Part shown: positions 1-64,000 of the stretch, one piece after another
Layout: each line of letters starts with the position of its first letter
How positions within the stretch are numbered: position 1 is the stretch's first letter
Origin: Thermoplasmatota archaeon
GTDB lineage: Archaea; Thermoplasmatota; E2; JACPAO01; JAHFTW01
Assembly: GCA_035526765.1 (NCBI GenBank)
Contig: DATLBS010000014.1
Span: 15,612-79,611, forward strand
Length of the DNA: 64,000 bases
Direction of reading: 5' to 3'
Notes under the pieces: generated by a model
What the model was told of the DNA's origin: nothing
Databases searched by the model: none
What the model saw: the letters and a program-made list of their open reading frames with translations, nothing else
Position numbers and translations under genes: made by a program

Positions 1-12
1 GTCTCGCTGGTC

Positions 13-2097
13 TTGGGAATCCTGATCCCGGTGCGCTCGACTGGAGGCCCCTCGGGTCCCCTGCCGGCCCACGTGTCCACCGCCCTTGGGGCCAATGGCC
101 TGGCGCGGTTCTTGACGTACCCCGTACCAGCCGAGCTCCGGGAAGGGACAGGCCTGGCGCCCGGCACGCAACCCGTCGAGGCGGTGTACGAGTCCAGCGG
201 GGCGGAGCCCTCCATCGGCTTCAATCCGCGGTCGGGTGCCGTGCTCTACCAGGATGGTTCGCTGACCTACCGCGTCCGCTTCAGCCAGGGGGACGAGGCC
301 GCGGCGGCCTGGGATGACCGCACCTCCCCCTTTGCCGAATACAATCGCGACCCCATCCTGTTCACCGATGCGACGGGGCGCACCTTCGCGGGGGGGCTGA
401 TCGCCGCGGGGGGGTTCACGAACACGAAGGTCGTGCGGGCCTCCGTCCCCTTCGCGGGCACGCCCTGCAGCAACATCCAGTACACGGACGATGACGGCGC
501 CACCTGGCTGCGGTCGATCAACCCCTGCAGCCTCACCACGGACCATGAGACCATCGGTGGAGGACCCAGTTCGTCGTCGATGGTGGACGCCTTGCACAAG
601 CCCGTCATCTACTACTGCGCCCAGCAGTTGCCCACTGCGGTGCTCGGCCAACGCCAGTTCGAGGGGGCGCCGTCGCCTTCTCAATCGTCCGATTCCTGCT
701 CGGCGAGCCTGGACGGCGGCGTCACGTTCGGCCCTCCAGCCCTCCTGCCGGCCTGCGGTGGCCTGCACGGCCACATCAAGGTCGCGCAGGACGGCACCGC
801 CTACCTGCCCAACCGCCATTGCGCAGGCCGGGTGGGGGCCGCGACGACCTCCGACGATGGGCGCACGTGGCAGGGACACGGCATCCCCGGAAGCGAAGGG
901 GCCACCGGCTTCGACCCGTCCATCGGGATCACGCCGGACGGGACCGCCTACGAGGCCTGGAGCGGACGCGACGCCCATCCGCTTGTGGCCCGGACCAGGG
1001 ACCATGGCGCCTCGTGGTCGCCCATCACCGACCTCGCGTCCTCCGTGGATCCGCCCCTCACGGCCTCCACGCTTCATGCCGTGGTCGCGGGCGACGACGA
1101 CCGCGTGGCGGTGGCGTTCCTGGGCAGCACGACGCAGGACGAAGGCGACCCGTTCTCCTGCGAGTACGAAGGGACATGGGGCCTGTACATCGCCATGACC
1201 TACGACGGCGGCGCCCACTGGGCCACGTCCAAGGCGACGACCGACCCCGTCCAGCGCGGTGGAGTCTGGCCCAACGGGGGCACGGCGGTCTGCCGGAACC
1301 TTCTGGACTTCATGGATGCGACGAAGGACGCGCAAGGCCGCGTGCTGGTCGCGTTCACGGACGGCTGCGTGGATGCCTGCGCCCTCGCTGGCGGGACGAA
1401 GGGGGACTCCACCGGCCACTGGGCCACCATCGCGCGCCAAGCAACGGGCTGCAGCCTGCTCAAGGCCAGCGACCTCCCTGGCACCGATTGCACCGCCGAC
1501 CCCAACGAGATCCCCCTCCTGGCCATCCCGGGAGGTCCGGTCCAGACGGTCGCAGAAGGCGACACGCTGGCCTTCACGGTCGCCGCCAGCGACCCGGACG
1601 GCGACCCGGTGACCCTGTCCGCCCACGGCCTGCCGCCCGGTGCCGGCTTCGACCCCATGACGGGCGCCTTCGCGTGGACCCCTGACCCGGATGGCGCGGC
1701 AGGCTCCCCCTACAACGTCACCTTCGTGGCAGGCGATGGCCGGGGCGCGGCCCAGGTCGTGGTCGGCATCTTGGTCATGGACGTCGACCGCCCACCCGCC
1801 CTCGAGGCCCTCGCCGACCGCACCGTGGAGGAAGGGGATCCAGTGCGCATCGAAGTGCGCGCCACGGACCCGGGCGGCGACGCGCTGGTGCTGGACAGGC
1901 ACGGCCTCCCGGCGGGCGCGACGTTCACGGACCGCCACGATGGGACCGGCTGGTTCTCCTGGGTGCCAGGCAAGAAGACCGAAGGCACCCACGCCCTCAC
2001 GGCCACGGCCACCGACGGAGCAGGCCTGCAAGCCGCCACCAGCATGACCCTCCGGGTCCAGAAGCACCTGCAAGCCGCGACGCTCCTGTCGAGCTGA
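13..2097 (+). CDS. Secreted BNR (sialidase-like) repeat protein with two C-terminal Ig-like/He_PIG-type domains; probably 5'-truncated by the window edge
   Basis: Repeated S/T-x-D-x-G-x-T-W motifs (TDDDGATW, SDDGRTW, RDHGASW, YDGGAHW). C-terminal tandem roughly 90-aa acidic Ig-like repeats (DPDGDPVTLSAHGLP.. / DPGGDALVLDRHGLP..). The reading frame is open to position 1 and has no signal peptide, so the N-terminus is likely missing. Confidence 0.6.
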   Translation: MGILIPVRSTGGPSGPLPAHVSTALGANGLARFLTYPVPAELREGTGLAPGTQPVEAVYESSGAEPSIGFNPRSGAVLYQDGSLTYRVRFSQGDEAAAAWDDRTSPFAEYNRDPILFTDATGRTFAGGLIAAGGFTNTKVVRASVPFAGTPCSNIQYTDDDGATWLRSINPCSLTTDHETIGGGPSSSSMVDALHKPVIYYCAQQLPTAVLGQRQFEGAPSPSQSSDSCSASLDGGVTFGPPALLPACGGLHGHIKVAQDGTAYLPNRHCAGRVGAATTSDDGRTWQGHGIPGSEGATGFDPSIGITPDGTAYEAWSGRDAHPLVARTRDHGASWSPITDLASSVDPPLTASTLHAVVAGDDDRVAVAFLGSTTQDEGDPFSCEYEGTWGLYIAMTYDGGAHWATSKATTDPVQRGGVWPNGGTAVCRNLLDFMDATKDAQGRVLVAFTDGCVDACALAGGTKGDSTGHWATIARQATGCSLLKASDLPGTDCTADPNEIPLLAIPGGPVQTVAEGDTLAFTVAASDPDGDPVTLSAHGLPPGAGFDPMTGAFAWTPDPDGAAGSPYNVTFVAGDGRGAAQVVVGILVMDVDRPPALEALADRTVEEGDPVRIEVRATDPGGDALVLDRHGLPAGATFTDRHDGTGWFSWVPGKKTEGTHALTATATDGAGLQAATSMTLRVQKHLQAATLLSS

Positions 2098-2278
2098 AGC
2101 CAGGGACGCGCGGATCCGGATTGCGACCCGCGTGGCGCGAGCCGGAATGCCACGGGCCCGACATGTCCGGGCGACCATCCTCCAAGGGAGGCCGCCCTCC
2201 GCCGAAATCCGAGGTTTCCAGGAGATGCGGGCGTGCACATGCCAGCGCTTCTTTGGCATCCACCCCATTCCTGCGCCC

Positions 2279-4477
2279 ATGTCGCCGCGTCCCCTGGGGC
2301 TCCCTCGCGCAGCCTACTGGGCTTTCCTGTTCGTCTGCCTGCTGATCGGTGGGTCCATCGTGGCCATCGCCGACCACGTCCAGACCGAGAACGGCAAGGC
2401 CGTGAACTTCCACCACGGCACCGACGGCAATGAGTGGTGGGTCTCGGTCACCCTGTCCGGCACCGATGCCGGCACCGTCACGAAGGTCGAGGGCATGGAC
2501 ACGGGCGGCCCCTGGACGACCCTGGCCAAGCAGAGCTGGGGGGCTTACGCCGCCAGCTTCCACATCGAGCCGGGCCACCAGGTCCGCTTCCGCGCCACGT
2601 GGGGCAACGGCGTCGTGATCACCAGCTGCTGGTTCACGCACCCCGCCGGCGTGGAGCAGTGCGGCACCACGACAGGCACGACCACCTCCACCACGACCAG
2701 CACCACGACGACCCCGCCGCCCCCGCCCTCCGGCTGGCAGGTCGCCACGGTGGGCGAGGCCGGGACCGCCACGTACGGCGGCGACATGGCCATCGCGGAC
2801 ATCGACGGGGATGGCCGCCGCGACGTCGTGGTGGGACGCGGCAACGGCCTGCGCGCCTACGAGTGGACGGGCACCGCGTGGACGACGGAAGTCATCTCGG
2901 AGCGCCTCTTCGACGCCATCGCGGCGGGCGACGGCGACGTTGACGGCACCAGCGAGGTGTATGGTCTGGCCGTCGGCACGCCAGGCATGGACCTGCTGCA
3001 GTACCACAAGGTCAACGGCCTCTGGGTCGAGACCTTCGTGATGAAGCTCCAGGAACCGGTGGCTGGCGACATGACGATCGGCAACATCGACGGTGCCGCG
3101 GGCCCGGAACTGTACCTCGGGATGTACTACACCGAGTGCGACCCCGACCCGAACGTCCCCCTCTGCTCCTCCACCTCCCGGATCTACAAGGTGTGGCAAG
3201 ACACCGCATGGCGCTCCAGCATGATCGCGACACTGGCCGGCCACCTCGACTCGATGTGGATCGGCGACGGCGACAACGACGGCTCCTCCGAGCTGTACGT
3301 GGGCCACGGCACCCGGCACGCCGACCGCACCTCGCAGGTGAAGCTGGTCTCAGGCACGTGGCGGGTCGTCGGGTTCTCCGGCTCCGGCTCCGACTCCGGT
3401 TTCTCGCTGGTGGTGGTGGGCGACGGCGACCGCGACGGCCGCAACGAGGTCTACCAGGTCAACTACTACGGCGTCTTCCTGAAGCACTTCTACACCGCGG
3501 CCAACGGCTGGGACTACGACACCATGTTCGGCTTCAACGGCATGACGTCCCCCGAGGGGTACGAGGTGCACCCGACCAGCCTGTTCCTCGGCGATGCCGA
3601 CAACGATGGCGCCCAGGAGCTCTACATGGCCACGGACAATGGCGAGGTCTACCAGGTGCGCTGGAGCGGCTCCGCGTGGGTCGCGACCCGCATCGCGTAC
3701 CCCCAGGACCCTTACCGCGGCACGGGCGGCGCGGGTCTCCTCGTCGTGGGGGACGGCGACGGCGACGGGCGCCGCGAGGTCTACACCGCCATCTCGTTCT
3801 ACATGGCCAACACGGGCGAGGCCGGCGTGTCCCGCGTCTTCAAGGTCTTCCTGCCCCCCTCCGGCTTCGATGCCACCTTCAAGGGAGTGCGCGGCAACGA
3901 GTGGTGGGAGCAGGTCACGGTCACCACGACCGGTGGCACCCTGTCCAGGGTCGACATCCGCCTCAACGGCGGCGCCTGGCAGCCCCTCCAGAAGCAGTCC
4001 TGGGGCGGCTACGCGGCCAGCTACCGCGCCGTGCAGGGCACCATCGTGCAGTTCCGCGCCACCAGCACCACCGGCGCAACCGAACTCAGCGACTGCTACC
4101 GCTGGGTCCCGCCCTCGAACACGGACGCCACGAAGGTGACGTGCCCAGGCTCGACCGGCACCACCACGACCACCACGACGTCCACCACCGGGACCACGAC
4201 TGGAGCCTTCGACGCGACCTTCAGCGGCGTCTCCGGCAACGAGTGGTGGGTGCAGGCCACCGTCAAGGCGAACCAGCCCTTGCAGAAGGTGGAGGCGCGC
4301 ATCGACTGCGGCAGCACGTACCACCTCCTTGCGAAGCAGTCGTGGGGCGGATGGGCGGCAAGCTTCCACGTCCCCGACGGCTCCAAGGTGACGTTCCGCG
4401 CCACCTCGGGCACGGGTGCCACCGATTCCTCGGGCGGGTACATCTGGCCGGGCGCGACCCCCACGGGAGGATGCTGA
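2279..4477 (+). CDS. Membrane-anchored or secreted FG-GAP (integrin-alpha-like, Ca-binding DxDxDG) beta-propeller protein with three copies of a roughly 85-aa NEWW..QSWGG(Y/W)A beta-sandwich (putative carbohydrate-binding) domain and Thr/Pro-rich linkers
   Basis: ATG at 2279 precedes a hydrophobic signal/anchor (AYWAFLFVCLLIGGSIVAIA). FG-GAP-like loops: IADIDGDGRRDVVVG, VGDGDRDGRNEVY, LGDADNDGAQELY, VGDGDGDGRREVY. The domain FDATF.GV.GNEWW.QVTV...QSWGG.AAS..V..G..V.FRATS is present three times. Linkers TTTGTTTSTTTSTTTTPPPPP. Confidence 0.75.
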   Translation: MSPRPLGLPRAAYWAFLFVCLLIGGSIVAIADHVQTENGKAVNFHHGTDGNEWWVSVTLSGTDAGTVTKVEGMDTGGPWTTLAKQSWGAYAASFHIEPGHQVRFRATWGNGVVITSCWFTHPAGVEQCGTTTGTTTSTTTSTTTTPPPPPSGWQVATVGEAGTATYGGDMAIADIDGDGRRDVVVGRGNGLRAYEWTGTAWTTEVISERLFDAIAAGDGDVDGTSEVYGLAVGTPGMDLLQYHKVNGLWVETFVMKLQEPVAGDMTIGNIDGAAGPELYLGMYYTECDPDPNVPLCSSTSRIYKVWQDTAWRSSMIATLAGHLDSMWIGDGDNDGSSELYVGHGTRHADRTSQVKLVSGTWRVVGFSGSGSDSGFSLVVVGDGDRDGRNEVYQVNYYGVFLKHFYTAANGWDYDTMFGFNGMTSPEGYEVHPTSLFLGDADNDGAQELYMATDNGEVYQVRWSGSAWVATRIAYPQDPYRGTGGAGLLVVGDGDGDGRREVYTAISFYMANTGEAGVSRVFKVFLPPSGFDATFKGVRGNEWWEQVTVTTTGGTLSRVDIRLNGGAWQPLQKQSWGGYAASYRAVQGTIVQFRATSTTGATELSDCYRWVPPSNTDATKVTCPGSTGTTTTTTTSTTGTTTGAFDATFSGVSGNEWWVQATVKANQPLQKVEARIDCGSTYHLLAKQSWGGWAASFHVPDGSKVTFRATSGTGATDSSGGYIWPGATPTGGC

Positions 4478-4478
4478 C

Positions 4479-6674
4479 ATGGGACCCGCCAAGCTTGGCC
4501 AGACCCTGGGGGCCCTGGGCATCGTCGCCCTGCTGGCCCTCGTGACGCCCGCCCTCGCGAACCACACGCAGACCGACCTCGGAAAATCGATCAGCTTCGA
4601 CCACAAGACGGGCAACGCCTACTGGGTCGAGGTCACGATCGGCGGCGCTGACGCAGGACGCGTCACCAAGGTCGAGGCCCAGGTGGCGCCTCCCTCCAGC
4701 CACGGCTGGACCGTGCTGCCGAAGCAGAGCTGGGGCGCCTACGGCGGCAGCTTCCCTATCGGCACGGACGCCTACATCCGCTTCCGCGCCACCTTCACGG
4801 ACGGCGTGCAGGCGGTGTCGTGCTGGTTCGCGCACCCCGTGGGCACGGAGACCTGCTCCCATGCCCCGCCGCCCGGCAACTGGCGCTCGAGCCTCGTCGG
4901 TTCCGCCGGCCCCGGCTTCGGCGGCGAGTCCGTCGTGGTCGACGTCGACTTCGACGGTGTCGGCGAAGTGCTGGTGGCCTCGGAGGAGGCGGTCTACATG
5001 TTCGACCACACGGCGACGGGCTGGACCCGCAGCACCGCCTTCGCCAGTGGCCCGGACCAGGACTTCCGCCTCATCGCCGTGGGGACCACCGACAACGACG
5101 TCGTCCAGGAGGTCTACACCGTGGGCCGCCACTACGATGGGGAACGGTCCTACGACCGGCTCATGTGGCACCATTTCACCGGCGAGCGGTGGTCCAGCGA
5201 GGTCGTGTGGGACTTCCGCGGCGTAAGCGACATCCTGATCGGCAACATCGATGACGCGGGGGCAAGCGAGCTCCTGGTGGTCACCAACGACGGCTCCAAC
5301 AGCATCGTCTATAGCATCGAGCGCACGCCCGGGCAGTTCTTCTTCACGGAGATCGCACGCACGCCGCACGAGCTGCCCCTTGGCCGCGCCGCCGTGGGCG
5401 ACGCCGACCGGGACGGCGACCAGGAGCTGTACGTCCTGCACGGCCGCGACTCCGTGTTCACGACGGGCGTGCTGCGCGTCGACTGGACCGGGACCGGCTA
5501 CACCCAGGACTTCCTCTTCGAGGGGGACTATGGCACCGAGCTCAACGGCTTCGTGGCCGGCGACGGCGACAACGACGGCCTGCAGGAGCTGTACCTCCTC
5601 GACTCGGCGTTCTTCCCGGACGAGACCAGCACCCTGCACCGCTTCTCGATGCACGCGACGGGCTGGACGCACACCACGATCCCGCTCGGCAAGGGCCTCC
5701 ATTACGACCTTGAGCTGGGGGACGGCAACGGGGACGGGTTCAGCGAACTCTACTCCGGCACCCTGCAAGGCCACCTGGCGCAAGTGATGTGGAGCAGGAC
5801 CAGCTCGGCCTGGGTGGTGCGGGCGGTCTACCAGCTGGGCTCCGGCGAGTTCCTGCAGGATGTCTCCATCGGCGACACCGAGGGCGACGGCAGGCAGGAG
5901 GTGTACGGGCTCTCCTACGACGCCATCGTCGACGTGTGCTGCCCGACGACGCACCTCCACCGCTTCGCGCCGCTTGCCTCCACCACCACGACCAGCACCA
6001 GCGCCACGACGACCACCTCGGGCACGACGACCAGCGCCACGACGACGGGCACGGGCGGCTTCGACGCGACGTTCGAGGGAGTCCGCGGCAACGCCTGGTG
6101 GGAGCAGGTCACCGTCACGACGACGGGCGGCACCCTCTCCAAGGTGGACGTCCGCCTCAACGGCGGCGCCTGGCAACCCCTGCAGAAGCAGTCGTGGGGC
6201 GGCTACGCGGGGAGCTACCACGCCGTCCAGGGCACCATCGTCCAGTTCCGCGCCACGAGCGCCACGGGGGCCACCGACCTGAGCGGGTGCTACCGCTGGA
6301 TCTCGCCGTCGAACACGGATGCCGCAACCACTTCCTGTCCTGGCGGCGGAGGCACCACGACGACGTCCAGCACCTCGGCCTCGTCGACCACCAGCTCCGG
6401 CGGGTTCGACGCGACGTTCTCGGGCGTGCAGGGCAACGAGTGGTGGGTGCAGGCCACCGTGAAGGCCAACCAGGCCATCGCGGGCGTGGACGCGCGCGTC
6501 AACTGCGGCGCCTGGCAGGTGCTGGCCAAGCAGAGCTGGGGCGGCTGGGCTGCAAGCTTCCACGTGCCTGACGGCTCCAAGGTGGACTTCCGGGCCCGCA
6601 GCACGACGGGGACCCAGGACGTCTCGGGCGGCTACGTCTGGCCCTCCGCCACGCCAACGAGCGCGTGCCCATGA
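4479..6674 (+). CDS. Tandem paralog of the preceding gene: signal peptide, one NxWW beta-sandwich domain, FG-GAP repeats, Thr-rich linker, two more beta-sandwich domains
   Basis: Starts 2 nt after the upstream stop. Signal peptide MGPAKLGQTLGALGIVALLALVTPALA. Domains 2 and 3 are about 85-90% identical at protein level to the corresponding domains of the upstream gene. FG-GAP-like loops: VGDADRDGDQELY, AGDGDNDGLQELY, LGDGNGDGFSELY, IGDTEGDGRQEVY. Confidence 0.75.
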   Translation: MGPAKLGQTLGALGIVALLALVTPALANHTQTDLGKSISFDHKTGNAYWVEVTIGGADAGRVTKVEAQVAPPSSHGWTVLPKQSWGAYGGSFPIGTDAYIRFRATFTDGVQAVSCWFAHPVGTETCSHAPPPGNWRSSLVGSAGPGFGGESVVVDVDFDGVGEVLVASEEAVYMFDHTATGWTRSTAFASGPDQDFRLIAVGTTDNDVVQEVYTVGRHYDGERSYDRLMWHHFTGERWSSEVVWDFRGVSDILIGNIDDAGASELLVVTNDGSNSIVYSIERTPGQFFFTEIARTPHELPLGRAAVGDADRDGDQELYVLHGRDSVFTTGVLRVDWTGTGYTQDFLFEGDYGTELNGFVAGDGDNDGLQELYLLDSAFFPDETSTLHRFSMHATGWTHTTIPLGKGLHYDLELGDGNGDGFSELYSGTLQGHLAQVMWSRTSSAWVVRAVYQLGSGEFLQDVSIGDTEGDGRQEVYGLSYDAIVDVCCPTTHLHRFAPLASTTTTSTSATTTTSGTTTSATTTGTGGFDATFEGVRGNAWWEQVTVTTTGGTLSKVDVRLNGGAWQPLQKQSWGGYAGSYHAVQGTIVQFRATSATGATDLSGCYRWISPSNTDAATTSCPGGGGTTTTSSTSASSTTSSGGFDATFSGVQGNEWWVQATVKANQAIAGVDARVNCGAWQVLAKQSWGGWAASFHVPDGSKVDFRARSTTGTQDVSGGYVWPSATPTSACP

Positions 6675-6803
6675 ACGCTGCCCCGTGATCGGGTCGCAGT
6701 CGCCTTCTTCCTTCTTTCCCATCCCTTCATTCCAAGGGCCGGCGCGATCCAGGCAGGTTCTTTCTGACCCCGCAGGCACTCAACGCAAACGATAAACCCC
6801 AGG

Positions 6804-7421
6804 GTGGCCGTGCCGACGCCCATGGTGGCCCCACGCCTCGCCTTTTCCCTCGCCTGCATGTTCCTGGTCGGCGCCCTTGCGGGGTGCGCGGCGGATGGCG
6901 ACAGCACGGCCAGCGCCTACGTGAAGGACTCCGTCTCCACGAGTTTCCGCGAGGTCCACCTCGTCATCACCGGGGTCTCCATCCACCAGTCCGGGGGGGG
7001 CAACGAGACGTCCGGTTGGAAGGACCTCTTCAACGGGCCGGGCACGGACGTGAACCTCATGAACGCAAGCGGGTCGAAGGCGTTCTTCCTCGGGCGCACC
7101 GACCTGGCCGCCGGCAAGTACCAGCAGATGCGCATCCAGGCCAGCAGCGCCTACGGCATCGACATGGCCGGGGCCCATGTCGCCATCAGCCTCCCCGACA
7201 AGGACCTCAAGGTCGTGAAGGGCTTCAAGCTCGAGGCCGGCAAGGAGACCCAGCTGGTCCTGGACATCGACCTCGAGAAGTCCCTCAAGCAGGACAAGAG
7301 CGGCGCCTGGGAGTTCAAGCCCGTCATCGGCAAGCTCTACGCCGGCATCAAGGAGAAGGGCGACAAGCCGTCCGGCGGGGAACTCAAGGACGTCGACCTG
7401 AAGGACGACGCCACGGAGTGA
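6804..7421 (+). CDS. Lipoprotein, DUF4382-like (signal peptide + lipobox Cys)
   Basis: N-terminus LAFSLACMFLVGALAGCAADGD (lipobox). Body resembles DUF4382 lipoproteins (HLVITGVSIH.., KVVKGFKLEAGKETQLVLDIDLEKSL). Start could be GTG at 6804 or ATG at 6822. Confidence 0.55.
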   Translation: MAVPTPMVAPRLAFSLACMFLVGALAGCAADGDSTASAYVKDSVSTSFREVHLVITGVSIHQSGGGNETSGWKDLFNGPGTDVNLMNASGSKAFFLGRTDLAAGKYQQMRIQASSAYGIDMAGAHVAISLPDKDLKVVKGFKLEAGKETQLVLDIDLEKSLKQDKSGAWEFKPVIGKLYAGIKEKGDKPSGGELKDVDLKDDATE

Positions 7422-7610
7422 TCCCGCGGGACCCCCATCGGCCTCGCATCCCACCTCGGCCTTTCCTCCCCTGCGTTCGTCTCCGGTCCGTCCCCGGTCT
7501 CAGTCGGTCTCAGGCGTCGACCTAAAGGCTATAAACAAGGACCGGTCCTGGCCGCATCACCCACCCGTGGTGCCCCACCCAGGGCGCCGTTGGGAACCGA
7601 AGGTCCGACC

Positions 7611-7904
7611 ATGCCCGTCCGCTCCAAGGGGCTCCGCTCCAAGACCCGCCACCTGCTGCTGAAGGACCCCCGCAAGCGCGGCGTCCTGCCGCCCAACCGC
7701 GTCCTCGCGGACTTCCCCATCGGCAGCCGCGTCGCCATCAAGATGGAGCCCTCCCAGCACAAGGGCATGACCCACAAGCGCTTCCAGGGCCTCACCGGCA
7801 CCATCGCCTCCAAGCAGGGCGTCGCCTTCGTCGTCGACGTCATGCACGGCAACATGGCCAAGACCCTGGTCGTCCGCGCCGAGCACCTGCTCGCCCTCGA
7901 GTAA
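7611..7904 (+). CDS. rpl21e: 50S ribosomal protein L21e
   Basis: MPVRSKGLRSKTRHLL..KRFQGLTGTI..VVDV is the canonical L21e sequence. ATG at 7611 is preferred over the longer track ORF. Confidence 0.9.
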   Translation: MPVRSKGLRSKTRHLLLKDPRKRGVLPPNRVLADFPIGSRVAIKMEPSQHKGMTHKRFQGLTGTIASKQGVAFVVDVMHGNMAKTLVVRAEHLLALE

Positions 7905-7914
7905 GGTGCCTGCC

Positions 7915-8280
7915 ATGAGCGATGTCGATGTCATCCTGGAGGAGGCCGCCGAGCAGGGCCGCCTCGTCCCCCTCGCCGAAGTGAAGGCGATGCTGGAGAA
8001 GGCGCAGAAGGACCGCGAGGAGCTCACGTACGAGCAGAAGATCGCGATGGAGCACGCCAAGCGCTTCAGCCGCGTCGACCCCAAGGTCGCCAAGAAGATC
8101 GTCGCGGAGGTCCAGAAGGCCTTCCCCGACCTCGAGGAGAAGTTCGCCGTCCGCGTCGCGGACCTCCTGCCGCAGCACCCCGACGATGTGCGCGCCCTGT
8201 TCCAGAAGTCCCGCCACGAGCTCACGGACGCGGACATCGAGGGCGTCATCGGCATCGTCGACGCCAACTACACTGCCTAG
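7915..8280 (+). CDS. rpoF: DNA-directed RNA polymerase subunit Rpo4/F
   Basis: Roughly 120-aa protein MSDVDVILEEAAEQGRLVPLAEVKAMLE.., typical of Rpo4/F. It sits directly after L21e and before DUF655, a conserved euryarchaeal cluster. Confidence 0.85.
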   Translation: MSDVDVILEEAAEQGRLVPLAEVKAMLEKAQKDREELTYEQKIAMEHAKRFSRVDPKVAKKIVAEVQKAFPDLEEKFAVRVADLLPQHPDDVRALFQKSRHELTDADIEGVIGIVDANYTA

Positions 8281-8289
8281 GCGTGCCCC

Positions 8290-8874
8290 ATGGAAGACTA
8301 CGTCCACATCCTTGATTTCCTGCCCCACGGCCGGCCCGACGCGCCCCCCGCGCGCCGCGAGCCCACCCTGATGGGCCTGGGCGAGCAGCAGTTCACGCTG
8401 TTCGAGCTCGTCCCCAAGCCGGGCGCCAGCTTCACCATCGGCGACCGCGCCTACGTCGGCAAGGACGTGGACCAGCGCAGCCTCGTGCAGAAGATCCGCG
8501 GCCGCATCATGTACCACGAGCTGACCCCCGCGGCGCACGGCGAGCTGCCGTACGTCATCGAGGACATCGTGCGCGCCGACCCGAACCGGTTCCTCAAGTT
8601 CTTCAACGACGCCCCCAGCATCTCGGTGCGCTACCACGCCCTCGAGCTCCTGCCCGGCATCGGCAAGAAGTCGGTGGAGCACCTCGTGCACGAACGCAAG
8701 ACGCCGTTTGCCACCCTCGAGGACCTGGAGACGCGCGGCAAGGTCGCCAACCCGATGAAGGTCATCGTGGGCCGCATCCTGCACGAGCTGCAGGACCCCA
8801 CGGAGAAGTACCACATCTTCGTGCGCCCCCCCGCCCAGGAGCGGGACGAGTGGCGCGGCCCCAGGCGCAACTAG
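8290..8874 (+). CDS. DUF655-family protein (archaeal, putative RNA-binding; conserved L21e-Rpo4-DUF655 neighbourhood)
   Basis: MEDYVHILDFLPHGRP...GEQQFTLFELVPK... is the characteristic DUF655 N-terminus. Conserved synteny. Confidence 0.8.
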   Translation: MEDYVHILDFLPHGRPDAPPARREPTLMGLGEQQFTLFELVPKPGASFTIGDRAYVGKDVDQRSLVQKIRGRIMYHELTPAAHGELPYVIEDIVRADPNRFLKFFNDAPSISVRYHALELLPGIGKKSVEHLVHERKTPFATLEDLETRGKVANPMKVIVGRILHELQDPTEKYHIFVRPPAQERDEWRGPRRN

Positions 8875-8913
8875 CCGACCAATCGAGGGGTTCGTGGGAG
8901 TCTCCGGGCTGTC

Positions 8914-9230
8914 GGGCGCTCCGCGTTCAATTCTGGATCATTGACGGTCCAACACCCCTGTGACGTGGGGCGGCGGGCACCAGAAAGATGCCGCCGAACC
9001 TTGCTAAGCAGCCATGTGCGGCCGCAGGCCGCACGACGCAGGGTGGCGACGGACCTTTCCGTCGGCGTGGAGCGCACGGCACCCGACTAGCCACGAACCC
9101 ACGGAGGACACGGAAGCATTGTTTGGGAGCATCCCCGGGGCTCCGTGGTTTCCGTGGCTGGCGGCGGCAGGCGCGCCTTCGGCGCGCCCCATTCCATCGC
9201 ACGCAACAACAAGAACCCCCAATCAGACCG
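8914..9230. repeat. Intergenic mosaic repeat: 'GCGCTCCGCGTTCAATTCTGGA...AACACCCCTGTGACG' module followed by a GC hairpin with CUUCGG loop and 'CAACAACAAGAACCCC' tail
   Basis: Related copies at about 33613-33800, 44822-44895 and 63843-63915. Hairpin GGCGCGCC-TTCG-GCGCGCC at about 9166-9186. Confidence 0.5.
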
Positions 9231-9520
9231 GGATGGAATCCATTGTCCTTTGAGGGGGCGCAGGCCCCTCCTGTCGCGCATGTGCACGGAGCGAGGCGTT
9301 CTTCCCCACAAAACCCACAAGATTCTCTGCGGAACCGGCGTCTAGTGTCCACAAACCCCGCTTCCCCTGACGCCGTGCCACTTATGACACGCACTTCCCT
9401 TGGGTCACTGCTTGAAGGTCTTCGACGGCCCAATCCAGGACCAGCACGGACCGGTCCGTGCACACCCGCGACACGGAGGGCCTGCGGCCCTCCAAGGGAC
9501 AACCCGGAAGGGGGGCCCAA

Positions 9521-10366
9521 ATGAAGCCCTTTGACGGCCCCATCCACGACAATCATTTCCACTGCAAGCCGGACGGCTGGAAGGGGCTGGGCGCCGTGCG
9601 GGAGTTCATGGCGGCGGGAGGCACCAGCATCGCCCATGTCCGGCTTCCGGACTACCCCGCGACCCCTGCAGCGTTCGAGGCCTCCTGCCGCGCACACCTC
9701 GACTTCTCCGAGCGCATCCGCGCCGAGACAGGGTGCAAGGTCTGGAGCGCCGTCGGCCCTTACCCACTTGAGCCCATGCGGGTCGCCGAGGCGAAGGGGT
9801 GGCCGGCTGCCCTGGACTTCGCCCGGGCCTGCTACGACATCGCCGCCAGGTTCTGCGCCGAGGGGGAGGCCTCCTGCATCGGGGAGGTGGGCCGCGCCCA
9901 CTTCGACGTCCCCGCCGACGTCCAGCAGCACCACAACGAACTGCTTGCCTATGGGATGGGACTCGCCAAGGACGCGGGCGTCCCCATCATGCTGCACACC
10001 GAGCACACGACCCCCGACACCATGGAGGAGTTCGGGCGCATGGCGGATCGGGCAGGCCTTCGCCGCGACCGCGTCATCAAGCACTACTGCGGGCCCCTCG
10101 TGGAGGAGGACGCCCACGGCCTCGTGCCCAGCATCATCGCCGGCCGCAGCAACATCCAGGCAGCCCTCCTGAAGGCAAAGGGGCGTCCGATCGACTTCAT
10201 GCTGGAGACGGACTACATCGACGAGCCCACCCGCCCCGACGTCGTCATGCCCTGCGACACGGTCCCCAAGCGCACCCGCGGCCTCCTGGAGAACGGCACC
10301 ATGACGGTGGAGCAGGCGCAGCGCATCCACGGCGACGTCCCGCGGCGGCTCTACGACGACCCCTGA
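9521..10366 (+). CDS. TatD-related metal-dependent hydrolase (putative)
   Basis: MKPFDGPIHDNHFHCKPDG... has an H-x-H metal-binding start like the TatD/amidohydrolase fold. GGAAGGGGGG Shine-Dalgarno-like sequence lies upstream of ATG 9521. The track ORF extends further upstream, which is unlikely. Confidence 0.5.
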   Translation: MKPFDGPIHDNHFHCKPDGWKGLGAVREFMAAGGTSIAHVRLPDYPATPAAFEASCRAHLDFSERIRAETGCKVWSAVGPYPLEPMRVAEAKGWPAALDFARACYDIAARFCAEGEASCIGEVGRAHFDVPADVQQHHNELLAYGMGLAKDAGVPIMLHTEHTTPDTMEEFGRMADRAGLRRDRVIKHYCGPLVEEDAHGLVPSIIAGRSNIQAALLKAKGRPIDFMLETDYIDEPTRPDVVMPCDTVPKRTRGLLENGTMTVEQAQRIHGDVPRRLYDDP

Positions 10367-10409
10367 ACCGTACAGAAACGAGCAGCACTGCCGCAGGGAT
10401 GGCGCGATT

Positions 10410-10748
10410 GTGCCTGCCCGTTTCGGCATATGTTTTTCTCAGGCCGCCCGTCCACGACCTGGATTGGTGGCAGTGGAAGCAAGGCCCGTCGACCCACAAC
10501 AGGCGCTCCTGCGCGCCGTGAAGGCGTTGACGGAGGGCCACTTCGACTCCCGCGACCCCACGGGCGCGCAGGCCAACGCCCTCGAATCCATCGCGTGGAG
10601 CCTCGCCGGGCTGCTTGCCGACCGCGCGGAGACGGCACCGGTGCGCCCCGCCTCCATCAGGCCGCACGGGCACGGCGCCTCGACGCCCTCGGCGGAGTCG
10701 CTGAGCCACGAGCTGGTGGCGCGCGGGTTCGTTCCCCTGCGGAACTGA
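10410..10748 (+). CDS. Hypothetical small protein
   Basis: ORF only; no recognisable motifs. Confidence 0.25.
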   Translation: MPARFGICFSQAARPRPGLVAVEARPVDPQQALLRAVKALTEGHFDSRDPTGAQANALESIAWSLAGLLADRAETAPVRPASIRPHGHGASTPSAESLSHELVARGFVPLRN

Positions 10749-10927
10749 AGGCTTGGAGGCGGGCCCAATGGGCGACCTTCGAACGAAGGTCGATCACGTT
10801 GCCTCGTGGGGGCCTGCGGCCCCGCACATAGCGGGCCTAGAGAGAGGGCTGGAGACCAGCAGGCTCCAGCCTGGCGAGGCAACGAGCGGACCCTCTGGGC
10901 TCGCGATATCGAGCAGCGGGAGATTCA

Positions 10928-11001
10928 GCGGGCCTAGAGGGATTCGAACCCTCGTCGTCGGATTCGAAGTCCGACAGTATATCCAAGCTAGCCCATAGGC
11001 C
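10928..11001 (-). tRNA. tRNA-Arg (anticodon TCG), 74 nt, no encoded CCA
   Basis: Reverse complement reads GGGCCTATGGGCTAGCTTGGATATACTGTCGGACTTCGAATCCGACGACGAGGGTTCGAATCCCTCTAGGCCCG. 7-bp acceptor stem, T-arm GAGGG/TTCGAAT/CCCTC, anticodon arm TCGGA/CTTCGAA/TCCGA with anticodon TCG. The D-arm pairing is non-canonical in my hand fold. Confidence 0.7.
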
Positions 11002-11186
11002 CGTGCGGCTTGCGACTCAGGGGGCACGGAAAAGGTGGACGGCTCCAGGCGAACCGTCCTGGCATCCTCAGATTGCCCAGATTCTCCCAGACCGAACCTG
11101 GGTCATCTATGGAATCTGAGTCCGGTCGGGCGGCTCGCCAAAAAACAGGGAAGGGAGAAGGGGGGAAAGGAGGATCGTGGGGAGGA

Positions 11187-11954
11187 CTACGCCTCTTCCT
11201 CGGACTTCTCGTCCTCGGCGTCCTCGGCCTCGTCGCCAGCCGCGAGGTCCTCGACGGACTTCATCTCGGGGGCGCCGCCCTCGGCGGGCGCCTCGCCCTC
11301 GGCGGGCTCGGCGCTGGGCTCGCTGACCTTGAAGACCGGGGTCTCGTCGGTCTCGATGGTGGGGGCCACGAGGATCTCGCTCTTGGCGATCTCGATGCGG
11401 CGCAGCGGGTGGACCTTGCGGGCCTCCTTGTACATCGCGTTCGTGAGGTTGCCCAGCAGGATGTCGCCCAGGAAGCCGCTGAGGTTGTTCTTCTCGGCGG
11501 ACTCGGTGAGGAGGGCGCCCATGATGCGGCGGATCTCCTGCGCCTGGGTGGTCTGGCAGCGGCGGTCGGTGACGGCGAAGGGCTTGACGCGCACGCGGCT
11601 GCCGTCCTTGGTGACGAGGTCGAAGACCGCCGGGATCTTCGAGTTGCCGCGGCGGGTCAGGCGGCGGATGTAGTCGGAGGTCATGGTGTGGCCGACGAAG
11701 TCCGTCTTGGCCTGGTTGTCGACGACCTCGCCCACCTGGAAGGTGAGCTTGATGTGCATCTGCTTCATGTCGCCGGTGAGCTCGTTGAGGGGCACCTCGA
11801 TGGTGCGGCCGCTGAGCTTCTCGGCCTCGTCGGCCAGGGTCTCGGCGATCTGGGCGTTGTTGAAGGCGGCGGGGGCGGTGACCTTGAACCACTGCTTGCT
11901 CTTCCAGCGGTCCTTTGTTCGGCGGGCGGCGACACGTGCGCGGGCGAGGGCCAT
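11187..11954 (-). CDS. rps3ae: 30S ribosomal protein S3Ae (eS1)
   Basis: RRTKDRWKSKQWFKVTAP.. and the central region match S3Ae. Acidic C-terminal tail. Confidence 0.9.
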   Translation of the reverse strand: MALARARVAARRTKDRWKSKQWFKVTAPAAFNNAQIAETLADEAEKLSGRTIEVPLNELTGDMKQMHIKLTFQVGEVVDNQAKTDFVGHTMTSDYIRRLTRRGNSKIPAVFDLVTKDGSRVRVKPFAVTDRRCQTTQAQEIRRIMGALLTESAEKNNLSGFLGDILLGNLTNAMYKEARKVHPLRRIEIAKSEILVAPTIETDETPVFKVSEPSAEPAEGEAPAEGGAPEMKSVEDLAAGDEAEDAEDEKSEEEA

Positions 11955-12028
11955 GGCCTGCGCGACAAGGCTCCCCTATATCACGCAGTTGTCCCAAATT
12001 TGATACAATAGACCGGGCTCCGGAGGGT

Positions 12029-12307
12029 GTGCTCAACGACAATCCCGTCATCGCTTTCCTGGGTCGAAGGGGGCGCGGCGCCGTCGTGGAGGCCCTGCGA
12101 CGCAATCCCAACCGCGCCCTCAGCGTGCGTGAGTTGGCCAGGCTGGCTGACGTCGCCCCCATGGTGGCAAGCCGCGCCGTGGCCGAATTGCGTGGCTTTG
12201 AGGCGGTCCTCGTCCAGCGTGATGGCAAGGCACTGAGGGTGCGTTTCCAGGCAAGCTCCGTGGTGGGCGCTTTCCTAGCGCGGCTCGAGGTCCCGGATGT
12301 CTCCTAG
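12029..12307 (+). CDS. Small winged-helix (wHTH) DNA-binding protein
   Basis: LSVRELARLADVAPMVASRAVAELRGFEAVLV is an HTH. GTG at 12029 avoids overlap with S3Ae. Confidence 0.45.
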   Translation: MLNDNPVIAFLGRRGRGAVVEALRRNPNRALSVRELARLADVAPMVASRAVAELRGFEAVLVQRDGKALRVRFQASSVVGAFLARLEVPDVS

Positions 12308-12316
12308 GGCCAGGGA

Positions 12317-12499
12317 CTACATGTTGAGCAGGTAGCGCACGCCGAGGTAGATGGCGACACCGATCGCGACCACGATGAGGACCTTGATGAGGGTGAACGC
12401 GGCGCGGATGAGGAACAGGCCGATCGCGACGACCACGAGGATGGCCACGATACTCCAGGGGACGACGCCGAAGAGGCCGTCAGCAAGCACGGTGAGCAT
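12317..12499 (-). CDS. Small two-helix membrane protein
   Basis: Hydrophobic roughly 60-aa ORF (MLTVLADGLFGVVPWSIVAILVVVAIGLFLI...). Confidence 0.3.
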   Translation of the reverse strand: MLTVLADGLFGVVPWSIVAILVVVAIGLFLIRAAFTLIKVLIVVAIGVAIYLGVRYLLNM

Positions 12500-12809
12500 A
12501 GACGTGGGAGCCAGGAAGAGGGCCTTAGGCGTGTCGATGCGGTTGCACGGATCTTGCGGATGCAACCGCCAGGGCAGATAGGGTTAGGTCGCAAGACACG
12601 CCCCATCGCGTGTTGGTACAGGCTGCAATCCAACCGCCCCTCCGACGGCGGCGCGTACCACGGCCAGAACGCCCTCATGTTCCTGTTGTGGTGAGCGATG
12701 GAATTGGGGCGCGCGCAGCGCGCCCGCGAAGCCCCCAAAAGGCAGGGACTCTTGCTGACCTGAGCTGTCACCTGGGAATTTCTAAGTAACGGGGCATTGT
12801 CCGGAAAAC

Positions 12810-13304
12810 ATGCGCCAACTTCTCCCTCTGCTCCTGGTCCTCTTGCTTCTGGCGGGATGTGGGCAGAAGACTGAAGATCCATCATCTGGCCCCGACAGCA
12901 CGGATGGAACGGCCACCACGGCGTCCTCGCCCCCCGCTGCACTCGCCCAGGCCGCTGCTTGTGCAGCTGGTCAGGAACTTTTCTCAGGCACGTGGGACAC
13001 GTCCAGCGCCCCCAGCCCTACTGACGGCTCGAAAGCATTCACTTCCACCACCAAGGGATTCTCTGTCAATGGCAGCACGGGGAATTACGTCCAGGCCAAG
13101 TGGACCTTCAAGGTCATTGACGGCGCTGGGGCGGAAATCTGGAAGTACTCGGTTAGTGCGCCCGTCACCGCGGTCGGCAAGGACAACAACGCTCCCAAGG
13201 GCGACGTATGGACGGCCCCCGGCAACTACACTCTCTCTTGGCATCTGGAAGGCGCGTCCTACCACGTGGGCGTTCGGCTTCTAACCCTCTGCGAAGACGC
13301 GTAA
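12810..13304 (+). CDS. Lipoprotein, hypothetical
   Basis: MRQLLPLLLVLLLLAGCGQ signal with lipobox. Confidence 0.5.
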   Translation: MRQLLPLLLVLLLLAGCGQKTEDPSSGPDSTDGTATTASSPPAALAQAAACAAGQELFSGTWDTSSAPSPTDGSKAFTSTTKGFSVNGSTGNYVQAKWTFKVIDGAGAEIWKYSVSAPVTAVGKDNNAPKGDVWTAPGNYTLSWHLEGASYHVGVRLLTLCEDA

Positions 13305-13340
13305 GAACCGCCGTGCGGCGGCCTCCTTGGCAGGATGCCT

Positions 13341-13805
13341 TTACTTCGCGCCCACGGCCTTCTTCAGTCGCTTCTTGTCGAGGCGGTACACCCACGTGTT
13401 CGGGTTGCCCTCCTCCTTCACGCGCAGCCCCAGCGTGCAGTCGCGGTGGTGGCTGAACTCGAAGAGGTCCGAGATGAACTGCGGCTTCTGCCGGGCCAGC
13501 ACCTTCGCCGCCTCCTCCTCGTACGTGTCGTAGTGGAAGGGGAACTTGACGCCGGTGGCGACGACCTTGATGCTGCCCCGGGTGGTGAGGCCCGTGATGC
13601 TGACCAGCTCCCCCGTCAGGATGCGCTTGTGCACGGACTCGCCCTTGGTGGGGTTGGGGAACCAGTGGTTGCACTCGATGCACAGCAGCTCGTTGACCTT
13701 CTCGAGCCCCTCGGTGTCCTCGTGGTCCTCGAGGACGCGGATGAGGACGCCGTCCTTGAAGGCCATGAACATGTCGATGGCGTTGCAGTTCGGGCAGGCG
13801 TACAT
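13341..13805 (-). CDS. Zn-ribbon protein, hypothetical
   Basis: CPNC..(33)..CIEC at the N-terminus. Positioned immediately downstream of the GYTLY/HhH gene, parallel to 34424-35155 in the radA locus. Confidence 0.5.
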   Translation of the reverse strand: MYACPNCNAIDMFMAFKDGVLIRVLEDHEDTEGLEKVNELLCIECNHWFPNPTKGESVHKRILTGELVSITGLTTRGSIKVVATGVKFPFHYDTYEEEAAKVLARQKPQFISDLFEFSHHRDCTLGLRVKEEGNPNTWVYRLDKKRLKKAVGAK

Positions 13806-13932
13806 GGCTCCTCGAGGCTGCGCGAGTTGGCGTGGGTTATCAAGTTCACGTTTGGGAGCGCCCTCATCCAGATGTGTCCGGAGAGGGCTTCGCGCGACCC
13901 TGGGGCCGGGCCCCCCGGATACGGGATGCCTG

Positions 13933-15270
13933 CTACGACAAGGGATGCGGAGCCAGCTTCACGCGCCGCATCTTCTTGGCGGCCTTCTGCCACGTCGCGA
14001 CGCGCTGCGCGGTGAGGCGGGTCTTGATGACCGTCTGCCGCTGCTGGTCCAGCCACGTGTTGGTGGCCCCGACCAGCTCCTTCGGGTGGCGCGCCTTCAG
14101 CTCCTCGATGCCGTGCACGCCCGCGCGCGTGAGCGCCTCGGCGTACTGCGGGCCGATCCCCTTGACCTTCATCAGGTCGGCCATCTGCTGCCAGAACCGG
14201 ATGGTCTCCACCGCCTCCCCCATGCGGTGCGCCAGCGCCTCGGCGTCGCTGCGGCACAGCTCGTCCGTCGTCCGGACGCCGCAGCCCTCCAGCCTGGTGG
14301 CCCACATGGGCCCGATGCCCTCCACGTCCAGGACGGGGTGCGAGTCGCCCTTGTACCCGAACAGCGTGACCGCGTCCGCGGCCTTGGCGGAGCTCCCCTT
14401 GCGCAGGAACGGAAGCCCCGTGCGCTTGTTCACGCCCACCTCGTGCCCCTCGGGGAGGGCGGCCGGCTCGCCGGCCTTGGGAGAGCCCTTGCTGAAGAAG
14501 TAGAGGGGACGCGCCCCCGCCTTGCCCTCCACATCGCGCTTGTAGAGGGTGTACCCGTCGTGCGTGAAGGCGGCCGTCCTGGCCGGGGAGGGCTCCGGCT
14601 CCGCGGGAGCCAGCAGCGACTCGTCCAGCCGCACGGTCAGCCCGTCGTCACCCGCGGGGCCCCGCGGCGGCGTGGCACCTGCGGCTGGAGGCTCCGTGGC
14701 GAGGGCGGCGCCTCCGGGGCCTGCCCCTTGCACCGGCGTGCCCCCCTCCTGCTCCCGCGCCGCCAGGCAGCACTGGCAGGCCTCGCCGGGGCAGCAGCGC
14801 GCCACGTCGCAACCTGCGCGGCAGCAGCCCGTGGCCTCGCAGCACGCGGTGCAGCCGGCGTGGTCGCAGCAGTCGCCGCCCTCGCAGCAGCCGTCCGCGC
14901 AGCAGGCGCACTGGCCGCCGCGGGCCGCCTGCAGGCTCGCCGGGACGGAGCCGTCCTTGCCGGTGACCGCACCCAGCGCGTCCACCTCGTACTTGGAGGC
15001 GCAGATGGAGCAGTACACCGTGGCGGGCAGGGCCAGCCGGTAGAACTGCAGGTTCTGCAAGCAGCCGGTGCAGCGGAACGCGAGGCGGTCCTGCGCCGTC
15101 TCCACGAGGTGATGGCGCACGTGCCCGAAGACGCTGCGCTCGACCAGGACGGCGCCCAGGCGGGTGTTGGCCAGGACCTTGCCGGGACCGAGGGCGCGCC
15201 CGTTGAGGACGGGGTTGCCCGGCATCTCGCGGTCCAGGTGCTCGGTGGCCCAGTCGGGGAGTGCCGTCAT
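13933..15270 (-). CDS. Multi-domain nucleic-acid-binding protein: Zn ribbon, Cys-rich cluster (roughly 25 Cys in 55 aa), conserved GYTLY-YFF-RTGLPFL module, C-terminal tandem HhH (DUF4332-like)
   Basis: C-x2-C-x17-C-x2-C. CACCADGCCEGGDCCDHAGCTACCEATGCCRAGCDVARCC. FTHDGYTLYKRDVEGKAGARPLYFFSKGSPKAGEPAALPEGHEVGVNKRTGLPFLRK. VEGIGPMWATRLEGCGVRTTDEL.. and VKGIGPQYAEALTRAGVHGIEEL. Confidence 0.65.
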   Translation of the reverse strand: MTALPDWATEHLDREMPGNPVLNGRALGPGKVLANTRLGAVLVERSVFGHVRHHLVETAQDRLAFRCTGCLQNLQFYRLALPATVYCSICASKYEVDALGAVTGKDGSVPASLQAARGGQCACCADGCCEGGDCCDHAGCTACCEATGCCRAGCDVARCCPGEACQCCLAAREQEGGTPVQGAGPGGAALATEPPAAGATPPRGPAGDDGLTVRLDESLLAPAEPEPSPARTAAFTHDGYTLYKRDVEGKAGARPLYFFSKGSPKAGEPAALPEGHEVGVNKRTGLPFLRKGSSAKAADAVTLFGYKGDSHPVLDVEGIGPMWATRLEGCGVRTTDELCRSDAEALAHRMGEAVETIRFWQQMADLMKVKGIGPQYAEALTRAGVHGIEELKARHPKELVGATNTWLDQQRQTVIKTRLTAQRVATWQKAAKKMRRVKLAPHPLS

Positions 15271-15355
15271 CGGGGCGGGGACCCGCCCGGTGGGTTAGAC
15301 CGTTTCGTTGGGTCCGATGGGGTCCGATGGGGGGTCGGGGGTGGACTCGCCTGGC

Positions 15356-16093
15356 CTAGGCCGTCGCGCTCTTGCGGCGCACCGACGGCTTGGTGTCGGC
15401 GGCCTCGGGGACGCGGGGCTTGGTGTCCTCGCGGTTGGCGGCCGCCTTGGCGATGGCGGGCGGCTGGTACCCGAAGTGGCTGCTGCAGTACTTGCTCTCC
15501 GCGCGGGCGGAGTTGCGGCACTGGTGCCCCTCGTCGGTGAGGGCGGAGCACTGCGGGCGGTAGGCCTGCACCAGGTTCGGGGTGAGGTCCTCGCCGTCGG
15601 CGCCCGTGCCCTTCTTCAGGAACGGGAGGCCGGTGCGCTCGTTGACGCCGACGTGGTAGCCGGCCGGCTTGGCGGCCATGGCGCCGGACTTCGGGGTGTG
15701 CTTGGCGAAGAAGTAGATGGTGCGGTGGCCGCCGTTCTTGAGGTCGACGTCGCGGCTGTAGAGCGTGTAGCCCTCGTACGTGAAGGGGAACGGCTCGGCC
15801 TGGTCCTGCGGGACGGGCGCCACCAGCTCGGGCAGCGGCGCGATGGTCTCCGTGAAGGGGAGGGGCGCGGGGCGCTCCGCGACCTCGAAGGACTCGCGCA
15901 CGGTCACGGTGCGCGGCCAGGAGGCCGCCATGCTCAGGATGACCATGAGGACGATGACGAAGGCCCAGCCGACGAACAGGGGCCACATCAGCTTCGAGCC
16001 GTCGAAGGAGTAGTCAAGCAGCGACAGCATCAGGAACAGGACGTTGGCGCCTAGGCCGGCCATCAGAAGGCCGCGGGTGGTGGTGTGGTTCAT
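15356..16093 (-). CDS. Membrane protein (2 TM) with cytoplasmic GYTLY-YFF-RTGLPFL module and C-terminal Cys cluster
   Basis: Start MNHTTTRGLLMAGLGANVLFLMLSLL. FTYEGYTLYSRDVDLKNGGHRTIYFFAKHTPKSGAMAAKPAGYHVGVNERTGLPFLKK. QCSALTDEGHQCRN..YCSSH. Confidence 0.6.
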   Translation of the reverse strand: MNHTTTRGLLMAGLGANVLFLMLSLLDYSFDGSKLMWPLFVGWAFVIVLMVILSMAASWPRTVTVRESFEVAERPAPLPFTETIAPLPELVAPVPQDQAEPFPFTYEGYTLYSRDVDLKNGGHRTIYFFAKHTPKSGAMAAKPAGYHVGVNERTGLPFLKKGTGADGEDLTPNLVQAYRPQCSALTDEGHQCRNSARAESKYCSSHFGYQPPAIAKAAANREDTKPRVPEAADTKPSVRRKSATA

Positions 16094-16095
16094 GG

Positions 16096-17274
16096 TCAGA
16101 TCCTCCTTGAGAGAGCGACGAGGGCGATGGTGGAGCCGGTGGCGAAGAAGGCCGCGCCGGCGACGGGTTCGGGGACCCCCTTGGCGCCGATGACGGTCAG
16201 CGTGGTGGGGCTTGCGCGGGCCTTGGCCTCGTCCCCGTCGAGGATGCCGTTGCCGTTGGTGTCGGGGTTGAAGGGGTCGGTGCCGTTGGCGGCCTCGCAC
16301 AGGTTGCTGCAGCCGTCGTGGTCAGGGTCTCCGTTGGGGTCCACGCCCCCGGCCTGGTTCACCGTGGTGCTGTTGAAGTAGCGGATCTCCCAGACGTCGG
16401 GCAGGCCGTTGCCGTTGCCGTCGACGCCGTTGCGGTCGTAGGGCTTGGAGAGCTTGTTCAGCGGGTTGCTGCCGGCGTGGATCTCGACGCCGTCGCCGTA
16501 GGCGTCCCCATCGGTGTCGACCTTCCTGGGGTCGGTGCCGATGGCGCGCTCGAAGGTGTCGGACAGGCCGTCCTGGTCGGAGTCCAGCCCCTTGTCGGCC
16601 TTCTGGTCGGTGGGGTCAAGGGGGTTGCTGCCGGAGGCGATCTCGTCGGAGTCGCCGACCCCGTCGCCGTCGGAGTCGAGCCAGCGGACCTTCAGGTCGT
16701 GGACGGCCGAGGGGGTCGCGGCGCCGTAGTCCAGGAGGACCAGGGCGTTGGCGGTCTGCACGAAGACCTCGAGCTTGAGGGTGTGGCCCTTGTAGAGGAT
16801 GGCCCCCTGCGCGTGCAGGTCGAAGGTGACGGGCTGCGCGTCGAGGGCGGTGATGAACTGCTGGTCGTCCTGCGCCACGAGGTGCTGCGTGCCATCGGGG
16901 GCCACGTCCTGCAGCCGGACCTGGAAGACGGTGAGGCCCTGGGCGTTGGCGCGGAAGTAAAGGACGGCCTGCGTCGCGTCGGCGATCTCGACGTCCTTCT
17001 CCCATGCGATGGTCGTCACCCACGCGTCGCTGGAGGGCTGGTCGACGAGGCCGAGGGCGCGCACGCCGGGGGCCACGAACGTCGTGGAGCCGCCGGGGCC
17101 GGCCTGCTCGGAAAGCTGCTTGGCCCCGCCCGTGGCGGCGGTGGCCGTCAGGAAGAAGTCGTGGTCCGCCACCTGGAACTTGTTGCCGGGCAGCATGCTG
17201 TTGGCGGCTTGGACCGGGGAGGCCGCAAGGGCTAGGAGGAACACGAGGGCAACGCCTGCCCAGACAGTCCGCAT
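16096..17274 (-). CDS. Secreted thrombospondin-type-3-like Ca-binding repeat protein with PEP-CTERM-like C-terminal sorting signal
   Basis: Signal peptide MRTVWAGVALVFLLALAASPVQA. Repeats DSDGDGVGDSDE, DSDQDGLSDTFE, DTDGDAYGDGVE, DPDHDG... C-terminus VPEPVAGAAFFATGSTIALVALSRRI (PEP, then a TM helix, then RR). Confidence 0.65.
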   Translation of the reverse strand: MRTVWAGVALVFLLALAASPVQAANSMLPGNKFQVADHDFFLTATAATGGAKQLSEQAGPGGSTTFVAPGVRALGLVDQPSSDAWVTTIAWEKDVEIADATQAVLYFRANAQGLTVFQVRLQDVAPDGTQHLVAQDDQQFITALDAQPVTFDLHAQGAILYKGHTLKLEVFVQTANALVLLDYGAATPSAVHDLKVRWLDSDGDGVGDSDEIASGSNPLDPTDQKADKGLDSDQDGLSDTFERAIGTDPRKVDTDGDAYGDGVEIHAGSNPLNKLSKPYDRNGVDGNGNGLPDVWEIRYFNSTTVNQAGGVDPNGDPDHDGCSNLCEAANGTDPFNPDTNGNGILDGDEAKARASPTTLTVIGAKGVPEPVAGAAFFATGSTIALVALSRRI

Positions 17275-17304
17275 GATGCCGGCCTGACCTGAGGAAGGAT
17301 ATAG

Positions 17305-18729
<1,425 letters not shown>

Positions 18730-19141
18730 CGGCGAGACCTAGGGCTCCAGGAGGCCCGCGAGCCTGTTGCAGCACGACGCTAGCGTGCCCGACGGTCCGT
18801 CCCCTCGAGATGCGTGTCGTTCCTCGCCCCGGGGGCGTCGCCATGGGCGACAACGCGGCTGGTCCCCAACGGGTTGAATCCGCGGTTGCGCTGCGCCGCG
18901 GTCCCGCGCAGGCGGCGCGCGCTGCGGCTGGCGTACACGTTGGCCCCGCGGGCGCTTGCCGAGGAGGAGACGACGGCGCGCTTGGTCTTGCGTTCGCCGG
19001 CCTGGTGCTTGCGGGGTCCTTCCATGCAGGGGGATCGGCGGCCCACGGCACAAGCCGATAGGGACGTCGAGAGGCGGACGGTCACGGTCACGGTTGCGAC
19101 CTCGTCGCAACGCTTTTCCCTGCGTGGCCGGCGTCGCAGCC

Positions 19142-20470
19142 ATGCGCCCCCTGGTCCTCCTGGCTGCCCTGCTGCTCCCCCTGGCGGGCTGCTTCTCGGC
19201 GCCGGGCGGCACGCTGTCCACCTCCGATGTCCCGACGGATCCCGGCCGCCTTCCCTTCGCCAGCCACCACGGGCTCATCACCGACGGCGACGGCTCCGGC
19301 GAGCCCAGCATGGGCGTGAGTCCAGGTGGCGTGCTGTTCACCGACGTCGGCTCCGACGTGCACGTCTCGCGCGACAACGGCACCACGTGGAAGAACACGG
19401 GCGACCACCAGCCCGGCATCCCGAACCTGGACCCCGACCTCGCCGTCGGCATCGATGGGACGGTCTGGGAATCGCGCGACTACGTCGGGTGCGTCGGTGT
19501 GGCCGTGAGCCGCGACCTGGGCGCCACCTGGACCGCGAACCCCCTCGTCTGCCCAGGCACCGCGCTCGACCGCCAGTACGTGGTGCCCACGCGGGAAGGC
19601 ACGGCGTACCTCTACGCGCACCAGATCGGCAGCCAGCAGCAGCTTGCCTCCAAGACCACGGACTATGGCGCCACGTGGCTGCCGCTGCCACCCCCCGAGG
19701 GCGTGGGCCACGCGTACTTCGCCAACGGTGGCTCCGGCTGGGGCGGCGGCGGGTTCTGGGACCCCGTGCACGACTCCGTGTACTTCACGTACAACTACGT
19801 CGAAGGAAAACCCTCCATCTTCGTGGACTCCACGGCCCACCCAGCCTTCTCCGTCTCGCACGACGGCGGGCAGAGCTGGCGCCTGGGCTTCGCGGGGGAC
19901 CTCACGGGGCAGCAACTTGGCCTTGGCCTGGTGACGGGTGCGGTCGACGACGCCGGCAACGTCTACCTCACGTGGGGCGAAGCCTCCGGCTCGAGCAACG
20001 AGAAGGTCGCGATCTATGTGGCCGCATCACGGGACGACGGAGCCACCTGGACCCCGAAGGTCCGCGTCGATGCGGGGACGGGCAGCAAGGTGTTCCCCAT
20101 CATGGCCGCGGGGCAGCCCGGCCGCGCCGCAGTGGCGTACTACGAGGGCAGCAAGGAGGCCTTCCCGGACGCGATGGACGGCGTGTGGAACGTGACGCTC
20201 GCCTGGACGGAGGACTTCTTCGCCGCCAACGCAAGCTGGCAGCACGGCACCTTGGAGGCCGGGGTCAAGAAGGGCCCCATCTGCATCAGCGGCACGGTCT
20301 GCCAGGGCGACCGCGAGTTCGCCGACTACTTCGACGTCGTCCGCATGCCGGATGGGCGGGTCGCCGCGACGTACAACGTCCTCAAGCCCGGCAGCAGCAG
20401 CGTCCGCAACGGGTTCGCGATCACGTCGGAGCCGCTGCTGGGTCCGCGTGACAGGACCCTTGCTGGATGA
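19142..20470 (+). CDS. BNR-repeat lipoprotein (sialidase/glycosidase-like beta-propeller)
   Basis: MRPLVLLAALLLPLAGC lipobox. BNR motifs SRDNGTTW, SRDLGATW, TTDYGATW, SHDGGQSW, SRDDGATW. Confidence 0.7.
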   Translation: MRPLVLLAALLLPLAGCFSAPGGTLSTSDVPTDPGRLPFASHHGLITDGDGSGEPSMGVSPGGVLFTDVGSDVHVSRDNGTTWKNTGDHQPGIPNLDPDLAVGIDGTVWESRDYVGCVGVAVSRDLGATWTANPLVCPGTALDRQYVVPTREGTAYLYAHQIGSQQQLASKTTDYGATWLPLPPPEGVGHAYFANGGSGWGGGGFWDPVHDSVYFTYNYVEGKPSIFVDSTAHPAFSVSHDGGQSWRLGFAGDLTGQQLGLGLVTGAVDDAGNVYLTWGEASGSSNEKVAIYVAASRDDGATWTPKVRVDAGTGSKVFPIMAAGQPGRAAVAYYEGSKEAFPDAMDGVWNVTLAWTEDFFAANASWQHGTLEAGVKKGPICISGTVCQGDREFADYFDVVRMPDGRVAATYNVLKPGSSSVRNGFAITSEPLLGPRDRTLAG

Positions 20471-20640
20471 GGACATGAGCCAACCTGGCATTGGGCCCTA
20501 TTGGACGCAGGTCCTGCAGAAACCTTGGGCATAGGACCCCGTCTCCACCCTCATTTCGTTTGCAAACCCTTATCCTGGCCCATCAGGGTCGGAGGGCGGG
20601 ATGGGAGCCACGGCACCGTAGGTTCCCGGGGAGTGCACTC

Positions 20641-21777
20641 ATGAAGGACATCATCCGCGAAGCGGTCGCCCGTGCCGAGCAGGAAGCCCGCACGCCACAG
20701 CCCAGGTTCAACCCCGCCATGGCGGGGCCGGGCGCCATCGCCAACACGCGCGACGGCGACCTCGAGTCCGTGATGCAGTCCCTCATGACCAGGATCAAGG
20801 TCATCGGCTGCGGCGGCGCCGGCAGCAACACCATCGCCCGCTGCACCGAGATCGACCTCGGCGACATCGAGCTTGTCGCCCTCAACACCGACGCGCAGCA
20901 CCTGCTGATGTCCCGCTCCCCCCAGAAGCTCCTCATCGGCCGGCACCTCACGCGCGGCCTCGGCGCCGGCGCGCTCCCCCAGATCGGCGAGGAGGCCGCC
21001 ATGGAGACCGAGGCGGACATCCGCCAGGCCGTGCAGGGCTCCGACATCGTCTTCGTCACGTGCGGCCTCGGCGGCGGCACCGGCACCGGCTCGGCCCCCG
21101 TCGTCGCGAAGCTGGCCCGCGAGGCGGGCGCGCTGACCATCGCCGTGTGCACCCTGCCCTTCGGCGTCGAGGGCGCGGTCCGCATGGAGAACGCAGAAGC
21201 GGGATTGGCCCGCCTGCGCGATGTGTGCGACACCGTCATCGTCATCCCCAACGACAAGCTCCTCGAGATCGCGCCCCGGCTGCCCCTTGCGGCGGCGTTC
21301 AAGGCCGCCGACGAGGTCCTGATGCGCTCCATCAAGGGGATCTCCGAGATGATCACGAAGCCCGGCCTCGTGAACCTCGACTTCGCCGACCTCAAGACCA
21401 TCATGAAGAAGGGCGGCGTCGCCATGATCGGGCTGGGCGAGTCCGACACGCAGGACCGCGCCCGCGACGCCGTGCTGGAGGCCCTCAACTCCCCCCTGCT
21501 GGACGTCGACATCTCGGACGCCACCGGCGCCCTCGTGAACGTGGTGGGCGGCCCCGACATGACGCTGGCCGAGGCGCAGCAGGTCGTGCAGGAGATCCAC
21601 GACCGCATCAACAAGGACGCCCGCATCATCTGGGGCTCCTCCGTCGACCCCAACCTCGAGCGCACCATCCGGGCCATGCTGGTCATCACGGGCGTCAAGT
21701 CGCGCCAGATCCTTGGCCCGACGGCGAAGAAGCAGCAGCGGCAGCAGAAAGAGATGGGCCTGGATTTCGTTCTGTAG
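20641..21777 (+). CDS. ftsZ: Cell division GTPase FtsZ
   Basis: GCGGAGSN, GLGGGTGTGSAPVVA tubulin signature, NLDFADLKT. Confidence 0.9.
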   Translation: MKDIIREAVARAEQEARTPQPRFNPAMAGPGAIANTRDGDLESVMQSLMTRIKVIGCGGAGSNTIARCTEIDLGDIELVALNTDAQHLLMSRSPQKLLIGRHLTRGLGAGALPQIGEEAAMETEADIRQAVQGSDIVFVTCGLGGGTGTGSAPVVAKLAREAGALTIAVCTLPFGVEGAVRMENAEAGLARLRDVCDTVIVIPNDKLLEIAPRLPLAAAFKAADEVLMRSIKGISEMITKPGLVNLDFADLKTIMKKGGVAMIGLGESDTQDRARDAVLEALNSPLLDVDISDATGALVNVVGGPDMTLAEAQQVVQEIHDRINKDARIIWGSSVDPNLERTIRAMLVITGVKSRQILGPTAKKQQRQQKEMGLDFVL

Positions 21778-21790
21778 GTTTCGGCCCCAC

Positions 21791-21879
21791 GAACCACAGA
21801 TTGCACAGATTTCACAGAACCCACTCCTTTGGTGGGCTAGCCATGGCGCCAATCTGTGCCATCGGTGAAATCTGTGGTT
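21791..21879. repeat. Palindromic element of inverted triple CACAGAT heptad arrays (GAACCACAGATTGCACAGATTTCACAGAA ... inverted copy), immediately 3' of ftsZ
   Basis: Right arm AATCTGTGCCATCGGTGAAATCTGTGGTT is the reverse complement of AACCACAGATTTCACCGATGGCACAGATT. Single-arm copies at 44773, 46138, 60129, 63800. Confidence 0.6.
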
Positions 21880-22015
21880 AGGCTGGGCGCGAAGCTGCTC
21901 GACCAAACGATTCGTCACTGGAGCACAACCAGGGACAATCAGGAATCAAGCCCATTCACCCAAGCGCCTATAACACGCCCCTGATGTGCTGCGAACAACT
22001 GGAGAAGGCCGTTCG

Positions 22016-22666
22016 ATGACCTCCCGCCAACACCTGGACACGCCCGCCACCGTCATCTGCCTCGTGCTTGGCGTCGTGGTCGTGGCCGCAGCCCTGCCCT
22101 TCGCCATCGCGTCGCTGCCGGACACGTCGCCCAAGAAGTTCGACGTCAACTGGTCGCAGGAGACCGCCGCCCAGGGCCAGCTGACCTTCGCGGGACAACC
22201 TGTGAACAAGGTCCTCACCGTGAACGGCCTCGCGTCCATGGTGCGCGTCGACCCATCCGGGGCCTGCAGCGACACCGCCAACCAGGTCCAGGCCAAGGCC
22301 ACCATCACCTACAACGTCAAGAAGAAGGTCGGCAACCAGGAGTCCACGGTCATCGACAACACCTCCTACACCTGCGCCACGAAGGACGGCGCCAAGAAGG
22401 AGGCCAGCCTCATGGGCCACGCCGACATCGCCAGCCGCGACGCCGCCGACCTCAACGCCGCCCGCACGTCTCTCTGGAACCAGGCAGGCGCCGGCAACGA
22501 GACCGCCACGTACACCCTCAGCATCACCATCAGCCGCAGCACCGCCCCCGGCACCCTGCCCGGCATCGGCCCCGCGGCGCCCACCCTGGCCGGCAGCATC
22601 GACTTCTCCGTCCTGCGCTGGACCGCGGGTGTCCAGCCCCACCAGGAGGAGGTGACGGTCCGATGA
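22016..22666 (+). CDS. Membrane-anchored hypothetical protein, overlaps permease start (ATGA), likely co-transcribed
   Basis: TM anchor TVICLVLGVVVVAAALPFAIA. 4-nt overlap with the downstream gene. Confidence 0.45.
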   Translation: MTSRQHLDTPATVICLVLGVVVVAAALPFAIASLPDTSPKKFDVNWSQETAAQGQLTFAGQPVNKVLTVNGLASMVRVDPSGACSDTANQVQAKATITYNVKKKVGNQESTVIDNTSYTCATKDGAKKEASLMGHADIASRDAADLNAARTSLWNQAGAGNETATYTLSITISRSTAPGTLPGIGPAAPTLAGSIDFSVLRWTAGVQPHQEEVTVR

Positions 22667-24345
22667 GCGCCCGTGCCGCCCCGGCCCACCCCATCGCGCG
22701 CGGCTTCCACCGCCTCGGCACCAAGAAGGACGTCGACCGCATCCTCGCCGAGGCCAGCAGCAAGCACGGCCTGGCCAAGACCCTCACGGCCCGCGACCTC
22801 GTCGTCCTGGGTGTCGCCGGCATCATCGGCGCCGGCATCTTCGTCCTCATCGGGCAGGGCATCGCCAAGGCCGGCATCGCCGTCATCCCCGCCTTCATCG
22901 TCGCCGCGGCCATCTGCGCCGTGGCCGGCTTCGCGTACGCCGAGCTGGCCGCCGCCATCCCCGCCTCCGGCTCCGCGTACGCCTACATCTACACGGCCCT
23001 GGGCGAGCTGCCCGGCTGGATGGTCGCCTGGGCGCTCATCCTGGAGTACGCCGTGGGCGCCATCGCGGTCTCCATCGGCTGGAGGAACAACTTCCTCGCC
23101 CTGTGGAACCAGTTCGTCGACAAGGGCGCCGACGGCCTCGGCTCCTTCGGCAGCACGCTGGGGTACGGCCTCACGCACAGCCCCCTCGAGTCGGTGCAGC
23201 TGGCTTCCGGGACCACCCTGCACGGCTTCATCAACCTGCCCTCGATCCTCATCGTCCTGCTGTGCACGCTCCTGCTGGTGCGCGGCGCCAAGGAGTCGGC
23301 CCGCTTCACGACCGTGCTGGTCATCGTGAAGGTCCTGATCCTGCTGTTCGCCATCATCGTCGGCTTCGCCCTCTTCAAGGCCAGCAACTTCAACGACGCG
23401 ATGCCCCACTACACGCTGCCCGACGGCAAGCCCTACGACACCCGTGGCTTCCTCGACGCCCTCAAGGCGGTCTTCGCGGCGGGCGCCATCATGTTCTTCG
23501 CGTACATCGGGTTCGACTCCGTCTCCACGACCGCGGAGGAGACGAAGGACCCCAAGAAGGCCCTCCCCGTGGGCATCCTCGGCTCGCTGGGCATCACGAC
23601 GCTGCTCTACGTCCTGGCCGCCTCCGCCCTCGTGGGTGCCGCCCACTGGACCCTCTTCGTCGGCGACTCCGCGGCGGCGCAGCTGGCCCGTGGCGAGCCC
23701 TTCGGCTACGTCTTCGAGCAGAACAACGTCCTCATGGCCGGCAACATCTCCATCGCCGCCGTCCTGGTGCGCGTGGGCGCCCTCATCGGCACGACCTCCG
23801 TGCTGCTGGTGCTGATCCTCGGCGGCGTGCGCGTGTTCTTCAACATGAGCCGCGACGGCCTGCTGCCGGGTCGCCTGAGCACCGTCAGCCGTCGCGGCGC
23901 CCCCGCCTTCACGACGCTGGTCTATGGCGGCTTCACGATGCTGTTCGCCGGCTTCCTCACCCTGGGCGCCGCCGTGGACATCGTCAACATCGGGACGCTG
24001 TTCGCGTTCTTCATGGTCATCCTGGCCGTGTGGGTGTTCCGCCTGCAGCGCCCCGACGTGCACCGCCCCTTCGTGATGCCCCTGTGGTCCGTCCTCAACG
24101 TGCGCGGCCGCCCCTATCTGCCCATCTTCACCATCCTTGGGCTCATCGGCACCGCGGCCCTCATCTTCAGCCTGGACCGCTTCACCATCCTGGCCTCCGT
24201 CGTGTGGGGCGGCCTCGGCTTCATCGTGTATGCCCTCTACGGAGTGCGCCGCAGCAAGCAGGCCGCCGAGAACTTCGCGACCCTCGAGGACACGCGCGCG
24301 AGCCCCGGGCGCCAAGGCCTCACCGTCGTCACGCCCGACGAGTGA
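22663..24345 (+). CDS. Amino acid permease (APC superfamily)
   Basis: 12+ hydrophobic segments. N-terminal ...DLVVLGVAGIIGAGIFVLIG... is the APC signature region. Confidence 0.85.
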   Translation: MSARAAPAHPIARGFHRLGTKKDVDRILAEASSKHGLAKTLTARDLVVLGVAGIIGAGIFVLIGQGIAKAGIAVIPAFIVAAAICAVAGFAYAELAAAIPASGSAYAYIYTALGELPGWMVAWALILEYAVGAIAVSIGWRNNFLALWNQFVDKGADGLGSFGSTLGYGLTHSPLESVQLASGTTLHGFINLPSILIVLLCTLLLVRGAKESARFTTVLVIVKVLILLFAIIVGFALFKASNFNDAMPHYTLPDGKPYDTRGFLDALKAVFAAGAIMFFAYIGFDSVSTTAEETKDPKKALPVGILGSLGITTLLYVLAASALVGAAHWTLFVGDSAAAQLARGEPFGYVFEQNNVLMAGNISIAAVLVRVGALIGTTSVLLVLILGGVRVFFNMSRDGLLPGRLSTVSRRGAPAFTTLVYGGFTMLFAGFLTLGAAVDIVNIGTLFAFFMVILAVWVFRLQRPDVHRPFVMPLWSVLNVRGRPYLPIFTILGLIGTAALIFSLDRFTILASVVWGGLGFIVYALYGVRRSKQAAENFATLEDTRASPGRQGLTVVTPDE

Positions 24346-24395
24346 CCGCGGTCCGCGCCGCAGTGCCTAAATAAAGCCCACCAGTCGCGCCGCCC

Positions 24396-24719
24396 ATGGA
24401 CGAGGAAGAGGGCATCGACGAGATCATCGACGCGGAGACCGCGCCGAAGCCGAAGCCCCACCCTGTCCACACGCCCGCCGGCGCGCAGCCCGGCTTCGTC
24501 GACCGCGCCTGGACGGTCCAGGACCGCGTTAGCAAGCGCTGGGACGGCCTGGGCAAGGGCCGCATCGCGCGCGTGCTGCGCATGGCGCGCAAGCCCGAGC
24601 CCGAGGAGTTCCGCCAGAGCGCGCTCATCGTGCTCGTGGGCATCGCCGTCATCGGCGCCCTCGGCTTCTTCGTGTACCTCTTCATGAGCTGGCTGCTGAA
24701 GGCCATCACCCCGGTGTAG
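24396..24719 (+). CDS. secE: Preprotein translocase subunit SecE (Sec61 gamma)
   Basis: RIARVLRMARKPEPEEFRQSALIVLVGIAVIGALGFFVYLF matches the archaeal SecE C-terminal helix. Long acidic N-terminal extension. Upstream of Spt5 as expected, but separated from it by an extra gene. Confidence 0.6.
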   Translation: MDEEEGIDEIIDAETAPKPKPHPVHTPAGAQPGFVDRAWTVQDRVSKRWDGLGKGRIARVLRMARKPEPEEFRQSALIVLVGIAVIGALGFFVYLFMSWLLKAITPV

Positions 24720-24725
24720 GCCCCC

Positions 24726-25670
24726 ATGCGCGCGGTCCTGCTCGCAGCCCTCGCGTGCGCGGCGGGATTGGCGGGATGCTCCCAGGACCCTGAGACTGCC
24801 TCCTCGTGCCCGGAGGTGCCCTACGGCACCGTCCACTACGGTTCCGCCCCTGCAGGCGACGTCGACCCCAGGCAACCCACGGACATCCCTTACATCATCA
24901 CAGGCCTCATCAAAGACCAGGGCCCGCGTCTGGTCGTCAACGTCACGGACGGGAGCGGGCCGGTGAATGGCGATGGGAACTTGCGCCCGTTCAATTGGAC
25001 CCTCTTCCCCTCCGACCTTCCGGGGCAGCGGCTAGCAAGCCTCCGGTTGGACGGGGCCGTGGCCCAGCAGCCGGGGACCTACGTGAATTGGCGAATCCGG
25101 TACGGGGCGGATTCATGCTCGGGTTACGGGGGCTTCACCCATAACCTCGCTTTCGTGGCGGATGAAGGCATGATACTCACGGCCGGCCATGGCACACATG
25201 CCTTCTATGCGGGCTTCTGGGAAAACGGCACGCTGTTCGAGACCAACATCGAGGACTTCGATCACAGTGACTGGCCCCGCGCAGGCTGGTACGAGTCCAT
25301 CCCCTACGACCCACTTCCAGTCTACATCTACGACCAGGCGCGCAGCGAGCAGCCCGCCCATTGGAAGGCGCCCCCCGGGGTACCCGCAAGCGGCACTCCA
25401 GTGGATGGCCCCGTCGGCACCGCCACCTCGGCGCCCGGCCTCGGCTACTACACCACCATCAAGGGCTTCAACGACAACCTGAAGGGACTTTCCACGACGT
25501 CGGCGCGCGTCTTCCGCATGGACGCCAAGGACGCCTACCCCGAAGGCACGCCCAACAACCCGCTGGCGGGGGACAACCTGGTGTTCTACGTCTACCTCCA
25601 GGACGTCGTGGACTACCCTTGCCCCACTCCTGCGGCCGGGCCCACGCCCCAGTGCCCCTCGTCGCCCTGA
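24726..25670 (+). CDS. Lipoprotein, hypothetical
   Basis: MRAVLLAALACAAGLAGCSQ lipobox. Confidence 0.55.
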   Translation: MRAVLLAALACAAGLAGCSQDPETASSCPEVPYGTVHYGSAPAGDVDPRQPTDIPYIITGLIKDQGPRLVVNVTDGSGPVNGDGNLRPFNWTLFPSDLPGQRLASLRLDGAVAQQPGTYVNWRIRYGADSCSGYGGFTHNLAFVADEGMILTAGHGTHAFYAGFWENGTLFETNIEDFDHSDWPRAGWYESIPYDPLPVYIYDQARSEQPAHWKAPPGVPASGTPVDGPVGTATSAPGLGYYTTIKGFNDNLKGLSTTSARVFRMDAKDAYPEGTPNNPLAGDNLVFYVYLQDVVDYPCPTPAAGPTPQCPSSP

Positions 25671-25761
25671 CGATCCTTGGGCTCCGTCGTAATGGTGAAA
25701 TAGCGGCTCCCTGTCGCACGACTGCTCTGTTGGTTTCCCAGCGGGAGCAGGACTGAATCGC

Positions 25762-26415
25762 ATGGACGACGAAGGCGGACTGGGCATCCTCCCCACCAAG
25801 GAAGAACTCGCGAAGAAGGCCGAGGCCAAGCCCGTGGCCGCCCCCGTGCCCACCGACCCCGCCGCCCCCAAGGCCAAGAAGGGCAAGGGCACCAAGAAGT
25901 CCCGCAAGGAGGAGGCCGAGATGGCCGAGCCCGCCCCCCTCGAGGGCACCCAGGTCCTCGTCCTCAAGACCCAGGTCGGCCAGGAGCGCCGTGTCGCCGA
26001 GGCCCTCGGCAACAAGGCCCGCCGCTTCAAGCTCCCCATCCTCGCCCTGCTGGCGCCCGCCGAGCTGCGCGGCTACGTCTTCATCGAGACCACGGACCCC
26101 ATCAACGTCGAGAAGGGCGTCCGCGGCATCTCCTACGCCCGCTCGCTCATCAAGGACCCGATGACGAACCAGCCGAAGGACACGCCGTTCTCCGAGATCG
26201 CGCACTTCCTCACCCCCGTCTCGGCCGTCGCGAAGATCGCCGAGGGCGACATCGTCGAGCTTGTCTCCGGACCGTTCCGCGGCGAGAAGGCGAAGGTCAC
26301 CCGCGTCGACGACACGAAGGAGGAGATCACCGTGGAGCTCATCGAGAGCATGGTGCCCATCCCCATCACCGTCAAGGGCGAGCACGTCCGCGTCCTCGAG
26401 AAGTCGCAGGCCTAG
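25762..26415 (+). CDS. spt5: Transcription elongation factor Spt5 (NusG homolog), NGN + KOW domains, with Lys-rich N-terminal extension
   Basis: QVLVLKTQVGQERRVAEAL.. (NGN). GDIVELVSGPFRGEKAKVTRVD (KOW). An alternative internal start at about 25921 is possible. Confidence 0.85.
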   Translation: MDDEGGLGILPTKEELAKKAEAKPVAAPVPTDPAAPKAKKGKGTKKSRKEEAEMAEPAPLEGTQVLVLKTQVGQERRVAEALGNKARRFKLPILALLAPAELRGYVFIETTDPINVEKGVRGISYARSLIKDPMTNQPKDTPFSEIAHFLTPVSAVAKIAEGDIVELVSGPFRGEKAKVTRVDDTKEEITVELIESMVPIPITVKGEHVRVLEKSQA

Positions 26416-26672
26416 GCCCACCCCAGGACCGGATCATGGGGGCTCCGCTGGCCCATCGGGGCGCCAGCCAGGCAAGAAAAGGGTTGGTGGTGGTTGGTGG
26501 TCCGATGCGCGTGCTGCGTAGCGGGGGCCTGGCCGGCTTGCCCAGCACGGGTGGGCCAGGACATCAGGTTTGGTCCGCGTTGCCCCACTGACGAAGTTCC
26601 CTTCCCCCCCCGGAGTGCCTTCGGCAGGTGGGGTACATCGGGAAGCCTTTTACGGCCGACAGGGGCTGGCGC

Positions 26673-26936
26673 ATGATGCGAGCCATGTTCCGCCCCGGCG
26701 TCCTGCTCACCATCCTTCTGCTGCTGGGCCTGAGCGTGCCCGCCAGCGCGGACCCGGATCCGTGCATGACCGCGCAGTGCATCCGCCTGCCGGACCCCAG
26801 GGACGCGCCAGGCTGCGACCCCGTGGAGTTCACCGGCGGCGAGCCCAGGCTGCAGCTTCACCCTCTCCTCAACATGGTCAACATCGACCTGAGCTGCCTG
26901 GGAACCAAGATGCCCGTCAGGATCCCCCCGCGATGA
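26673..26936 (+). CDS. Small secreted Cys-containing protein
   Basis: Signal MMRAMFRPGVLLTILLLLGLSVPASA. Four Cys. Confidence 0.4.
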   Translation: MMRAMFRPGVLLTILLLLGLSVPASADPDPCMTAQCIRLPDPRDAPGCDPVEFTGGEPRLQLHPLLNMVNIDLSCLGTKMPVRIPPR

Positions 26937-26940
26937 CCCG

Positions 26941-28512
26941 ATGACCTCCGCCGCGCTCCCCCGCATCCTGCCGGTCCTGGCCCTCTGCGCGGTGCTGTCG
27001 CTCCCGGGTGCCGCGGCGGAATCCGCGCTGTCCGGCAGCGTCGTGGCCCGGACGCTGGCCTTCGAGCAGCCTGCCCAGCAGTCCGGCCAGGCGTCGTTCC
27101 TCCACATCCTGCAGGAGGACAACGGGGAACCGCACGCCATCACGATGTCCTTTGCGGGGACCCACGTGGAGGGGACGCAGTACACGGCGGAAGGCTACCG
27201 GGAGGAGAGCCAGGTGCCGTTCAGCACGCTGCACGCCCTCGACGCCCTTCAGCCTCCGGCGCAGACGCCGTTCTCCGCCGACCACGCAGTCGCCGCGTTG
27301 TCCGGTGCCGATGCCGGGTACACGCTCAACATCTTCAGCCCGCAGCCCCTCTCCTTCGAGGCCAGTCTCCGGGAGGGGACCCAGGCGGTCCTTGCGCACC
27401 CCGAGCTCAACCATGGCAGCATCCAGGAACGGCCCGACCCGAGCACGGTGCCCCAGGCCTCCAGTCAAGACCCCGAGCCCTACTGGACCGTCACCCACTC
27501 CGAGACAGCCCACGTGGTGACGGAGGCCCTCTCGGCCACCCTGCATCTCGCCGGGACCTTCACCATCGAGGTCATCGGGCTGGACTTCGACCTGCGCGGC
27601 GACGGGGGCAGCACGCAGCTCCACAGCGGCGTCCAGCGCGACCGCCTCGTCCCCGGCGTCGACGCGTACAAGGTCCGGCAGGATTTCCTGCGCATCGAGG
27701 TCACCGACGGGTCGCTGGACCTCGGGGTGCGCCTGGCCCCTGCCATGACCGCGTCGGTCAATGGCCAGTCCGTGCCCGACGCGACGCTGGCGCAATGGTC
27801 AGGCCCTGGCGCCGACTCCGCCAGCGGCTCCATCTCCCTGGACGGTGCCACGGGATCCTTCCTGCGCGCCGATGGCCAGCAGCAGCGCCTCACGGGCTCC
27901 AGCTACCGTTTCGAGGGGCGTTACGAGCTGCACGCCAACCCCTCTGAGCAGGGCCTCCAGCTTGGCATCACCGGCCTGGACGACCAGGGGCAACCCCTGT
28001 CCCCGGCGACCCAGACCGTGCGCCCCGTGGCCTCCACGCTGGCCTGGCTCATCGCCCTGGCCGCGGCCGCCGTGGCCGCCGGTGCGACGGTCGCCATCGT
28101 CCTGCTGCGCCGCCACCCCACGATGGCGGACCTCGAATCCGGCCTGGAGACCGGCCACTTCCGGCGCGTCGTGCGCGACTCCGCCCGCATCCTCCGCAAG
28201 CGCCCAGGCTTCGAGGACGCCGTCATCAGCCGCTCCATCGCCTTGTCGAAGCTGGGCCGCAACGGCCGCGTGGTGCGCGAGGTCCGCACCCACTTCGCGA
28301 GCCGCGAACCCTCCGATGGCGTGCTCCACTACGTCCTTGGCCTTGCCCTGAAGGAGCTCGGGGAGACGGCGCAGGCCCAGGAGGCCTGGAAGGAGGCCGT
28401 GCGGCGCACGCCTGGGCTCCTTCCCCAGGTCGCCCCCTTCTTCCCGGCACAACAAGCTTCAAGCACTCCCAGTGCCGTCACGGGCGTGGTGGACGGGACC
28501 GCGTACGCATAG
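26941..28512 (+). CDS. Type I membrane protein: signal peptide, extracellular domain, TM helix, cytoplasmic TPR-like tail
   Basis: Signal peptide ILPVLALCAVLSLPGAAA. TM helix LAWLIALAAAAVAAGATVAIVLL. C-terminal helical repeats. Confidence 0.55.
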   Translation: MTSAALPRILPVLALCAVLSLPGAAAESALSGSVVARTLAFEQPAQQSGQASFLHILQEDNGEPHAITMSFAGTHVEGTQYTAEGYREESQVPFSTLHALDALQPPAQTPFSADHAVAALSGADAGYTLNIFSPQPLSFEASLREGTQAVLAHPELNHGSIQERPDPSTVPQASSQDPEPYWTVTHSETAHVVTEALSATLHLAGTFTIEVIGLDFDLRGDGGSTQLHSGVQRDRLVPGVDAYKVRQDFLRIEVTDGSLDLGVRLAPAMTASVNGQSVPDATLAQWSGPGADSASGSISLDGATGSFLRADGQQQRLTGSSYRFEGRYELHANPSEQGLQLGITGLDDQGQPLSPATQTVRPVASTLAWLIALAAAAVAAGATVAIVLLRRHPTMADLESGLETGHFRRVVRDSARILRKRPGFEDAVISRSIALSKLGRNGRVVREVRTHFASREPSDGVLHYVLGLALKELGETAQAQEAWKEAVRRTPGLLPQVAPFFPAQQASSTPSAVTGVVDGTAYA

Positions 28513-28521
28513 GGGATCTGC

Positions 28522-29070
28522 ATGATCGACATCCTAGCCCAACTTGCCGCCTCCGCCGGAACGACCCTCTTCGGCCGTGTCGGCGACGCCCCGAACCTCC
28601 TCGAGCAGCCTCTGCGCCGCCGCCTGCTGGCCATCATCTCCGAGAAGCCGGGCATCCATGCCTCCGAGCTGGCGCGCGAGGCCGGCGAGCCGTGGGGCAC
28701 GGTCCAGTACCACCTCAGCCTCCTGCACAAAGGGCAGGCCGTCACCTCCGTCGAGGCAGGCCGCGAGCGCCTGTTCTTCCCCAACGAGGTGGCCCCCGCG
28801 CGTGCCCGCCTGCTGGGCATGCTGGGGCAGGGGCGCCGCCCAGAGATCGCGACCTTCATCCGCGAGAACCCGGGGGCGCGCCAGATCGACATCTGCGACG
28901 CCCTCGACGTGAGCCGAAAAACGTTCCGCAGCAGCATCGAGCCCCTGGTGGAGGAAGGGCTCGTTCACGAGCGCAAGGGCCTGCAGTCCAACCGGTACTT
29001 CGCGCAGCCCCCTCTGGCCGAGCTCCTGGCGCCCCCCGCGCCGGAGGGGCCGTCCCTGCCGACCGCGTAG
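28522..29070 (+). CDS. Tandem winged-helix (ArsR/MarR-like) transcription regulator
   Basis: LLAIISEKPGIHASELAREAGEPWGTVQYHLSLLHKGQAV, plus a second wHTH (..ICDALDVSRKTFRSSIEPLVEEGLV). Homologous to the cytoplasmic tail of 48154-49839. Confidence 0.65.
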   Translation: MIDILAQLAASAGTTLFGRVGDAPNLLEQPLRRRLLAIISEKPGIHASELAREAGEPWGTVQYHLSLLHKGQAVTSVEAGRERLFFPNEVAPARARLLGMLGQGRRPEIATFIRENPGARQIDICDALDVSRKTFRSSIEPLVEEGLVHERKGLQSNRYFAQPPLAELLAPPAPEGPSLPTA

Positions 29071-29107
29071 GCTCAGCGTTAAGCCCGGCCGGCAAGTCGC
29101 GGCGCCC

Positions 29108-30298
29108 GTGAAGGTGGGGCTCGTCGGCAAGCCCAACGTCGGCAAATCCACGTTCTTCGCGGCGGCCACGCTGGCGGAAGCCGCGATCGGCAACTACCCG
29201 TTCACCACCATCCAGCCCAACCACGGCGTGGCTTACGTGCGGGTCCCCGACCCTGGCCCCGCCATGAAGGTGGTGAGCACGCCGCGCCACGGCCGCGTCG
29301 CCGGGGGGACGCGCTACGTCCCGGTGGAGGTGGTGGACGTCGCCGGCCTGGTGCCCGGGGCGCACGAGGGCCGCGGGCTGGGCAACAAGTTCCTCGCCGA
29401 CCTCGCGCAGGCCGACGTCCTCGTCCACGTCGTCGATGCCTCAGGCGGCACGGACCCCGAGGGCAACGTCCTGCCGCAGCGCGGCCACGACCCCGCCAAG
29501 GACCTCGCGTTCCTTCCGGACGAGATGGACTGGTGGATCGAGGGCCTGCTGGCCGACGGGTGGGACCGCGTGGCCAAGCGCACCCAGATGGAGGGCCGCA
29601 AGGTGGAGGCCGCCATCGCGGAGAAGCTGGGCGGCATCGGCGTCTCCGAGACCCTCGCCGCGCGCGGCCTGCGCGAGGCGGGACTTGCCGGAAAGAAGGC
29701 GGTCGAGCTCGAGGCCAACGGGCTCCTGGCCCTTGCAAAGGCCCTGCGGCGCGCCTCGAAGCCGATGGTGGTGGCCCTCAACAAGGCTGACCTCGCGGCG
29801 CCGGCCGAGCTGGTCCGCCTGGAGGCGGCCGCCGGGGTGCCGGCCGTCCGCACGAGCGCGCAGTCGGAGCTTGCCCTGCAGAAGGCCAGCCAGGCCGGCC
29901 TCGTGTCGTACCATGCGGGGGAGGGCTCGTTCGATGTCCGGGGCACGCTTTCGGCGCCGCAGCAGAAAGGCCTGGACTACATCCGCGACCATGTCCTCAA
30001 GCCCTTGGGGTCCACGGGGGTCGCGCAGGCGCTGGAGACGGCGGTGCTTGGGCTGCTGCACCGTATCCCGGTTTTCCCCGTCGAGGACGAGACGAAGCTG
30101 ACCGACAAGGAGGGCCGCGTCCTGCCGGATTGCCATCTCGTGCCGCCGGGGACGACAGCTCGCCAACTAGCCTACAAGGTGCACACCGACTTGGGGGAGC
30201 ACTTCATCCGGGCCATCGACTGCCGCACCCATCGGGCCATCGGGGCCGACCACGAGTTGAAGACTGGCGACATCGTGAAGATCTTCGCGAAGGCCTGA
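29108..30298 (+). CDS. Obg-family P-loop GTPase/ATPase, YchF/OLA1-like with C-terminal TGS domain
   Basis: N-terminal G1 GKPNVGKST, FTTIQPN, VVDVAGLV. C-terminal TGS-like ..TGDIVKIFAKA. Confidence 0.8.
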   Translation: MKVGLVGKPNVGKSTFFAAATLAEAAIGNYPFTTIQPNHGVAYVRVPDPGPAMKVVSTPRHGRVAGGTRYVPVEVVDVAGLVPGAHEGRGLGNKFLADLAQADVLVHVVDASGGTDPEGNVLPQRGHDPAKDLAFLPDEMDWWIEGLLADGWDRVAKRTQMEGRKVEAAIAEKLGGIGVSETLAARGLREAGLAGKKAVELEANGLLALAKALRRASKPMVVALNKADLAAPAELVRLEAAAGVPAVRTSAQSELALQKASQAGLVSYHAGEGSFDVRGTLSAPQQKGLDYIRDHVLKPLGSTGVAQALETAVLGLLHRIPVFPVEDETKLTDKEGRVLPDCHLVPPGTTARQLAYKVHTDLGEHFIRAIDCRTHRAIGADHELKTGDIVKIFAKA

Positions 30299-30484
30299 CC
30301 CTGCCTGTCCCGTACTTAAGCAAACGCCCCTCGCACTCGCCGTCCTTTTTGAAGGCCTTGCCCGGGGCCGCGGCGGACCCTTGCCACGCGCGCCATTTCC
30401 AGGAGAGAAACCGCGTTTCCAACACGTCACCTTGATGGCGTTTGGGGCCAAACCTTAATCCGGATGGGTCGTCCACGGGAGTGC

Positions 30485-30871
30485 ATGACCTCTCCCCTTG
30501 CTGCTTCCCGGCGCGTCAAGGACAACCGTTTCTTCCAGAACCGCGTCGAGATCGGACCCCCCAGCATCCCGACCCTCCCAGGCCAGGGCATCCAGAAGGG
30601 CGAGAAGACGGCCGCCCAGGTGGCCCTCGAGGAGGACGCCGAGATCCGCGGCTTCCTGCATGAGCAGGGCCCCGTGGCAGACGGGGTGCGCCGGGTCCTC
30701 CTGTCGATCCGGCAGAAGCGGCGCGAGCTGGGCAACGAGTGGGACGTCCGGGGCGCCGTGGCGCACTTCGTGCAGGCCTACGCCCACGCTGTCCCCAACG
30801 CCGACAAGGAGTACCTGCGCGGCATGAACCTCGCCCTCAAGGTCTACCTCAGCCAGAAGGAGGCCATCTGA
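30485..30871 (+). CDS. Hypothetical protein
   Basis: ORF with stop overlapping the next ATG (TGATG), so in an operon with 30871-31695. Confidence 0.4.
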   Translation: MTSPLAASRRVKDNRFFQNRVEIGPPSIPTLPGQGIQKGEKTAAQVALEEDAEIRGFLHEQGPVADGVRRVLLSIRQKRRELGNEWDVRGAVAHFVQAYAHAVPNADKEYLRGMNLALKVYLSQKEAI

Positions 30872-31695
30872 TGACCGCGAAGGCCACCGCCAAGTCCAAC
30901 GCGAAGCCCGCCCGCAAGGCCGACGCTTCGCATTCCGCCTCTGGCCATGCCGCGGCCCACGCCGCACCCGCCCACAAGGCGACGCATGCTCCCTCCCACC
31001 CCGCGAAGGCGCACAAGTCCGCCAGCAAGCAGCCCAAGGCCCCGGTCCACCACGCCGAGAAGGCGCACGCGAAGCCGTCCGCGCCAGCAAAAGCGCACAA
31101 GCCCGCAAAGCCCGCGAAGGCCCCCAAGCCGACCGAGACCGCCCAGAACATCCTCAAGCGCGCCAAGCCCGCCAAGGTGGAGGCCAACCATGACGCCGTC
31201 GCGCAGGTCAAGGTCAGGGGCAAGGCTCCCATCCTGGCCAAGGAGCTCCTGAAGCACGTGAAGCCCGCCGTGCCCAACATCACGCACGACCAGGCCGAGA
31301 AGCCCGTGCAGCACGCCAAGCACCTGCTGAAGCAGCTCGGGAAGCAGCAGTTCACGTTCAACCGCGCCTACTCGAAGGCCACCTTCGAGGAGCAGACCTT
31401 CATGGACTTCTTCGGCCCCGAGATCGAGGCCGAGCTGGAGTCCACCGCGACCATCTACAACGACCGCTTCGCCCGCTGGCCGTGCCAGTGCTGCGACGTC
31501 GTCATCCGCGTGCCCCGCCGCACCGAGGTCTTCCACGGCGACTACCACCTCGTCCACGACGACGTGCTGGGTCTCCTGGTCAACGGCGAGCGCTGGGTGC
31601 CCAACGCGGAGACCCCCATCGAGGTCAACCAGCCGGGCCGCATCCGCAACCCCTGGACAGGCGAGCTCGTGAAGCCGACGCGCCGCAGCGTTTGA
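30871..31695 (+). CDS. Protein with histone-H1-like Ala/Lys/His/Pro-rich N-terminal tail (AKAHK repeats) and C-terminal Cys cluster domain
   Basis: MTAKATAKSNAKPARKAD...AKAHKPAKPAKAPKP. C-terminal ..WPCQCCDVVIRVP... Confidence 0.55.
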   Translation: MTAKATAKSNAKPARKADASHSASGHAAAHAAPAHKATHAPSHPAKAHKSASKQPKAPVHHAEKAHAKPSAPAKAHKPAKPAKAPKPTETAQNILKRAKPAKVEANHDAVAQVKVRGKAPILAKELLKHVKPAVPNITHDQAEKPVQHAKHLLKQLGKQQFTFNRAYSKATFEEQTFMDFFGPEIEAELESTATIYNDRFARWPCQCCDVVIRVPRRTEVFHGDYHLVHDDVLGLLVNGERWVPNAETPIEVNQPGRIRNPWTGELVKPTRRSV

Positions 31696-32138
31696 ACGCT
31701 GTCACGCCCGCCACCATCCGCGCCCATGTCGAGGCCACCTGCCCCGGGACGAAGGTCTCGCAGGACGAGGGCAGCCTCTTCTTCATCCACGACCCGCGCC
31801 GCGACCTGCCGCCCAACAGGCAGGTCCCGTTCGCCACCCTCACGGTGAGCGACAAGTACGACCCGGGGTCCGACCTGGCGCGACGCGGCTACTTCCGCCT
31901 CAACATCGGGGTCCGACCGGGGACCTACCAGGCCCGCTTCGGCGCCCTCCCGCCGTTCCCCAAGGACGGCGGCATCGTGCCCGGCCACGACTACACCCGG
32001 GTGGACACCCTCCTGCCGCACCCTATCTACGCCGCCATGGGCTGGGTGTGCGTCGTGCAGCCCAGCCCCGCGACGTGGGAGCAGGCCAAGCCGATGCTGG
32101 CCGAAGCCTACGCCTTGGCCAACCAGCGGAACGCATGA
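31692..32138 (+). CDS. Hypothetical protein
   Basis: ORF only. Probable TTG start at 31692 avoids a long overlap with the upstream gene. Confidence 0.4.
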   Translation: MNAVTPATIRAHVEATCPGTKVSQDEGSLFFIHDPRRDLPPNRQVPFATLTVSDKYDPGSDLARRGYFRLNIGVRPGTYQARFGALPPFPKDGGIVPGHDYTRVDTLLPHPIYAAMGWVCVVQPSPATWEQAKPMLAEAYALANQRNA

Positions 32139-32647
32139 TCCTCCCCAAGGTGCGCGACCCCCGGTTCACCACGCTGCGCCGCGGCGGCACGCTCACCGAC
32201 CCGCACCACCACATGCTTGCCCTCTGGGCCGCCCAATGCGCGGAGCACGTGCTGCCCCGCTTCGAGCGCGACCAGCCGCAGGACCTGCGCCCCCGCGCGG
32301 CCATCGAGGCCGCCCGCGCCTGGACGCGCGGCGAACTGGGCATGATGCAGGCGCGTCAGCTCGCCTTCGGCGCCAATGCAGCCGCCAGCCCCCTCAAGGG
32401 CGCCGCCAGGTTTGCGGCGTATTCGGCGGGCCAGGCCGGCGCCGTGGGCCACGTCGCCGCCCACTATCTGGGCGCGGCAGCGTATGCCATCAAGGCGGCC
32501 GGCGTGGCCATGCCGCCGCCCGGGCGTGAGGAGGCGCAGCGCAAGGAGTGCGCGTGGCAGCGCAAGCGCATCCCGGCCGAGCTGCGGGACCTGGTGCTGG
32601 ACGACCAGCGGCTGCGCGATAAGCTGTGCTGGGGCGTGTTCCGCTAG
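32135..32647 (+). CDS. Hypothetical protein
   Basis: MILPKVRDPRFTTLRRGG.. start overlaps the previous stop. Confidence 0.4.
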   Translation: MILPKVRDPRFTTLRRGGTLTDPHHHMLALWAAQCAEHVLPRFERDQPQDLRPRAAIEAARAWTRGELGMMQARQLAFGANAAASPLKGAARFAAYSAGQAGAVGHVAAHYLGAAAYAIKAAGVAMPPPGREEAQRKECAWQRKRIPAELRDLVLDDQRLRDKLCWGVFR

Positions 32648-32888
32648 CGTTGGGGGCACGCCGCCGTGGAATGCCCTCCCTTCGCCTCCGCCCTCCACAC
32701 TCATATACCCCCCCTTCGTCGGCGAACCTGCGCCCAGGAAACTGGACGCACCGGAATGTGCCCCTGCTCCTCGGAGCGCGACGGTCCCATGGACACCAAC
32801 GTCGGCGGGTGAACCGGCCAACCGCGACCCGCAACGGAACCGGCCCCATCCGGGCCGATCCGCTGCATCGCACCATCAGGTGCACCAC

Positions 32889-33530
32889 ATGCCCAACGCG
32901 TACCACCACATCGGAGAGACGTGGAAGACCCACGACAAGACCCACGGCAGCGCCCAGTGGAACCGCCTCATCGCCTGGCGCGAGGGCGAGTCCTTCGAGC
33001 GCGTCGAGAAGCCCCTGCGCCTGGACCGCGCCCGCACGCTGGGCTACAAGGCCAAGCAGGGCGTCGTCGTCGTGCGCGCCCGCGTCCGCCGCGGTGGCCT
33101 GAACAAGGTCCGCCCCGTGCAGGGCCGTGTCCCCTCCAAGATGGGTGTCAACAAGATCACGATGCGCCAGAACATCCAGGCCATCGCCGAGGTCCGCACC
33201 GCGAAGCACTTCCCGAACCTCGAGGTCCTCAACTCGTACTGGATCGGCGAGGACGGCAAGAACCACTACTACGAGGTCATCCTGGTGGACCCCTTCCACC
33301 CCTCGATCCGCAGCGACAAGGACCTGGCCTGGATCGCCACCCGCCCCGCCACCAACCGTGTGCTGCGCGGCAAGACGTCGGCCGGCCAGAAGCACCGCGG
33401 CCTGCGCTACAAGGGCAAGGGCTCGGAGCACACGCGCCCGTCCGTGCGCCAGAGCGGCGTCCGCGCCAAGGACAAGCTGCTGTGGAAGAAGCAGGACCAG
33501 GCCGTCAAGAACCGCCTGAAGCGCGCGTAG
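32889..33530 (+). CDS. rpl15e: 50S ribosomal protein L15e
   Basis: ..WREGESFERVEKPLRLDRARTLGYKAKQGVVVVRARVRRGG.. is canonical L15e. The track's 384-aa N-terminal extension is rejected. Confidence 0.9.
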   Translation: MPNAYHHIGETWKTHDKTHGSAQWNRLIAWREGESFERVEKPLRLDRARTLGYKAKQGVVVVRARVRRGGLNKVRPVQGRVPSKMGVNKITMRQNIQAIAEVRTAKHFPNLEVLNSYWIGEDGKNHYYEVILVDPFHPSIRSDKDLAWIATRPATNRVLRGKTSAGQKHRGLRYKGKGSEHTRPSVRQSGVRAKDKLLWKKQDQAVKNRLKRA

Positions 33531-33540
33531 TCACGCAGCG

Positions 33541-33600
33541 ATCCCCTTTTCCTTTCCTTCTCTATTTCTTTTGGTTCTTCGAGACACAAGAGTCTCTGTC
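33541..33600 (+). terminator. Pyrimidine/T-rich tract plus short hairpin downstream of rpl15e (archaeal-style terminator)
   Basis: ATCCCCTTTTCCTTTCCTTCTCTATTTCTTTTGGTTCTTC, then GAGAC-ACAAGA-GTCTC. This is the only strongly T-rich stretch in the otherwise GC-rich surroundings. Confidence 0.4.
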
Positions 33601-33612
33601 CCGGTCAGGACG

Positions 33613-33860
33613 GCTCCGCGTTCGGTTCTGGGCCGATTCGGGGACTTCCTCCCGTGTGGCTGGCGGCGGGGGCGCGTTCGTGAAGCAAGATGGTTCCTAG
33701 TGGGCGGAGCCCACAGCCCCGTGACCACTCGGTGGGTTTCGGCGGGCGCGCTTCGCGCGCCCCAGGCCATTCGCTCGTGACAACAAGAACCCCAAACCGT
33801 GCTGGCCGTGCCACGCGCCGCCGTCGGAGAGGCGGTTGGACTGGAGCCTGCACCAACACG
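33613..33860. repeat. Mosaic intergenic repeat (degenerate GCTCCGCGTTC..GGCGGCGGGGGCG module, GGCGCGC-TTCG-CGCGCC hairpin, CAACAAGAACCCC, then GTGCTGGCCGTGCCACGCGCCGCCGTCGGAG..ACCAACACGCGATG module)
   Basis: Shares segments with 8914-9230 and 44822-44970. Confidence 0.5.
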
Positions 33861-33959
33861 CGATGGGTCGCTGCCGTTTCTGTGCCTTCAGCGGATGACC
33901 AGAAGCGGGATCCTTCGCATCTGGGGAATCTGTGGAACGGCAGGGGCCAAAAACCAGCC

Positions 33960-34373
33960 CTACTTGTCGACCAATTGTTCCTGCAGCGTGATGACCATCT
34001 CGGTCAGCAGGTCCTCGAAGACCGTGTTCTTGTATTCCTTGTCGGCGCCGCCCTCGGTCTGGGTGCGCGCGATGAAGAAGTGGCCGTCCTTGACAATCTC
34101 GATCTGGCACAGCGTGTCGCGGCCGGGGACCTTGACCAGGCCCTGCTTGGGGAGCATGGGGGCCGCCTCGCCGCCCTCCACCGGGACGCCAGGCTTGGGC
34201 ATCGGCTTGGCAGGCATCGCGCCCTTCGAGGGGGAGGCGGAGGGGGACGGCTTGGCGGAGGGGGCCTTGGGGGACGGCCTGGCCTGGGGGGGCGCGGGCT
34301 TGGCGGCCGGCTTCGGGGCGGCCTTGGGTGCGCTCTTCTTCGCAGGGGCGGCGGTCTTCTTCGCGGTGGCCAT
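33960..34373 (-). CDS. Hypothetical protein with Ala/Lys/Pro-rich N-terminal tail and conserved-looking C-terminal domain
   Basis: MATAKKTAAPAKKSAPKAAPKPAAKPAPP... C-terminal LCQIEIVKDGHFFIARTQ...VFEDLLTEMVITLQEQLVDK. Confidence 0.5.
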   Translation of the reverse strand: MATAKKTAAPAKKSAPKAAPKPAAKPAPPQARPSPKAPSAKPSPSASPSKGAMPAKPMPKPGVPVEGGEAAPMLPKQGLVKVPGRDTLCQIEIVKDGHFFIARTQTEGGADKEYKNTVFEDLLTEMVITLQEQLVDK

Positions 34374-34423
34374 GCGAAACCGTCACTGGGGATTCGTTTA
34401 AACCCTTCTCCCAACGGGAGGGG

Positions 34424-35155
34424 CTAGGCGCGGCGGGGACGCATGGGGCCCGGGCGCTTGTCCTTGTTGCGGGGCGCCGACTGGCCCTTGGGTGCGCCGC
34501 GGCGGCGGACCTTCGCCTTGTGCCCCGGCTTCGAGCCCTTGGGCGCGAGGTCGGCAAAGACGCGGCGGACGTTGCGGGCCAGCAGGAAGCCGCGGTGGAG
34601 GGTGCGGTTCTGGTCGGACTTGAGGGTCTTCACCACCAGGTTGATGCCCTGCACCTCCCGCACGTAGCCGACGTGGATCTCCTCCTCGGGCTCGGCCTCT
34701 TCCTGGAAGCTTCGGGTGAGGTCGCCCTCGTTGACGGTGTAGCGGAGGCGGACCGTGTCGAACAGGACGGCGTACACCATCTTGATGTCCCGGCCGGGCA
34801 GGCTCTTCGGGCGGCTGCCATCGCGTTTCTCGACGGCTGTGATGCGTACGCGGTGCCCCTCGACCTCGGTCTCGGCGTCCACCTGCACGGGGTCGTCCAG
34901 CGGGACCTCGATCTGCACGGTGCGGGCGGCGGCCCCCTCGCTGAGGATCACGGGAACCGTCACCATGCGCTGCTTGCGGGGAGCGGCCACGGTCTGCTTG
35001 GTGTGGCATTCCAGGCACTCGACGGTCCATCCAGACTCGGCGGCGCGCAGGACGGCATGGTCCTCGACGCGGCCGCACGTGGGGCACTCGAGGAAGACGG
35101 GCTCCTCGCCCTCCTCGATGTCCTCCGAGCCATCGTCCCAGCCGGTCTCGCCCAT
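34424..35155 (-). CDS. Zn-ribbon protein with acidic N-terminus and basic C-terminal tail
   Basis: CPTCG..(17)..CLEC. Downstream of the GYTLY gene and radA on the same strand. Confidence 0.5.
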   Translation of the reverse strand: MGETGWDDGSEDIEEGEEPVFLECPTCGRVEDHAVLRAAESGWTVECLECHTKQTVAAPRKQRMVTVPVILSEGAAARTVQIEVPLDDPVQVDAETEVEGHRVRITAVEKRDGSRPKSLPGRDIKMVYAVLFDTVRLRYTVNEGDLTRSFQEEAEPEEEIHVGYVREVQGINLVVKTLKSDQNRTLHRGFLLARNVRRVFADLAPKGSKPGHKAKVRRRGAPKGQSAPRNKDKRPGPMRPRRA

Positions 35156-35258
35156 GTGTCGTTCCACGCCCGCCCTGTGAAAAAGGCTTGTGCGCGACCC
35201 TCCAGACGAAGGTCGATGACGTTGCGTCGTGCCATTTGCGGCCGCCATGGCGACCTGG

Positions 35259-35444
35259 CTACAGTTTCTTCAGGTAAGGCAGGCCCGTGCGCTTGTTCTC
35301 GGCGAGCGCGTAGCCGGCGGGCATCTCGACGGGGATGCCGCTCTGGGGACGCCGCTGGCTGAAGAAGTAGATGACCTGCTTGTGGCCGCCCTTGAGCGCC
35401 ACCTCACGGGCGTGCAGGGTGTACCCGTTGTGCGTGAAGGCCAT
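35259..35444 (-). CDS. Stand-alone GYTLY-YFF-RTGLPYL module protein (roughly 61 aa)
   Basis: MAFTHNGYTLHAREVALKGGHKQVIYFFSQRRPQSGIPVEMPAGYALAENKRTGLPYLKKL. Confidence 0.5.
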   Translation of the reverse strand: MAFTHNGYTLHAREVALKGGHKQVIYFFSQRRPQSGIPVEMPAGYALAENKRTGLPYLKKL

Positions 35445-35579
35445 GAGAAGAAGAGGAAGGAAGGAAGAGAAAAGCTGGGAGGGTCCTGGTACGGCGAGCC
35501 CCCCGACCAAACAGGGATCACGGGGATTTCGGAGAGGGGAACCGGGTCGTTCCCGAAAATCCCTGTTTCATGGTGGGCG

Positions 35580-36629
35580 CTAGACCGCGTCTCGGATGCC
35601 GTCTTCCGTCACATTGACCACGGCCTCGCCCTCGGGCAGGTGCGGGGAGTCGACGAGACGGCAGATGCGCTTCCCGCCCTTCGACTTGCGGAGGTAGATG
35701 CGGAACGTGCTGGTGTGGCCCACGATGTGGCCGCCGATGGGGCGGGTGGGGTCGCCGAAGAAGGCATCCGGCTTGGCGGAGACCTGGTTCGTGACGATGA
35801 CGGCCGCGTTGTTGATGCCGCCCAGCCGCTGCAGGTCGTGCATGTGCCGGTTGAGCTTCTGCTGGCGGTCGGCCAGGGTGCCACGGCCCACGAACTCGGC
35901 GCGGAAGTGCGCGGTCAGGGAGTCGACCACGATGAGCTTGATGGGGAAGTCGCGGCAGATCTCCTGGGCGCGCTCGGCCAGCAGCATCTGGTGGTTGGAG
36001 TTGAAGGCGCGCGCGACATGGATCTTCTTCAGGGCTTCCTGGGGGTCCATGCCCATGGCGTTGGCCATCTGGGTGATGCGCTCGGGGCGGAACGTGTTCT
36101 CGGTGTCGATGTAGAGCGCGTGCCCGTTCAGGCCGCCTTCCGCCTCGGGGCGCTGCACGTTGACGGCCAGCTGCATGGCGAACTGGGTCTTGCAGGAGCC
36201 GAACTCGCCGTAGAACTCGGTGATGGACTGGGTCTCGATGCCGCCGCCCATCAGTTCGTCGAAGGCCTTGCTGCCGGTGCCGATCTTGTTGACGGTCTTG
36301 CGGCGCTCGGCCACTTCCAGGCCTGTCTCGAAGCCACCGACGTCGGCCAGCTTGCGGGCCGCGTTGATGATCTTCTGCGCCACGCCTTCGCCGATGTCGC
36401 ACTTCTCGGCGATGTCGCCAGGGGACGCGACGGCGATGGCCATGAGGTCCTCGTAGCCGGCCTCCTTCAGCTTGTCCGCCGTGGCAGGGCCGACGCCGGG
36501 GAGGTCCTCCACCGTCATGCGGATGTGGCCTTCCTTCTTCGGGTCCGCTCGCGCGGCGCTCAGCTCGTTGTCGAAGGTTGCGTCGTAGTCCTCTTCCATG
36601 GCAACCGGGGTTCCGTTCTTCTTGGCCAT
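35580..36629 (-). CDS. radA: DNA repair and recombination protein RadA
   Basis: N-terminal HhH ([23 protein letters not shown]). Walker [10 protein letters not shown], Walker [16 protein letters not shown]. Full RecA fold. Confidence 0.9.
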
Positions 36630-36766
36630 TCGTGGCACCAAGCCCACAAGGCCTGGCCCGCTAGTTAGGCAGGAGGGGCCGGACAGATGAAACTACTCGT
36701 CCGAGGGCTGGCTGGCGCGCGCTGGAGCTGGCCGCCAAGCCCTACCGCCGGCTTTCCTGCACGCGG

Positions 36767-39700
36767 CTACCGCTGGGACTCGTGCTCGCGGATGATCGCG
36801 TCGATGGCCTTGGGGTCGTAGCCGCGCGGCCTGGGAAGCGCCAACGACACGGGCCTGGCAGGGGCCTTCGCCTTGGCCGCCTTCGCCTTGGCGGGACGCG
36901 CCTTGGGGGGCGCATGCCCGGGCTTTCGCGCCTGCGCGGTCGCGGCCGGGGCTTCCCATGGCTCCGCGTCCGATTCCCCGGCCGCAACGCTGGTGTCCCG
37001 GGTTGCGGTCCCGAAGGCGTCCTGCGCGTCGGCGGCCCGCCCTGCCGGCTCCGAGGCCGGAGCGGACGCAGTCGCCTCACGTGCCTCGCGCGCCAACCGC
37101 TTCTCTTCCGCCAGGCGCATCTTCTCCGCCTGCTTCAGCTCGGCGGCGTGCCGCTTCGCAGCCTCCCGCTCCGCGGCCACCCTCTGCTTCTCGGCGGCGG
37201 CGCGTTCCCTCTCTTCGCGGGCACGGACCTGCGCGGCGGCCTTCTCCTCGGCGGCGCGCTGCTTTCCGGCCAACCGCTCCGCCAGAAGCCGCTCCTTCTC
37301 CGCCTGCCGGGCTGCCTTGGCGTCCCGCACGGGCGTCACGGCCTCCTGGAACTCGTGGATGGGGGCCTCGGCGGCCGCGGTCGCGGCAGGGGCGTCGTCC
37401 TCGCCGGCCGGCGCTGCGACCTCGCGGGCCGCCTTCTCCTGCTCGCGCCGCCGGCGCTCGTCCTCCTTGGCCTGCAGGGCCTGGGCCTTCGCCTGGGCAC
37501 GCGCCTCGATCTGGCGGGCCTTCTCGGCCTCCCGCTCGGCGGCCCCTCGCGCCTTCTCCTGCGCGGCGCGTTCCCGGGCCGCTTGGGCCTCCTGGCGCGC
37601 CCGCTCCTTGGCCTGCGCGACGCGCATCTTCTCGGTGGCCTTCTCCTCGGCCTCTCGGGCCCTGGCCGCCTCCTTCTCGGCGGCGGCGCGCTCCTTCTCC
37701 GCCTGCCGCTCGGCGGCCAAGCGCGCCTTCTCGGCCTCGGCCTGCTGCTGCGCACGGGCCTTCTCCTTCTCGGCCTTCAGCTTGGCAGCGGCTTCCGCCT
37801 TCTCCTCCCGTTCCCGCTGCTTGGCGATGCGCGCCTCCTCGCGCAGCCGCGCCTTCTCCTGCTTGGGATCGACCGGCCTGGGTTCGCGCTTCAGCAGCTT
37901 CCCCAATGAGAACCCGCCTTCCTTCGCGGGTCCCGCATCGGCCGTGGTCTCCTCCTTCTTGCCGCGCCTGCCTTTTGGGGCCTCGGCCAACTCAAGTGCA
38001 GGCTCCTCGGCCTGCCGTTTGGCGGCGAGTCTTGCCTCGCGGGCGGCGGCCTTCTCCTCCTCCTTGCGCTCGGCCGCGGCTTGCTTCTCCTCGGCGGCGC
38101 GTTGCTTGGCGACTTCCTTCGCACGGGCGGCCGCTTCCTTCTCGGCAGCCTTGCGGGCCTTCGCGTCCCCTTGCGGTGCCGACCCTTCGGTTGCGTCGGA
38201 GGTGCGCTTGAAACGGGAAAGGAACGACCCTGTGCGTTCCTCGGTGGCTGGCCCGGGGACCTCTTCGGCCTGTTTGCCTGCCCTGCCTTTCTTCGCGGGC
38301 AAGGACTCGATGGGTTCCGCCTCGCGGGGCTCCTCCTTGCGCTTGAGCCGGGACAAGAACGAGCCCTTGGGTTCCTCGTGGGCTGGTTCTACCGCCGGCG
38401 TGGGTTCGGCCTGTTTGCCTGCCGTGCCTTTCTTGGAGGGGGCTTCCTCGATGGCCGGCTCGGCGGTTGCCTCCTTGGGCTTCAGGCGTGACAGGAAGGA
38501 CCCCTTGGGCTCCCCTGGAGCGGGGTCCTGTTCGGCCGGGGGCTCCCGGGCTGCTGCCTTGCCCTTCTTCGCAGGCTTCTCCGGCGTGGCGGGCGCTTCC
38601 TCGGTCGCTTCTGCACCTACCTTGGCAGGCTTGCCGGCCTTCTTGGCGGCACGCTCGTCCTCGATGAGCTTCTGCTTCTCAACCTTCCGCAGCGCCGCTT
38701 CCTCGCGGGCTTTGCGCTGCGACTCCTTGCGGGCCTTGCGCTCCTCCTCCTTCTCGCGGCGCTGCTCCTCCCGCAGGGTGCGGCGGTCGGTGCCGGAGCC
38801 CAGGTCGACCTCGGGGGCAGCCTCGGTTGCGATGACCTCCTCCACGATGCGGAAGCCGGCGGACGTGGTGTACGCGCGCCCGGGCTGGTGGCCGAAGGCA
38901 TAGAGCCGCTCGGCGTCGGACTTCTCGTCCTCGGGCAGCTTCACGAAGGGGCTGCGGCCGTCGGCCAGGCGGGGGGCCTGGTGGCCCTTGCGCTCGTCCT
39001 CGGGCAGTTTGGCGAAGGCGCTGGACCCATCGGGCAGGCGGGGCTTCTCCCGCTCCAGGTGGTCCTCCGGCAGCTTGGCGAAGAGGCTGCTGCCATCGAT
39101 GAGGCGCGGCGGCGCCTTGGAGATCTCCTTCTTGGCCGGCTTGGAGGTGGCCTCCGCGAAGCCCTCCTTGCGGGCGACGATGGACTGCTCCCAGATGCCG
39201 CCCTCGCCGGTGGCCTGCGGGATCTTCTGCGCCACGGCCTCCGACCAGATGCCCTTCGGCTGGCTGCCCTCGCGCGCGGCGTCGCGGGCGCGGCGCTCCT
39301 CCTCTTTCTTGAGCCGGGCATCTTCCTTGGCCTTCTCCTTCTCTTCTTCGGAGCGGCGCTTGGCCTCCGCGGCCTCGGCCTTCGCCCTGGCCTTCAGGTC
39401 CGCCTTCGTCGGCTCGGCCGAGGCAGCAACGGCGGGAGCGTCCTTGGCGTCCTTCGCCGCCTGTTTCTCGGCCAGCATGCGTTCCTTCTCCGCCTTCCTG
39501 GCGGCCTTGGCATCCAGGGGGGCGTCGACCGCGGCAGGGGCGGGCGCAGGGGGTTCCTTGCCGGACTTCGCAGCCTTCTTGGCTTCCTTGGCGGCCAGTC
39601 TCTCGGCCTTGGCGCGTTCCTTCTCCGCCACCTTGGCCTGCTTCGCAGCCAGCTTCGCGGCCTTGGCTTGTTCCTTCTGGGCGAGCTTCTCGGCCTTGGC

Positions 39701-41461
39701 GGCCGCCTTGGGGTCCGGCACGTCGGCCGCCGCTGGCGTGGGCGGAGTGGGGGGCGCGAGGGGCGCGGCTGGCGCTTCCGTCTGCAGCTTCCCCTTGGTC
39801 CTGCGCAGTTCCTGCTGGACCTTCACGTCGGCGGTGCGGACGCTTCCACCCAGGATCGCCTGCGCGTCCGCGACCCACGCGGCCGCCGTCGCGTCGTCCT
39901 GGCCTGCCGCCTTGGCCACCAGGGCCAAGTCCGCCGCGGCCAGGGTCTGGAGCGTGAGGATCCCCTTCTTGCCAAGCTTCTTGGCCTGAGCCGGCCCGAT
40001 CCCCTTCACGTCGGTGACCGGGCGTTCGTGGGGCGTCGCGCTGCCGCTGGCCCCTTGGGACATGGTCGCGGCGGGTGCGGCAGCCGTTTGCGTGGCTTGC
40101 CTGATTTCCAGGGCCGACAGTTTGGCGCGGGCCATCGCCTCCTTCTCCTCCTGCCTGCGTTGCTGGGCGGCCTCTTTCTCGGCCTGCTTGGCGCGGCGTG
40201 CCTCCTCTTTTGCGGCGGCGGCCGCCTGGGCCTCCTGCTCGGCAAGCTGGCGTTTGGCCTCCTTCTCGGCCTTCGCGTTCGCCACGGCGATGCGCTTCTC
40301 TTCCTCGCGGGCCGCCTTGGCGGCGGCCTTCTCGGCAAGGGCGGCCTCTTTCTCACGCTGCTTCTGCGCCTTGGCCTCTGCCTTCAGGTCGGGCAGGGGG
40401 GCAGCGGGGGGTGCCTCAAGGACCGGTTGAGGTTCAGCGGTGGGCGGTGCGGCCTTGGCGGCGGCCTTCGCTGCGCGCTCGGCCTCCTTGGCCTGCTGCG
40501 CTGCCTGCTTCGCACGTGCGGCCTCCTCCGCGGCGGCCGCCTTGGCCAGCCGCTTCTGTTCCCTGGCATCCAGCGCGGGTGCGGCCGCGGCGGCGCCGGC
40601 TGGGGCCGGGGCATCGTCGCGGGCCAGGCCCAGCAACGACTTGCATTTTGGACAGGTGGCCTGCGTCGCGTCGGCGGCGACTGGGAACACGGTCCGGCAG
40701 TTGGCGCACTCGACGGTCTCGCCGCCGGGCGCCGCCTTGGCCGCCTTCGCGAGGCGCTTCTGCTCGGCCGCGCGCTCCCTGGCCGCCTTCTTCTCGGCGG
40801 CCGCGGCCTTGGCAGCGGCCTCCTTCCCGCGCCGCGCCGCCTCCTTCGCGGCGGCTGCCTGCGCCTTTGCGTCGTCCTTGGCCGGGGCGGCCGGGGCGCC
40901 AGCCTCGGACGGGGCGGGGGAGGCCGCGGCCTTGGCGGCGTCGGCGCCGCGCCTCGCTTCCTCCTTCTGGCGCTCGCGGGCCTCGGCGGCGGCCAGCTTG
41001 GCGGCGGCCTTCTCGGCCTTGGCGGCTTCCTTCGCCCGAGCCTTCCCTTCCGCAGCCTGCTTCTTGGCCTCCAGCCGGGCCCTGGCGGCTGCGGCCTTGT
41101 CGTCGGGATCTGCCTGGCTGGCTTCGGCCGCTGCCCTGGGCTTGCGGCGGAACAGTCCCGCCTTCTCGCGGGGGGGCTCGTGCAGCTCGACCTTCGGCGC
41201 GGCGGGCTCCTTGCGGCGGAAGCGGTGCAGGAACCCGCGCTCGGCCTCCTTCACGGCTTCCTTGGCAAGCTGCTTGTCGTCGAGGTCGGCCTTCTCGACG
41301 AACTGGATCTGCTCCTCCTCGTCCTGGTCGACCGCGGGCTCGGGCAGTCCCTGGACCTTCCGCAGGGCCCGGATCCCCACGTCGTCCGCCTTGGGGCGTG
41401 GGGTCCTGCCAGGCTTGCGGGAGGTCTTGGCGGGCTTGGACGGCTGGGTCTTGCGGGCCAC
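36767..41461 (-). CDS. Giant (roughly 1565 aa) Ala/Lys/Glu/Arg-rich (single-alpha-helix-like ER/K) protein with Zn ribbon, HhH motif and internal tandem peptide repeats
   Basis: Putative GTG start at 41461, with a GGAG 10 nt upstream and a CTTTATCTAT TATA-like box 45 nt upstream. Zn ribbon CANCRTVFPV...CPKCKS. HhH VTDVKGIGPAQAKKLGKKGILTLQTLAAADL. 3x DGSS.FAKLPED and 3x KGSFLSRLK.K repeats. Long AKEAAKAEKAA..-type low-complexity helices. Overlapping plus-strand ORFs are antisense shadows. Confidence 0.7.
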   Translation of the reverse strand: MARKTQPSKPAKTSRKPGRTPRPKADDVGIRALRKVQGLPEPAVDQDEEEQIQFVEKADLDDKQLAKEAVKEAERGFLHRFRRKEPAAPKVELHEPPREKAGLFRRKPRAAAEASQADPDDKAAAARARLEAKKQAAEGKARAKEAAKAEKAAAKLAAAEARERQKEEARRGADAAKAAASPAPSEAGAPAAPAKDDAKAQAAAAKEAARRGKEAAAKAAAAEKKAARERAAEQKRLAKAAKAAPGGETVECANCRTVFPVAADATQATCPKCKSLLGLARDDAPAPAGAAAAAPALDAREQKRLAKAAAAEEAARAKQAAQQAKEAERAAKAAAKAAPPTAEPQPVLEAPPAAPLPDLKAEAKAQKQREKEAALAEKAAAKAAREEEKRIAVANAKAEKEAKRQLAEQEAQAAAAAKEEARRAKQAEKEAAQQRRQEEKEAMARAKLSALEIRQATQTAAAPAATMSQGASGSATPHERPVTDVKGIGPAQAKKLGKKGILTLQTLAAADLALVAKAAGQDDATAAAWVADAQAILGGSVRTADVKVQQELRRTKGKLQTEAPAAPLAPPTPPTPAAADVPDPKAAAKAEKLAQKEQAKAAKLAAKQAKVAEKERAKAERLAAKEAKKAAKSGKEPPAPAPAAVDAPLDAKAARKAEKERMLAEKQAAKDAKDAPAVAASAEPTKADLKARAKAEAAEAKRRSEEEKEKAKEDARLKKEEERRARDAAREGSQPKGIWSEAVAQKIPQATGEGGIWEQSIVARKEGFAEATSKPAKKEISKAPPRLIDGSSLFAKLPEDHLEREKPRLPDGSSAFAKLPEDERKGHQAPRLADGRSPFVKLPEDEKSDAERLYAFGHQPGRAYTTSAGFRIVEEVIATEAAPEVDLGSGTDRRTLREEQRREKEEERKARKESQRKAREEAALRKVEKQKLIEDERAAKKAGKPAKVGAEATEEAPATPEKPAKKGKAAAREPPAEQDPAPGEPKGSFLSRLKPKEATAEPAIEEAPSKKGTAGKQAEPTPAVEPAHEEPKGSFLSRLKRKEEPREAEPIESLPAKKGRAGKQAEEVPGPATEERTGSFLSRFKRTSDATEGSAPQGDAKARKAAEKEAAARAKEVAKQRAAEEKQAAAERKEEEKAAAREARLAAKRQAEEPALELAEAPKGRRGKKEETTADAGPAKEGGFSLGKLLKREPRPVDPKQEKARLREEARIAKQREREEKAEAAAKLKAEKEKARAQQQAEAEKARLAAERQAEKERAAAEKEAARAREAEEKATEKMRVAQAKERARQEAQAARERAAQEKARGAAEREAEKARQIEARAQAKAQALQAKEDERRRREQEKAAREVAAPAGEDDAPAATAAAEAPIHEFQEAVTPVRDAKAARQAEKERLLAERLAGKQRAAEEKAAAQVRAREERERAAAEKQRVAAEREAAKRHAAELKQAEKMRLAEEKRLAREAREATASAPASEPAGRAADAQDAFGTATRDTSVAAGESDAEPWEAPAATAQARKPGHAPPKARPAKAKAAKAKAPARPVSLALPRPRGYDPKAIDAIIREHESQR

Positions 41462-41505
41462 GTTGATTCGTCCACTCCAGGAGGCACGCGGCACACCCGA
41501 GGGAC

Positions 41506-41515
41506 ATAGATAAAG
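41506..41515 (-). promoter_or_regulatory. TATA-like box (CTTTATCTAT on minus strand) for the giant gene, in a divergent intergenic region shared with polB
   Basis: It is the only AT-rich octamer in a GC-rich spacer, and its position relative to the GTG start is appropriate. Confidence 0.3.
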
Positions 41516-41732
41516 GATATCTGGAAGCCTGGAAGCCGGGACGGTCGGATGGCCGCACTGCGCAGGCGCGCCCGTTTGGGGTAGCCACGGAGCGCACGGA
41601 AAACACGGAGGGCTTCGCTGTCGTGCGCAGGCCACGCTCCGTGGACTCCGTTCCCTCCGTGGCTTGCCGTGACCATGGAACATCCTGGCCGTTGGCCCAA
41701 ACCCCTAAGCCCGTCGGCCAACTCGCCGCGGC

Positions 41733-44700
41733 GTGTCGGTCCTGCTCAGCCTCTCGAACAGCCACCTGTTCTGGCAGGGGCGGGAGCCGGAGCCCATCGA
41801 GAAGCACCATCGCCCCTTCTTCCTCGCGTTCCCGCAAGACCCCCATGAGCCCATCGGCAAGGCGCATGCCAGGCTGGTGGCGTTGGTGGGTGCCGCGCAG
41901 GGGAGGTCGCCGGACGAGGACCCCTTGGCCAAGGCGCTGGAGGTGCACGAGCCCATCCAGTACAGGTCGTTCTGGAACCATGGCCAGCACCGCATGGCGA
42001 TCCCCGTGGTGGCGCGGCGGCCCTTCTGGATCCCGGACATCTCGGAGGCCCTGTTCTTCACGCATGGCTTCTACACCTGCGAGCACGACATCCCGTACAC
42101 GGAGCGCGCCAACGCCGACCTCGCGGCGGAGAAGGGCTGGTGGCTGCTGGACACGCGCGGGCAGCCCAACAAGCTCAACGTGATGACGTACGACATCGAG
42201 ACGACGCAGTACGGCAAGGGCCCGGCGCCTCCCTTGCCCACGCGTCCTGGCGCGGCGGCCCCCTCCATCCCCATCGACATCATCGGCTATTCCCACTTCG
42301 ACCTCGAGTACTCCGCCGCCAAGGACCTCGACACGGAGCAGTTCGACTTCCAGTTCCGCCACCTCCCCAACGACTGGGCCGAGCGCGAGGTCGTGCAGCT
42401 CACCTCCCGCAACCTGGACGAGGAGCTGGACCACCTGCAGCAGTTCACGGAGCATGCCGTGAAGCAGGACATCATCGCGGGCCACAACATCCTGGGCTTC
42501 GACAACAAGCAGATCCACGACCGTCTGGTGGAGTTGCTGCAGAAGGACCAGCGGCGGCAGACCCTGTCACCGAAGATGCGCGAATGGTTCCAGCGCTTCA
42601 CGAACGTCCACAGCCGTCCCGACCGCAGTTTCCATTTCGGCACGAGCCAGGACATCGCGACGTGGCACCCCATCACGCTGGACACGTTCCACGCGGCGCG
42701 CAAGTTCTTCTTCTTCCACGACGACTTCACCCTGAAGGGCCTTGCCCCTTGGCTGGGCATCAACGTCCCCGATCGCCTTTACCTCGAATCGCACGAGATG
42801 GGGCTCGACGCCAAGACGCTGCTGTACAACAAGCACGACGTCCAGGAGCAGATGGGCATCACGCAGATGCTCATCGCGCAGGCGCTCCCCCTCTGCTTCA
42901 CCGTCAACCTCCCGCTCGACGACCTGCTGACCGGGGGCAACACGAAGATGTGGGACCACATGGCCTTCATCCGCGCCCGCCGCCAGAGGCGCTTCATGCC
43001 GGCGACCTCCCGCGCCCAGGCCATCGCGCGCGCCGTGCAGCGCGTGCTGCCGCGCACGCCGTTCCCCACGCGCGAGCAGGTGAGCGAGGCGGTGCGCCAG
43101 CTGCCGCCCGAGGAGCGGGCCACGAGCGCGAACAAGGAGATCGTGCGCGTCGCGAAGCAGGGACCCGAGATGCCGTTCTGGTGCGAGCACCCGGGCGTCA
43201 TCGTGAAGGCGGACCCCACGACGTCGGGTGACCCCGATGACCCGAACGGCTACGCCATCCCCGGAGGCATGACGCTCAAGCCCGACTCGGAGCTCAAGTC
43301 CCACTTCGTGCCGTGGTACCACGTGGTCGCGGCGGACGTGGGCGCCATGTACCCGACGATCCTCAAGGCCCGCAACCTCACGGCCGACACGGTGCGGCCG
43401 GCGCGGGCGGGGGAGACGCCGGACGACTGGATCTGGCTGTTCGAGCTGGACGAGGTGTTCGCCAGCAGTGGGAGATACGTCGTCAAGAAGGCGGATGCGG
43501 CGGACAAGTTCACGAAGGGCAAGGGATGGCTCATCGGCGTCAAGCACTCGGGCGAGCCAGGCATGGTCAACCTCGCGATGACGGGCATCCTGAGCACCAT
43601 CCAGAAAGTGAAGGACGAACGTGCCCGGGCCAAGAAGGAAGGTCGCCCGAAGGACGCCATCCGCATCCTCGACATGACGTACCAGAGCCTGAAAGCGGCC
43701 CGCAACGCCGGCACGCACGGCATCCTCGTCGCCGTCAACGTCTCCTGCCGCCAGTTCAACGTGTGGGGCGGCGCCAACATCACGACGATCGGCCAGAAGA
43801 TCCTGCACGACACCCTCACCGATTGGGAAGGCCAGGGCATCCGCGTGGTCTACGGCGACACGGACGGCATCTACATGGGCTGCAGCAAATCGGCGGGGAA
43901 CATCCCCCACTTCGCCGAGGCGCTGGGCGCCGACGTGGAGCCGCAGGCGGACAAGTGGATCACGATGCCGGACCAGGCCCTCGCGGCGGTGGCGGCGGCG
44001 AACAAGAAGTGGCGCGACGAACTGCAGTACGAGGGGTTCGAGCTGGAGGCGGAGACGCATGACGCCATGGTCTTCGTCGTGCACAAGAACTACCTCATCT
44101 TCGACGCCAACCCCAAGGGCGACGGCATCCTCCTCGAGACGAAGGGGAACAACTTCAAGGCCTCCGACAAGGCGCCCTTGACGCAGGAGGTCATGCGCAA
44201 CATCATGGCCCGGGCGCTGCGGGAGGTCAGTGCCTGGGACTCGGAGGAGAAGGCGCGCGAGGCCATGAAGACCGCCATCAAGAAGGCGACGCGCGAGGTG
44301 ATGGGGACCATCCAGGTCGCGAAGACCGAGCGGCGTGACCTCATCCTGCGCCAGTCCGTGGGCTCCATCAAGAGCTACGAGCCGAACCCCGACGGCACCC
44401 TCCGGAGCCAGGCCGTCCGCACCGCCGCGCTGGAGGACCTGCTGGGAGAGCCGATCACCTCCACGCGCAAGATGCGCTTCATCGTCTGCAAGACCCCTCT
44501 GCCCCTGTACACGAGCCCCGACCGGCAGCAGGCCAAGCAGCAGGAGCTGGCCCGCAGCGGCCACCAATTGGTCGTGAAGGAGCCGAAGAACCGCGGCCTC
44601 AAGCCCATCGAGTACATGTGGCCCGTCGAAAGGGTCGACCCCGCCGCCATCGACTGGGTGTGGTACAAGTCCATGGTGGAGGACTACGTGAAGGGGGCGT

Positions 44701-44756
44701 TCGGGTTCGATTCCCTGGAGCTCGTGGTGCAGCGGGACCTGTCGAGCTGGTTCTGA
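41733..44756 (+). CDS. polB: Family B DNA polymerase, divergent
   Basis: Exo I MTYDIETTQYG. Exo II IAGHNILGFDNKQI. Exo III LLYNKHDVQE. Pol motif A VVAADVGAMYPTIL. Motif C VYGDTDGIYMG. Motif B region atypical (LKAARNAGTHGIL). Confidence 0.8.
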   Translation: MSVLLSLSNSHLFWQGREPEPIEKHHRPFFLAFPQDPHEPIGKAHARLVALVGAAQGRSPDEDPLAKALEVHEPIQYRSFWNHGQHRMAIPVVARRPFWIPDISEALFFTHGFYTCEHDIPYTERANADLAAEKGWWLLDTRGQPNKLNVMTYDIETTQYGKGPAPPLPTRPGAAAPSIPIDIIGYSHFDLEYSAAKDLDTEQFDFQFRHLPNDWAEREVVQLTSRNLDEELDHLQQFTEHAVKQDIIAGHNILGFDNKQIHDRLVELLQKDQRRQTLSPKMREWFQRFTNVHSRPDRSFHFGTSQDIATWHPITLDTFHAARKFFFFHDDFTLKGLAPWLGINVPDRLYLESHEMGLDAKTLLYNKHDVQEQMGITQMLIAQALPLCFTVNLPLDDLLTGGNTKMWDHMAFIRARRQRRFMPATSRAQAIARAVQRVLPRTPFPTREQVSEAVRQLPPEERATSANKEIVRVAKQGPEMPFWCEHPGVIVKADPTTSGDPDDPNGYAIPGGMTLKPDSELKSHFVPWYHVVAADVGAMYPTILKARNLTADTVRPARAGETPDDWIWLFELDEVFASSGRYVVKKADAADKFTKGKGWLIGVKHSGEPGMVNLAMTGILSTIQKVKDERARAKKEGRPKDAIRILDMTYQSLKAARNAGTHGILVAVNVSCRQFNVWGGANITTIGQKILHDTLTDWEGQGIRVVYGDTDGIYMGCSKSAGNIPHFAEALGADVEPQADKWITMPDQALAAVAAANKKWRDELQYEGFELEAETHDAMVFVVHKNYLIFDANPKGDGILLETKGNNFKASDKAPLTQEVMRNIMARALREVSAWDSEEKAREAMKTAIKKATREVMGTIQVAKTERRDLILRQSVGSIKSYEPNPDGTLRSQAVRTAALEDLLGEPITSTRKMRFIVCKTPLPLYTSPDRQQAKQQELARSGHQLVVKEPKNRGLKPIEYMWPVERVDPAAIDWVWYKSMVEDYVKGAFGFDSLELVVQRDLSSWF

Positions 44757-44772
44757 GCTTCGGCGCCCAACC

Positions 44773-44970
44773 GAACCACAGATTCCACGGATTTCACAGA
44801 CCCATGTTCTCAGGCCGTCATGCGCTCCGCGTTCAATTCTGGACCGATTCCAGTCCAACACCCCTGTGACGGCGGGGGCGTCGAACACCAGAAGCGAGCC
44901 GTGCTGGCCGTGCCACGCGCCGCCGTCGGAGGCGCCGGTAAACCAGAGCCTGTACCAACACGCGATGCCC
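44773..44970. repeat. Composite intergenic repeat 3' of polB: CACAGAT-array module, then GCGCTCCGCGTTCAATTCTGGA module, then GTGCTGGCCGTGCCACGCG module
   Basis: Shares modules with 21791, 63800-63915, 8914 and 33613-33860. Confidence 0.55.
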
Positions 44971-45061
44971 AGACTGCGTGCCGCAACACGTTGTCGGTGA
45001 CCCAGATGGCTTTGGCGTCGCATCCCGGCAACCTCAAGTGCAAGCACCCACGCTTCCCCGC

Positions 45062-45403
45062 ATGCGCTGGTCCTGGCCCTCGTGGCTTGCCATCATCTTC
45101 GGCGCCCTGCTGGCCGTGGCTGCCTTCTGGCTCACCAACGACCAGCACGATGTCGCCTACCTCACGGGCCTCCTCATCCCGGGGGCTATCCTCATGGGTG
45201 CTGGCCTCCACGCCCTGCAGGCCAGCTACGATTCCTGGTGCGGCGACGACTGCTACGGGTACGGTGGCGGTTCGTGCGGGTGCGACCACTGCGGCGACTG
45301 CTCGGGCGGCGACTGTTGCGGCCACTGCGGCTGCAGCAACATGCGCACGGACGGGCAGGGGCACGACGGCCACGGCCACGACCACGGCGAGCACAGCCAC
45401 TGA
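45062..45403 (+). CDS. Small membrane protein with Cys/Gly-rich and His/Asp-rich (metal-binding-like) C-terminal tail
   Basis: MRWSWPSWLAIIFGALLAVAAFWL... two TM helices. CGDDCYGYGGGSCGCDHCGDCSGGDCCGHCGC....GQGHDGHGHDHGEHSH. Confidence 0.5.
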   Translation: MRWSWPSWLAIIFGALLAVAAFWLTNDQHDVAYLTGLLIPGAILMGAGLHALQASYDSWCGDDCYGYGGGSCGCDHCGDCSGGDCCGHCGCSNMRTDGQGHDGHGHDHGEHSH

Positions 45404-45600
45404 TGCGCATCCTCTGGGCCGTCCTGGCCGCCGTCGTGGTCGTGGCGATGAGCGTCTACCTGTCCTCCGCGTACCGCAACCCCATGTACGCCGTCCTGGG
45501 CCTCGCCGCTGGACTCGTCGTGGTCATCGGGGGCCTTGCCAGCATGATGGTCAAGCGCCGGTCGGGGCCGCCCCCCTCATCCCCGCCCCCGCCCACCTGA
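45403..45600 (+). CDS. Small membrane protein (65 aa), TGATG-coupled to the previous gene
   Basis: MRILWAVLAAVVVVAMSVYLSSAYRNPMYAVLGLAAGLVVVIGGLASMM. Confidence 0.4.
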   Translation: MRILWAVLAAVVVVAMSVYLSSAYRNPMYAVLGLAAGLVVVIGGLASMMVKRRSGPPPSSPPPPT

Positions 45601-45680
45601 CCGTCGAGGCCTTCAGCGATGCGGGAAGCCGCAAAGCCAAAGCACGGCCGCAGGCCTCGCCCCGCGTGAAGCATTGGCTG

Positions 45681-46139
45681 ATGAAGTCCGAGCCCGAGTC
45701 GTACTCCATCGACGACCTGGCGCGCGACGGCACGACCGACTGGACCGGCGTCCGGAACTTCAAGGCCCGCAACTGGATGAAGGAGATGCAGGTCGGCGAC
45801 AAGGTCCTCTTCTACCACAGCAACGCCGATCCTCCCGGCGCCGCCGGTGTGGCCGAGGTCTGCGCAGTGGCCCACGCCGACCGCACCCAGTACGATGCCA
45901 GATCGGACTACTTCGAGCCCAAGGCCACCCCGGAGAAGCCGTACTGGTACTGCCCGGACATCAGGTTCGTGGCGAAGTTCACCCGCTTCGTCCCTCTGCA
46001 GGAATTGCGCGACAGCGATGCGCTGAACGGCATGCTGCTCACGTCCGGCAAGGCGTCACGCCTTTCGGTGCAGCCGGTGGACAAGAAGCACTTCGATGCG
46101 ATCGTCAAGATGGGCAGCAAGGTTTCGCCCCCCACGTAA
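45681..46139 (+). CDS. EVE (PUA-like) domain protein
   Basis: HWLMKSEPESYSIDDL..WTGVRNFKARNWMKEMQVGDKVLFYHSN.. is the typical EVE/Thy1-like fold signature. Confidence 0.7.
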   Translation: MKSEPESYSIDDLARDGTTDWTGVRNFKARNWMKEMQVGDKVLFYHSNADPPGAAGVAEVCAVAHADRTQYDARSDYFEPKATPEKPYWYCPDIRFVAKFTRFVPLQELRDSDALNGMLLTSGKASRLSVQPVDKKHFDAIVKMGSKVSPPT

Positions 46140-46340
46140 CCACAGATGGCACAGATGCCCAAGATGCCCGCCCAGCCCCCTGAGCAGGGCTTGGTGGTGC
46201 TCCAAATGCCCTTCAGTGGATTGGTCTGGGCGGTCGCGTTCGCGCAGCGAACCCAGCGCGCGCAGCGCAAGGGGACGAAGCCGGCCGCGCGGTGAGCGCG
46301 GCCACGATGCTGCGACCGCCCCGTCCTCCGAGGGGTACGA
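46136..46340. repeat. Left copy of an approximately 200-bp direct repeat (CACAGAT module + structured W element) bounding the lower-GC island
   Basis: About 75% identical to 60127-60335 over its length. Contains the identical 28-mer GCCGGCCGCGCGGTGAGCGCGGCCACG. Confidence 0.6.
46228..46321. ncRNA. Candidate structured RNA 'W' (copy A): closing stem GGGCGGTCGC/GCGACCGCCC, hairpin GTTCGC/GCGAAC, hairpin GGCCGCGC-GGTGA-GCGCGGCC
   Basis: Two stems show compensatory changes relative to copy B (60224-60316). No match to tRNA or 5S recognised. Confidence 0.45.
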
Positions 46341-46391
46341 GGCCCGGAGGTAGAGGACCCTCTTTGGTGGTAATCTCACCTCCCCTGTTGG

Positions 46392-46907
46392 ATGCGGTTC
46401 TTCGGAGTTGATCCCATGAAACCCCAAAAACACCCCCGAACAGCAGACATCGCCCGACTTGTCGCGCGAGCGTCCGATGCGAACCGGCCCCAATTGGAAG
46501 CCCACATCGAATGGAACCGGGGCCAGAACCAAATGAGCGAGAACGGCGTGTACAGTTTTGCGCGCCCCATCGTCCACGCGGACTCGATCCTGGAAGGCAA
46601 GCCCTTCCACACGACAAAAACCCAGGACTGGCTCAAGGTGGTCTCCGTGTTCCGGACCATCTACAGCCCCCACAGCCTCCGGATCAGGGTCGTGAATCTG
46701 CGAAAACATGTGCGGTACTGCTTCGACGTGGACGACCTGGAAAAAGCCGAGGAGTTGGGCAAGAAAGAGGGCCGCGCCATGGAGAAGGCCCTTTGGGTCA
46801 AGCGCGAGAAGCCTCAGGTCGTGGGCCAAGTCATCCTGGAAACGGACGTGGATGCCATGCTGGCGGCAATCGCGGCGCGCAACAGCCTAGGGGGCAAAAC
46901 CAGATGA
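46392..46907 (+). CDS. Hypothetical protein (island cargo)
   Basis: ORF in the lower-GC region. No motifs recognised. Confidence 0.4.
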   Translation: MRFFGVDPMKPQKHPRTADIARLVARASDANRPQLEAHIEWNRGQNQMSENGVYSFARPIVHADSILEGKPFHTTKTQDWLKVVSVFRTIYSPHSLRIRVVNLRKHVRYCFDVDDLEKAEELGKKEGRAMEKALWVKREKPQVVGQVILETDVDAMLAAIAARNSLGGKTR

Positions 46908-47297
46908 TTTCTGCACGTTCTTGTTCAAATTTCCGGGTGCGTAACGATTACACAATTGCCTGTTCCAGTGTATTGCCACTGGGGACTCGTCGGAACCCAT
47001 ACGGCCGCCCCAGTCTTGTGGGCATCATTGTATGGACGGACCAAATTGAAGGTGAGCGGGTAAGAGTCAGTGCCGTCCGGGGACATCGCGCATGGACCAA
47101 AAGAAAGGCAAGCTGGGGAATCCTCCGGACAAATGGCCACTTCGCGGATTTCGACCGGGGGCGGGGGTAGACCTGGCAAGGGTTGAGCGTTGGCCGGAGA
47201 CATGCAAAACAGCATGGCGAGAAGGCAACATAGAATTCCTAGAGGGGTTCCGTTTGGCATAGAGTTCAGTTTCCTTGGGATGTTTTTTTGGAGATTG

Positions 47298-48152
47298 TCA
47301 CGGCAAATCCATGATGACTTTGAGCGTTGCAATGGTGGTCTCAGTTGTTTGGGATCCTGCTCCGTAGTCAGCCACCGCCCCTACCATCCCGCCGTGTATC
47401 GTTAGTGGCCCGATTGTTCCTACGAACGTCAGAATCTCGTAGAATGTTTCGTTGAGCCAAGCATGTCGGGTGCCGTCGCTTTGGTGCCATCGGCCGCCGG
47501 TTATGGCGTTCCCCTGCGGAGGGCTTGTCTCTCCTGCCCCAATGAAATCATACAGGACGTCATCTTGGGTTGCCACGTGGTATTGCAGAGTTTGCCCAGT
47601 CACGGCGCCTTCCACGGTCCCCAGCCGAGCATGGAAGCCTGCTTTTTGGAACAAGGAGACCATTGATTGGTTTGCAGCAATCAATTCCAGGAGATAGAAG
47701 TCGCCTCGATTCGGGTCATGAGATTGCACGTCGGCCGGAACTTTTGCGGGCGCCGTCAAGGTTGCGTACCTAATGTCGTGAAGCACTTCCAGGCTGTCGA
47801 CCACCCCGGTGTCACAAAGGAAAATGCTGAAGTGGGCGAGTTCTAGATTCCCAGCCACGGGATCTGGCCGGTATCCATCTGGAAGCTGGGCCTTCATCTT
47901 GTCCGCGTCCGCGGCCAGGCTAGTGTAGTAGGCTTGGCAGCCGTTCATTTCCAGCTTCTTCGGGGATGCAGCAAGAACAAGGTTGCAAGCCGTGGAATTC
48001 TGCTTGCAAGAGTCAGGCGTCGATGTGGTGTCAAGCGTGGCTGTCGTCGAGGCGGTGCCGGAAGAGGTTGTGATTGGATTGTTGGTTCGTGAGCCGCAAC
48101 CTGCTAAGGAAAGCATGAGGACCAGGATGCAAGGGATCCAAGCAGTGCGCAT
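47298..48152 (-). CDS. Lipoprotein, hypothetical (island cargo)
   Basis: MRTAWIPCILVLMLSLAGCGS lipobox. Thr/Ser-rich linker. Abuts the upstream regulator gene. Confidence 0.55.
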   Translation of the reverse strand: MRTAWIPCILVLMLSLAGCGSRTNNPITTSSGTASTTATLDTTSTPDSCKQNSTACNLVLAASPKKLEMNGCQAYYTSLAADADKMKAQLPDGYRPDPVAGNLELAHFSIFLCDTGVVDSLEVLHDIRYATLTAPAKVPADVQSHDPNRGDFYLLELIAANQSMVSLFQKAGFHARLGTVEGAVTGQTLQYHVATQDDVLYDFIGAGETSPPQGNAITGGRWHQSDGTRHAWLNETFYEILTFVGTIGPLTIHGGMVGAVADYGAGSQTTETTIATLKVIMDLP

Positions 48153-48153
48153 G

Positions 48154-49839
48154 TTATGCATCTCCAGGATGTGTGGTCCTACTTTGCGTTTCCGGGGTTC
48201 GAATCCAGGGTAGCGCAATGGAAGCCGGATTGCTCGGGCCAGCCAATCGGGGGTGCAGCGCCCAGAGCGTGGTGCGGCCGGTGCGCGAACGCAGCAAGAC
48301 TCCATCGGCTTCCATCCGGCGCATGTGGTACGAGAAAAGGCTAGTTTTCGGCACGGGACTCCCGTGCAAGCCCAATGCCTTGCGAATCGAATCCGCGTCC
48401 ATCGGCGTGGCGGCTTGGCCTAGGATTTCGATGATGCTCTTGCGGATGGGGTGGCGCGAATCGGCCAGGGCATTCTGCACAATCCTATCAGATGCCCCCA
48501 GGGGGTAAGCGGGCTCGAAGTGTTGGCGGTGGCCGTGCGAATACACTTTGATGAGATCCGCGTCCGCAAGGATCTGGGCATGGAAATTGAGTGAAGAACG
48601 ACGCAAGCCCACGGTCTGCATTAGCTGCGGGGCGCCAATTCCGGGAACTTCCCGGATTAGTTTCAGCAGCTGGACGCGCGTGGGGTGTTCCAGGGGTTGG
48701 GCACGAGAATTTCTTAGCAGGAAAAACCGGATTCCCTTCGCAACGCTCGACGAGGAGGCAACAAGCCATGCAAGTAGACTGAAGCCGGCAAGGGCTCCTA
48801 GGGCCGGCAGCCATTCCCGAGTGCCAAAGACTGCCACCCCATCAATTCCAAGGTAGCTCGCTTCGCCATCCAATTTCCACTGGCTGCTGGGCGCCCCATA
48901 CCTGCCTTGGAACTTGAAGTCGCCAATGGTTTGAACAAGACCCAATTCTTTGTTCACGAATCGGGCGTCGACGCTCGTGCTCCCAACGTCAGCAAAGGCG
49001 ATGTCGCCGTCGTAATGACCCTCAAGGGATTCAAGAAGAGGATTCCAAAGACCGCCGCGGTCTTGTTGAAGATGAATCGCCGTTGAGGGGGCCGTGATGA
49101 GCACGGCAATACGGTCGTAGTATCCCGTCGTGGAATAGCCCAAGGGGTCGCTGAACTCTGTGCCCTGGTGGGGATAGATTCCGGTGTGGATAACGCGATC
49201 CCCACCCAGGGCAACGGATGACCCATACGCAAGAATCGCGAATTCCCCAGTGTATGACCGGGTATCGGCTTGTTCGTGATTCCAGCGGCCCGCTTGCTCG
49301 TAAGGGGCATAGTGGCGAGGCGCTTCATTGGTGCCTTGCAGTGTAAATTCATAGCGGTGATCTGGAATCTCAATCGACTGCTTCCCGGTCTCATCAAGCT
49401 GCAATCGGATGGCTTGATGCTCAGTCGGGGGGAGGAAACGAACGGCCGAAATGATTTGCTCGTTCCGGATCTCAACGGTACCAGTAAAAGCAAAGTCTTC
49501 GTTCTTCTGTTCCGGAGGCTCAGGGGCGTACGCAGCCCCTTGGCCCACGGGGCTCTCTCTGCTTGTTCTGGCCTTGGCCAGAGGATCCGAAAGAATTTGG
49601 ATGTGGGCGCCCGTAACGGAAAAATTGGCTGTGATGTTTCCTGAGTGCCAGAAGGATTCGAAGGCGATGCCGGCCAAGTTCGCGAGGCCCTGGTACCGGC
49701 CGTTCAAAGCAAGCGTGCCTGAGGAAACGATGTCGCCTGAAACATGGGTCGTATCAGGAGGCTTGGCGATGGCGGCCGGCAAGAAAGCCAGGATGCAGCA
49801 CGCCGCCGCAGCGACAATCTGAACCCTGCTTCCGGACAT
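48154..49839 (-). CDS. Membrane-tethered one-component regulator: signal peptide, extracellular domain, single TM, cytoplasmic tandem winged-helix domains
   Basis: Signal peptide MSGSRVQIVAAAACCILAFLPAAIA. TM helix LPALGALAGFSLLAWLVASS. C-terminal LIREVPGIGAPQLMQTVGLRRSSLNFHAQILADADLI plus a second wHTH. The cytoplasmic part is homologous to 28522-29070. Confidence 0.65.
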   Translation of the reverse strand: MSGSRVQIVAAAACCILAFLPAAIAKPPDTTHVSGDIVSSGTLALNGRYQGLANLAGIAFESFWHSGNITANFSVTGAHIQILSDPLAKARTSRESPVGQGAAYAPEPPEQKNEDFAFTGTVEIRNEQIISAVRFLPPTEHQAIRLQLDETGKQSIEIPDHRYEFTLQGTNEAPRHYAPYEQAGRWNHEQADTRSYTGEFAILAYGSSVALGGDRVIHTGIYPHQGTEFSDPLGYSTTGYYDRIAVLITAPSTAIHLQQDRGGLWNPLLESLEGHYDGDIAFADVGSTSVDARFVNKELGLVQTIGDFKFQGRYGAPSSQWKLDGEASYLGIDGVAVFGTREWLPALGALAGFSLLAWLVASSSSVAKGIRFFLLRNSRAQPLEHPTRVQLLKLIREVPGIGAPQLMQTVGLRRSSLNFHAQILADADLIKVYSHGHRQHFEPAYPLGASDRIVQNALADSRHPIRKSIIEILGQAATPMDADSIRKALGLHGSPVPKTSLFSYHMRRMEADGVLLRSRTGRTTLWALHPRLAGPSNPASIALPWIRTPETQSRTTHPGDA

Positions 49840-50001
49840 CGCGGCAACCACTCGCGTGTCCCTATAAATCTCTTGGCGCAGCGTTTGCTGGATTGTTCCA
49901 ATCAACGTTACACAGTTGATGATATACCCTGACTCCATCGCCGCGTTTCATATGGTTACGTCCGCGCCCTTCGCTTTGGTTCCCCTTCCACAGGAGGAAC
50001 G

Positions 50002-50613
50002 ATGAACGTCTGGTGGATGCTCTGCCTGGCGGGTGCCACCTGCGGGGCGGTGTTCGTCGCCTCGCATCTTCTTGGTCCCTATTTTCGGTGGTGGCGAGAG
50101 CAACCCCGCGAAACCCCCTTGGAACGCCGCCAACGCCGGCTCGCGAACGCCGTCGAGAACTCCTTCGGAGCAGCCGCGGACGGGCACCCCTGGGATGCCC
50201 GTTGGTGGGGTGCCAAGGCATGCCGCTTGGACCCGCGCGCACCATCGGCCATGCATTCGCTTGGACACGCCTGGATGCTCTGCAACCGACCCGTCCTGGC
50301 GTTGAAGCACCTTGAGCGCGCCGTCGTCTTGTTGGACGAGGGTGTGTGCGCGGATGACCCAATGGAGCTCACGGCGGAGATTGCCGTCGATGCCAGCCGA
50401 TGCTGCGCCATGCTCCGTCTCGATTGCACCGACCCTGTGGAGAAAGAACAGTGGGGGGAGGGCGTGCTGCGCTGGGCCCGCGTTGCCATCGAATCGAAAC
50501 CTGACGTGGCCCAGGAACTCCGTTCCAACCACTACTTGCGGGATCTAGAATCCGCGATCCACGTCCTGTTGACCAGCCTTGACTCCAAGGCGCAACCCCT
50601 GGGGATCCGCTAA
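50002..50613 (+). CDS. N-terminally anchored helical-repeat (TPR-like) protein
   Basis: MNVWWMLCLAGATCGAVFVASHLL TM anchor. Helical repeats follow. Confidence 0.4.
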   Translation: MNVWWMLCLAGATCGAVFVASHLLGPYFRWWREQPRETPLERRQRRLANAVENSFGAAADGHPWDARWWGAKACRLDPRAPSAMHSLGHAWMLCNRPVLALKHLERAVVLLDEGVCADDPMELTAEIAVDASRCCAMLRLDCTDPVEKEQWGEGVLRWARVAIESKPDVAQELRSNHYLRDLESAIHVLLTSLDSKAQPLGIR

Positions 50614-50875
50614 TGCTTGCGCCTCTGCTTTTCCACGCGTCACCTCAAAACGGGAAACCCTCGGGTTCGGGGCTGCCGCCGAGCAAACGCGTGGAATGTG
50701 TGTCATGTTGCTCGCGTGGCAGCCCCGTTTTCCTCTCTAATCCCCAACTTGCAACTGGCAATCCCATGCCAAGAGCCCACCGTCAATTTGAATCTATGAA
50801 ACCGGCACCCGCATCGTCATCCCCATCTCGCCGGGTCCTCTTCCCCATCCCAAAACATCAGGAGATTGACCACCC

Positions 50876-53800
50876 TTGACATTGAATTTTGCCGCTTCGA
50901 AGAAATCCCCGTTGCCTTTCTTGGTGGCGGCCCTCCTGGTCGCTGGGGCCTTCGCGCACGGGGTGGGTGCCCAATCGGATCCGCCCATCAATTGCCAAGC
51001 ACTCGTGATCGGCCCGATTCCCGACGTCGGGCCAATCCCTTTGCCGCTAGTCCCTGGCGGGGGGATTCCCAAGCTGGGCCCGTGCACCGCTTTCCAACTT
51101 TTCAACACCTTCGTGCAAAAGGACCAGAACCGTGACGGCGCCGGCGACGATTGGCAGAAATCCTACGACCTCGACGTCCTGGGCGGCGACACGGATCACG
51201 ACGGCTTGACGGACCTGAACGAGTACAAGTGGCTCTCCAATCCCATCGTCGCAGACAGCGATGCGGATGGTTGGCAGGATGGGCCCGAAGCTTCTTACTG
51301 GAGCAAGATGGCCAGATCGGAAGCCAATCCCCCACCCGTTGCAGGGTACGCCGTTGCCGGACCCGGATCCCAACTCGATACCGACGGCGACCATGTGCCC
51401 AACATCATGGACGCAGATTCCGACAACGATGGACTGCTGGATGGAGCGGAGAGCAATATCTACCACACGGACCCCGCGGTGGCCGACACGGACCAGGACG
51501 GCATCCTGGACGGAGGAGTCACACCCCTTGGTGCCCCTCACATCAATGGAGAAGTCCATGACTACGGCACCAATCCAGTCCAAGGCGATTCCGACGGGGA
51601 CGGCTTGGAGGATGCCCAAGAAATCCAGTACTGGCAAAGCCGCGGCAACCTGACCACCGGTGCCAACCGCGTGGACACGGACCATGACGGACTATGGAAC
51701 GCCGTCGACCTGGACTCCGACAACGACGGATTGAGCGACGGCGAAGAAGTCACAACCTATCACAGCGACCCAACGTTGAGCGACACGGATGGCGACTCGA
51801 TGCCCGACGCCTGGGAGGCCCACCACAGCTTGGACCCAGCAAGTGCGGCGGATGCAAACCTCGACGCCGACGGTGATGAACTCGCGAATGTGGCCGAGTA
51901 CCAAGCCGACACGGATCCCCATGACATGGACACCGACAACGACCTCCTGCTGGACGGCGAGGAAGTCAACACGTACCACACCAATCCCTTGAACGGGGAT
52001 TCGGATTCGGACGGGATGCCGGATCGTTTCGAGATCCAGCACGGCCTGCTCCCTCTGGACGCAACGGATGCCGTAGCCGACCCGGATGGGGACTCCTTCG
52101 ACCAAGGCGCGGACGGCAGCATCGAACAAGCCTGGCCCAACCTCGCTGAATACCAGTACGGCCGCCCCATCGGATACTCAGAGGCCGCCTCCGGCCCGTG
52201 GTTGGCTGGCACGGATCCCCACAAGGCTGACACCGACGGCGACGGCGCTCCCGACGGTTACGAGGCATACTATGGAACGAACCCTGTCCTTCCTGCGGAT
52301 GGCAGCACCGATGAGGACAAGGATGGCCTCAACTTCACGCAAGAAGTACGCCACGGCACCGACCCAGGCGACCCCGACACCGATGGCGACGGGTTGTGCG
52401 ATGGCGGACGCGCCGCCAATTGCTTCTTCCCGGGGCTGGGCACCACAGGCTTCCAGCCGGGAGAATCCGATTACGGCTCCGTGCCTTGGATGACGGATTC
52501 GGATGGCGATGGCATCCCCGATGGCCAGGAAGCCCAGAAATGGGACCCGAGCGCCACCGGCCGCGCCCAAGACCTCGACCACGACTCCTTGGGCGGGATC
52601 ATCGACTCTGACAGTGACGGCGACGGGCTGGCGGATGGCTCCGAGATTGTATATCATGCCGACATGGCTGTGTCCGATTCCGACCAGGACGGCCTCAATG
52701 ACGGCCCCGAGGTCAACACTTGGGCCACTAGTCCCACTAGCACGGATAGCGACCAGGACGGCCTCTTGGATGGAGCGGAAGCCATGGCCCACCACACGGA
52801 TCCCGCTGTGGCGGATTCGGATGGGGATGGGGTTGGCGACGGCCAAGAAGTCAACAGGTTGGGAACCGACCCGTTGAGCGCGGATACCGATCAGGATCAT
52901 CTGCCGGATGGTTGGGAAGCCGCGGAAGGCACGCAGCCTCGCGTTTCAGATGCGGGCCAGGACATCGACATCGATGGCCTCTCCAACGCCTATGAATTCA
53001 TCATTGGCACCCACCCAAACTCGAAGGATTCCGATGGAGACGGTATGCCTGACACTTACGAGGACACCTACCTTCTGGACCCCGCACACGACACCGCCGC
53101 CGGTGACGCAGATGGGGACGGGCTTGCCAACCTGGACGAGTACGCCCAAGGCACGAATCCGTTGGTGGTCGACAGCGATGGCGACGGCATCGACGACGGT
53201 CCCGAAATCCACTTGCACCAAACGAATCCATTGATGAATGACACCGACAACGATGGCCTGGGGGACGGCGTCGAGTTGGCGGCGTGGAACATGCTTGGCT
53301 CCTCGGCATGGAACACCAACTATGATGGCGACACGTTTGCCAACAACCTCCTCGACTCGGACTCCGATGGGGACCAGCTCTCTGATGGGTACGAGTTCGT
53401 CACCAGCCACACCGACCCCAAGGACACGGATTCCGATGGCGACGGCTTGACCGACTACCAAGAGGTCTTCGTGTACCAGGGCCAATACGACCCCAACAAG
53501 GCCGACACCGATGGCGACGGCCAAAGTGACGGCGTCGAGGTCGCCTTGGCGGACACCAATGGGGATGCCGACAAGGACGGCATCAAGAACGGCGACGAGG
53601 GCTCGGTCTACGGCACCGATCCAACCGTCGCGGATACGGATTGCGATGGCATCAACGACGGCCCCGAGCTTGCCTATTGGGGAGCAACGTGGAGTATGGG
53701 CGGGAACCGGTTGAGGCAAGGCGACGTCGATGGAGACACGTTGAAGGACGGCCTCGAGATTGCGTCCATGGATGCCCCTGGGGGCACCTTCACGCGCACC

Positions 53801-55744
53801 TTGCCCGACAAGGCGGACAGCGACAACGATCTTTTGGGGGACGCCGTGGAGGCCCAGAACAATGCCCGCGTCACCTGCGGCACCAGCAGCCAACGATTGG
53901 GCCCCGTCAACCCTCTGGGAGGCTTGAACGTGGTCGAGGTCGCCAACAACGCTGCAGCACTTGCCACGTTGGGTCCGGGGGTCTATTATCGGGGGCCGGA
54001 TGGCAATGTGTACGCCAAGGACCTCAACGGGCTCTTTGTCCAGGGCGGCTACGGCATCCACCTCTACCTGAACTTGCCCGGCAAGTCCGCGAACCCGTTG
54101 AGTCAACTCAGCGTCAAGCCAAGCTCAGCCACGTATGCGTCCATGTCGCCGGGCACGAACGGCAAACGGACCGACCCCTTGAAGCCGGACACGGATGGCG
54201 ATGGATTGCTGGATGGCGTCGAGATCACGGCGTCGTTGAATCCGTTTTCTGGGCCTCCATTGGATCCAACGTTGTGCGATACGGACCATGATGGGCTTGG
54301 TGATGGCTTGGAGTTGGGCCTGACTTTGGGGGTGCCTGTCCAGAATGGAGCCGACCCCTCCTGCAATCAACGTGACATGGATCCCGCCACGAAGACCGAC
54401 CCGAACAACCCTGACACGGATGGGGATGGCGCAACGGATGGTCGTCCTGCGCAGGCCAGGGGTCAGGCGTTCGAGGACGGGAACGGCAATGGCCGCTTGG
54501 ATGGTGCCACGAGTGGATATTGTGGCATCCCGGGCGCCGAATCGGATCCCCAGGACGCCGACACTGACGATGATGGGATCAGTGATGGCGCTGAAATCCT
54601 AGGGAGCTTGGGTGGCATCCAAACCAGCCCGTATTGCTTCGATTTGGATGGGGATGGCCTCTCGGATGGTTTGGAGCAGGGCCTGGGGCCTGGCCAATTC
54701 GTGCCGGCCACGACTAGTGGTGGGGTTCTTGTGCAAGGCACCAATCCCGCTCACACCGTGTCCATGGGAAGCTTCGCGTGGCCGACTTGGCAAGCCTGGT
54801 CGGGAACCACCGACTCGGCAAGCCGAAAAATCACGACGCTTGTGGATGATGGCGATTCTGACAATGATGGCGTCATCGATGGCCTAGAGGATTTGAACCA
54901 TAACGGCAAGTTCGGAACCACGGATAGCGCAGAATTGGATGCCAAGAGTCCTGACACGGATGGCGACGGTTTGGCGGATGGCTTGGAGTTGATGATTTGG
55001 GGTTCGACCAGCAATCCCAATTTCACGCCTTACACGTTCCCGGATGCCGTGGCCCAGTGGCACGCGGTGTCCTTGCTGGATGTGAAGCAGAAGCTGCAAT
55101 GGAATCCCGCCAACAAACTCCAAACGGATCCCCGCAACGCGAATACGGACGGCACGGACCTCATTCCGGACGGCCTGGACGTGAATCCCTTGGGGGACGC
55201 CAAGATGACGTTGACATTCGGCTTCTTCCAGATGTTGGAGAAACCCGATGCCGACTGTCCGTGGTGCGAAGACGGTTGGGCGCCTGACGTAAAAATCAGC
55301 TTGTTGGCCACTCTTCCATCGAATGTCGGTTTCACTGCAAACACCATTGAATTGGATCTTCCTCGTGCCAAAGAAGGATTCGACTTAGGTGGTTGGCTTA
55401 ACGCGCATGCGAACTTTGTGACGGATACGGGTTCGCCATCAGGCGTGATGGGATTGGTTTGGACAGGGGGCCGAGTCTTGATGGATCTCTATGACTCTGT
55501 TGATCAATTCCCAACGACATCCGCCTGCAAAGACGCCGTCTGTTTGAGCCTGCATTTCCGGGAAATTGATGACGCACCCTTCGAACCGGATTCGAATGAC
55601 AATGATGTTGATTTTGAACCCTGCAGACGGCCGAACATACTATGGGCAAAACAGCATCCAAGACGAGCCCATTGGCTTTGCCGCGAGCCCCTGTGCCAGC
55701 GGCTTGCCAAGAATCGAGATGCGTGGTGTCGGCGATCCGAATGA
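50876..55744 (+). CDS. Giant (1622+ aa) secreted protein with dozens of thrombospondin-type-3-like Ca-binding repeats (DxDxDGxxDxxE); probable frameshift near 55620, with the reading frame continuing to 55889
   Basis: Signal peptide (TTG start) MTLNFAASKKSPLPFLVAALLVAGAFAHG. Repeats DTDHDGLTDLNE, DSDADGWQDGPE, DSDNDGLLDGAE, DTDQDGILDG, DSDGDGLEDAQE and so on throughout. The last 40 codons of this frame are Arg/Cys/Trp-rich junk, while the +1 frame (55566-55889) continues with protein-like sequence. Confidence 0.75.
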   Translation: MTLNFAASKKSPLPFLVAALLVAGAFAHGVGAQSDPPINCQALVIGPIPDVGPIPLPLVPGGGIPKLGPCTAFQLFNTFVQKDQNRDGAGDDWQKSYDLDVLGGDTDHDGLTDLNEYKWLSNPIVADSDADGWQDGPEASYWSKMARSEANPPPVAGYAVAGPGSQLDTDGDHVPNIMDADSDNDGLLDGAESNIYHTDPAVADTDQDGILDGGVTPLGAPHINGEVHDYGTNPVQGDSDGDGLEDAQEIQYWQSRGNLTTGANRVDTDHDGLWNAVDLDSDNDGLSDGEEVTTYHSDPTLSDTDGDSMPDAWEAHHSLDPASAADANLDADGDELANVAEYQADTDPHDMDTDNDLLLDGEEVNTYHTNPLNGDSDSDGMPDRFEIQHGLLPLDATDAVADPDGDSFDQGADGSIEQAWPNLAEYQYGRPIGYSEAASGPWLAGTDPHKADTDGDGAPDGYEAYYGTNPVLPADGSTDEDKDGLNFTQEVRHGTDPGDPDTDGDGLCDGGRAANCFFPGLGTTGFQPGESDYGSVPWMTDSDGDGIPDGQEAQKWDPSATGRAQDLDHDSLGGIIDSDSDGDGLADGSEIVYHADMAVSDSDQDGLNDGPEVNTWATSPTSTDSDQDGLLDGAEAMAHHTDPAVADSDGDGVGDGQEVNRLGTDPLSADTDQDHLPDGWEAAEGTQPRVSDAGQDIDIDGLSNAYEFIIGTHPNSKDSDGDGMPDTYEDTYLLDPAHDTAAGDADGDGLANLDEYAQGTNPLVVDSDGDGIDDGPEIHLHQTNPLMNDTDNDGLGDGVELAAWNMLGSSAWNTNYDGDTFANNLLDSDSDGDQLSDGYEFVTSHTDPKDTDSDGDGLTDYQEVFVYQGQYDPNKADTDGDGQSDGVEVALADTNGDADKDGIKNGDEGSVYGTDPTVADTDCDGINDGPELAYWGATWSMGGNRLRQGDVDGDTLKDGLEIASMDAPGGTFTRTLPDKADSDNDLLGDAVEAQNNARVTCGTSSQRLGPVNPLGGLNVVEVANNAAALATLGPGVYYRGPDGNVYAKDLNGLFVQGGYGIHLYLNLPGKSANPLSQLSVKPSSATYASMSPGTNGKRTDPLKPDTDGDGLLDGVEITASLNPFSGPPLDPTLCDTDHDGLGDGLELGLTLGVPVQNGADPSCNQRDMDPATKTDPNNPDTDGDGATDGRPAQARGQAFEDGNGNGRLDGATSGYCGIPGAESDPQDADTDDDGISDGAEILGSLGGIQTSPYCFDLDGDGLSDGLEQGLGPGQFVPATTSGGVLVQGTNPAHTVSMGSFAWPTWQAWSGTTDSASRKITTLVDDGDSDNDGVIDGLEDLNHNGKFGTTDSAELDAKSPDTDGDGLADGLELMIWGSTSNPNFTPYTFPDAVAQWHAVSLLDVKQKLQWNPANKLQTDPRNANTDGTDLIPDGLDVNPLGDAKMTLTFGFFQMLEKPDADCPWCEDGWAPDVKISLLATLPSNVGFTANTIELDLPRAKEGFDLGGWLNAHANFVTDTGSPSGVMGLVWTGGRVLMDLYDSVDQFPTTSACKDAVCLSLHFREIDDAPFEPDSNDNDVDFEPCRRPNILWAKQHPRRAHWLCREPLCQRLAKNRDAWCRRSE

Positions 55745-55889
55745 TGAGGACGGGCTACTGACCCTCACTCCGGATATCACAGTATTCGGGAATTTCCTGG
55801 ACAATGCCCGCGTCCACTCCGCCAACCCAAGCGGCGTTGTCATGCCCCCCACAACTAGCGTGCCGCGACAACTTGCTGGTGGCTGCTAA
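55566..55889 (+). other. Probable authentic C-terminal continuation of the giant repeat protein in the +1 frame (frameshift, pseudogene or sequencing indel), carrying the conserved LPRIEMRGVGDPNDEDGLLTLTPDITVFGNFLDNARVH module
   Basis: From about 55625 the sequence reads ADGRTYYGQNSIQDEPIGFAASPCASGLPRIEMRGVGDPNDEDGLLTLTPDITVFGNFLDNARVHSANPSG.., which matches the repeat-protein style (DPNDEDG). Confidence 0.5.
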
Positions 55890-56894
55890 ATGCGAACCAC
55901 TGGCGCGCATCGAACTCCGCAGTCCACTAGCGCGCCCTCTTCCCCCCCTTCTTCTCCTGATGCCCAGCCCCCAACATCATTCTCTGATCGGTTTGCTGCT
56001 CGAAACTTCAGGCAGGTAACACTCTTGTGTCTTGCCGCTTGGGTGCTTTTTCGGATATTCTACGCCCCCTTCGATGGTTGGATTCTAACGCACTCTGATT
56101 CGCCGCATCCGGGGTCAGGAATTCAGAACCCTGCCCTCCTGAGCCTGCATGGCGCTGGTTGGTTCTTCATTGGACTAGGCATCCTCTGGTGCGTTATTTC
56201 GGCCCGTCAGCGAGGCATCACCGATTCTGCATGGTTTGCATTTTTCTCCTTGGCGGCGGGGTTCATTGGCTTGACCTGGATGACGCCTGGCGTCTTGGAT
56301 GCTGAATATCGCAACGGCATCGGATTCAAGGTCGCAACAGAGTCCGGCCTGGTCCTTCTTGCCATCGTATTCCTGGTCACTCCTAGACTTCCCAGATTGG
56401 TGATGGGCACGGACCACACCTCACGCCCGCCAAGAATTGCCAAAGCGAAGTCGCTTCTGCCTGTATCATTGAGGGTTGAACTCTTGGTACTCTCCGCGGT
56501 CCTGTTGTGCGCGTGGGGCATCTCGGCATGGACTCTGCAACGAGAATGGCAGCCCAGTCAAGGATTTTCGACAAATGCGCTCTACGCAGCAGGATCGCCC
56601 CTGCCTTTTCTGGCTGCGAGTTTTGCGCTGATGCTGTTCCATCAATTTCCGATGACCCAGGTCGCGCGGCGCATTCTCTTCTGGCTCTTGATTCCACTGC
56701 AGGGCTTGGCACTCGTCTTGTTTTTGGTTTCCGGGCCCACTGCCCTCCTTGCGGGAGGGACGGATGCTCTATTGGTTGCAATGGTCTTGGTCCAGGCCGC
56801 GGCGCATGCCTGGTGGATATGGACGACAATTCATGTCTGCAGACCCCTATTTGGGTGGCGTGTCCACTGGCAGAGCCCTTCCCAAGGATTGTGA
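55890..56894 (+). CDS. Polytopic integral membrane protein (about 8 hydrophobic segments), hypothetical
   Basis: Segments LLCLAAWVLFRIFYAPF, WFFIGLGILWCVI, AWFAFFSLAAGFIGLTWM, LVLLAIVFLVT, LLVLSAVLLCAWGISAW, LPFLAASFALMLF, ILFWLLIPLQGLALVLFLV, LLVAMVLVQAAAHAWWIW. Flanked on both sides by copies of the 36-aa module. Confidence 0.6.
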   Translation: MRTTGAHRTPQSTSAPSSPPSSPDAQPPTSFSDRFAARNFRQVTLLCLAAWVLFRIFYAPFDGWILTHSDSPHPGSGIQNPALLSLHGAGWFFIGLGILWCVISARQRGITDSAWFAFFSLAAGFIGLTWMTPGVLDAEYRNGIGFKVATESGLVLLAIVFLVTPRLPRLVMGTDHTSRPPRIAKAKSLLPVSLRVELLVLSAVLLCAWGISAWTLQREWQPSQGFSTNALYAAGSPLPFLAASFALMLFHQFPMTQVARRILFWLLIPLQGLALVLFLVSGPTALLAGGTDALLVAMVLVQAAAHAWWIWTTIHVCRPLFGWRVHWQSPSQGL

Positions 56895-57424
56895 GCCCCG
56901 TTGGATTTACCGATGAACGAGTTTTGCTGACGTTGACGCCAAACATCGCGATCTTCGGGAACTTCCTTACGCAAGCGCGCGAGCACGGCATGCTACTCAA
57001 TTTTCTATCCGCACAATCGGGGTTGCCAAAAAAGGAATTGCGGGGGCCGATGAGACCGCGTCCTCGTTTCTACGGCCTGATTCTTTGTTTCGGCGTCCTT
57101 CTTGCGTTTGCCATTGTGTTTGGGAACACCTTTCTCCTTGCCATGAACCCATCTTTCGGCGGGGGTCACGTGCGGCACGCTATCTTGGTCATGGACCGGG
57201 GTGCCCTTGATAACCAGACGGCAAGAGCCCTACTGCCCCCAGCAGACTGGAACGCTTCCGGCAAAGTACAGACCAAACTGCTTGAGGTCATCTTCGCGGA
57301 CCCCACACAGATCGTCCTGGGTGATGTACCAGACCTGCCCAGGCAGGTTCTTGAGATCCCACGAACGGAAATCACATCCATCATCTGGATGGACGAGTCC
57401 GCCTTGTTCAAGACTGGCACGTAA
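56819..57424 (+). CDS. Small single-TM protein whose N-terminus carries the second copy of the conserved module (FPRIVSPVGFTDERVLLTLTPNIAIFGNFLTQAREH)
   Basis: Module conserved with synonymous DNA differences relative to 55704-55817, implying the frame is coding. TM FYGLILCFGVLLAFAIVFGNTFLLAM. The start is uncertain and the gene overlaps the 3' end of the upstream gene. Confidence 0.4.
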   Translation: MDDNSCLQTPIWVACPLAEPFPRIVSPVGFTDERVLLTLTPNIAIFGNFLTQAREHGMLLNFLSAQSGLPKKELRGPMRPRPRFYGLILCFGVLLAFAIVFGNTFLLAMNPSFGGGHVRHAILVMDRGALDNQTARALLPPADWNASGKVQTKLLEVIFADPTQIVLGDVPDLPRQVLEIPRTEITSIIWMDESALFKTGT

Positions 57425-58399
57425 GCGCCTAAGAGGTCTGGCGTCGGAGTAATACACCGGCCAAATGCCGGCGGTGCTCCGCTCCTGCTCCGCGCGCTGG
57501 CGCCCTGCGGTCGCCCGCCGCCTCCCACGACAAGAAGAATCCGGATGCTTAATGCCTGAACCGGCCCGGTGCGGTGTGCCGGACGCGGACGACCAATGAG
57601 GTTGGGTCGGGTCGACCCTGCTGCGGCATCTGGACAACGGCAAGTCGCCGTGCGGTGGGCTGGACGCCCGAACGACCCGATCCGCGGTTCCCGGAGCCTC
57701 GGGCGCCGCTTGGGGCGCCTAGGCTGTTGCAGGCGATGCTGTGATGCCTACGCCGCCCGGGACCGTGTACTGGCTGGATTGCCGGGAATTGAACTACTTG
57801 TACCGCACGGCCGCGTTTGAGGACCCGGTGCAGGCCATGGGGGCCTTCGGCGACCATGACCCTGCGCACCCCGGCAAGACCAGCCAGGCCATCAAGCACC
57901 CCCAAGGCATCGACTGGATCATCCTCGGGGGGAGCCTCCAGGAGCGGGCCAGACCCCGTTCCAACAATGGAGGTTTAGAGAGCCAGAATCGGACGCCCCC
58001 GATGAAAACGAAGAGGATGCTAAGGAGGCGGATTTAGGTGAATAGAAAACCGAGCGTCGGCGCCAGATCTACTTTGGGCGATTCACGAACACCCTTCCCA
58101 AACCTTGGCTGCACGCAGATTCTTGCACTTGTGTCCAACGGAGATCTTCGCCAATGCTCCGTTTGCCTGCGTACCCTTGCCTTCGCCCGTCCAGAATCAT
58201 GTACCCCTCTACGGGGGTACTGTCCAGGCCGGTCAAGGCCAGTACGCGACAAGGACAAGTCGGAACCCCCCAAAGCCCAGTTCCGAACCTCCCCCGCCCA
58301 ATTGGAAGGAGAGTATTTCCCCAAAGAGTGATTACCGGAGGGCACCGATTTGAAGGCCATCGGACGAACGGCTGGAGCGAAGCGGAACCCGGTGGGCCG

Positions 58400-60061
58400 C
58401 TAGCCGATCCAAGGGTTGTTCGGCCAGGGTAGCGCCGGAATTACGCGCGCATCGTTTGCGTGGAAACGCACTGTGTACGCCCCCGACGAGCCGTCGAACA
58501 CGAGCAGGTCGCCGTCGCCGAGGCTGAGGACCTCGAGGACCTCCGGCGCGGGGCCGCCCTTGAACGGCTTGCCGGCGGGCTCCATCGCGGGGACGAAGAC
58601 GCCGACGCTTGGAAGGTCGGGCCAGTTCGCCATCGAGGCATTGGCGGCCCACACCCCGCCGTGGTACATCGACACGAACAGGGTGCCGTTGACGAGGACG
58701 GGGTAGTGGGTGCTGAACATCTCGCCCTGGCTGGGGGGCCACTGCACGTCGATGGGGAGCGTCCACTTGGCGCCCTTCACGACGGTGGTGGGGTCGGTGA
58801 CGTCGAGGATGACGACCTGGCCCGACGAGCGGTCGCTGGGGCGCCCGATGACCTCCTGGCCGGTCAGCAGGTAGTGCCTTCCTTCTTGGACGCCAGGGAC
58901 CGCCCAGACGGAGTGGATGTGCCCGAACATCTGCTTCGGGTCGCCGCCAGGCCTAGCTCCCCAGCTGGCAAGGGCGGTGGCGCGTCCGGGGCCATCGAGG
59001 CGGATGATGTGCAGGCCGCCGTCCCAGTCCGCGAGGTACGCGACCGTTTGGCCGGTGACCGGGTGCTTCTCGATGGAGGCATCGGTGTGGCCGTTGGAGA
59101 GGCGCAGCAGCTCGGGGTCGAGGTGCGTCTGGTCCGTGGGCGTGTAGATGAGGTCCACGGCGAGGCGGGCGCCCGCCGGGGTCTGCCGCACGGTGAGGAT
59201 GTCGAAGTGGCTCAGGGCGTTGCCGTAGCGGGGTACCTGCGGCTCGCACGGGATCGGGTTCGTGACGGGGTTGCCACTGACGTTGGGGAGGGTGCAGGGG
59301 ACCGCCATGAGGCCGGAGGTGGCGACGTAGCGGGTGCCGTCGACGATGGCGGTGCTGATGCTGTGCACGTTGCGGCCGCCAGGGTACTCGTAGAAGTCGG
59401 CGACCTTCGGGGAAGCGGGGTCCGTGAGGTCGACGAGGATGGCGGCGTAGCCGTACGGGACCTTGTCGACGTTGGAGGCCATCGCGTGCTCGCCGCAGGC
59501 ATCCCGCCACACCGGCGCGAAGGGGACCATGCCCTGCGCGTCCACGGCCACGGGCGGCTTGTCGGTGGCGAGGTCGGGGTTCCCCGCGATGACGGCGTAC
59601 CTGCCGTCCGCGAAGACGTCGGCGTCGTACGTGAACTCGTAGGGGAGGACCAGTTCGCCCAGCATCGCGGGCCGGGCGCGGTCGGTGACGTCCATCACGG
59701 TGAGGGCCACGTCGGTCTGGAAGGAGTGGACGACGGCGAGTTGCCGGCCGCCCCTGTCCGCGACGCCGCCGCAGTAACCGGTGCCAGCCGTGGTGCCGAA
59801 GTACGGGCTCAGCAGGGGGTCGTGGCCGAGGACCTCGAAGTTGGGGGTGCTGAAGCCCTGGTGCTGCAAGCGGTCGTCGTGGTCATGCGACTCGGGCAAC
59901 GCGAACGCGGAATCGGCGGGGTCGGCGTCGCCAAAGATGGAGTGGACGGCCCAGGTCGGATCGCGAACCGGCACGTTTGCGGTGGGGGGCGCCGGCTGGG
60001 TCGACGCGCATCCGGCCAGCAGGCCAAGGACCAAGAGTCCGGCTAGGACGAGGGCTCGCAC
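58400..60061 (-). CDS. Lipoprotein with beta-propeller (LVIVD-repeat-like) architecture
   Basis: Lipobox MRALVLAGLLVLGLLAGC. Repeated ..G..YV..SG..V.D... blades (LVNGTLFVSMYHGGVWAANAS, RYAVIAGNP..). Confidence 0.65.
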   Translation of the reverse strand: MRALVLAGLLVLGLLAGCASTQPAPPTANVPVRDPTWAVHSIFGDADPADSAFALPESHDHDDRLQHQGFSTPNFEVLGHDPLLSPYFGTTAGTGYCGGVADRGGRQLAVVHSFQTDVALTVMDVTDRARPAMLGELVLPYEFTYDADVFADGRYAVIAGNPDLATDKPPVAVDAQGMVPFAPVWRDACGEHAMASNVDKVPYGYAAILVDLTDPASPKVADFYEYPGGRNVHSISTAIVDGTRYVATSGLMAVPCTLPNVSGNPVTNPIPCEPQVPRYGNALSHFDILTVRQTPAGARLAVDLIYTPTDQTHLDPELLRLSNGHTDASIEKHPVTGQTVAYLADWDGGLHIIRLDGPGRATALASWGARPGGDPKQMFGHIHSVWAVPGVQEGRHYLLTGQEVIGRPSDRSSGQVVILDVTDPTTVVKGAKWTLPIDVQWPPSQGEMFSTHYPVLVNGTLFVSMYHGGVWAANASMANWPDLPSVGVFVPAMEPAGKPFKGGPAPEVLEVLSLGDGDLLVFDGSSGAYTVRFHANDARVIPALPWPNNPWIG

Positions 60062-60126
60062 ATTGGCGCAGCGGGGAAGCCGGGGGAAAATGTTTGTGGC
60101 GAGGCAGCGCGACCGATCCCGCGACC

Positions 60127-60335
60127 GACGGAACCACAGATGTCACAGCTGACAAGGATGCCCATGTTCCAGGCCAACTGAGCACCCTGCTGCAATCTCC
60201 AGACCCTCGACCTGCTTTGGCCTGGGCGGTCCGCGCACGAAGTGCGCCGCCCCGAGCGCAGCGAGCGTGAAGAGCCCGGCCGCGCGGTGAGCGCGGCCAC
60301 GGCGGCGGGACCGCCCTCTTCCCGGGGTGCAGGGG
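60127..60335. repeat. Right copy of the approximately 200-bp direct repeat (CACAGAT module + W element)
   Basis: Aligns with 46136-46340. Identical core GCCGGCCGCGCGGTGAGCGCGGCCACG. Confidence 0.6.
60224..60316. ncRNA. Candidate structured RNA 'W' (copy B): closing stem GGGCGGTCC/GGACCGCCC, hairpin GCGCAC/GTGCGC, hairpin GGCCGCGC-GGTGA-GCGCGGCC
   Basis: Compensatory substitutions in two stems relative to copy A. The third hairpin is identical. Confidence 0.45.
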
Positions 60336-60391
60336 CGGAGCCCCTGCGAAGGCTTTGCGCCTCGGACGAACGGCCGCAAGCCGTTCGGCCG

Positions 60392-61201
60392 CTAGCCCAC
60401 CATTTTCTTGTACACGCGCCAGTTGAGCACGCCGAACAGGGCGGCCGCGACGGCGCTGGCCACCAGCACGATGGCGATCTTGTCCCACGGGTAGTCGGCC
60501 ACCATGGTGCCGCCCACGTTGGCCCCGATCATGAGCTGGCGCAGCACCTCGACGAGGTAGTTGACGGGGTTCAGCTCGACCACCTTCTTCAGCCAGTCCT
60601 TGTCGATGAGCTCCTTGGCCTGGAAGGCGCTGCTGAGGAACATCAGCACGAAGAACAACGGGAACGCCGATTGGGTGGCCTGGTCCGACTTGGTCTTGAG
60701 CGCGAGGGCCATGACGCCGAGCCCCGCGATGCAGGCGCTGAACACGGTGGCAAGGGCGATCATGAACAGGGCGCCCACGACGCCGCTCTTGACGGAGGCC
60801 CCGAAGGCGATGGCGATGAGGAGCACCAGGAGGCCCTGGGCGGCCACACGGGTCATCTCGGCGAACATGCGCGCGGTGAGGACGATCCAAGGCTGGGCGG
60901 GCGTCGTCCGGAGCTTGTCGAAGTAGCCGGTGCGCAGGTCCACGATGAGGGCGGCGCTGGAGTTGGCCATGCCGACGAAGATGGTGAACAGCAGCACCGC
61001 GGGCACGATGAAGGACTCGTACTCGACGCCCGGGTAGGCGGCCTGGAACGCGGGCTGCTTGGCGATGCTGCTGAACAGGTTCCCGAACAGCAGGAGCTGG
61101 ATGACGGGCATCACGATGCCGAACACCAGCACGACGGGGATGCGCGGGAACTGGCGGATGTTGCGGCCGTACATCAGGCCGAACGTGCGGAGGGTGCTCA
61201 T
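60392..61201 (-). CDS. ABC-2 type transporter permease
   Basis: MSTLRTFGLMYGRNIRQFPRIPVVLVFGIVMPVIQLLLFGNLF.., six TM segments. ATGA overlap with the upstream ATPase gene. The track ORF's 190-aa N-terminal extension is rejected. Confidence 0.8.
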   Translation of the reverse strand: MSTLRTFGLMYGRNIRQFPRIPVVLVFGIVMPVIQLLLFGNLFSSIAKQPAFQAAYPGVEYESFIVPAVLLFTIFVGMANSSAALIVDLRTGYFDKLRTTPAQPWIVLTARMFAEMTRVAAQGLLVLLIAIAFGASVKSGVVGALFMIALATVFSACIAGLGVMALALKTKSDQATQSAFPLFFVLMFLSSAFQAKELIDKDWLKKVVELNPVNYLVEVLRQLMIGANVGGTMVADYPWDKIAIVLVASAVAAALFGVLNWRVYKKMVG

Positions 61202-62361
61202 GCCAGGACCTCCTGGGTCGGTTCGAGCTTCTCGTCCGAGATCTTGACGTTGGCGCTGCGCTTGCGGCGCTTCTTCTCCTGCTTCTTGTCCTTCTTGTCC
61301 CCCTGGTCCATTCCGTTGGCCTCGGCCTCGGCGTGCTTCTCCTCGCCGCTGAGCTTGGCGCCGGTGTACTTCAGGAACACGTCCTCGAGGGTGGGTGTCA
61401 TGACCTTCGTCTCGCGCACCTGGATGCCGAGGTCGGTCACGATGCGGAGGGCGGGCACGAGGGACCTGGCGCCGTCCTTGACGCGGATGTCGAGGTGCTG
61501 GCCCTCGTGCTTGACGTTGGCGGGCCGGAAGACGCGCTGCAGCTCGGTCCACTGCGCGGAGGACATGGGCTCGGCCAGCGTGATGCGGACCGTGTCGGCC
61601 CCGACGCCGCGCTTCAGGTTCGTGGGCGTGTCGATCGCCGCGATGACGCCCTTGCTCATGATGGCGATGCGGTCGCAGAGCGCGTCCGCCTCCTCCATGT
61701 AATGCGTCGACATGAGGATCGTGATCTTCTCCTGGTCGCGCAGGCGGCGCAGCACGGTCCACAGGTCGCTGCGGGACTTCGGGTCCAACCCGGTGCTGGG
61801 CTCGTCGAGGAAGAGGACCTCCGGCGTGTGGATGAGGGAGACGGCGAGGTCGAGGCGGCGCTGCATCCCTCCCGAGAACCGGGTGACGCGGCGGTCCTTG
61901 TGCGGCGTGAGGTCGAAGGTGTCCAGCAGGCGGGCCGCCTTCTCCTGCGCCTCACGCCCGGAGATGCCGTACAGCTTGGCGTGCAGCACCAGCATCTCCT
62001 GCGCCGTGGCGAGGTCGTCCATGCCGATCTCCTGCATCGCGAACCCGATGCGCTCCTTGACCTGCTTGGACTGCCTCTCGACGTCGTGGCCGAGCACCGT
62101 GGCGGAGCCCCCCGAGGCGCTGTGCAGCGTCCCCAGGATGCGCATGCTGGTGGTCTTGCCGGCGCCGTTCGGGCCGAGGAAGCCGAAGATCTCCCCTTCC
62201 ATGACCGAGAAGCTGATGCCCTTCACGGCGGCCGTGCCGTCCGGGTAGGTCTTCTGCAGGTCCCTGACCTCGATGACGGGCTTGCCGGCGGGGGGCACGA
62301 GGCCGCCCACCCTGGGCTCCCGTTTAGGCTTGATGACTCCCGTCCAACAGGAGGGCCCCAT
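61198..62361 (-). CDS. ABC transporter ATP-binding protein with basic Lys-rich C-terminal tail
   Basis: Walker A GPNGAGKTT. Signature FSGGMQRRLDLA. Walker B LFLDEPSTGLD. Confidence 0.85.
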   Translation of the reverse strand: MGPSCWTGVIKPKREPRVGGLVPPAGKPVIEVRDLQKTYPDGTAAVKGISFSVMEGEIFGFLGPNGAGKTTSMRILGTLHSASGGSATVLGHDVERQSKQVKERIGFAMQEIGMDDLATAQEMLVLHAKLYGISGREAQEKAARLLDTFDLTPHKDRRVTRFSGGMQRRLDLAVSLIHTPEVLFLDEPSTGLDPKSRSDLWTVLRRLRDQEKITILMSTHYMEEADALCDRIAIMSKGVIAAIDTPTNLKRGVGADTVRITLAEPMSSAQWTELQRVFRPANVKHEGQHLDIRVKDGARSLVPALRIVTDLGIQVRETKVMTPTLEDVFLKYTGAKLSGEEKHAEAEANGMDQGDKKDKKQEKKRRKRSANVKISDEKLEPTQEVLA

Positions 62362-62419
62362 CTGGACCCGTCAATTGACGGGGCAATCCCTAACCCGTGC
62401 CAGGACCCTTGATGCATCC

Positions 62420-63784
62420 GTGGGCTACGACGCACGGAGGGTGCGGGCGGACTTCCCGATCCTGCGCCGCCGCATCCGCACCCTGGACGGCAGCGACCGG
62501 CCCCTGGTCTACCTCGACCACGGCGCCAGCACCCACGCCCCCCGCCAGGTCATCGCGGCGGTGACCCAGCTGCTGGAATCGCAGTACGCCAACATCCACC
62601 GCGGCAACCACACCCTCAGCCGCGAATCCTCCGAGCTCTTCGACGACGCCCTCGCCACCTTCCAGCGCTTCGTGAGGGCGGAAGCCGACACCACGGTCAC
62701 CGTCCTGGGCCAGAACACGACGATGGCCCTCGACCTTGCCGCCCACGTCATGGAGGGGACTCCCGGCGCGACCCTCGTGACGCTCCTCGAGCACCACAGC
62801 AACGACCTGCCGCACCGTGCCCGCGGCCCCGTGCTGCACGCCGACGTCGACGGCGAGGCCCGCCTCGTCCTCGAGGACATCGAGGCCAAGCTCCAGGAGA
62901 ACCACGTCAAGCTCCTCGCGGTCACGGGCGCCAGCAACGTCGCCGGCACCCTCCCGCCCCTGGGCAAGCTCGCCCGCCTGGCGCACGACGCCGGCGCGCG
63001 CATCCTCGTGGACGCGGCACAGCTGTACGCGCACGCCCCCATCGACCGCAAGCCCGAGGGCCACCCGGAGCACCTCGACTTCCTCGCCGCGGCGGGCCAC
63101 AAGGCATACGCGCCCCTCGGCTCCGCGTTCCTGATGGGCCCCAAGGACGTCATGGACCAGGCCACGCCTTACATCCCGGGGGGCGGCACGGTCGAATGGG
63201 TGACCCCCGAGTCCGCGCTGTTCGTGAAGGGCCCCGACCGCCACATGGGCGGCACCCCCAACGTCGCGGGCGCCGTCGCCTTCGCCACCGCCACGCGCTA
63301 CCTCGAGGGCATCGGCATGGAGGCCATCCGCGACCACGAGGTCGAGCTCATCCGGCACGCCCTGGCCCGCTTCGGCGAACTGGAGGAATCGCGCGGCCTC
63401 ACCTTGTACGGCCCCCGCCGCGCCACCGAGAAGGCCGGCGTCTTCACGTTCTCCGTGCCCGAGGTGCGGCACGAGCTCGTGTCCTCCATCCTCAACCACG
63501 AGCACGCCATCGCGACCCGCAACGGCTGCTTCTGCGCGCACCCGCTGCTGCACCGCCTGCTGGACCTCAGGGACACCTCCGCGTGGACCAATGCCCTGGG
63601 AAGGGGCGACCACGTGGACCTGCCGGGCGCCACGCGCGCCAGCCTTGGCATCTACAACACGGCCGAGGAGATCGACCTGCTGGCGGAAGGGTTGGAGACC
63701 ATCGCGCGCGGTGCCTGGAAGGGCAGGTACGACATGCACGAGGGCCAGTGCGTCCCGCGCGAGAGCCCGCTGGTCACGGCGTAG
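62420..63784 (+). CDS. sufS: Cysteine desulfurase (SufS/Csd-like aminotransferase class V)
   Basis: VRADFPILRR...LVYLDHGAST..., HK PLP-lysine region (AAGHKAYAPLGSAFLMG), TRNGCFCAHPLL. GTG start at 62420 is chosen to avoid the divergent overlap. Confidence 0.8.
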   Translation: MGYDARRVRADFPILRRRIRTLDGSDRPLVYLDHGASTHAPRQVIAAVTQLLESQYANIHRGNHTLSRESSELFDDALATFQRFVRAEADTTVTVLGQNTTMALDLAAHVMEGTPGATLVTLLEHHSNDLPHRARGPVLHADVDGEARLVLEDIEAKLQENHVKLLAVTGASNVAGTLPPLGKLARLAHDAGARILVDAAQLYAHAPIDRKPEGHPEHLDFLAAAGHKAYAPLGSAFLMGPKDVMDQATPYIPGGGTVEWVTPESALFVKGPDRHMGGTPNVAGAVAFATATRYLEGIGMEAIRDHEVELIRHALARFGELEESRGLTLYGPRRATEKAGVFTFSVPEVRHELVSSILNHEHAIATRNGCFCAHPLLHRLLDLRDTSAWTNALGRGDHVDLPGATRASLGIYNTAEEIDLLAEGLETIARGAWKGRYDMHEGQCVPRESPLVTA

Positions 63785-63799
63785 GGTTACCCGCCCTAC

Positions 63800-63915
63800 C
63801 GAACCAGATTCCACAGAACCATGTTCGGTTCTTGATTGCCGGGCGCTCCGCGTTCAATTCTGGATCGATTCTAGTCTAACACCCCTGTGACGGCGGGGGC
63901 GTCCAGCACCAGAGA
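63800..63915. repeat. Intergenic repeat 3' of sufS: CACAGA module followed by GCGCTCCGCGTTCAATTCTGGA..AACACCCCTGTGACGGCGGGGGCG module
   Basis: Near-identical to 44822-44880 and 8914-8975. Confidence 0.5.
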
Positions 63916-64000
63916 GATCCCTTGTGGTTGCGCGGAGCGCACGGACCCGTGGCTCTGACAGTGTCGGCGGGCGCGCTTGTGACCTTGCTCGCGTGCGCTC

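Follow-up and report, generated by a model that had tools for sequence, protein, structure and literature searches.

The small proteins with which archaea package and repair their DNA differ strikingly between lineages; histones, Alba, Sul7d, Cren7, HTa and MC1 are among them. With each new archaeal chromatin family the picture has changed, and some of these proteins have become tools, such as the Sso7d-fused polymerases. Sul7d (Sso7d/Sac7d) and Cren7 are small, basic and beta-rich chromatin proteins of Crenarchaeota whose genes occur in several near-identical copies; histones, too, have multi-copy genes in archaea. The window analysed here, which is the whole 64,000-nt stretch of DNA, contained three copies of a small module of about 58-60 residues. 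Two copies were found in neighbouring genes, ORF1 and ORF2, and the third made up a stand-alone 61-aa protein encoded next to radA. The ORF1/ORF2 locus had the following features:

13341..13805, minus strand: 154-aa protein with an N-terminal Zn-ribbon, downstream of ORF1, of no known family
13933..15270, minus strand: ORF1, 445 aa, with an N-terminal domain, Zn-ribbon, Cys-rich cluster, P/A-rich linker, module and DUF4332/tandem HhH
13972-14322, minus strand: DUF4332/tandem HhH (HHH_5) of ORF1 (Pfam, E 1.4e-18)
14398-14568, minus strand: module in ORF1, aa 235-291 (HMM match)
14767-14910, minus strand: Cys-rich cluster of ORF1, 48 residues with 20 Cys
15001-15072, minus strand: Zn-ribbon CxxC...CxxC of ORF1
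15356..16093, minus strand: ORF2, 245 aa, with two TM segments, linker, module, CCCH knuckle and basic tail
15476-15550, minus strand: CCCH knuckle of ORF2, TRM13 type
15611-15784, minus strand: module in ORF2, aa 104-161 (HMM match)
aa 8-26 and 35-59 of ORF2: hydrophobic transmembrane-like segments

A sequence-only reading of this DNA had proposed an uncharacterised module shared by the three proteins. The three open reading frames and the three quoted peptides were all present as described, and the peptides could be aligned with 25 invariant positions, the other two copies being 60% and 50% identical to the first. An HMM built from the three copies was run against all six frames of the window. 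It matched three places, all on the minus strand, with E-values from 1e-37 to 3e-41, while the next best match had an E-value of 1 and a fourth copy was not found; the stand-alone protein gave E 9e-37 with this HMM. The similarity is therefore homology and not chance or low complexity. The module is real and belongs to a large family without a name.

The domain composition that had been read from ORF1 was borne out by both sequence and Pfam, including the Zn-ribbon, the Cys cluster and the C-terminal DUF4332/HHH_5 part, where PF14229 scored 67.7 bits at aa 317-433 (cut-off 23.2) and PF14520 scored 42.5 bits (cut-off 27). Full-length orthologues of ORF1 were 58-77% identical and had the same Pfam content, and N-terminal flanks of the ORF1 type occurred 19 times among the representative family members. 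The two transmembrane-like segments of ORF2 were likewise recovered. Relatives of ORF2 were called at 253-255 aa, a length that supports the ATG at 16093, and the architecture with two TM segments in the N-terminal flank was found in at least nine representative clusters; CCCH C-terminal flanks were counted 23 times. An ORF2 orthologue lay directly upstream of an ORF1-type gene in the related loci L088 and L089. The 154-aa gene followed the ORF1 type in three related gene maps, and its product differed from the L088 orthologue at 8 of 154 residues, with ORF1 in that locus being only about 60% identical. The second locus had these features:

33960..34373, minus strand: 137-aa protein whose N-terminal tail is basic and A/K/P-rich and whose C-terminal domain is conserved (ORF; pI 9.7)
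34424..35155, minus strand: CPxCG-related zinc-finger protein, the 3' neighbour (PF19769, E 1.8e-33), with a Zn-ribbon at nt 35006-35086
35259..35444, minus strand: stand-alone 61-aa family member (HMM match; pI 10.1, net charge +6)
35265-35438, minus strand: module in the stand-alone protein, aa 3-60 (HMM match)
35580..36647, minus strand: radA, a Rad51/RadA recombinase with an N-terminal HhH (PF08423 E 3.6e-88, HHH_5 E 2e-10)

The radA product contained both the Rad51 core (PF08423, 295 bits at aa 115-354) and the N-terminal HhH (HHH_5 at aa 46-99), and the small gene was found 135 nt downstream on the same strand, adjoining radA as the earlier reading had stated. Relatives of the module were placed in their genomic context in 80 loci, which were retained from 308 confirmed ones. 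In 35 of the 80 loci the small gene was preceded within about 200 nt, on its own strand, by the end of radA, with RadA identities ranging from 62 to 99%; no radA was found nearby in 37 of 80 stand-alone loci. The pair was kept while the neighbours upstream and downstream varied between clades, and in independent gene calls the spacers between radA and the small gene were 32-35 nt. The intergenic region itself held no decisive sign of an operon, a promoter or a terminator. The small gene was followed by the CPxCG gene in 22/80 loci, all from the window's own clade; in other clades, a NAD-kinase-like gene or a ribosomal protein operon was located downstream. The PF19769 neighbour is named 'HVO_0476 family zinc finger protein' by NCBI, but a literature search found no paper that mentions HVO_0476, and a structural model of the CPxCG protein (pLDDT 85) showed no significant fold match in the PDB. 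The 137-aa gene was the fourth in the radA-small-CPxCG cluster, with tblastn matches downstream of the CPxCG gene in 22 of the 80 loci, and its orthologue had no Pfam family. The window's radA cluster also encodes a 1638-aa HhH protein.

The earlier reading also held that the module gene is followed by a Zn-ribbon gene in both loci. Both downstream proteins do start with CxxC...CxxC, but the genes are unrelated: a BLASTP comparison of the 154-aa protein with the CPxCG protein gave an E-value of 0.16, with only the Cys motif aligned, which rules out that the two belong to one family. Together with the restriction of the CPxCG gene to 22 of 80 loci, the link between module and Zn-ribbon gene is lineage-specific synteny only.

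An exhaustive profile search found that the family comprises 882 clusters at 50% identity, of which 447 had an E-value of 1e-10 or lower, and a word-indexed search gave 442 homologues, mostly 61-62 aa long. The commonest form was a stand-alone protein of 61 aa, extremely conserved and basic. All organism names were those of uncultivated Thermoplasmatota MAGs except for three probably mislabelled bacterial records, and the 80 kept loci came from Thermoplasmatota-type MAGs save for a small number whose record titles were generic or plainly erroneous. Outside uncultivated Thermoplasmatota the module has hardly been seen so far. The stand-alone form was present in 2-3 copies in at least nine of the sampled MAGs; paralogues from five distinct contexts were 80-95% identical within an AT-rich clade, two copies from one MAG were about 82% identical, and nearly every position of the module was conserved, including likely surface positions. 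This pattern of paralogue identity suggests a dosage-sensitive and probably abundant protein. Stand-alone and fused family members had a median net charge of +7 and +6, respectively, and a pI of about 9.9. Both forms shared the same conserved positions (TL, LKGG, IYFFSK, PKSG, GY and VNKRTGLPYLKK), which makes one shared function likely.

The earlier reading did not recognise the module as a named domain, and this assessment stood up to all library searches. Pfam-A 2025 contained no family for the 61-aa protein at E ≤ 1, the same was true for NCBIfam 20.0, and a relaxed Pfam search with 67 members (E ≤ 10) returned only five sporadic families, each in one or two members. PHROGs v4 and PADLOC 2.0 gave no match for the module or its neighbours, and a profile search of PDB sequences, archaeal ribosomes included, produced only a chance-level match to uS17 (E = 1). 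A literature search on the family found nothing relevant, and no experiment or solved structure for any member. The module therefore did not map to any well-characterised domain of unrelated function. The AlphaFold (AF2) model of the 61-aa protein was confident (pLDDT 96), compact and all-beta, with four main beta strands arranged as two beta hairpins plus short strands and without a C-terminal helix; when the module model was compared with the PDB in Foldseek, nothing significant was found (best E 0.69). A conserved basic or aromatic surface on the module is presumed. Two predicted hairpins would also be expected of a zinc ribbon, but the CxxC/H pairs of zinc ligands were missing, there were no conserved Cys/His pairs, and the invariant and near-invariant columns were free of Cys. 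Three short motifs were judged by eye and rejected: a PIP-box in 'QxIYFF', which has the wrong spacing and is predicted to form a beta strand, an HbYX motif at the C-terminus, where the Tyr is misplaced, and an FxxA mimic of RadA polymerisation, where the fourth position lacked Ala.

The domains to which the module is fused were counted in 97 fused representatives, and these partner domains were mostly DNA binders. HHH_5 was found in 25/97, HHH_2 in 13/97, DUF7898 in 10/97 as overlapping HhH stretches, and DUF4332 in 4/97; zf-TRM13_CCCH was found in 10/97, and Zn-ribbons were also among the partners. The HhH association would be explained equally well if the module bound proteins with an HhH domain, such as RadA, instead of DNA. 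The long fused proteins were HhH arrays ending in the module; in most of the long fusions its 'LKK' was followed by no more than 0-1 residues, which puts the module at the very C-terminus. Tandem double modules also occurred. Two architectures were each seen in a single cluster. P0159, for which the only sources are two contigs (543 and 671 nt), joined the module to a recombination endonuclease VII (E 2.3e-21), and P0184 joined it to the ligand-binding RAM domain of Lrp/AsnC without the usual HTH. The P0184 gene was situated near an aminotransferase gene. Many fusions, among them 25 membrane-anchor flanks and a fusion to an amino-acid permease, were not obviously DNA-related.

The data establish a family with no named relative, together with its conservation, charge, predicted beta fold, fusion partners and neighbouring genes. 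We infer that the module binds nucleic acid, that the stand-alone protein is abundant in the cell, and that one copy is co-transcribed with radA and has a functional link to RadA. The explanation that we favour, with confidence no better than even, is that the module is a new non-specific binder of nucleic acids, probably DNA, with the stand-alone form serving as an accessory protein of the nucleoid or of recombination. A role in nucleic-acid transactions, as proposed in the sequence-only reading, is supported in this way by radA in 35 of the 80 loci, by HHH_5 in 25 of the 97 fusions and by the endonuclease VII and Lrp/AsnC fusions, and an association with genes for DNA-binding partners was evident across clades with different flanking genes. 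The 61-aa form, with its 2-3 copies in at least nine of the sampled MAGs, would then be a strongly conserved nucleoid-associated protein; the copy next to radA is probably co-expressed with it and may assist or modulate RadA-dependent recombination. In fused proteins, the module would be a portable DNA-contact unit. It would increase the affinity of HhH/DUF4332 arrays such as that of ORF1, hold DNA to membrane-anchored proteins of the ORF2 type, or serve a nuclease or a ligand-sensing regulator as its DNA-binding portion. A bolder version is possible but doubtful: that a large uncultivated branch of Thermoplasmatota uses the 61-aa protein as its main nucleoid or chromatin protein, with a new DNA-binding fold and in a role like that of Sul7d/Cren7 in Crenarchaeota or HTa in Thermoplasmatales, that its radA-linked copy works directly with RadA as a lineage-specific recombination mediator, and that the fusions tether chromosomal DNA to membrane proteins and HhH scaffolds.

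Could the module instead bind RNA, or act in translation or RNA processing as an RNA chaperone or a ribosome- or RNase P-associated protein? We consider this improbable. It would agree with one paralogue being at the head of an Rpp21-S19e-PDCD5-L39e-L31e operon on the same strand in about 10 loci, with the window copies lying near L15e and the ORF1 locus of relatives near S3Ae, and with the CCCH knuckle of ORF2-type proteins matching a zinc finger found in TRM13, a tRNA methyltransferase; ribosomal proteins also share the small size, basic charge and high conservation of the protein. However, no Pfam ribosomal family was matched and the PDB sequence search stayed at chance level, and a family with 2-3 near-identical copies per genome and with frequent fusions, whether to HhH arrays, to membrane anchors or to a DNA nuclease, is atypical of ribosomal proteins. 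In addition, partners such as HhH and DUF4332 typically bind DNA, and the strongest synteny is with radA. Alternatively, the module could be a protein-protein or oligomerisation domain that docks, for example, on HhH or RadA without contacting nucleic acid, so that the stand-alone and fused proteins are brought to RadA filaments or to one another. Rosetta-stone logic would favour this, because the module is joined to HHH_5 in many proteins and encoded next to radA, whose product has an N-terminal HHH_5. The position at the extreme C-terminus is one where docking modules are often found, and tandem modules and conservation at nearly all positions fit multiple protein contacts. We nevertheless regard docking as unlikely: a positive charge as strong and conserved as this is seen more typically in proteins that bind nucleic acids, the replacement of the HTH in the RAM protein and the endonuclease VII fusion call for a DNA-contacting part, and 37 of the 80 stand-alone loci are unlinked to radA. 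Moreover, no known RadA-binding motif was visible by eye, as the conserved 'F/Y-T-H-x-G' start contains no FxxA-type motif.

A function in mobile elements, viruses or defence, with the module spread by mobile DNA, is highly improbable and already largely refuted. Multiple copies per genome in different contexts, one context after a DUF5678 gene and a retropepsin-like aspartyl protease gene, the fusion to endonuclease VII as a domain common in viruses, the match to a siphovirus protein as the only structural match (TM 0.77, E 2.5e-3) and a dispersed repeat near both window loci could be cited in its favour. Against this, PHROGs and PADLOC gave no match, no relative was found on 2.9 million viral contigs, and the surrounding genes have housekeeping functions and are stably syntenic (radA, ribosomal proteins, enolase and S3Ae). 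The repeat was missing from related loci and also occurred elsewhere in the window. It is a dispersed, genome-specific sequence of about 135 nt; a tRNA or ncRNA tied to the module was considered for it and rejected, with no tRNA or Rfam match and with its absence from related loci.

The family amounts to nearly 900 sequence clusters without a name in current domain libraries that are highly conserved, multi-copy, basic, tied to radA and repeatedly fused to HhH domains, in Thermoplasmatota that only metagenomes have revealed so far. If the module binds DNA, these archaea gain a candidate accessory protein of the nucleoid or of recombination, the module is a candidate new DNA-binding fold, and hundreds of proteins now called 'hypothetical' could be annotated at once. 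If it does not, its conserved linkage to radA still points to an unrecognised partner of the archaeal recombinase.

A comparison with known systems places the module as follows. The only structural neighbour was A0A8S5TRK4 of Siphoviridae sp. ct1SN28 (78 aa, BFVD model), which superimposed with a TM-score of 0.77 and an rmsd of 2.6 Å over 68 columns (E 2.5e-3), but the identity was only 20%, the E-value was borderline, and no family member was found on viral contigs. The PF19769 CPxCG family is a neighbour that lacks the module and is linked to it only in the window's clade. HhH/DUF4332 is the commonest fusion partner, present in both ORF1 and RadA; HhH domains are all-alpha and unrelated in sequence to the all-beta module, but both are portable, repeated and probably sequence-independent. 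The module differs from Sul7d and Cren7 in having no sequence or PDB fold match to them (no Pfam match to PF02294 or PF11520, no such chain among the Foldseek PDB matches, the best of which, to any chain, had E 0.69), in lacking the C-terminal helix and in being fused often. It resembles them in its size of about 60 residues, its mostly beta structure, its basic charge, its restriction to a lineage, its conservation and its multi-copy genes. The 61-aa family thus has the traits of the Sul7d/Cren7 class, small (about 7 kDa), basic, lineage-specific and multi-copy, and we propose Sul7d and Cren7 as its functional analogues.

The sequence-only reading had described a module of about 55 residues in three proteins at two loci. 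Alignment of the three peptides showed 25 invariant positions, with the other two copies 60% and 50% identical to the first, and a profile made from the three copies gave exactly three matches (E 1e-37 to 3e-41) in the six-frame translation of the 64-kb window. No fourth copy was found in this search, in which the next best match had E = 1. The alignment and the window-wide search thus agreed with that description.

Copies of the module in the window
13933-15270, minus strand: ORF1, reading frame present; module at nt 14398-14568 (aa 235-291)
15356-16093, minus strand: ORF2, reading frame present; module at nt 15611-15784 (aa 104-161)
35259-35444, minus strand: stand-alone 61-aa protein, reading frame present; module at nt 35265-35438 (aa 3-60)

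The reading frames, motifs and Pfam matches also confirmed what had been said of the surroundings. ORF1 has a CxxC...CxxC ribbon, 20 Cys within 48 residues and a C-terminal DUF4332/HHH_5 region (E 1.4e-18), while ORF2 has a CCCH knuckle and two TM-like segments. The 61-aa gene lies downstream of radA (Rad51 family, E 3.6e-88) at a spacing of 135 nt, and the genes downstream of ORF1 and of the 61-aa gene both start with a Zn-ribbon, one being PF19769 CPxCG_zf (E 1.8e-33). The Cys stretch of ORF1 (14767-14910, minus strand; aa 121-168; CACCADGCCEGGDCCDHAGCTACCEATGCC...CQCC) lies between the Zn-ribbon and the module, consists mostly of CC pairs and looks metallothionein-like or metal-cluster-like. 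At least one ORF1 orthologue, the representative protein P0278, has a shorter stretch.

Within the databases tested, the module is no known domain, as had been supposed. It matched nothing in Pfam-A, NCBIfam, PHROGs or PADLOC; when 67 members were scanned against Pfam-A, no family for the module appeared even at E <= 10, just five sporadic families, each matched by 1-2 of the members. Searching all PDB chain sequences with the profile gave a single chance-level match (E = 1), and no description of the module was found in the literature, including with its motif strings as queries. The module was rejected as a zinc ribbon since conserved Cys or His ligands are absent, and as a recognisable ribosomal protein given that chance-level PDB match and the lack of a Pfam ribosomal family. 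The structure prediction that had been proposed was run on the window's stand-alone copy, with AlphaFold2 and a 67-sequence alignment as input, and gave a very confident all-beta model (mean pLDDT 96, pTM 0.79). The predicted main strands, 8-16, 22-29, 45-49 and 56-60, form one long and one short hairpin. Foldseek found no significant fold match in the PDB (best E 0.69), and the sole structural neighbour was a 78-aa uncharacterised siphovirus protein in BFVD (TM 0.77, E 2.5e-3). Strand 22-29 is at least 90% conserved on both faces (I25/F27 and Y26/F28), and its exposed face would carry conserved aromatics, as in many nucleic-acid binders.

A word-indexed search found 442 module proteins. The best 120 of these were nearly all 61-62 aa long or over-called forms of the same gene, annotated 'hypothetical' and assigned, where an organism was stated, to Thermoplasmata or a Thermoplasmatota MAG. 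An exhaustive profile search of 1.84 billion representatives gave 882 clusters at 50% identity (447 with E <= 1e-10). When one genome of each GTDB species was scanned, 308 loci were confirmed and 80 of them kept; apart from a few records whose titles are generic or clearly wrong, these come from Thermoplasmatota-type MAGs, nine of which contribute two or three loci. No relative was found in the viral contigs searched, and no cultivated organism was seen among the carriers. Two representative proteins (P0036, P0298) and three loci (L003, L006, L010) are titled Petrotogales bacterium, Acidimicrobiaceae bacterium, 'bacterium' or Halobacteriales. These records carry the radA, L15e and CPxCG cluster, which is the gene content of the same Thermoplasmatota clade, so they are probably mis-binned or mislabelled MAG contigs.

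The stand-alone proteins share the 61-aa consensus MAYTHEGW/YTLYxRxVxLKGGxxQTIYFFSKRxPKSGxPxxxPxGYxVGVNKRTGLPYLKK and are basic (median net charge +7, pI 9.9). The window copy has a pI of 10.1 compared with 6.1 for RadA, so the host proteome is not generally basic. Copies from five different genomic contexts in an AT-rich clade are 80-95% identical, and two copies in one MAG (loci L028 and L033) about 82%. Judged from these alignments, conservation is extreme for so small a protein. With 2-3 copies per genome and apparently strong purifying selection on nearly every residue, the family shows the pattern typical of dosage-sensitive, probably abundant proteins. Several gene copies are likewise present for Sso7d/Sac7d and archaeal histones, but usually not for archaeal ribosomal proteins.

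Architectures were surveyed in the best 150 representatives.

Forms of the module among the best 150 representatives
Module alone
ORF2 type: 2-TM anchor, module and CCCH knuckle; at least 9 N-flanks and 23 C-flanks
4-TM anchor and module, sometimes doubled; 16
ORF1 type: N-terminal domain with Zn-ribbon and Cys cluster, module and DUF4332; 19
Module at the extreme C-terminus; soluble proteins of 300-830 aa

A Pfam scan of 97 fused representatives gave HHH_5 (25), HHH_2 (13), DUF7898 (10, overlapping HhH stretches), zf-TRM13_CCCH (10), DUF4332 (4) and DUF2188 (4) as partners. Long fused proteins are arrays of HHH_5 units, as many as four, with low-complexity linkers between them and the module closing the array, and the homologues of ORF1 include an amino-acid permease extended at its C-terminus by HhH/DUF4332. 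Two fusions are single cases: P0159 joins the module to recombination endonuclease VII (E 2.3e-21, on two small contigs), and P0184 joins it to an Lrp/AsnC ligand-binding (RAM) domain without HTH. The P0184 gene lies close to an aminotransferase gene, the sort of setting in which Lrp-type regulators are typically encoded. Fused and stand-alone modules agree in their conserved positions and are both basic, which makes a single shared activity likely.

Reading frames were called and clustered at the 80 loci, and recurrent families were annotated with Pfam. Five conserved contexts surround the small gene.

Conserved contexts of the stand-alone gene among 80 loci
Context A, 22 loci, the window's clade: radA > small > CPxCG_zf (HVO_0476 family) > A/K/P-rich 135-aa protein; L15e on the opposite strand
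Context B, about 20 loci: radA > small > NAD-kinase-like > class I/II aminotransferase (KBL-like)
Context C, about 10 loci: Dph5 < small > RNase P Rpp21 > S19e > PDCD5-like dsDNA-binding protein > L39e > L31e
Context D, 11 loci: TM protein > DUF5678 > retropepsin-like aspartyl protease > small
Context E, about 10 loci: a further conserved gene set

The association with radA is real and deep, and limited to one paralogue per genome. Of the 80 loci, 35 have radA on the same strand, ending at most about 200 nt upstream, and 3 more have it within 1 kb; it is rearranged at 1 and absent at 37, and at 4 the upstream sequence is too short to judge. The linked RadA proteins are 62-99% identical to that of the window. 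Since what precedes radA and what follows the small gene vary between clades, the pair was kept while its surroundings changed. In independent gene calls on other contigs, the radA-small-CPxCG run has spacers of 35 nt and 32 nt.

Some relatives (loci L081-L085) have two tandem radA paralogues of 325 and 459 aa directly upstream of the small gene (in L081, 3525-4502 and 4587-5966), the longer with extra HhH matches. In context D (L044, L049, L050, L054, L056, L065-L068, L070, L077) the small-gene paralogue always follows its three partner genes on the same strand. The fourth gene of the radA-small-CPxCG cluster, kept in 22 loci, encodes in the window a 137-aa protein (33960-34373, minus strand) whose basic N-terminal tail is rich in Ala, Lys and Pro and whose conserved C-terminal domain, of about 65 aa, has no Pfam family. 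Directly upstream of radA, a 1638-aa protein (36767-41683, minus strand) has long A/K/E-rich low-complexity regions, one HHH_5 (aa 555-608) and a Zn-ribbon (aa 324-348); its design is similar to that of the HhH arrays closed by the module in other proteins, but it contains no module.

At the other locus, full-length ORF1 orthologues are 58-77% identical with unchanged Pfam content. Three related gene maps (enolase < TSP3-repeat protein > ORF2 type > ORF1 type > 154-aa Zn-ribbon protein > ... S3Ae) match the order in the window, with ORF2-type proteins of 253-255 aa; a fourth relative has different genes downstream. For the 154-aa protein (13341-13805, minus strand), Pfam, NCBIfam, PHROGs and PADLOC give no family. 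Only 8 of its 154 residues differ between the window and locus L088 (7356-7820), with ORF1 about 60% identical between the same organisms, and by this comparison it is unusually constrained. That each locus is followed by a Zn-ribbon gene is true in the window, but the two genes were rejected as one family, being unrelated to each other (E 0.16), and outside clade A the small gene is not followed by the CPxCG gene. The link to Zn-ribbon genes is lineage-specific, incidental synteny and not a property of the module.

A GC-rich dispersed repeat of about 135 nt has full copies, about 80-85% identical, near both module loci in inverted orientation (12590-12740, plus strand; 33734-33870, minus strand) and partial copies near 44900-44967, 9165-9222 and 63929-63978. 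It folds moderately well (z = -2.3), with no tRNA or Rfam match. The repeat was not found at any related locus, so it is a genome-specific, possibly MITE-like intergenic repeat outside the module system. The sole tRNA or Rfam-recognised RNA in the window is a tRNA-Arg (TCG) at 10928-11002, minus strand.

A role in nucleic-acid transactions, as first offered, is likely, supported by the HhH fusions, the radA synteny and the basic charge. With moderate confidence, we take the module for a new sequence-independent binder of nucleic acid, most likely DNA. On its own, the protein would be nucleoid-associated or an accessory to RadA; when fused, the module would contribute affinity for DNA or anchor DNA to membrane and scaffold proteins. 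This reading draws entirely on comparative evidence, namely a compact basic beta domain joined most often to non-specific DNA-binding HhH domains, and in other proteins to a zinc knuckle, to a DNA nuclease of junction type and to a ligand sensor of a kind that normally needs a DNA-binding partner. It draws further on a multi-copy, very strongly constrained stand-alone form kept beside a recombinase gene, and on window neighbours that are basic or contain HhH, namely the A/K/P-rich 137-aa protein and the 1638-aa protein with its HhH, Zn-ribbon and low-complexity regions.

The neighbours in context C and the TRM13-type knuckle would also suit a role in RNA or translation, which we consider unlikely. 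Similarly doubtful is that the module serves as a protein-protein adaptor for HhH domains or RadA. A mobile-element or defence role is very improbable, largely excluded by the housekeeping synteny and by searches of PHROGs, PADLOC and viral contigs without a match.

RadA, HHH_5/DUF4332 and PF19769, as neighbours or partners, are ordinary members of their own families. The small basic chromatin proteins Sul7d and Cren7 would be the closest functional analogues of the module itself, which resembles them in size, charge, lineage restriction and multi-copy genes. It gave neither a Pfam nor a fold match to those families, and no test of membership placed it with them. The module would stand as a new family, of putative function, among the archaeal small basic nucleic-acid-binding modules.

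Follow-up and report, generated by a model that had tools for sequence, protein, structure and literature searches.

To our knowledge, little has been learned about which factors other than the RadA paralogues load or control archaeal RadA, and we know of no BRCA2- or Rad52-like mediator described in Euryarchaeota-type lineages. Domains of the HHH_5/(HhH)2 class bind duplex DNA without sequence specificity. In TolA, domain II forms an extended helix that acts as a spacer, and DNA is bound electrostatically by H1-like Ala/Lys-rich tails (AlgP, the C-terminus of mycobacterial HU). In the BRC repeat an FxxA module precedes an LFDE-type one (PMC2800230, PMC9162458). Perilipin 4 illustrates that weak helices can be effective when they are very long (PMC5889406). 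A giant modular protein was compared with these systems; its gene lies directly 5' of radA in the window, the whole 64,000-nucleotide stretch of DNA that was analysed. The protein is read here, with a probability of roughly 0.4, as a multivalent, DNA-bound, lineage-restricted beads-on-a-string scaffold coupled to RadA.

The gene and its upstream signals are as follows.
36767-41461, minus strand: giant modular protein gene, GTG start, 1564 aa, stop included.
41507-41516, minus strand: TATA-like box CCTTTATCTA, ~45 nt 5' of the GTG, located by sequence.
41471-41478, minus strand: SD-like element GGAGTGGA, located by sequence.

The full open frame runs from 36767 to 41683 on the minus strand, with the GTG at 41461 inside it. 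GC by codon position was 0.76/0.55/0.86, a coding type of pattern with its onset around this GTG; upstream, values of 0.63/0.69/0.68 gave no frame signal. The GTG at 41461 was therefore taken as the start, and the original prediction of a coding gene of ~1565 aa holds at 1564 aa. The gene's own TATA box and Shine-Dalgarno sequence, also predicted, were both located. A CCTTTATCAA-like box was also present 5' of the homologous genes at L001, L005, L006, L007, L009, L011, L017 and L021, and the recurrence of the TATA-like box was counted as 8-9 other loci. A hidden N-terminal DUF4332 domain, reached by a frameshift upstream of 41461, was searched for with tblastn and rejected, none being there. 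A separate DUF4332 gene lies elsewhere in the window at 13933-15270 (tblastn; matches PF14229).

The protein contains 26.7% A, 13.6% E, 12.0% K, 9.5% R and 7.0% P and has a net charge of +65. It has no transmembrane segment, with a maximum 19-residue Kyte-Doolittle mean of 1.47. The following modules were assigned, from the N- to the C-terminus.
41207-41380, minus strand: N-terminal conserved module, aa 28-85, ALRKV...LAKEAVKEAERGFLHRFRRK, by tblastn to homologue N-termini.
40628-40720, minus strand: Zn ribbon, aa 248-278, CANCRTVFPV...CPKCKSLLGL, C252xxC-14 aa-C270xxC.
39860-40021, minus strand: (HhH)2-type domain, aa 481-534, Pfam HHH_5 (PF14520).
39167-39256, minus strand: two Trp motifs, GIWSEAVAQ and GIWEQSIVA, aa 736-765, from a 9-sequence alignment.
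38924-39109, minus strand: three tandem 22-23-aa repeats PRLxDGxSxFxKLPED, aa 785-846.
38807-38911, minus strand: RLYAFGHxPGRxYTTxxGFxIVEE module, aa 851-885, confined to the giant-protein family.
38192-38509, minus strand: three copies of a 46-aa unit with the basic-hydrophobic motif KGSFLSRLK(R/P)K, aa 985-1090.
37061-37864, minus strand: C-terminal helix block, aa 1200-1467, Ala/Glu/Lys/Arg-rich, with stretches of 106, 44 and 68 aa.
36770-36826, minus strand: C-terminal signature RGYDPKAIDAIIREHESQR, pattern [YF]Dxxx[IK]IDxLL.

The predicted Zn ribbon was found as two CxxC pairs (C252xxC and C270xxC), with Pfam zinc-ribbon models matching below threshold only. It is kept throughout the family, each member carrying one or two CxxC...CxxC ribbons. 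The HHH_5 match (E=1.2e-8) scored 35.7 bits against a curated cut-off of 27, and among solved sequences the domain came closest to the HhH extension of haloarchaeal L32e and to the N-domain of Pyrococcus Rad51/RadA. Alignment to the DUF4332 domains of the family (31-57% identity, blastp) covered the first HhH half only. PF14229 (DUF4332) was not matched in the giant protein at E<=1 and the full ~120-aa two-HhH arrangement was not found, whereas relatives P0001-P0003 match PF14229. The PDB sequence matches agree with the proposed relationship to the RadA N-domain; that to DUF4332 stands for the first half only. The HhH domain accounts for <5% of the giant protein, and the rest lies outside that family.

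Several short linear motifs are kept among the relatives, namely AERGFLHRF, the two Trp motifs, 3-4 copies of PRLPDGxSPFxKLPED, FGHxPGxxYTT and YDxxxIDALL, together with several basic-hydrophobic motifs of the type hydrophobic-hydrophobic-x-Arg-hydrophobic-x-Arg-Lys. AERGF[LM]xRF occurs once in each full-length member, and residues W6 and W24 of the Trp motifs are invariant in the 9-sequence alignment. DGSSxFAKLPED was found three times at aa 789-846; the PRLxDGxSxFxKLPED repeat has 3-4 copies in most members (2 in L013 and L017b by regex), with R-L-x-D-G-x-S-x-F invariant. In the FGH module F-G-H, G, Y-T-T, G-F and E are invariant. Copies of KGSFLSRLKxK lie at aa 987, 1033 and 1078, with related copies at aa 76, 102 and 1182, and at DNA level the unit was detected by TRF with a period of 138 nt, 1.9 copies and a score of 313. 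Homologues have up to ~12 variants of it (GLLSRFGRK, PRFGFGRKPK). Both predicted sets of threefold peptide repeats are thus present. The [YF]Dxxx[IK]IDxLL pattern stands at the C-terminus of all 12 members that it matched, the variant of L009 being divergent (LESKVDAILRSHE). The AF2 model of the repeat-bearing core had a pLDDT of 65 and a pTM of 0.26 with no compact fold, so this region probably serves as an array of linear motifs.

Twelve Pro/Gly-free stretches of 28-106 aa sum to 666 aa, or 43% of the protein. LIVMFYW content is 3-10% in 11 of the 12 (6-9% in the C-terminal helix block) and 21% in the short stretch at aa 43-75; the best a/d occupancy is <=0.21 in the same proportion and 0.33 in aa 43-75. 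Hydrophobic heptads are therefore lacking, and a classical coiled coil was rejected, the a/d occupancy being below the 0.59 of a tropomyosin control. An Ala-based hendecad coiled coil is conceivable, given that the autocorrelation of Ala has maxima at 4 and 11. Opposite-charge pairs at i->i+4 were not enriched (z=+0.6, against +4.7 for a myosin-10 control), and those at i+3 gave z=+3.6 (control +4.0). A crude ER/K score >0.2 covered 6% of residues and was passed only by aa 695-724 and 901-930. Ala makes up 13-50% of the helical stretches, all of which are net basic except aa 43-75 (net -7). Lys and Arg recur with a period of 3.6-3.67 residues (98-100 degrees; z=5-16 against shuffles), with a strong 4/7/11 K/R periodicity, seen also in the C-terminal block, which aligns them on one face as a basic stripe. 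Mean hydrophobicity (H) of the long helices is -0.06 to -0.40 and the hydrophobic moment 0.10-0.22; giant lipid-binding amphipathic helices were rejected on these values.

Stable single alpha-helices had been proposed for these stretches. Like the ER/K helices of myosin VI/X and caldesmon, they are long, free of Pro and Gly, highly charged and without heptads, and a spacer role fits a kept length with varying sequence. Unlike ER/K helices, they contain 13-50% Ala, lack i->i+4 enrichment and carry like charges on one face, so the proposal stands for the absence of helix breakers and heptads and fails for the pairing, the composition and the basic stripe. Group-3 LEA proteins, apolipoproteins and perilipin-4 share the 11-residue (3.67 per turn) periodicity in Ala/Lys/Glu-rich helices; in the giant protein, however, the non-polar face is Ala only, the periodic residues are basic and LEA_4 is not matched. 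TolA II and H1-like tails are similar in their Ala/Lys/Glu-rich low-complexity composition but show no homology, and the giant protein has in addition folded DNA-binding modules, motifs kept in the family and a gene linked to radA.

Relatives number ~12, all in Thermoplasmatota genomes of 58-72% GC (homologues P0001-P0004; loci L006-L013, L017 and L021). A core-motif search of 1.84 billion representative proteins returned 4 strong matches and one 93-aa fragment, and a full-length homology search returned at least 3 matches. No relative was found in a metagenome scan with the core patterns. Origin from a mobile element was rejected, the core having no match in phage collections, plasmid collections or PHROGs. 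Core identity among members is 43-56% (41-56% by tblastn) with invariant motifs. Members differ in module order and spacer sequence but retain the motifs and a C-terminal spacer of similar length (552-692 aa). The HhH/DUF4332 domain variously stands at the N-terminus, inside the protein or behind the core, or is duplicated; L012 and L013 have an inserted TRM13-like CCCH knuckle. Net charge ranges from +11 to +142. The only source name was 'DUF4332 domain-containing protein' and the one paper found to mention DUF4332 is unrelated, in keeping with the prediction that the protein is undescribed; the family is small and uncharacterised.

Downstream, on the same strand, lie radA, an 83/61-aa ORF and a CPxCG_zf protein.
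36685-36697, minus strand: promoter-like element AGTAGTTTCATCT in the 137-nt spacer 5' of radA.
35580-36629, minus strand: radA, ATG at 36629, MAKKNG..., NCBIfam RadA E=3.6e-157, Pfam Rad51 E=3.6e-88.
35259-35444, minus strand: 61-aa mini-protein, MAFTHNGYTLH...NKRTGLPYLKKL, 68 clusters.
34424-35248, minus strand: CPxCG-related zinc-finger protein, Pfam PF19769 E=2.6e-33, conserved after the mini-protein.
33960-34373, minus strand: 137-aa protein, Ala/Lys/Pro-rich N-terminus and conserved C-terminal domain, by tblastn.

The radA start at 36629 agrees with the alignment of upstream regions. In 11 of the 13 lineages with context the giant gene, or its C-terminal piece, is directly 5' of radA; homologues consistently unlinked to radA, which would have spoken against the original prediction, were not what was found. 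L006 and L007, which are related genomes, encode the giant protein with no adjoining radA. Neighbours 5' of the giant gene vary and downstream genes are rearranged in L009 and L011, with radA adjacency kept. Wherever the two genes adjoin, the [YF]Dxxx[IK]IDxLL signature is always encoded just 5' of radA. In a three-gene split version of the giant gene, the last gene overlaps radA1 (ATGA) in L017 and stops 45 nt before radA in L021. The gene for the C-terminal module alone in L020, a partial contig, overlaps radA (TGATG). No promoter-like element stands in front of the overlapped radA genes of L017 and L020; in L021 the radA ATG is preceded, at a distance of 38 nt, by a CTTCATCC element. At seven loci, the window included, radA follows after a 126-280-nt spacer and has its own promoter-like element. 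cAGTAnTTTCATCC is kept in 7/7 aligned loci, ~55-60 nt 5' of the radA ATG, with GGTGCC just before the ATG. Given this conserved element, a simple operon or co-transcription is not shown at the window. The wider block PF01877 - giant gene - radA - mini-protein - CPxCG is also syntenic and the genomes come from one part of Thermoplasmatota, so part of the radA adjacency may be inherited gene order.

The mini-protein was found in 68 clusters, all from Thermoplasmatota where named. Its AF2 model (pLDDT 96) has four beta strands, and no PDB relative was found. Its gene is 3' of radA in many lineages, including many without the giant gene, so the giant protein is a lineage-specific addition and no part of a universal recombination cluster. 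On comparison of gene neighbourhoods the mini-protein is a far more widely conserved radA neighbour than the giant protein. Co-direction of the giant gene with radA, the mini-protein gene and the Zn-finger gene was as predicted; the predicted motif GYTLY reads GYTLH in the mini-protein. A pair of paralogous domains elsewhere in the window does carry GYTLY. The mini-protein domain is fused to DUF4332 in a further window protein, which links the two modules. The gene for the 137-aa protein, which has no family match, was found beside the CPxCG gene by tblastn in L001, L003, L005, L011, L012 and L022-L025.

The scaffold reading draws on predicted nucleic-acid-binding modules, namely (HhH)2/DUF4332, a single or double Zn ribbon and the CCCH knuckle of some members, on the kept motifs and on the charged helices with their basic face. 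The adjacency to radA in 11 of 13 lineages, the overlaps in L017 and L020 and the fusion of the mini-protein domain to DUF4332 favour it; the separate promoter-like element of radA at seven loci, the unlinked genes of L006 and L007 and the synteny of the wider block speak against it. The giant protein would be held on duplex DNA by its HhH and Zn modules and its basic stripes, and would owe its reach to the helices as semi-rigid spacers. Its repeated motifs would recruit partners in multiple copies, the candidates being RadA, the CPxCG zinc-finger protein and the 61-aa beta protein. RadA would thereby be concentrated or positioned on DNA, with the giant protein acting as a recombination tether or mediator. 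A narrower version, which we consider unlikely, makes the protein an independently evolved archaeal functional analogue of BRCA2: the repeats and/or YDxxxIDALL would bind RadA, the HhH, Zn and basic helices would bind DNA, and RadA filaments would be loaded, capped or tethered with the 61-aa beta protein as third partner. BRCA2 is similar in its very large size, tandem short repeats, DNA-binding modules, conserved C-terminal peptide and genetic linkage to a Rad51-family recombinase gene. It differs in that the giant protein has no FxxA/LFDE, a repeat of 22-23 aa against ~35, no OB folds and no homology. No motif like a known RadA/Rad51-binding motif was found in the giant protein. Identity with BRC repeats was rejected: Ala never stands three positions after Phe, a site taken by Leu, Ile or Val, and the repeats recur every 22-23 aa.

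The main rival, somewhat less probable than the scaffold, is that the protein instead coats or protects DNA as a general nucleoid-associated protein, in the manner of linker-histone tails, Dsup or LEA-type charged helices, through its basic stripes and HhH/Zn modules. The adjacency to radA would then reflect inherited gene order or shared regulation and no physical partnership. The positive net charge of all members, the Ala/Lys-rich helices with their LEA-like 11-residue K/R periodicity, the separate promoter-like element at radA in 7 loci, the unlinked genes of L006 and L007 and the synteny of the block within one lineage fit such a role. The stop/start overlaps with radA in L017 and L020 and the short gap in L021 do not, and neither does an adjacency that outlives rearrangements on either side; the conserved short motifs and C-terminal peptide speak for specific partners, and the lack of a LEA_4 Pfam match also counts against coating. 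Attachment of DNA to the membrane, as by Noc, is rather improbable. The basic-hydrophobic motifs (GSFLSRLKRK, GFLHRFRRK) would target the membrane as weak, multivalent amphipathic peptides while HhH/Zn hold DNA. These motifs resemble the MinD/Noc membrane-targeting peptides, have a net charge of +1 to +5 and reach ~12 copies in L009, L011 and P0002. Their hydrophobic moment of 0.15-0.44 compares with 0.41-0.46 for the MinD and Noc peptides, but their H is 0.0-0.2 against 0.27-0.53. The PRFGFGRKPK variant of L009 is Gly/Pro-rich and unlikely to be helical, the long helices are too hydrophilic to bind lipid, and the conserved cluster, like the giant protein with its lack of a transmembrane segment, includes no membrane protein. 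Basic-aromatic motifs bind nucleic acids equally well.

That the frame is a fast-evolving low-complexity ORF without specific function, or was mis-called in GC-rich DNA, is very improbable. Antisense ORFs of 873 and 676 aa do exist on the plus strand, and low-complexity spacers account for much of the protein. The codon-position GC pattern, however, is found in the giant gene's frame only, and the gene has an AT skew of -0.37 to -0.49, in line with minus-strand Ala/Lys/Glu codons. Invariant motifs at 43-56% core identity, the TATA-like box conserved 5' and the kept length of the C-terminal spacer also contradict this explanation, and it is contradicted by conservation as a whole.

The 61-aa mini-protein may be of broader interest, having a confidently predicted fold, no structural relative and a place 3' of radA across very different archaeal genomes. 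For the giant protein, the natural three-gene split in some lineages marks functional pieces. The protein is a clear prokaryotic case of a eukaryote-style architecture, in which folded beads and multivalent short motifs are combined with charged helical spacers of kept length. As a conserved, putative giant scaffold encoded directly 5' of radA, by a gene that overlaps radA in some genomes, it provides a concrete, testable candidate for a RadA factor in Thermoplasmatota.

The giant gene occupies one open frame on the minus strand (36767-41683 in the ORF scan of the window). Codon-position GC was 0.63/0.69/0.68 5' of GTG 41461 and 0.76/0.55/0.86, the coding type, from about this codon onward, in DNA of ~70% GC. 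A CCTTTATCTA box was located 45 nt, and GGAGTGGA 8 nt, 5' of the same GTG. As all three signals point to this start, the product is 1564 aa, which bears out the length originally predicted. The gene's own CCTTTATCAA-like box is kept across relatives. Plus-strand AT skew across the gene was -0.37 to -0.49, consistent with Ala/Lys/Glu codons on the minus strand. The antisense of such a strand yields long Ala/Ser/Leu/Arg-rich ORFs, both in the window and at the homologous locus L017, which are artefacts caused by the high GC and low complexity of the DNA. Two plus-strand ORFs (873 aa, 38888..41509; 676 aa, 36873..38903) were rejected as genes for this reason, as was a 257-aa "gene" of L017 (5636..6409 (-)), publicly annotated between two pieces of a split giant gene. 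The features of the window used here were:

10928..11002 (-), tRNA-Arg (TCG); Rfam and ARAGORN gave no other RNA gene in the window
13933..15270 (-), 445-aa ORF, Cys-rich N-terminal part (CACCADGCCEGGDCCDHAGC...), GYTLY domain and full DUF4332
15356..16300 (-), 314-aa ORF, membrane anchor, GYTLY domain and CSALTDEGHQCRNSA...YCSSH knuckle
33960..34373 (-), 137-aa protein matching no family
34424..35248 (-), CPxCG_zf protein (PF19769, E=2.6e-33)
35259..35444 (-), mini-protein, 61 aa counted from the conserved ATG
35580..36629 (-), radA (NCBIfam RadA, E=3.6e-157)
36685..36697 (-), cAGTAnTTTCATCC element, also in L001, L003, L005, L009, L011, L012 and L013
41733..44756 (+), family-B DNA polymerase, 1007 aa, divergently transcribed from the giant gene

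The giant protein contains 26.7% Ala, 13.6% Glu, 12.0% Lys, 9.5% Arg and 7.0% Pro, with a net charge of +65, and no membrane-spanning hydrophobic segment was found in the whole sequence. The Zn ribbon, HhH domain and two threefold repeat sets that had been proposed were all found:

C252xxC...C270xxC, Zn ribbon
aa 481-534, HHH_5 domain (Pfam, E=1.2e-8, above cut-off)
aa 789-846, DGSSxFAKLPED, three copies
aa 987, 1033 and 1078, KGSFLSRLKxK, three copies, DNA period 138 nt

The closest solved sequences to the HhH domain were the haloarchaeal L32e HhH extension and the Pyrococcus Rad51/RadA N-domain, and the recognisable modules are all nucleic-acid-binding in type. An AlphaFold2 model of the core (Trp motifs, repeats and FGH module), built from a shallow alignment of 5 sequences, gave pLDDT 65 and pTM 0.26 with only short helices, a result consistent with a linear-motif array.

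Twelve Pro/Gly-free stretches of 28-106 aa make up 666 of the 1564 residues. LIVMFYW residues account for just 3-10% of 11 of these, and their a/d positions are filled to no more than 21% in the best heptad register, against 59% in a tropomyosin control; the exception is aa 43-75 (21% and 33%, respectively). The helix comparisons with the tropomyosin and myosin-10 controls are rough. Given the few hydrophobic residues and the low a/d occupancy, the description of the helices as heptad-free was upheld. Their description as typical ER/K single helices was not: the stretches are 13-50% Ala and, aa 43-75 (net -7) excepted, net basic, and i->i+4 opposite-charge pairs show no enrichment (z=+0.6; myosin-10 gave +4.7). 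A crude ER/K score was passed at aa 695-724 and 901-930 only. Lys/Arg autocorrelation was strong at spacings of 4, 7 and 11 in all family members tested (z up to +8.5), with a Fourier peak at 98-100 degrees (3.6-3.67 residues per turn, z=5-16) whose 162-163 degrees harmonic was the highest peak in 5 of 7 members; no signal was present at the heptad angle in the seven. From these spacings and the 98-100 degrees peak, the basic residues form a continuous stripe along one helix face. The helices are hydrophilic (mean hydrophobicity -0.06 to -0.40, moment 0.10-0.22), which rules out lipid-binding amphipathic helices of the LEA/perilipin type, with which they share an 11-residue period but not the lipid-binding character.

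Full-length homology searching returned at least 3 relatives of 1178-1581 aa, whose alignments spanned 10-20% of the query with an identity of 39-48%; one is recorded as 'DUF4332 domain-containing protein [Thermoplasmatota archaeon]'. A core profile scored against all of 1.84 billion representative proteins gave 4 below 1e-30 plus one fragment, and a scan of one genome per species gave seven loci, each of which lay in a Thermoplasmata/Thermoplasmatota MAG or in a mislabelled one. Further members (L013, L017/L018, L021, L020) were reached via mini-protein neighbours. GC content of the family loci is 58-72%, and the core had no match in phage and plasmid collections. Sequence comparison gave the following elements as kept across members:

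basic RRFLxRxxRTP peptide, then DUF4332
ALRKV...AERGFLHRF
Zn ribbon, 1 or 2 copies
two Trp motifs
PRLPDGxSPFxKLPED repeats, 3-4
RLYAFGHxPGRxYTTxxGFxIxEE
basic-hydrophobic motifs (GLLSRFGRK, PRFGFGRKPK), copy number variable, at most about a dozen
[YF]Dxxx[IK]IDxLL C-terminal signature, in 12/12 pattern-matched C-termini; divergent in L009 (LESKVDAILRSHE)

The spacers cannot be aligned between members and range from Arg/Glu-rich (protein P0003) to Lys/Ala-rich (P0001); even so, 552-692 aa separate the FGH module from the C-terminal signature in nine members. DUF4332 is N-terminal in most members, C-terminal to the core in L017b and L021b, present twice at L017, and internal and only half complete in the window protein. 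The L012 and L013 proteins additionally contain a CxALTxxGxxCRN...C..H knuckle with weak TRM13-CCCH likeness.

As had been noted, radA, the mini-protein gene and the Zn-finger gene follow the giant gene on the same strand. In 11 of 13 lineages with genomic context (window, L001, L003, L005, L009, L011, L012, L013, L017, L021 and L020), a co-directional radA comes directly after the giant gene or, if this is split, after the last piece of it. At L009 and L011 the order after radA is rearranged with the pair still together; at L006 and L007, close relatives of each other, a convergent translation-factor-like gene takes the place of radA. Gene content upstream of the giant gene varies between loci. 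A PF01877 ('RNA_binding', formerly DUF54) gene is often directly upstream (L001, L002, L006, L017, L021), so that the conserved block reads PF01877, giant gene, radA, mini-protein, CPxCG; the PF01877 position is taken by the divergent PolB in the window. The 137-aa protein, an Ala/Lys/Pro-rich N-terminal tail with a conserved C-terminal domain, accompanies the CPxCG gene in L001, L003, L005, L011, L012 and L022-L025.

The cAGTAnTTTCATCC element is kept ~55-60 nt 5' of the radA ATG, within a 126-280-nt spacer, at seven loci including the window, with GGTGCC immediately 5' of the ATG. In this lineage the two sequences probably serve radA as promoter and ribosome-binding site, and radA probably has its own promoter at these loci. 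At L017/L018 and L021 the giant protein is encoded by three consecutive genes with 4-nt overlaps, the last comprising charged helices and the C-terminal signature. At L017 the stop of this last gene overlaps a radA copy at its start (ATGA), and at L021 it lies 45 nt before radA; at L020, a partial contig on which the C-terminal-module gene alone is visible, the stop overlaps the radA start (TGATG). The promoter-like element is missing before the overlapped radA genes. Co-transcription of the C-terminal module with a RadA is predicted in these lineages, translational coupling is probable, and no other observation speaks as strongly for a functional link as this start/stop coupling. L017 (7525..9966; also L018) carries two full-length radA genes in tandem, which share 80% and 83% identity with window RadA; the first is the overlapping copy and the second (459 aa) has two additional N-terminal HhH domains.

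As a neighbour of radA, the mini-protein is conserved much more broadly than the giant protein is. It formed 68 clusters, all from Thermoplasmatota where named, with an invariant NKRTGLPYLKK tail, and more than 423 loci were found in the metagenome scan. In contigs of 29-40% GC (L027-L100), whose RadA is 63-70% identical to that of the window, radA is again followed by the mini-protein gene within ~70 nt and the giant protein is absent upstream; the pairing of radA with the mini-protein is thus older and more widespread, and the giant protein was added within the 58-72% GC lineage. The AlphaFold2 model of the mini-protein (pLDDT 96) is a four-stranded beta structure, and no relative was found among solved structures. 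Two further copies of the domain lie in the 445-aa and 314-aa ORFs. The GYTLY domain of the former is homologous to the mini-protein, and its DUF4332 (Pfam, E=1.4e-18) is 35-42% identical to those of the giant family. The knuckle of the latter shows weak TRM13-CCCH likeness and is the one in the L012 and L013 giant proteins; an orthologue of this ORF with 58% identity (L009 6071..6763) is located 1.3 kb upstream of the L009 giant gene. These fusions place the mini-protein domain in a single functional neighbourhood with DUF4332 and the knuckle.

Elsewhere in the window, the 1007-aa protein is a very divergent PolB, with only weak Pfam and NCBIfam matches (E about 1e-6) and recognisable YDIET, MYPT and YGDTDG motifs. 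A 141-aa ORF (44978..45403 (+)) has a hydrophobic stretch and then a Cys/His-rich, possibly metal-binding tail (CDHCGDCSGGDCCGHCGC...HDGHGHDHGEHSH), whose Cys-rich style recalls the N-terminal region of the 445-aa ORF. Positions 46001..58000 have GC of 0.58-0.63, against 0.66-0.73 elsewhere, with the GC3 coding pattern of the rest of the window in few ORFs, and may represent an island of foreign or non-coding DNA.

Several explanations of the giant protein were weighed. A general nucleoid-coating or DNA-protecting protein, with radA adjacency as inherited synteny, is conceivable but rather unlikely; the basic charge suits it, and the start/stop overlaps point to RadA. A tether between DNA and membrane that works like Noc, by way of the basic-hydrophobic motifs, is improbable, as these are only modestly hydrophobic and the L009 variant is Gly/Pro-rich. 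An artefactual or functionless ORF is very hard to credit beside the coding-type GC and the kept motifs. The protein is not of the BRC-repeat type, since it lacks FxxA and LFDE modules (PMC2800230, PMC9162458); a BRCA2-like role evolved independently is doubtful. In the literature library searched, DUF4332 had a single mention, in an unrelated paper, and no archaeal BRCA2-like mediator was found.

The HhH domain, Zn ribbon and charged helices are known kinds of part; the core motifs, C-terminal signature, architecture and radA coupling have not been described previously. The modules are nucleic-acid-binding, the protein is strongly basic with striped helices, several classes of short conserved motif are repeated between spacers of kept length and variable sequence, and there is genetic coupling between radA and the C-terminal module. 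On these grounds the most economical reading (probability roughly 0.4) is that the giant protein would be a DNA-bound multivalent scaffold working with RadA, possibly with the mini-protein and CPxCG protein as further partners.

Follow-up and report, generated by a model that had tools for sequence, protein, structure and literature searches.

The family B DNA polymerase gene polB, located in a 64,000-nucleotide stretch of an uncultured Thermoplasmatota genome (the whole stretch analysed, hereafter the window), is best explained as a vertically inherited chromosomal PolB, probably of group B8, that is active, tethered to PCNA and fixed for a variant of motif B (probability about 80%). The gene is an already annotated member of its family and an ordinary chromosomal PolB of uncultured Thermoplasmatota. 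Among the three origins considered in an earlier, sequence-only reading (main PolB of a deep-branching lineage, PolB3-like paralog, or mobile element), the first gives the best fit to a gene that is conserved, syntenic and host-like.

41733..44756, + strand: polB, 1007-aa family B DNA polymerase, GTG-start ORF, identical to HUR61661.1

GenBank entry HUR61661.1 (P0001), annotated as family B DNA polymerase of a Thermoplasmatota MAG, is an exact protein match, and the GTG start is backed by homologues aligning from residues 1–4. Judged from its sequence, the product is a very divergent protein. The Pfam models DNA_pol_B (PF00136) and DNA_pol_B_exo1 (PF03104) are passed marginally, with 28.1 and 24.0 bits, respectively, against a cut-off of 23 for each. 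NCBIfam PolB equivalogs, including PRK05761 and PRK05762 for archaeal PolB3/PolB1, fail (best score 25.2 bits vs. cut-offs of 570–1435), and the TIGR00592 superfamily model gives 15.2 bits vs. a cut-off of 240. The AF2 model (pLDDT 84.6, pTM 0.74) has a complete N-terminal, exonuclease and palm-fingers-thumb fold. With Pfam barely passed, a full PolB fold and the catalytic motifs present, the initial description of a divergent family B DNA polymerase holds. Direct reading of the translation also confirms that Exo I–III and motifs A and C are recognisable, as had been claimed. The motifs are as follows.

42183..42209, + strand: Exo I, MTYDIETTQ, aa 151–159 (YDIETT, aa 153–158); D154 and E156 invariant
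42471..42515, + strand: Exo II, IIAGHNILGFDNKQI, aa 247–261 (GHNILGFD, aa 250–257); G250, H251, N252, F256 and D257 invariant
42819..42851, + strand: Exo III, LLYNKHDVQEQ, aa 363–373 (YNKHD, aa 365–369); Y365 and D369 invariant
43323..43376, + strand: motif A, VVAADVGAMYPTILKARN, aa 531–548 (DVGAMYPT, aa 535–542); catalytic D535 and steric-gate Y540 invariant
43692..43721, + strand: motif B variant K654-A-A-R657-N658-A-G-T661-H662-G663, aa 654–663, from alignments and the AF2 model
43842..43877, + strand: motif C, RVVYGDTDGIYM, aa 704–715 (YGDTDG, aa 707–712); D709 and D711 invariant
44139..44159, + strand: KxY-region equivalent, TKGNNFK, aa 803–809; K804, G805, N806, N807 and F808 invariant

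The catalytic residues of both active sites are invariant across the family (alignment of 111 members). All carboxylates of the family B signatures Exo I DxE, Exo II Nx2-3FD and Exo III Yx3D are present, as are the catalytic aspartates of motif A (Dx2SLYPS) and motif C (DTD). By these conserved residues, the product would be an active, primer-dependent DNA polymerase with proofreading.

Canonical motif B, K-x3-N-S-x-Y-G, is absent from the product, which retains K654 and N658 and reads N-A-G-T-H-G. In alignments to 5mdn and to the outgroup protein P0292, H662 falls where Tyr stands in the canonical motif, and G660 is one extra residue. In the AF2 model, which has fingers helices at aa 611–636 and 640–665, the motif is found at the C-terminal end of the second. 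It had been called degenerate, a view that did not survive comparison with homologues. RNAGTHG is invariant in the 111 family members, and K-x-x-R-N-[AS]-[GL]-T-H-G is kept in the most distant relatives examined (~25–30% identity). The invariance of the variant throughout the family indicates a derived state, not decay, and selection on function. The dNTP-binding Lys and Asn are kept in this family-specific form, and His662, or Thr-His, may take over the role of Tyr at the nascent base pair. The variant represents a fixed unusual change at a fidelity-determining position, open to mutagenesis. As to what had been set against the more unusual origins, i.e., clustering with the canonical chromosomal PolB of the host lineage and a conserved motif B, the gene does group with its host lineage's chromosomal PolB, and its motif B, although non-canonical in form, is conserved.

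The departure of motif B from the consensus and the very low Pfam and NCBIfam scores could point to an inactivated or structural paralog, similar to PolB2 as first described or to the C-terminal half of Pol epsilon. This is very improbable, since D154/E156, D257, Y365/D369, D535/Y540, K654/N658 and D709/D711 are all invariant, and it was rejected on the invariance of the catalytic residues; the constancy of the motif B variant itself speaks against it as well. Moreover, homologues carry inteins in motif C (YGD^TDG, at least seven members) and motif B (NAG^THG, one member), as do active replicative PolBs. Insertions of this kind are characteristic of genes essential for replication (Makarova, 2014; PMC4104785).

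44730..44753, + strand: PIP-box-like motif Q1000-R-D-L1003-S-S-W1006-F1007, predicted PCNA binding

The pattern Qxx[LIMV]xx[FWYM][FWYLM] is found in the last 20 residues of 134 of the 148 family members, with W1006 invariant and Q1000 and L1003 nearly so. Through this predicted PIP box the product would be tethered to PCNA; it would help to replicate and/or repair the chromosome, presumably together with PolD.

The family stands well apart from other PolBs: in a search of its profile against 1.84 billion representatives, its members scored above 360 bits, whereas no other PolB reached 80 bits. The best 120 of the 224 protein relatives found are 43–83% identical and mostly full-length. Members are present in at least 211 GTDB species. 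The 79 loci listed, from 80 of the 211 genome matches, all belong to uncultured Thermoplasmatota MAGs, and no cultivated organism occurs among these loci or among the best 120 of the 224 protein matches. Family members are also found on complete chromosomes of 1.8–2.3 Mb. Hosts include SG8-52-3 (L046), SM1-50 (L064), M11B2D (L068) and 3300003432D (L061), which are Thermoprofundales MAGs (PMC6461988). The sedimentary Thermoprofundales (MBG-D) are the same as DHVEG-1 and GTDB class E2 (PMC9585477). The HUR61661.1 clade is a high-GC terrestrial sister, 43–47% identical to Thermoprofundales proteins. A second PolB was found neither in the 64-kb window nor in the flanks of 81 related loci (tblastn with 39 diverse PolBs).

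This family is most likely group B8, placed in the EpsilonN-like clade (Kazlauskas, Krupovic, Guglielmini, Forterre and Venclovas, 2020, NAR 48:10142; PMC7544198), and the assignment rests on taxonomic distribution and on exclusion of other groups. According to the accessible part of that paper, B8 occurs in every DHVEG-1 MAG, has been seen in MAGs alone and is missing from Thermoplasma acidophilum; its archaeal origin is left there as "to be confirmed" (PMC7544198). The minor groups B4–B10 have been recognised from sequence data alone. The present family likewise occurs in Thermoprofundales (DHVEG-1) MAGs, and its listed members all come from MAGs. The polymerase group was very probably already described in 2020. 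The main text of the 2020 paper, as far as accessible, holds no mention of the motif B Thr-His, the PIP box, the cdc6 linkage or the intein sites (PMC7544198), and no literature on B8 or Thermoprofundales polymerases was found beyond it.

Three groups were rejected by their motifs as described in the same source. PolII-like enzymes (E. coli Pol II, B5, B7, T4-like) have "GWN" in Exo II with a conserved Trp (PMC7544198), whereas the family has GHN with His251 invariant. B4/Delta-like enzymes, which include that of Thermoplasma acidophilum, have a conserved Cys in Exo I, Exo III and motif A (PMC7544198); no family member has Cys in Exo I (YDIETTQ), Exo III (YNKHDVQEQ) or motif A (ADVGAMYPTIL). 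Archaeal PolB2 has a non-conserved Exo I, no Exo III, a single motif C Asp and a D(K/R) motif (PMC7544198), whereas the family keeps every Exo motif and the two aspartates of motif C.

Among solved structures, the best Foldseek matches of the model are full-length archaeal B3 polymerases (E ~1e-23, target-normalised TM 0.72–0.75, 14–16% identity). In sequence, the family falls far short of every B3 model. Archaeal PolB3 has DFxSLYPS in motif A and DTDS in motif C. The polB product shares with PolB3 enzymes (Pyrococcus/Thermococcus Pfu, KOD and 9N; Pyrobaculum calidifontis 5mdn) the domain order, active Exo I–III, a C-terminal PIP box and the intein sites in motifs B and C, but differs in ~230 extra residues, in motif A (DVGAMYP) and motif C (YGDTDG), and in the His and one inserted residue of motif B. 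The nearest outgroup found is the cluster of RLI06850.1 (Candidatus Bathyarchaeota; P0236/P0292), which holds the top non-member full-length PolBs (71–77 bits). It resembles the family in Exo II (GHNIL), Exo III (YN[KE]HDV), motif B (K-G-L-R-N-A) and motif C (Y-x-DTDG-x-Y), but is 762 aa long, is ~25% identical over parts only, and keeps the canonical N-A-x-Y/F-G spacing of motif B with an aromatic residue. The nearest solved relatives of this cluster are B3 enzymes, and none of the nearest outgroup PolBs reaches an NCBIfam equivalog cut-off.

Eukaryotic Pol epsilon resembles the product in its motif A (DV-x-x-MYP), motif C (DTDG) and Exo I (FDIETT), and the Pol2 core, representing the catalytic N-terminal half of Pol epsilon, appears at Foldseek rank 39. 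In contrast to Pol epsilon, the polB product has no C-terminal Zn or Fe-S domain, and the motif C glutamate typical of PolEpsilonN, B10 and G3 is Gly (YGDTDG). Pol epsilon was absent among the 60 best PDB sequence-profile matches of the family. The best PDB match of the family profile was T4-like RB69 gp43 (E 6e-11, 44 bits) and the best PHROGs match was phrog_262 (55 bits), both mainly in the exonuclease domain, but such affinity to PolII-like T4/RB69 gp43 is marginal in score. Viral PolB folds were matched by the model only generically, at 10–15% identity. The RB69 and PHROG affinities and the absence of Pol epsilon neither confirm nor contradict the placement of B8 in the EpsilonN-like clade.

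The genes around polB are of housekeeping type, including L15e, Obg-like GTPase, RadA, FtsZ, enolase and S3Ae. The nearest features are listed below.

35580..36647, - strand: radA, Rad51/RecA family with N-terminal HhH (Pfam); directly next to polB, in divergent orientation, in L003 and L004, the closest relatives
36767..41683, - strand: giant 1638-aa repetitive Ala/Lys/Glu-rich ORF with HhH_5 domain and Zn ribbon (Pfam, internal repeats)
44820..46139, + strand: EVE-domain gene (domain aa 284–431), downstream of polB here and in 13 related loci

The radA/HhH neighbourhood of the sequence-only reading was confirmed, with RadA on the - strand and an HhH domain in the giant protein, and so was the divergent orientation of polB and the giant ORF, whose called starts are 49 bp apart. 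The giant ORF lies between radA and polB only in the HUR61661.1 genome, and no homologue of its product was found in any of the 81 related loci. In L003 and L004 the gap between radA and polB is 0.1–0.6 kb, and the order GTPase-L15e-CPxCG-radA<>polB is kept in both. A tandem of orc1/cdc6, a methyltransferase gene (PCMT) and polB is found in ~17 related species; JAXDQS010000001.1 is one relative with this cluster. The cdc6 linkage is broken in the HUR61661.1 genome and its two closest relatives. In Thermoprofundales, polB has an equally stable context with a deacetylase and a cytidylyltransferase (27–36 loci). GC3 of polB is 0.95, within the 0.88–0.98 of neighbouring core genes, and is thus host-like. 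Synteny in dozens of species, the orc1/cdc6-polB tandem, host-like codons, inteins and complete chromosomes together argue that the family is truly archaeal, chromosomal and vertically inherited, and neither contamination nor a viral passenger. If the family is B8, the same evidence bears on the archaeal origin of that group.

A gene of an integrated mobile element (casposon, provirus or plasmid) with composite repeats as its ends was considered, on account of the following two intergenic features.

33613..33865, no strand: left composite intergenic repeat of a dispersed family (repeat comparison in the window)
44757..44967, no strand: right composite intergenic repeat of the same dispersed family, directly 3' of polB (repeat comparison in the window)

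They share a 69-nt direct repeat (33797–33865 and 44899–44967, 87% identical) that flanks the radA-giant ORF-polB cluster. An element would also be in keeping with the slightly better fit of the exonuclease domain to phage PolB profiles than to Pfam, and with the suggestion that B4–B10 derive anciently from mobile elements or extinct lineages (Kazlauskas et al., 2020; PMC7544198, accessible part). The repeats reported in the sequence-only reading do exist, but they are not specific to the cluster: at least five further intergenic sites of the window contain modules of them (~8.9, 9.2, 12.6, 21.8 and 63.8 kb), so polB is not specifically bracketed and the repeats were rejected as att sites or terminal repeats. 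Moreover, the bracketed segment contains radA and host genes, in L003 and L004 the gene order carries on past the positions of the repeats, GC3 is that of the host, and polB keeps stable chromosomal positions in dozens of species. Relatives of the product were found neither in 50,697 phage records (tblastn) nor in IMG/VR, and the neighbours scanned include no integrase, Cas1 or other element genes. Residence in a mobile element is therefore extremely improbable, and a recent mobile-element event as the source of polB, one of the origins initially proposed, is largely refuted by the missing viral relatives, the housekeeping neighbours and the dispersed repeats.

For an active chromosomal PolB, the role in the cell may be accessory, i.e., in repair, Okazaki-fragment maturation or lagging-strand help, with PolD as the essential replicase, as in Thermococcales; the odds of this are somewhat below even. 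Outside Crenarchaeota, replication relies mainly on PolD (PMC7544198, accessible part), PolB of Thermococcales assists lagging-strand synthesis according to the part of PMC13136892 available, and polB lies close to radA. On the other hand, Halobacterium needs both PolB and PolD (PMC7544198, accessible part), and the orc1/cdc6-PCMT-polB tandem and the inteins suggest a core replication role. In a bolder and rather unlikely proposal, this PolB, with an invariant Thr-His in place of the motif B Tyr after a one-residue insertion, would serve an entire uncultured archaeal class as its principal, origin-linked replicase, most close relatives encoding it in tandem with orc1/cdc6; its rebuilt sensor of the nascent base pair would give distinctive fidelity or substrate tolerance. 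Archaeal replicative polymerases are central to the debate on the origin of the eukaryotic replisome. If the proposal were true, nature would have re-engineered a B-family active site in this enzyme, which would be of interest for evolution and biotechnology.

Upstream of polB there is a further feature.

41575..41672, no strand: 98-nt imperfect palindrome/hairpin (inverted repeat I10), 61–158 nt upstream of the polB start

The hairpin has an MFE of -57.1 kcal/mol (z = -5.3) and occurs once in the window. The giant ORF looks non-coding over its first ~70 codons, which overlap the hairpin, so the real spacer between polB and the giant ORF is probably longer than 49 bp. On the other side of polB, the true start of the EVE-domain gene is probably later than called.

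The polB gene is transcribed divergently from a giant ORF, as the sequence-only reading had described, and radA lies just past that ORF:

41733-44756, plus strand: polB, GTG start, 1007 aa
36767-41683, minus strand: giant ORF, 1638 aa, highly repetitive and rich in Ala, Lys and Glu, with HhH_5 at aa 555-608 and a Zn-ribbon at about aa 315-348

The polB start is backed by relatives aligning from residues 1-4, and L4, L5 and S8 are conserved at the N-terminus. The exonuclease motifs and polymerase motifs A and C noticed earlier are all read in the translation, Exo I as YDIETT, Exo II as GHNILGFD, Exo III as YNKHD, motif A as DVGAMYPT and motif C as YGDTDG, together with a motif B-like KAARNAGTHG. 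GenBank HUR61661.1 has the identical sequence; it is a MAG-derived 'DNA polymerase elongation subunit (family B)' of Candidatus Thermoplasmatota from an 83-kb contig. The earlier description as a divergent family B DNA polymerase holds: both Pfam PolB domains barely pass their cut-off of 23 bits (28.1 and 24.0), scores with NCBIfam B-family models are 15-25 bits where 240-1435 would be needed, and the best PDB match of the single sequence is Pyrobaculum PolB (5mdn; E = 2.8e-4).

A 29-member profile of polB and its relatives, searched against 1.84 billion cluster representatives, gave 429 matches at E<=1e-3 and just 69 at E<=1e-30; full-length family members score >360 bits, the best non-member PolBs <=77 bits. 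Among PDB sequences the top match of the profile is RB69 gp43 (44 bits, mostly the exonuclease domain), with lower scores for Pol alpha (32 bits), Pyrococcus and Pyrobaculum B3 (about 31 bits), Sulfolobus B1 (24.5 bits) and E. coli Pol II (23.7 bits). In PHROGs, a 55-bit match to a phage DNA polymerase family covers the same exonuclease region as the gp43 match. The AlphaFold2 model of polB, which is of good confidence (pLDDT 84.6, pTM 0.74), finds archaeal B3 enzymes first in Foldseek (E ~1e-23, target-normalised TM 0.72-0.75, 14% identity), followed by ASFV polymerase and the yeast Pol epsilon core; the window PolB is ~230 residues longer than the B3 enzymes. The fingers, for which structure prediction had been proposed, are modelled as two long helices (611-636 and 640-665), and motif B lies at the end of the second.

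Word-indexed search found 224 polB relatives, the best 120 of which are 43-83% identical and mostly full-length. Invariant positions in the 111-member full-length alignment are D154/E156, H251/N252/F256/D257, Y365/D369, D535/Y540, K654/R657/N658, D709/D711 and K804. Motif B, which had been called degenerate, is K-x-x-R-N-A-G-T-H-G across these members, with one Thr-to-Ser variant as the sole exception, and the most distant representatives (~25-30% identity) keep the signature as K-x-x-R-N-[AS]-[GL]-T-H-G. The nearest outgroups retain K-G-L-R-N-A-[AI]-[YF]-G. Two independent alignments, HMMER against 5mdn and BLASTP against the nearest outgroup, the archaeal PolB P0292, agree on a one-residue gap after N-A and on His662 opposite the canonical Tyr. 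With such invariance the motif reads as a fixed synapomorphy, Tyr to His plus one extra residue, and not as a degenerate form. A decayed paralog was rejected on the same grounds, since the catalytic positions are invariant and motif B is fixed.

Inteins of about 400-450 aa occur in polB homologues, exactly at YGD^TDG of motif C (P0017, P0027, P0075, P0087, P0091, P0139, P0141) or at NAG^THG of motif B (P0110); P0159 and P0178 have several. The +1 nucleophile of the NAG^THG intein is the Thr of the family-specific Thr-His. Up to three inteins are known in PolB3 genes, mostly at sites common to different archaea (PMC4104785).

The location of polB is stable and chromosomal; the gene is linked to orc1/cdc6 in most of the close relatives, and in the window to radA. 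Its third-position GC (0.95) is similar to that of nearby core genes, and the window encodes FtsZ, enolase, ribosomal proteins S3Ae and L15e, an Obg-like GTPase, TatD and RadA. The two closest species (loci L003 and L004; PolB 76-78% identical) have the same order as the window, GTPase-ORF-L15e-ORF-CPxCG-ORF-radA<>polB. Some 17 more species of this high-identity clade have a tandem orc1/cdc6 - protein methyltransferase (PCMT) - polB, with polB as its final gene (L001/L035, 7958-12997; also L005, L006, L008, L010-L013, L017, L018, L020, L025-L027, L078 and L080). This arrangement, which may be origin-proximal, is broken in the window, L003 and L004, where the upstream neighbor is radA. An EVE-domain gene lies downstream of polB in 13 loci. 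In the Thermoprofundales-type clade (PolB 43-47% identical; three complete chromosomes of 1.8-2.3 Mb) the context is different and equally stable, with a histone-deacetylase-family gene in 36 loci and a cytidylyltransferase in 27. The radA/HhH neighborhood noted earlier consists of RadA beyond the giant ORF and HhH_5 within it. A second HhH-containing gene of the window, at 13933-15270 (minus strand), encodes a 445-aa protein with DUF4332 and an HhH_5 motif; partial matches to it adjoin radA upstream in L003 and L004.

The sequence-only reading had offered the main PolB of a deep-branching lineage, a PolB3-like paralog and a mobile-element origin as options, and had placed composite repeats on both sides of the polB cluster. 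The repeats are real (69 nt, 87% identical, plus a 27-nt module) but not specific to the cluster flanks, as their modules recur near 8.9, 9.2, 12.6, 21.8 and 63.8 kb and are missing from related genomes:

~8907-9222, 12599-12734, 21780-21895, 33613-33865, 44757-44967, 63807-63978: dispersed intergenic repeats, modules of 27-137 nt, 81-93% identical, some in inverted pairs

These repeats may be MITE- or REP-like; being dispersed intergenically across the window, they were rejected as element ends. No phage relatives of polB were found by tblastn in 50,697 phage records, the IMG/VR pattern scan gave no relative, and BFVD held nothing beyond generic PolB folds at 10-15% identity. Together with host-like GC3 and conserved synteny, these results argue against a mobile origin and for the lineage's own chromosomal polymerase. 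Neither the 64-kb window nor the flanks of the related loci showed a second PolB.

In Kazlauskas et al. 2020 (PMC7544198), archaeal PolB groups B4-B10 are defined beyond B1-B3, and three of them are described from Thermoplasmatota or near it. B4 covers Thermoplasmatota including cultivated Thermoplasma acidophilum; it falls in the Delta-like clade, where cysteines are conserved in Exo I, Exo III and motif A. For B8, a MAG-only group, the paper states 'present in all MAGs of DHVEG-1' and absence from T. acidophilum. B9 had two annotated sequences only. A GTDB scan found the polB family in 211 species representatives, and 79/79 of the loci listed for these matches are uncultured Thermoplasmatota MAGs once odd labels are read as mislabels. 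They include SG8-52-3, SM1-50, M11B2D and 3300003432D, which are Thermoprofundales MAGs (PMC6461988), and Thermoprofundales equals MBG-D, DHVEG-1 and GTDB class E2 (PMC9585477). A few loci are labelled 'Halobacteriales', 'Methanobacteriota' or 'bacterium' in public records ('bacterium' or 'uncultured Halobacteriales archaeon' contigs: L008 (JAZJZE010000005.1), L025, L026, L028, L034, L081 and P0056). These are probably mislabelled high-GC Thermoplasmatota MAGs, because of 76-78% PolB identity and shared synteny. Other groups were set aside: polB is without the Delta-like cysteines of B4, 'GWN' of the PolII-like clade reads GHN in the family, and B9 is too small for proteins present in GenBank already in 2016-2018. 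Taken together, distribution and exclusion make B8 the most probable assignment of the polB family (probability about 0.75-0.8).

Pol epsilon (Pol2) has the motif A form DV-x-x-MYP and the motif C form DTDG. The polB family is alike in both, a resemblance that would fit the EpsilonN-like placement as published; profile searches against PDB sequences did not single out Pol epsilon. The gene is already annotated in GenBank, and its group, known but uncharacterised, is very probably one named in 2020. The new value is modest and lies in the invariant Thr-His motif B, PIP box, cdc6 linkage and synteny, the last supporting the group as archaeal and chromosomal.

The two-active-site PolB architecture is intact, and purifying selection on it is strong. 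A PIP-box-like Q-x-x-[LI]-x-x-W-[FML] is found at the extreme C-terminus in 134 of 148 members. The window PolB would be a primer-dependent, proofreading, PCNA-tethered DNA polymerase of chromosomal replication and/or repair. RB69 K560 and N564 bind the incoming dNTP, and Y567 touches the nascent base pair on its minor-groove side. By analogy, the retained K654 and N658 should bind the dNTP, and His662, possibly with Thr661, would take the role of the Tyr, a substitution that may change fidelity or substrate tolerance.

The 4.9-kb giant ORF between radA and polB is specific to the window genome, because radA and polB are just 0.1-0.6 kb apart in L003 and L004; no homologue was found in any of 81 related loci. 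Its first ~70 codons appear non-coding, so the called ATG probably lies upstream of the true start. The divergent region common to the giant ORF and polB contains a hairpin, 61-158 nt ahead of the start of polB. It occurs once in the window and may serve in regulation or protein binding:

41575-41672: 98-nt near-perfect palindrome, -57.1 kcal/mol, z = -5.3

Further downstream, ~46000-58000 is low in GC (0.58 vs 0.68; GC3 0.6-0.77 vs >0.9) and contains several ORFs without family match and the following:

48154-49938, minus strand: HTH_20 protein
50876-55744: 1622-aa protein with bacterial TSP3 repeats

Since the window genes at 60.4-63.8 kb sit 1-7 kb from polB in relatives, the low-GC segment is an insertion.
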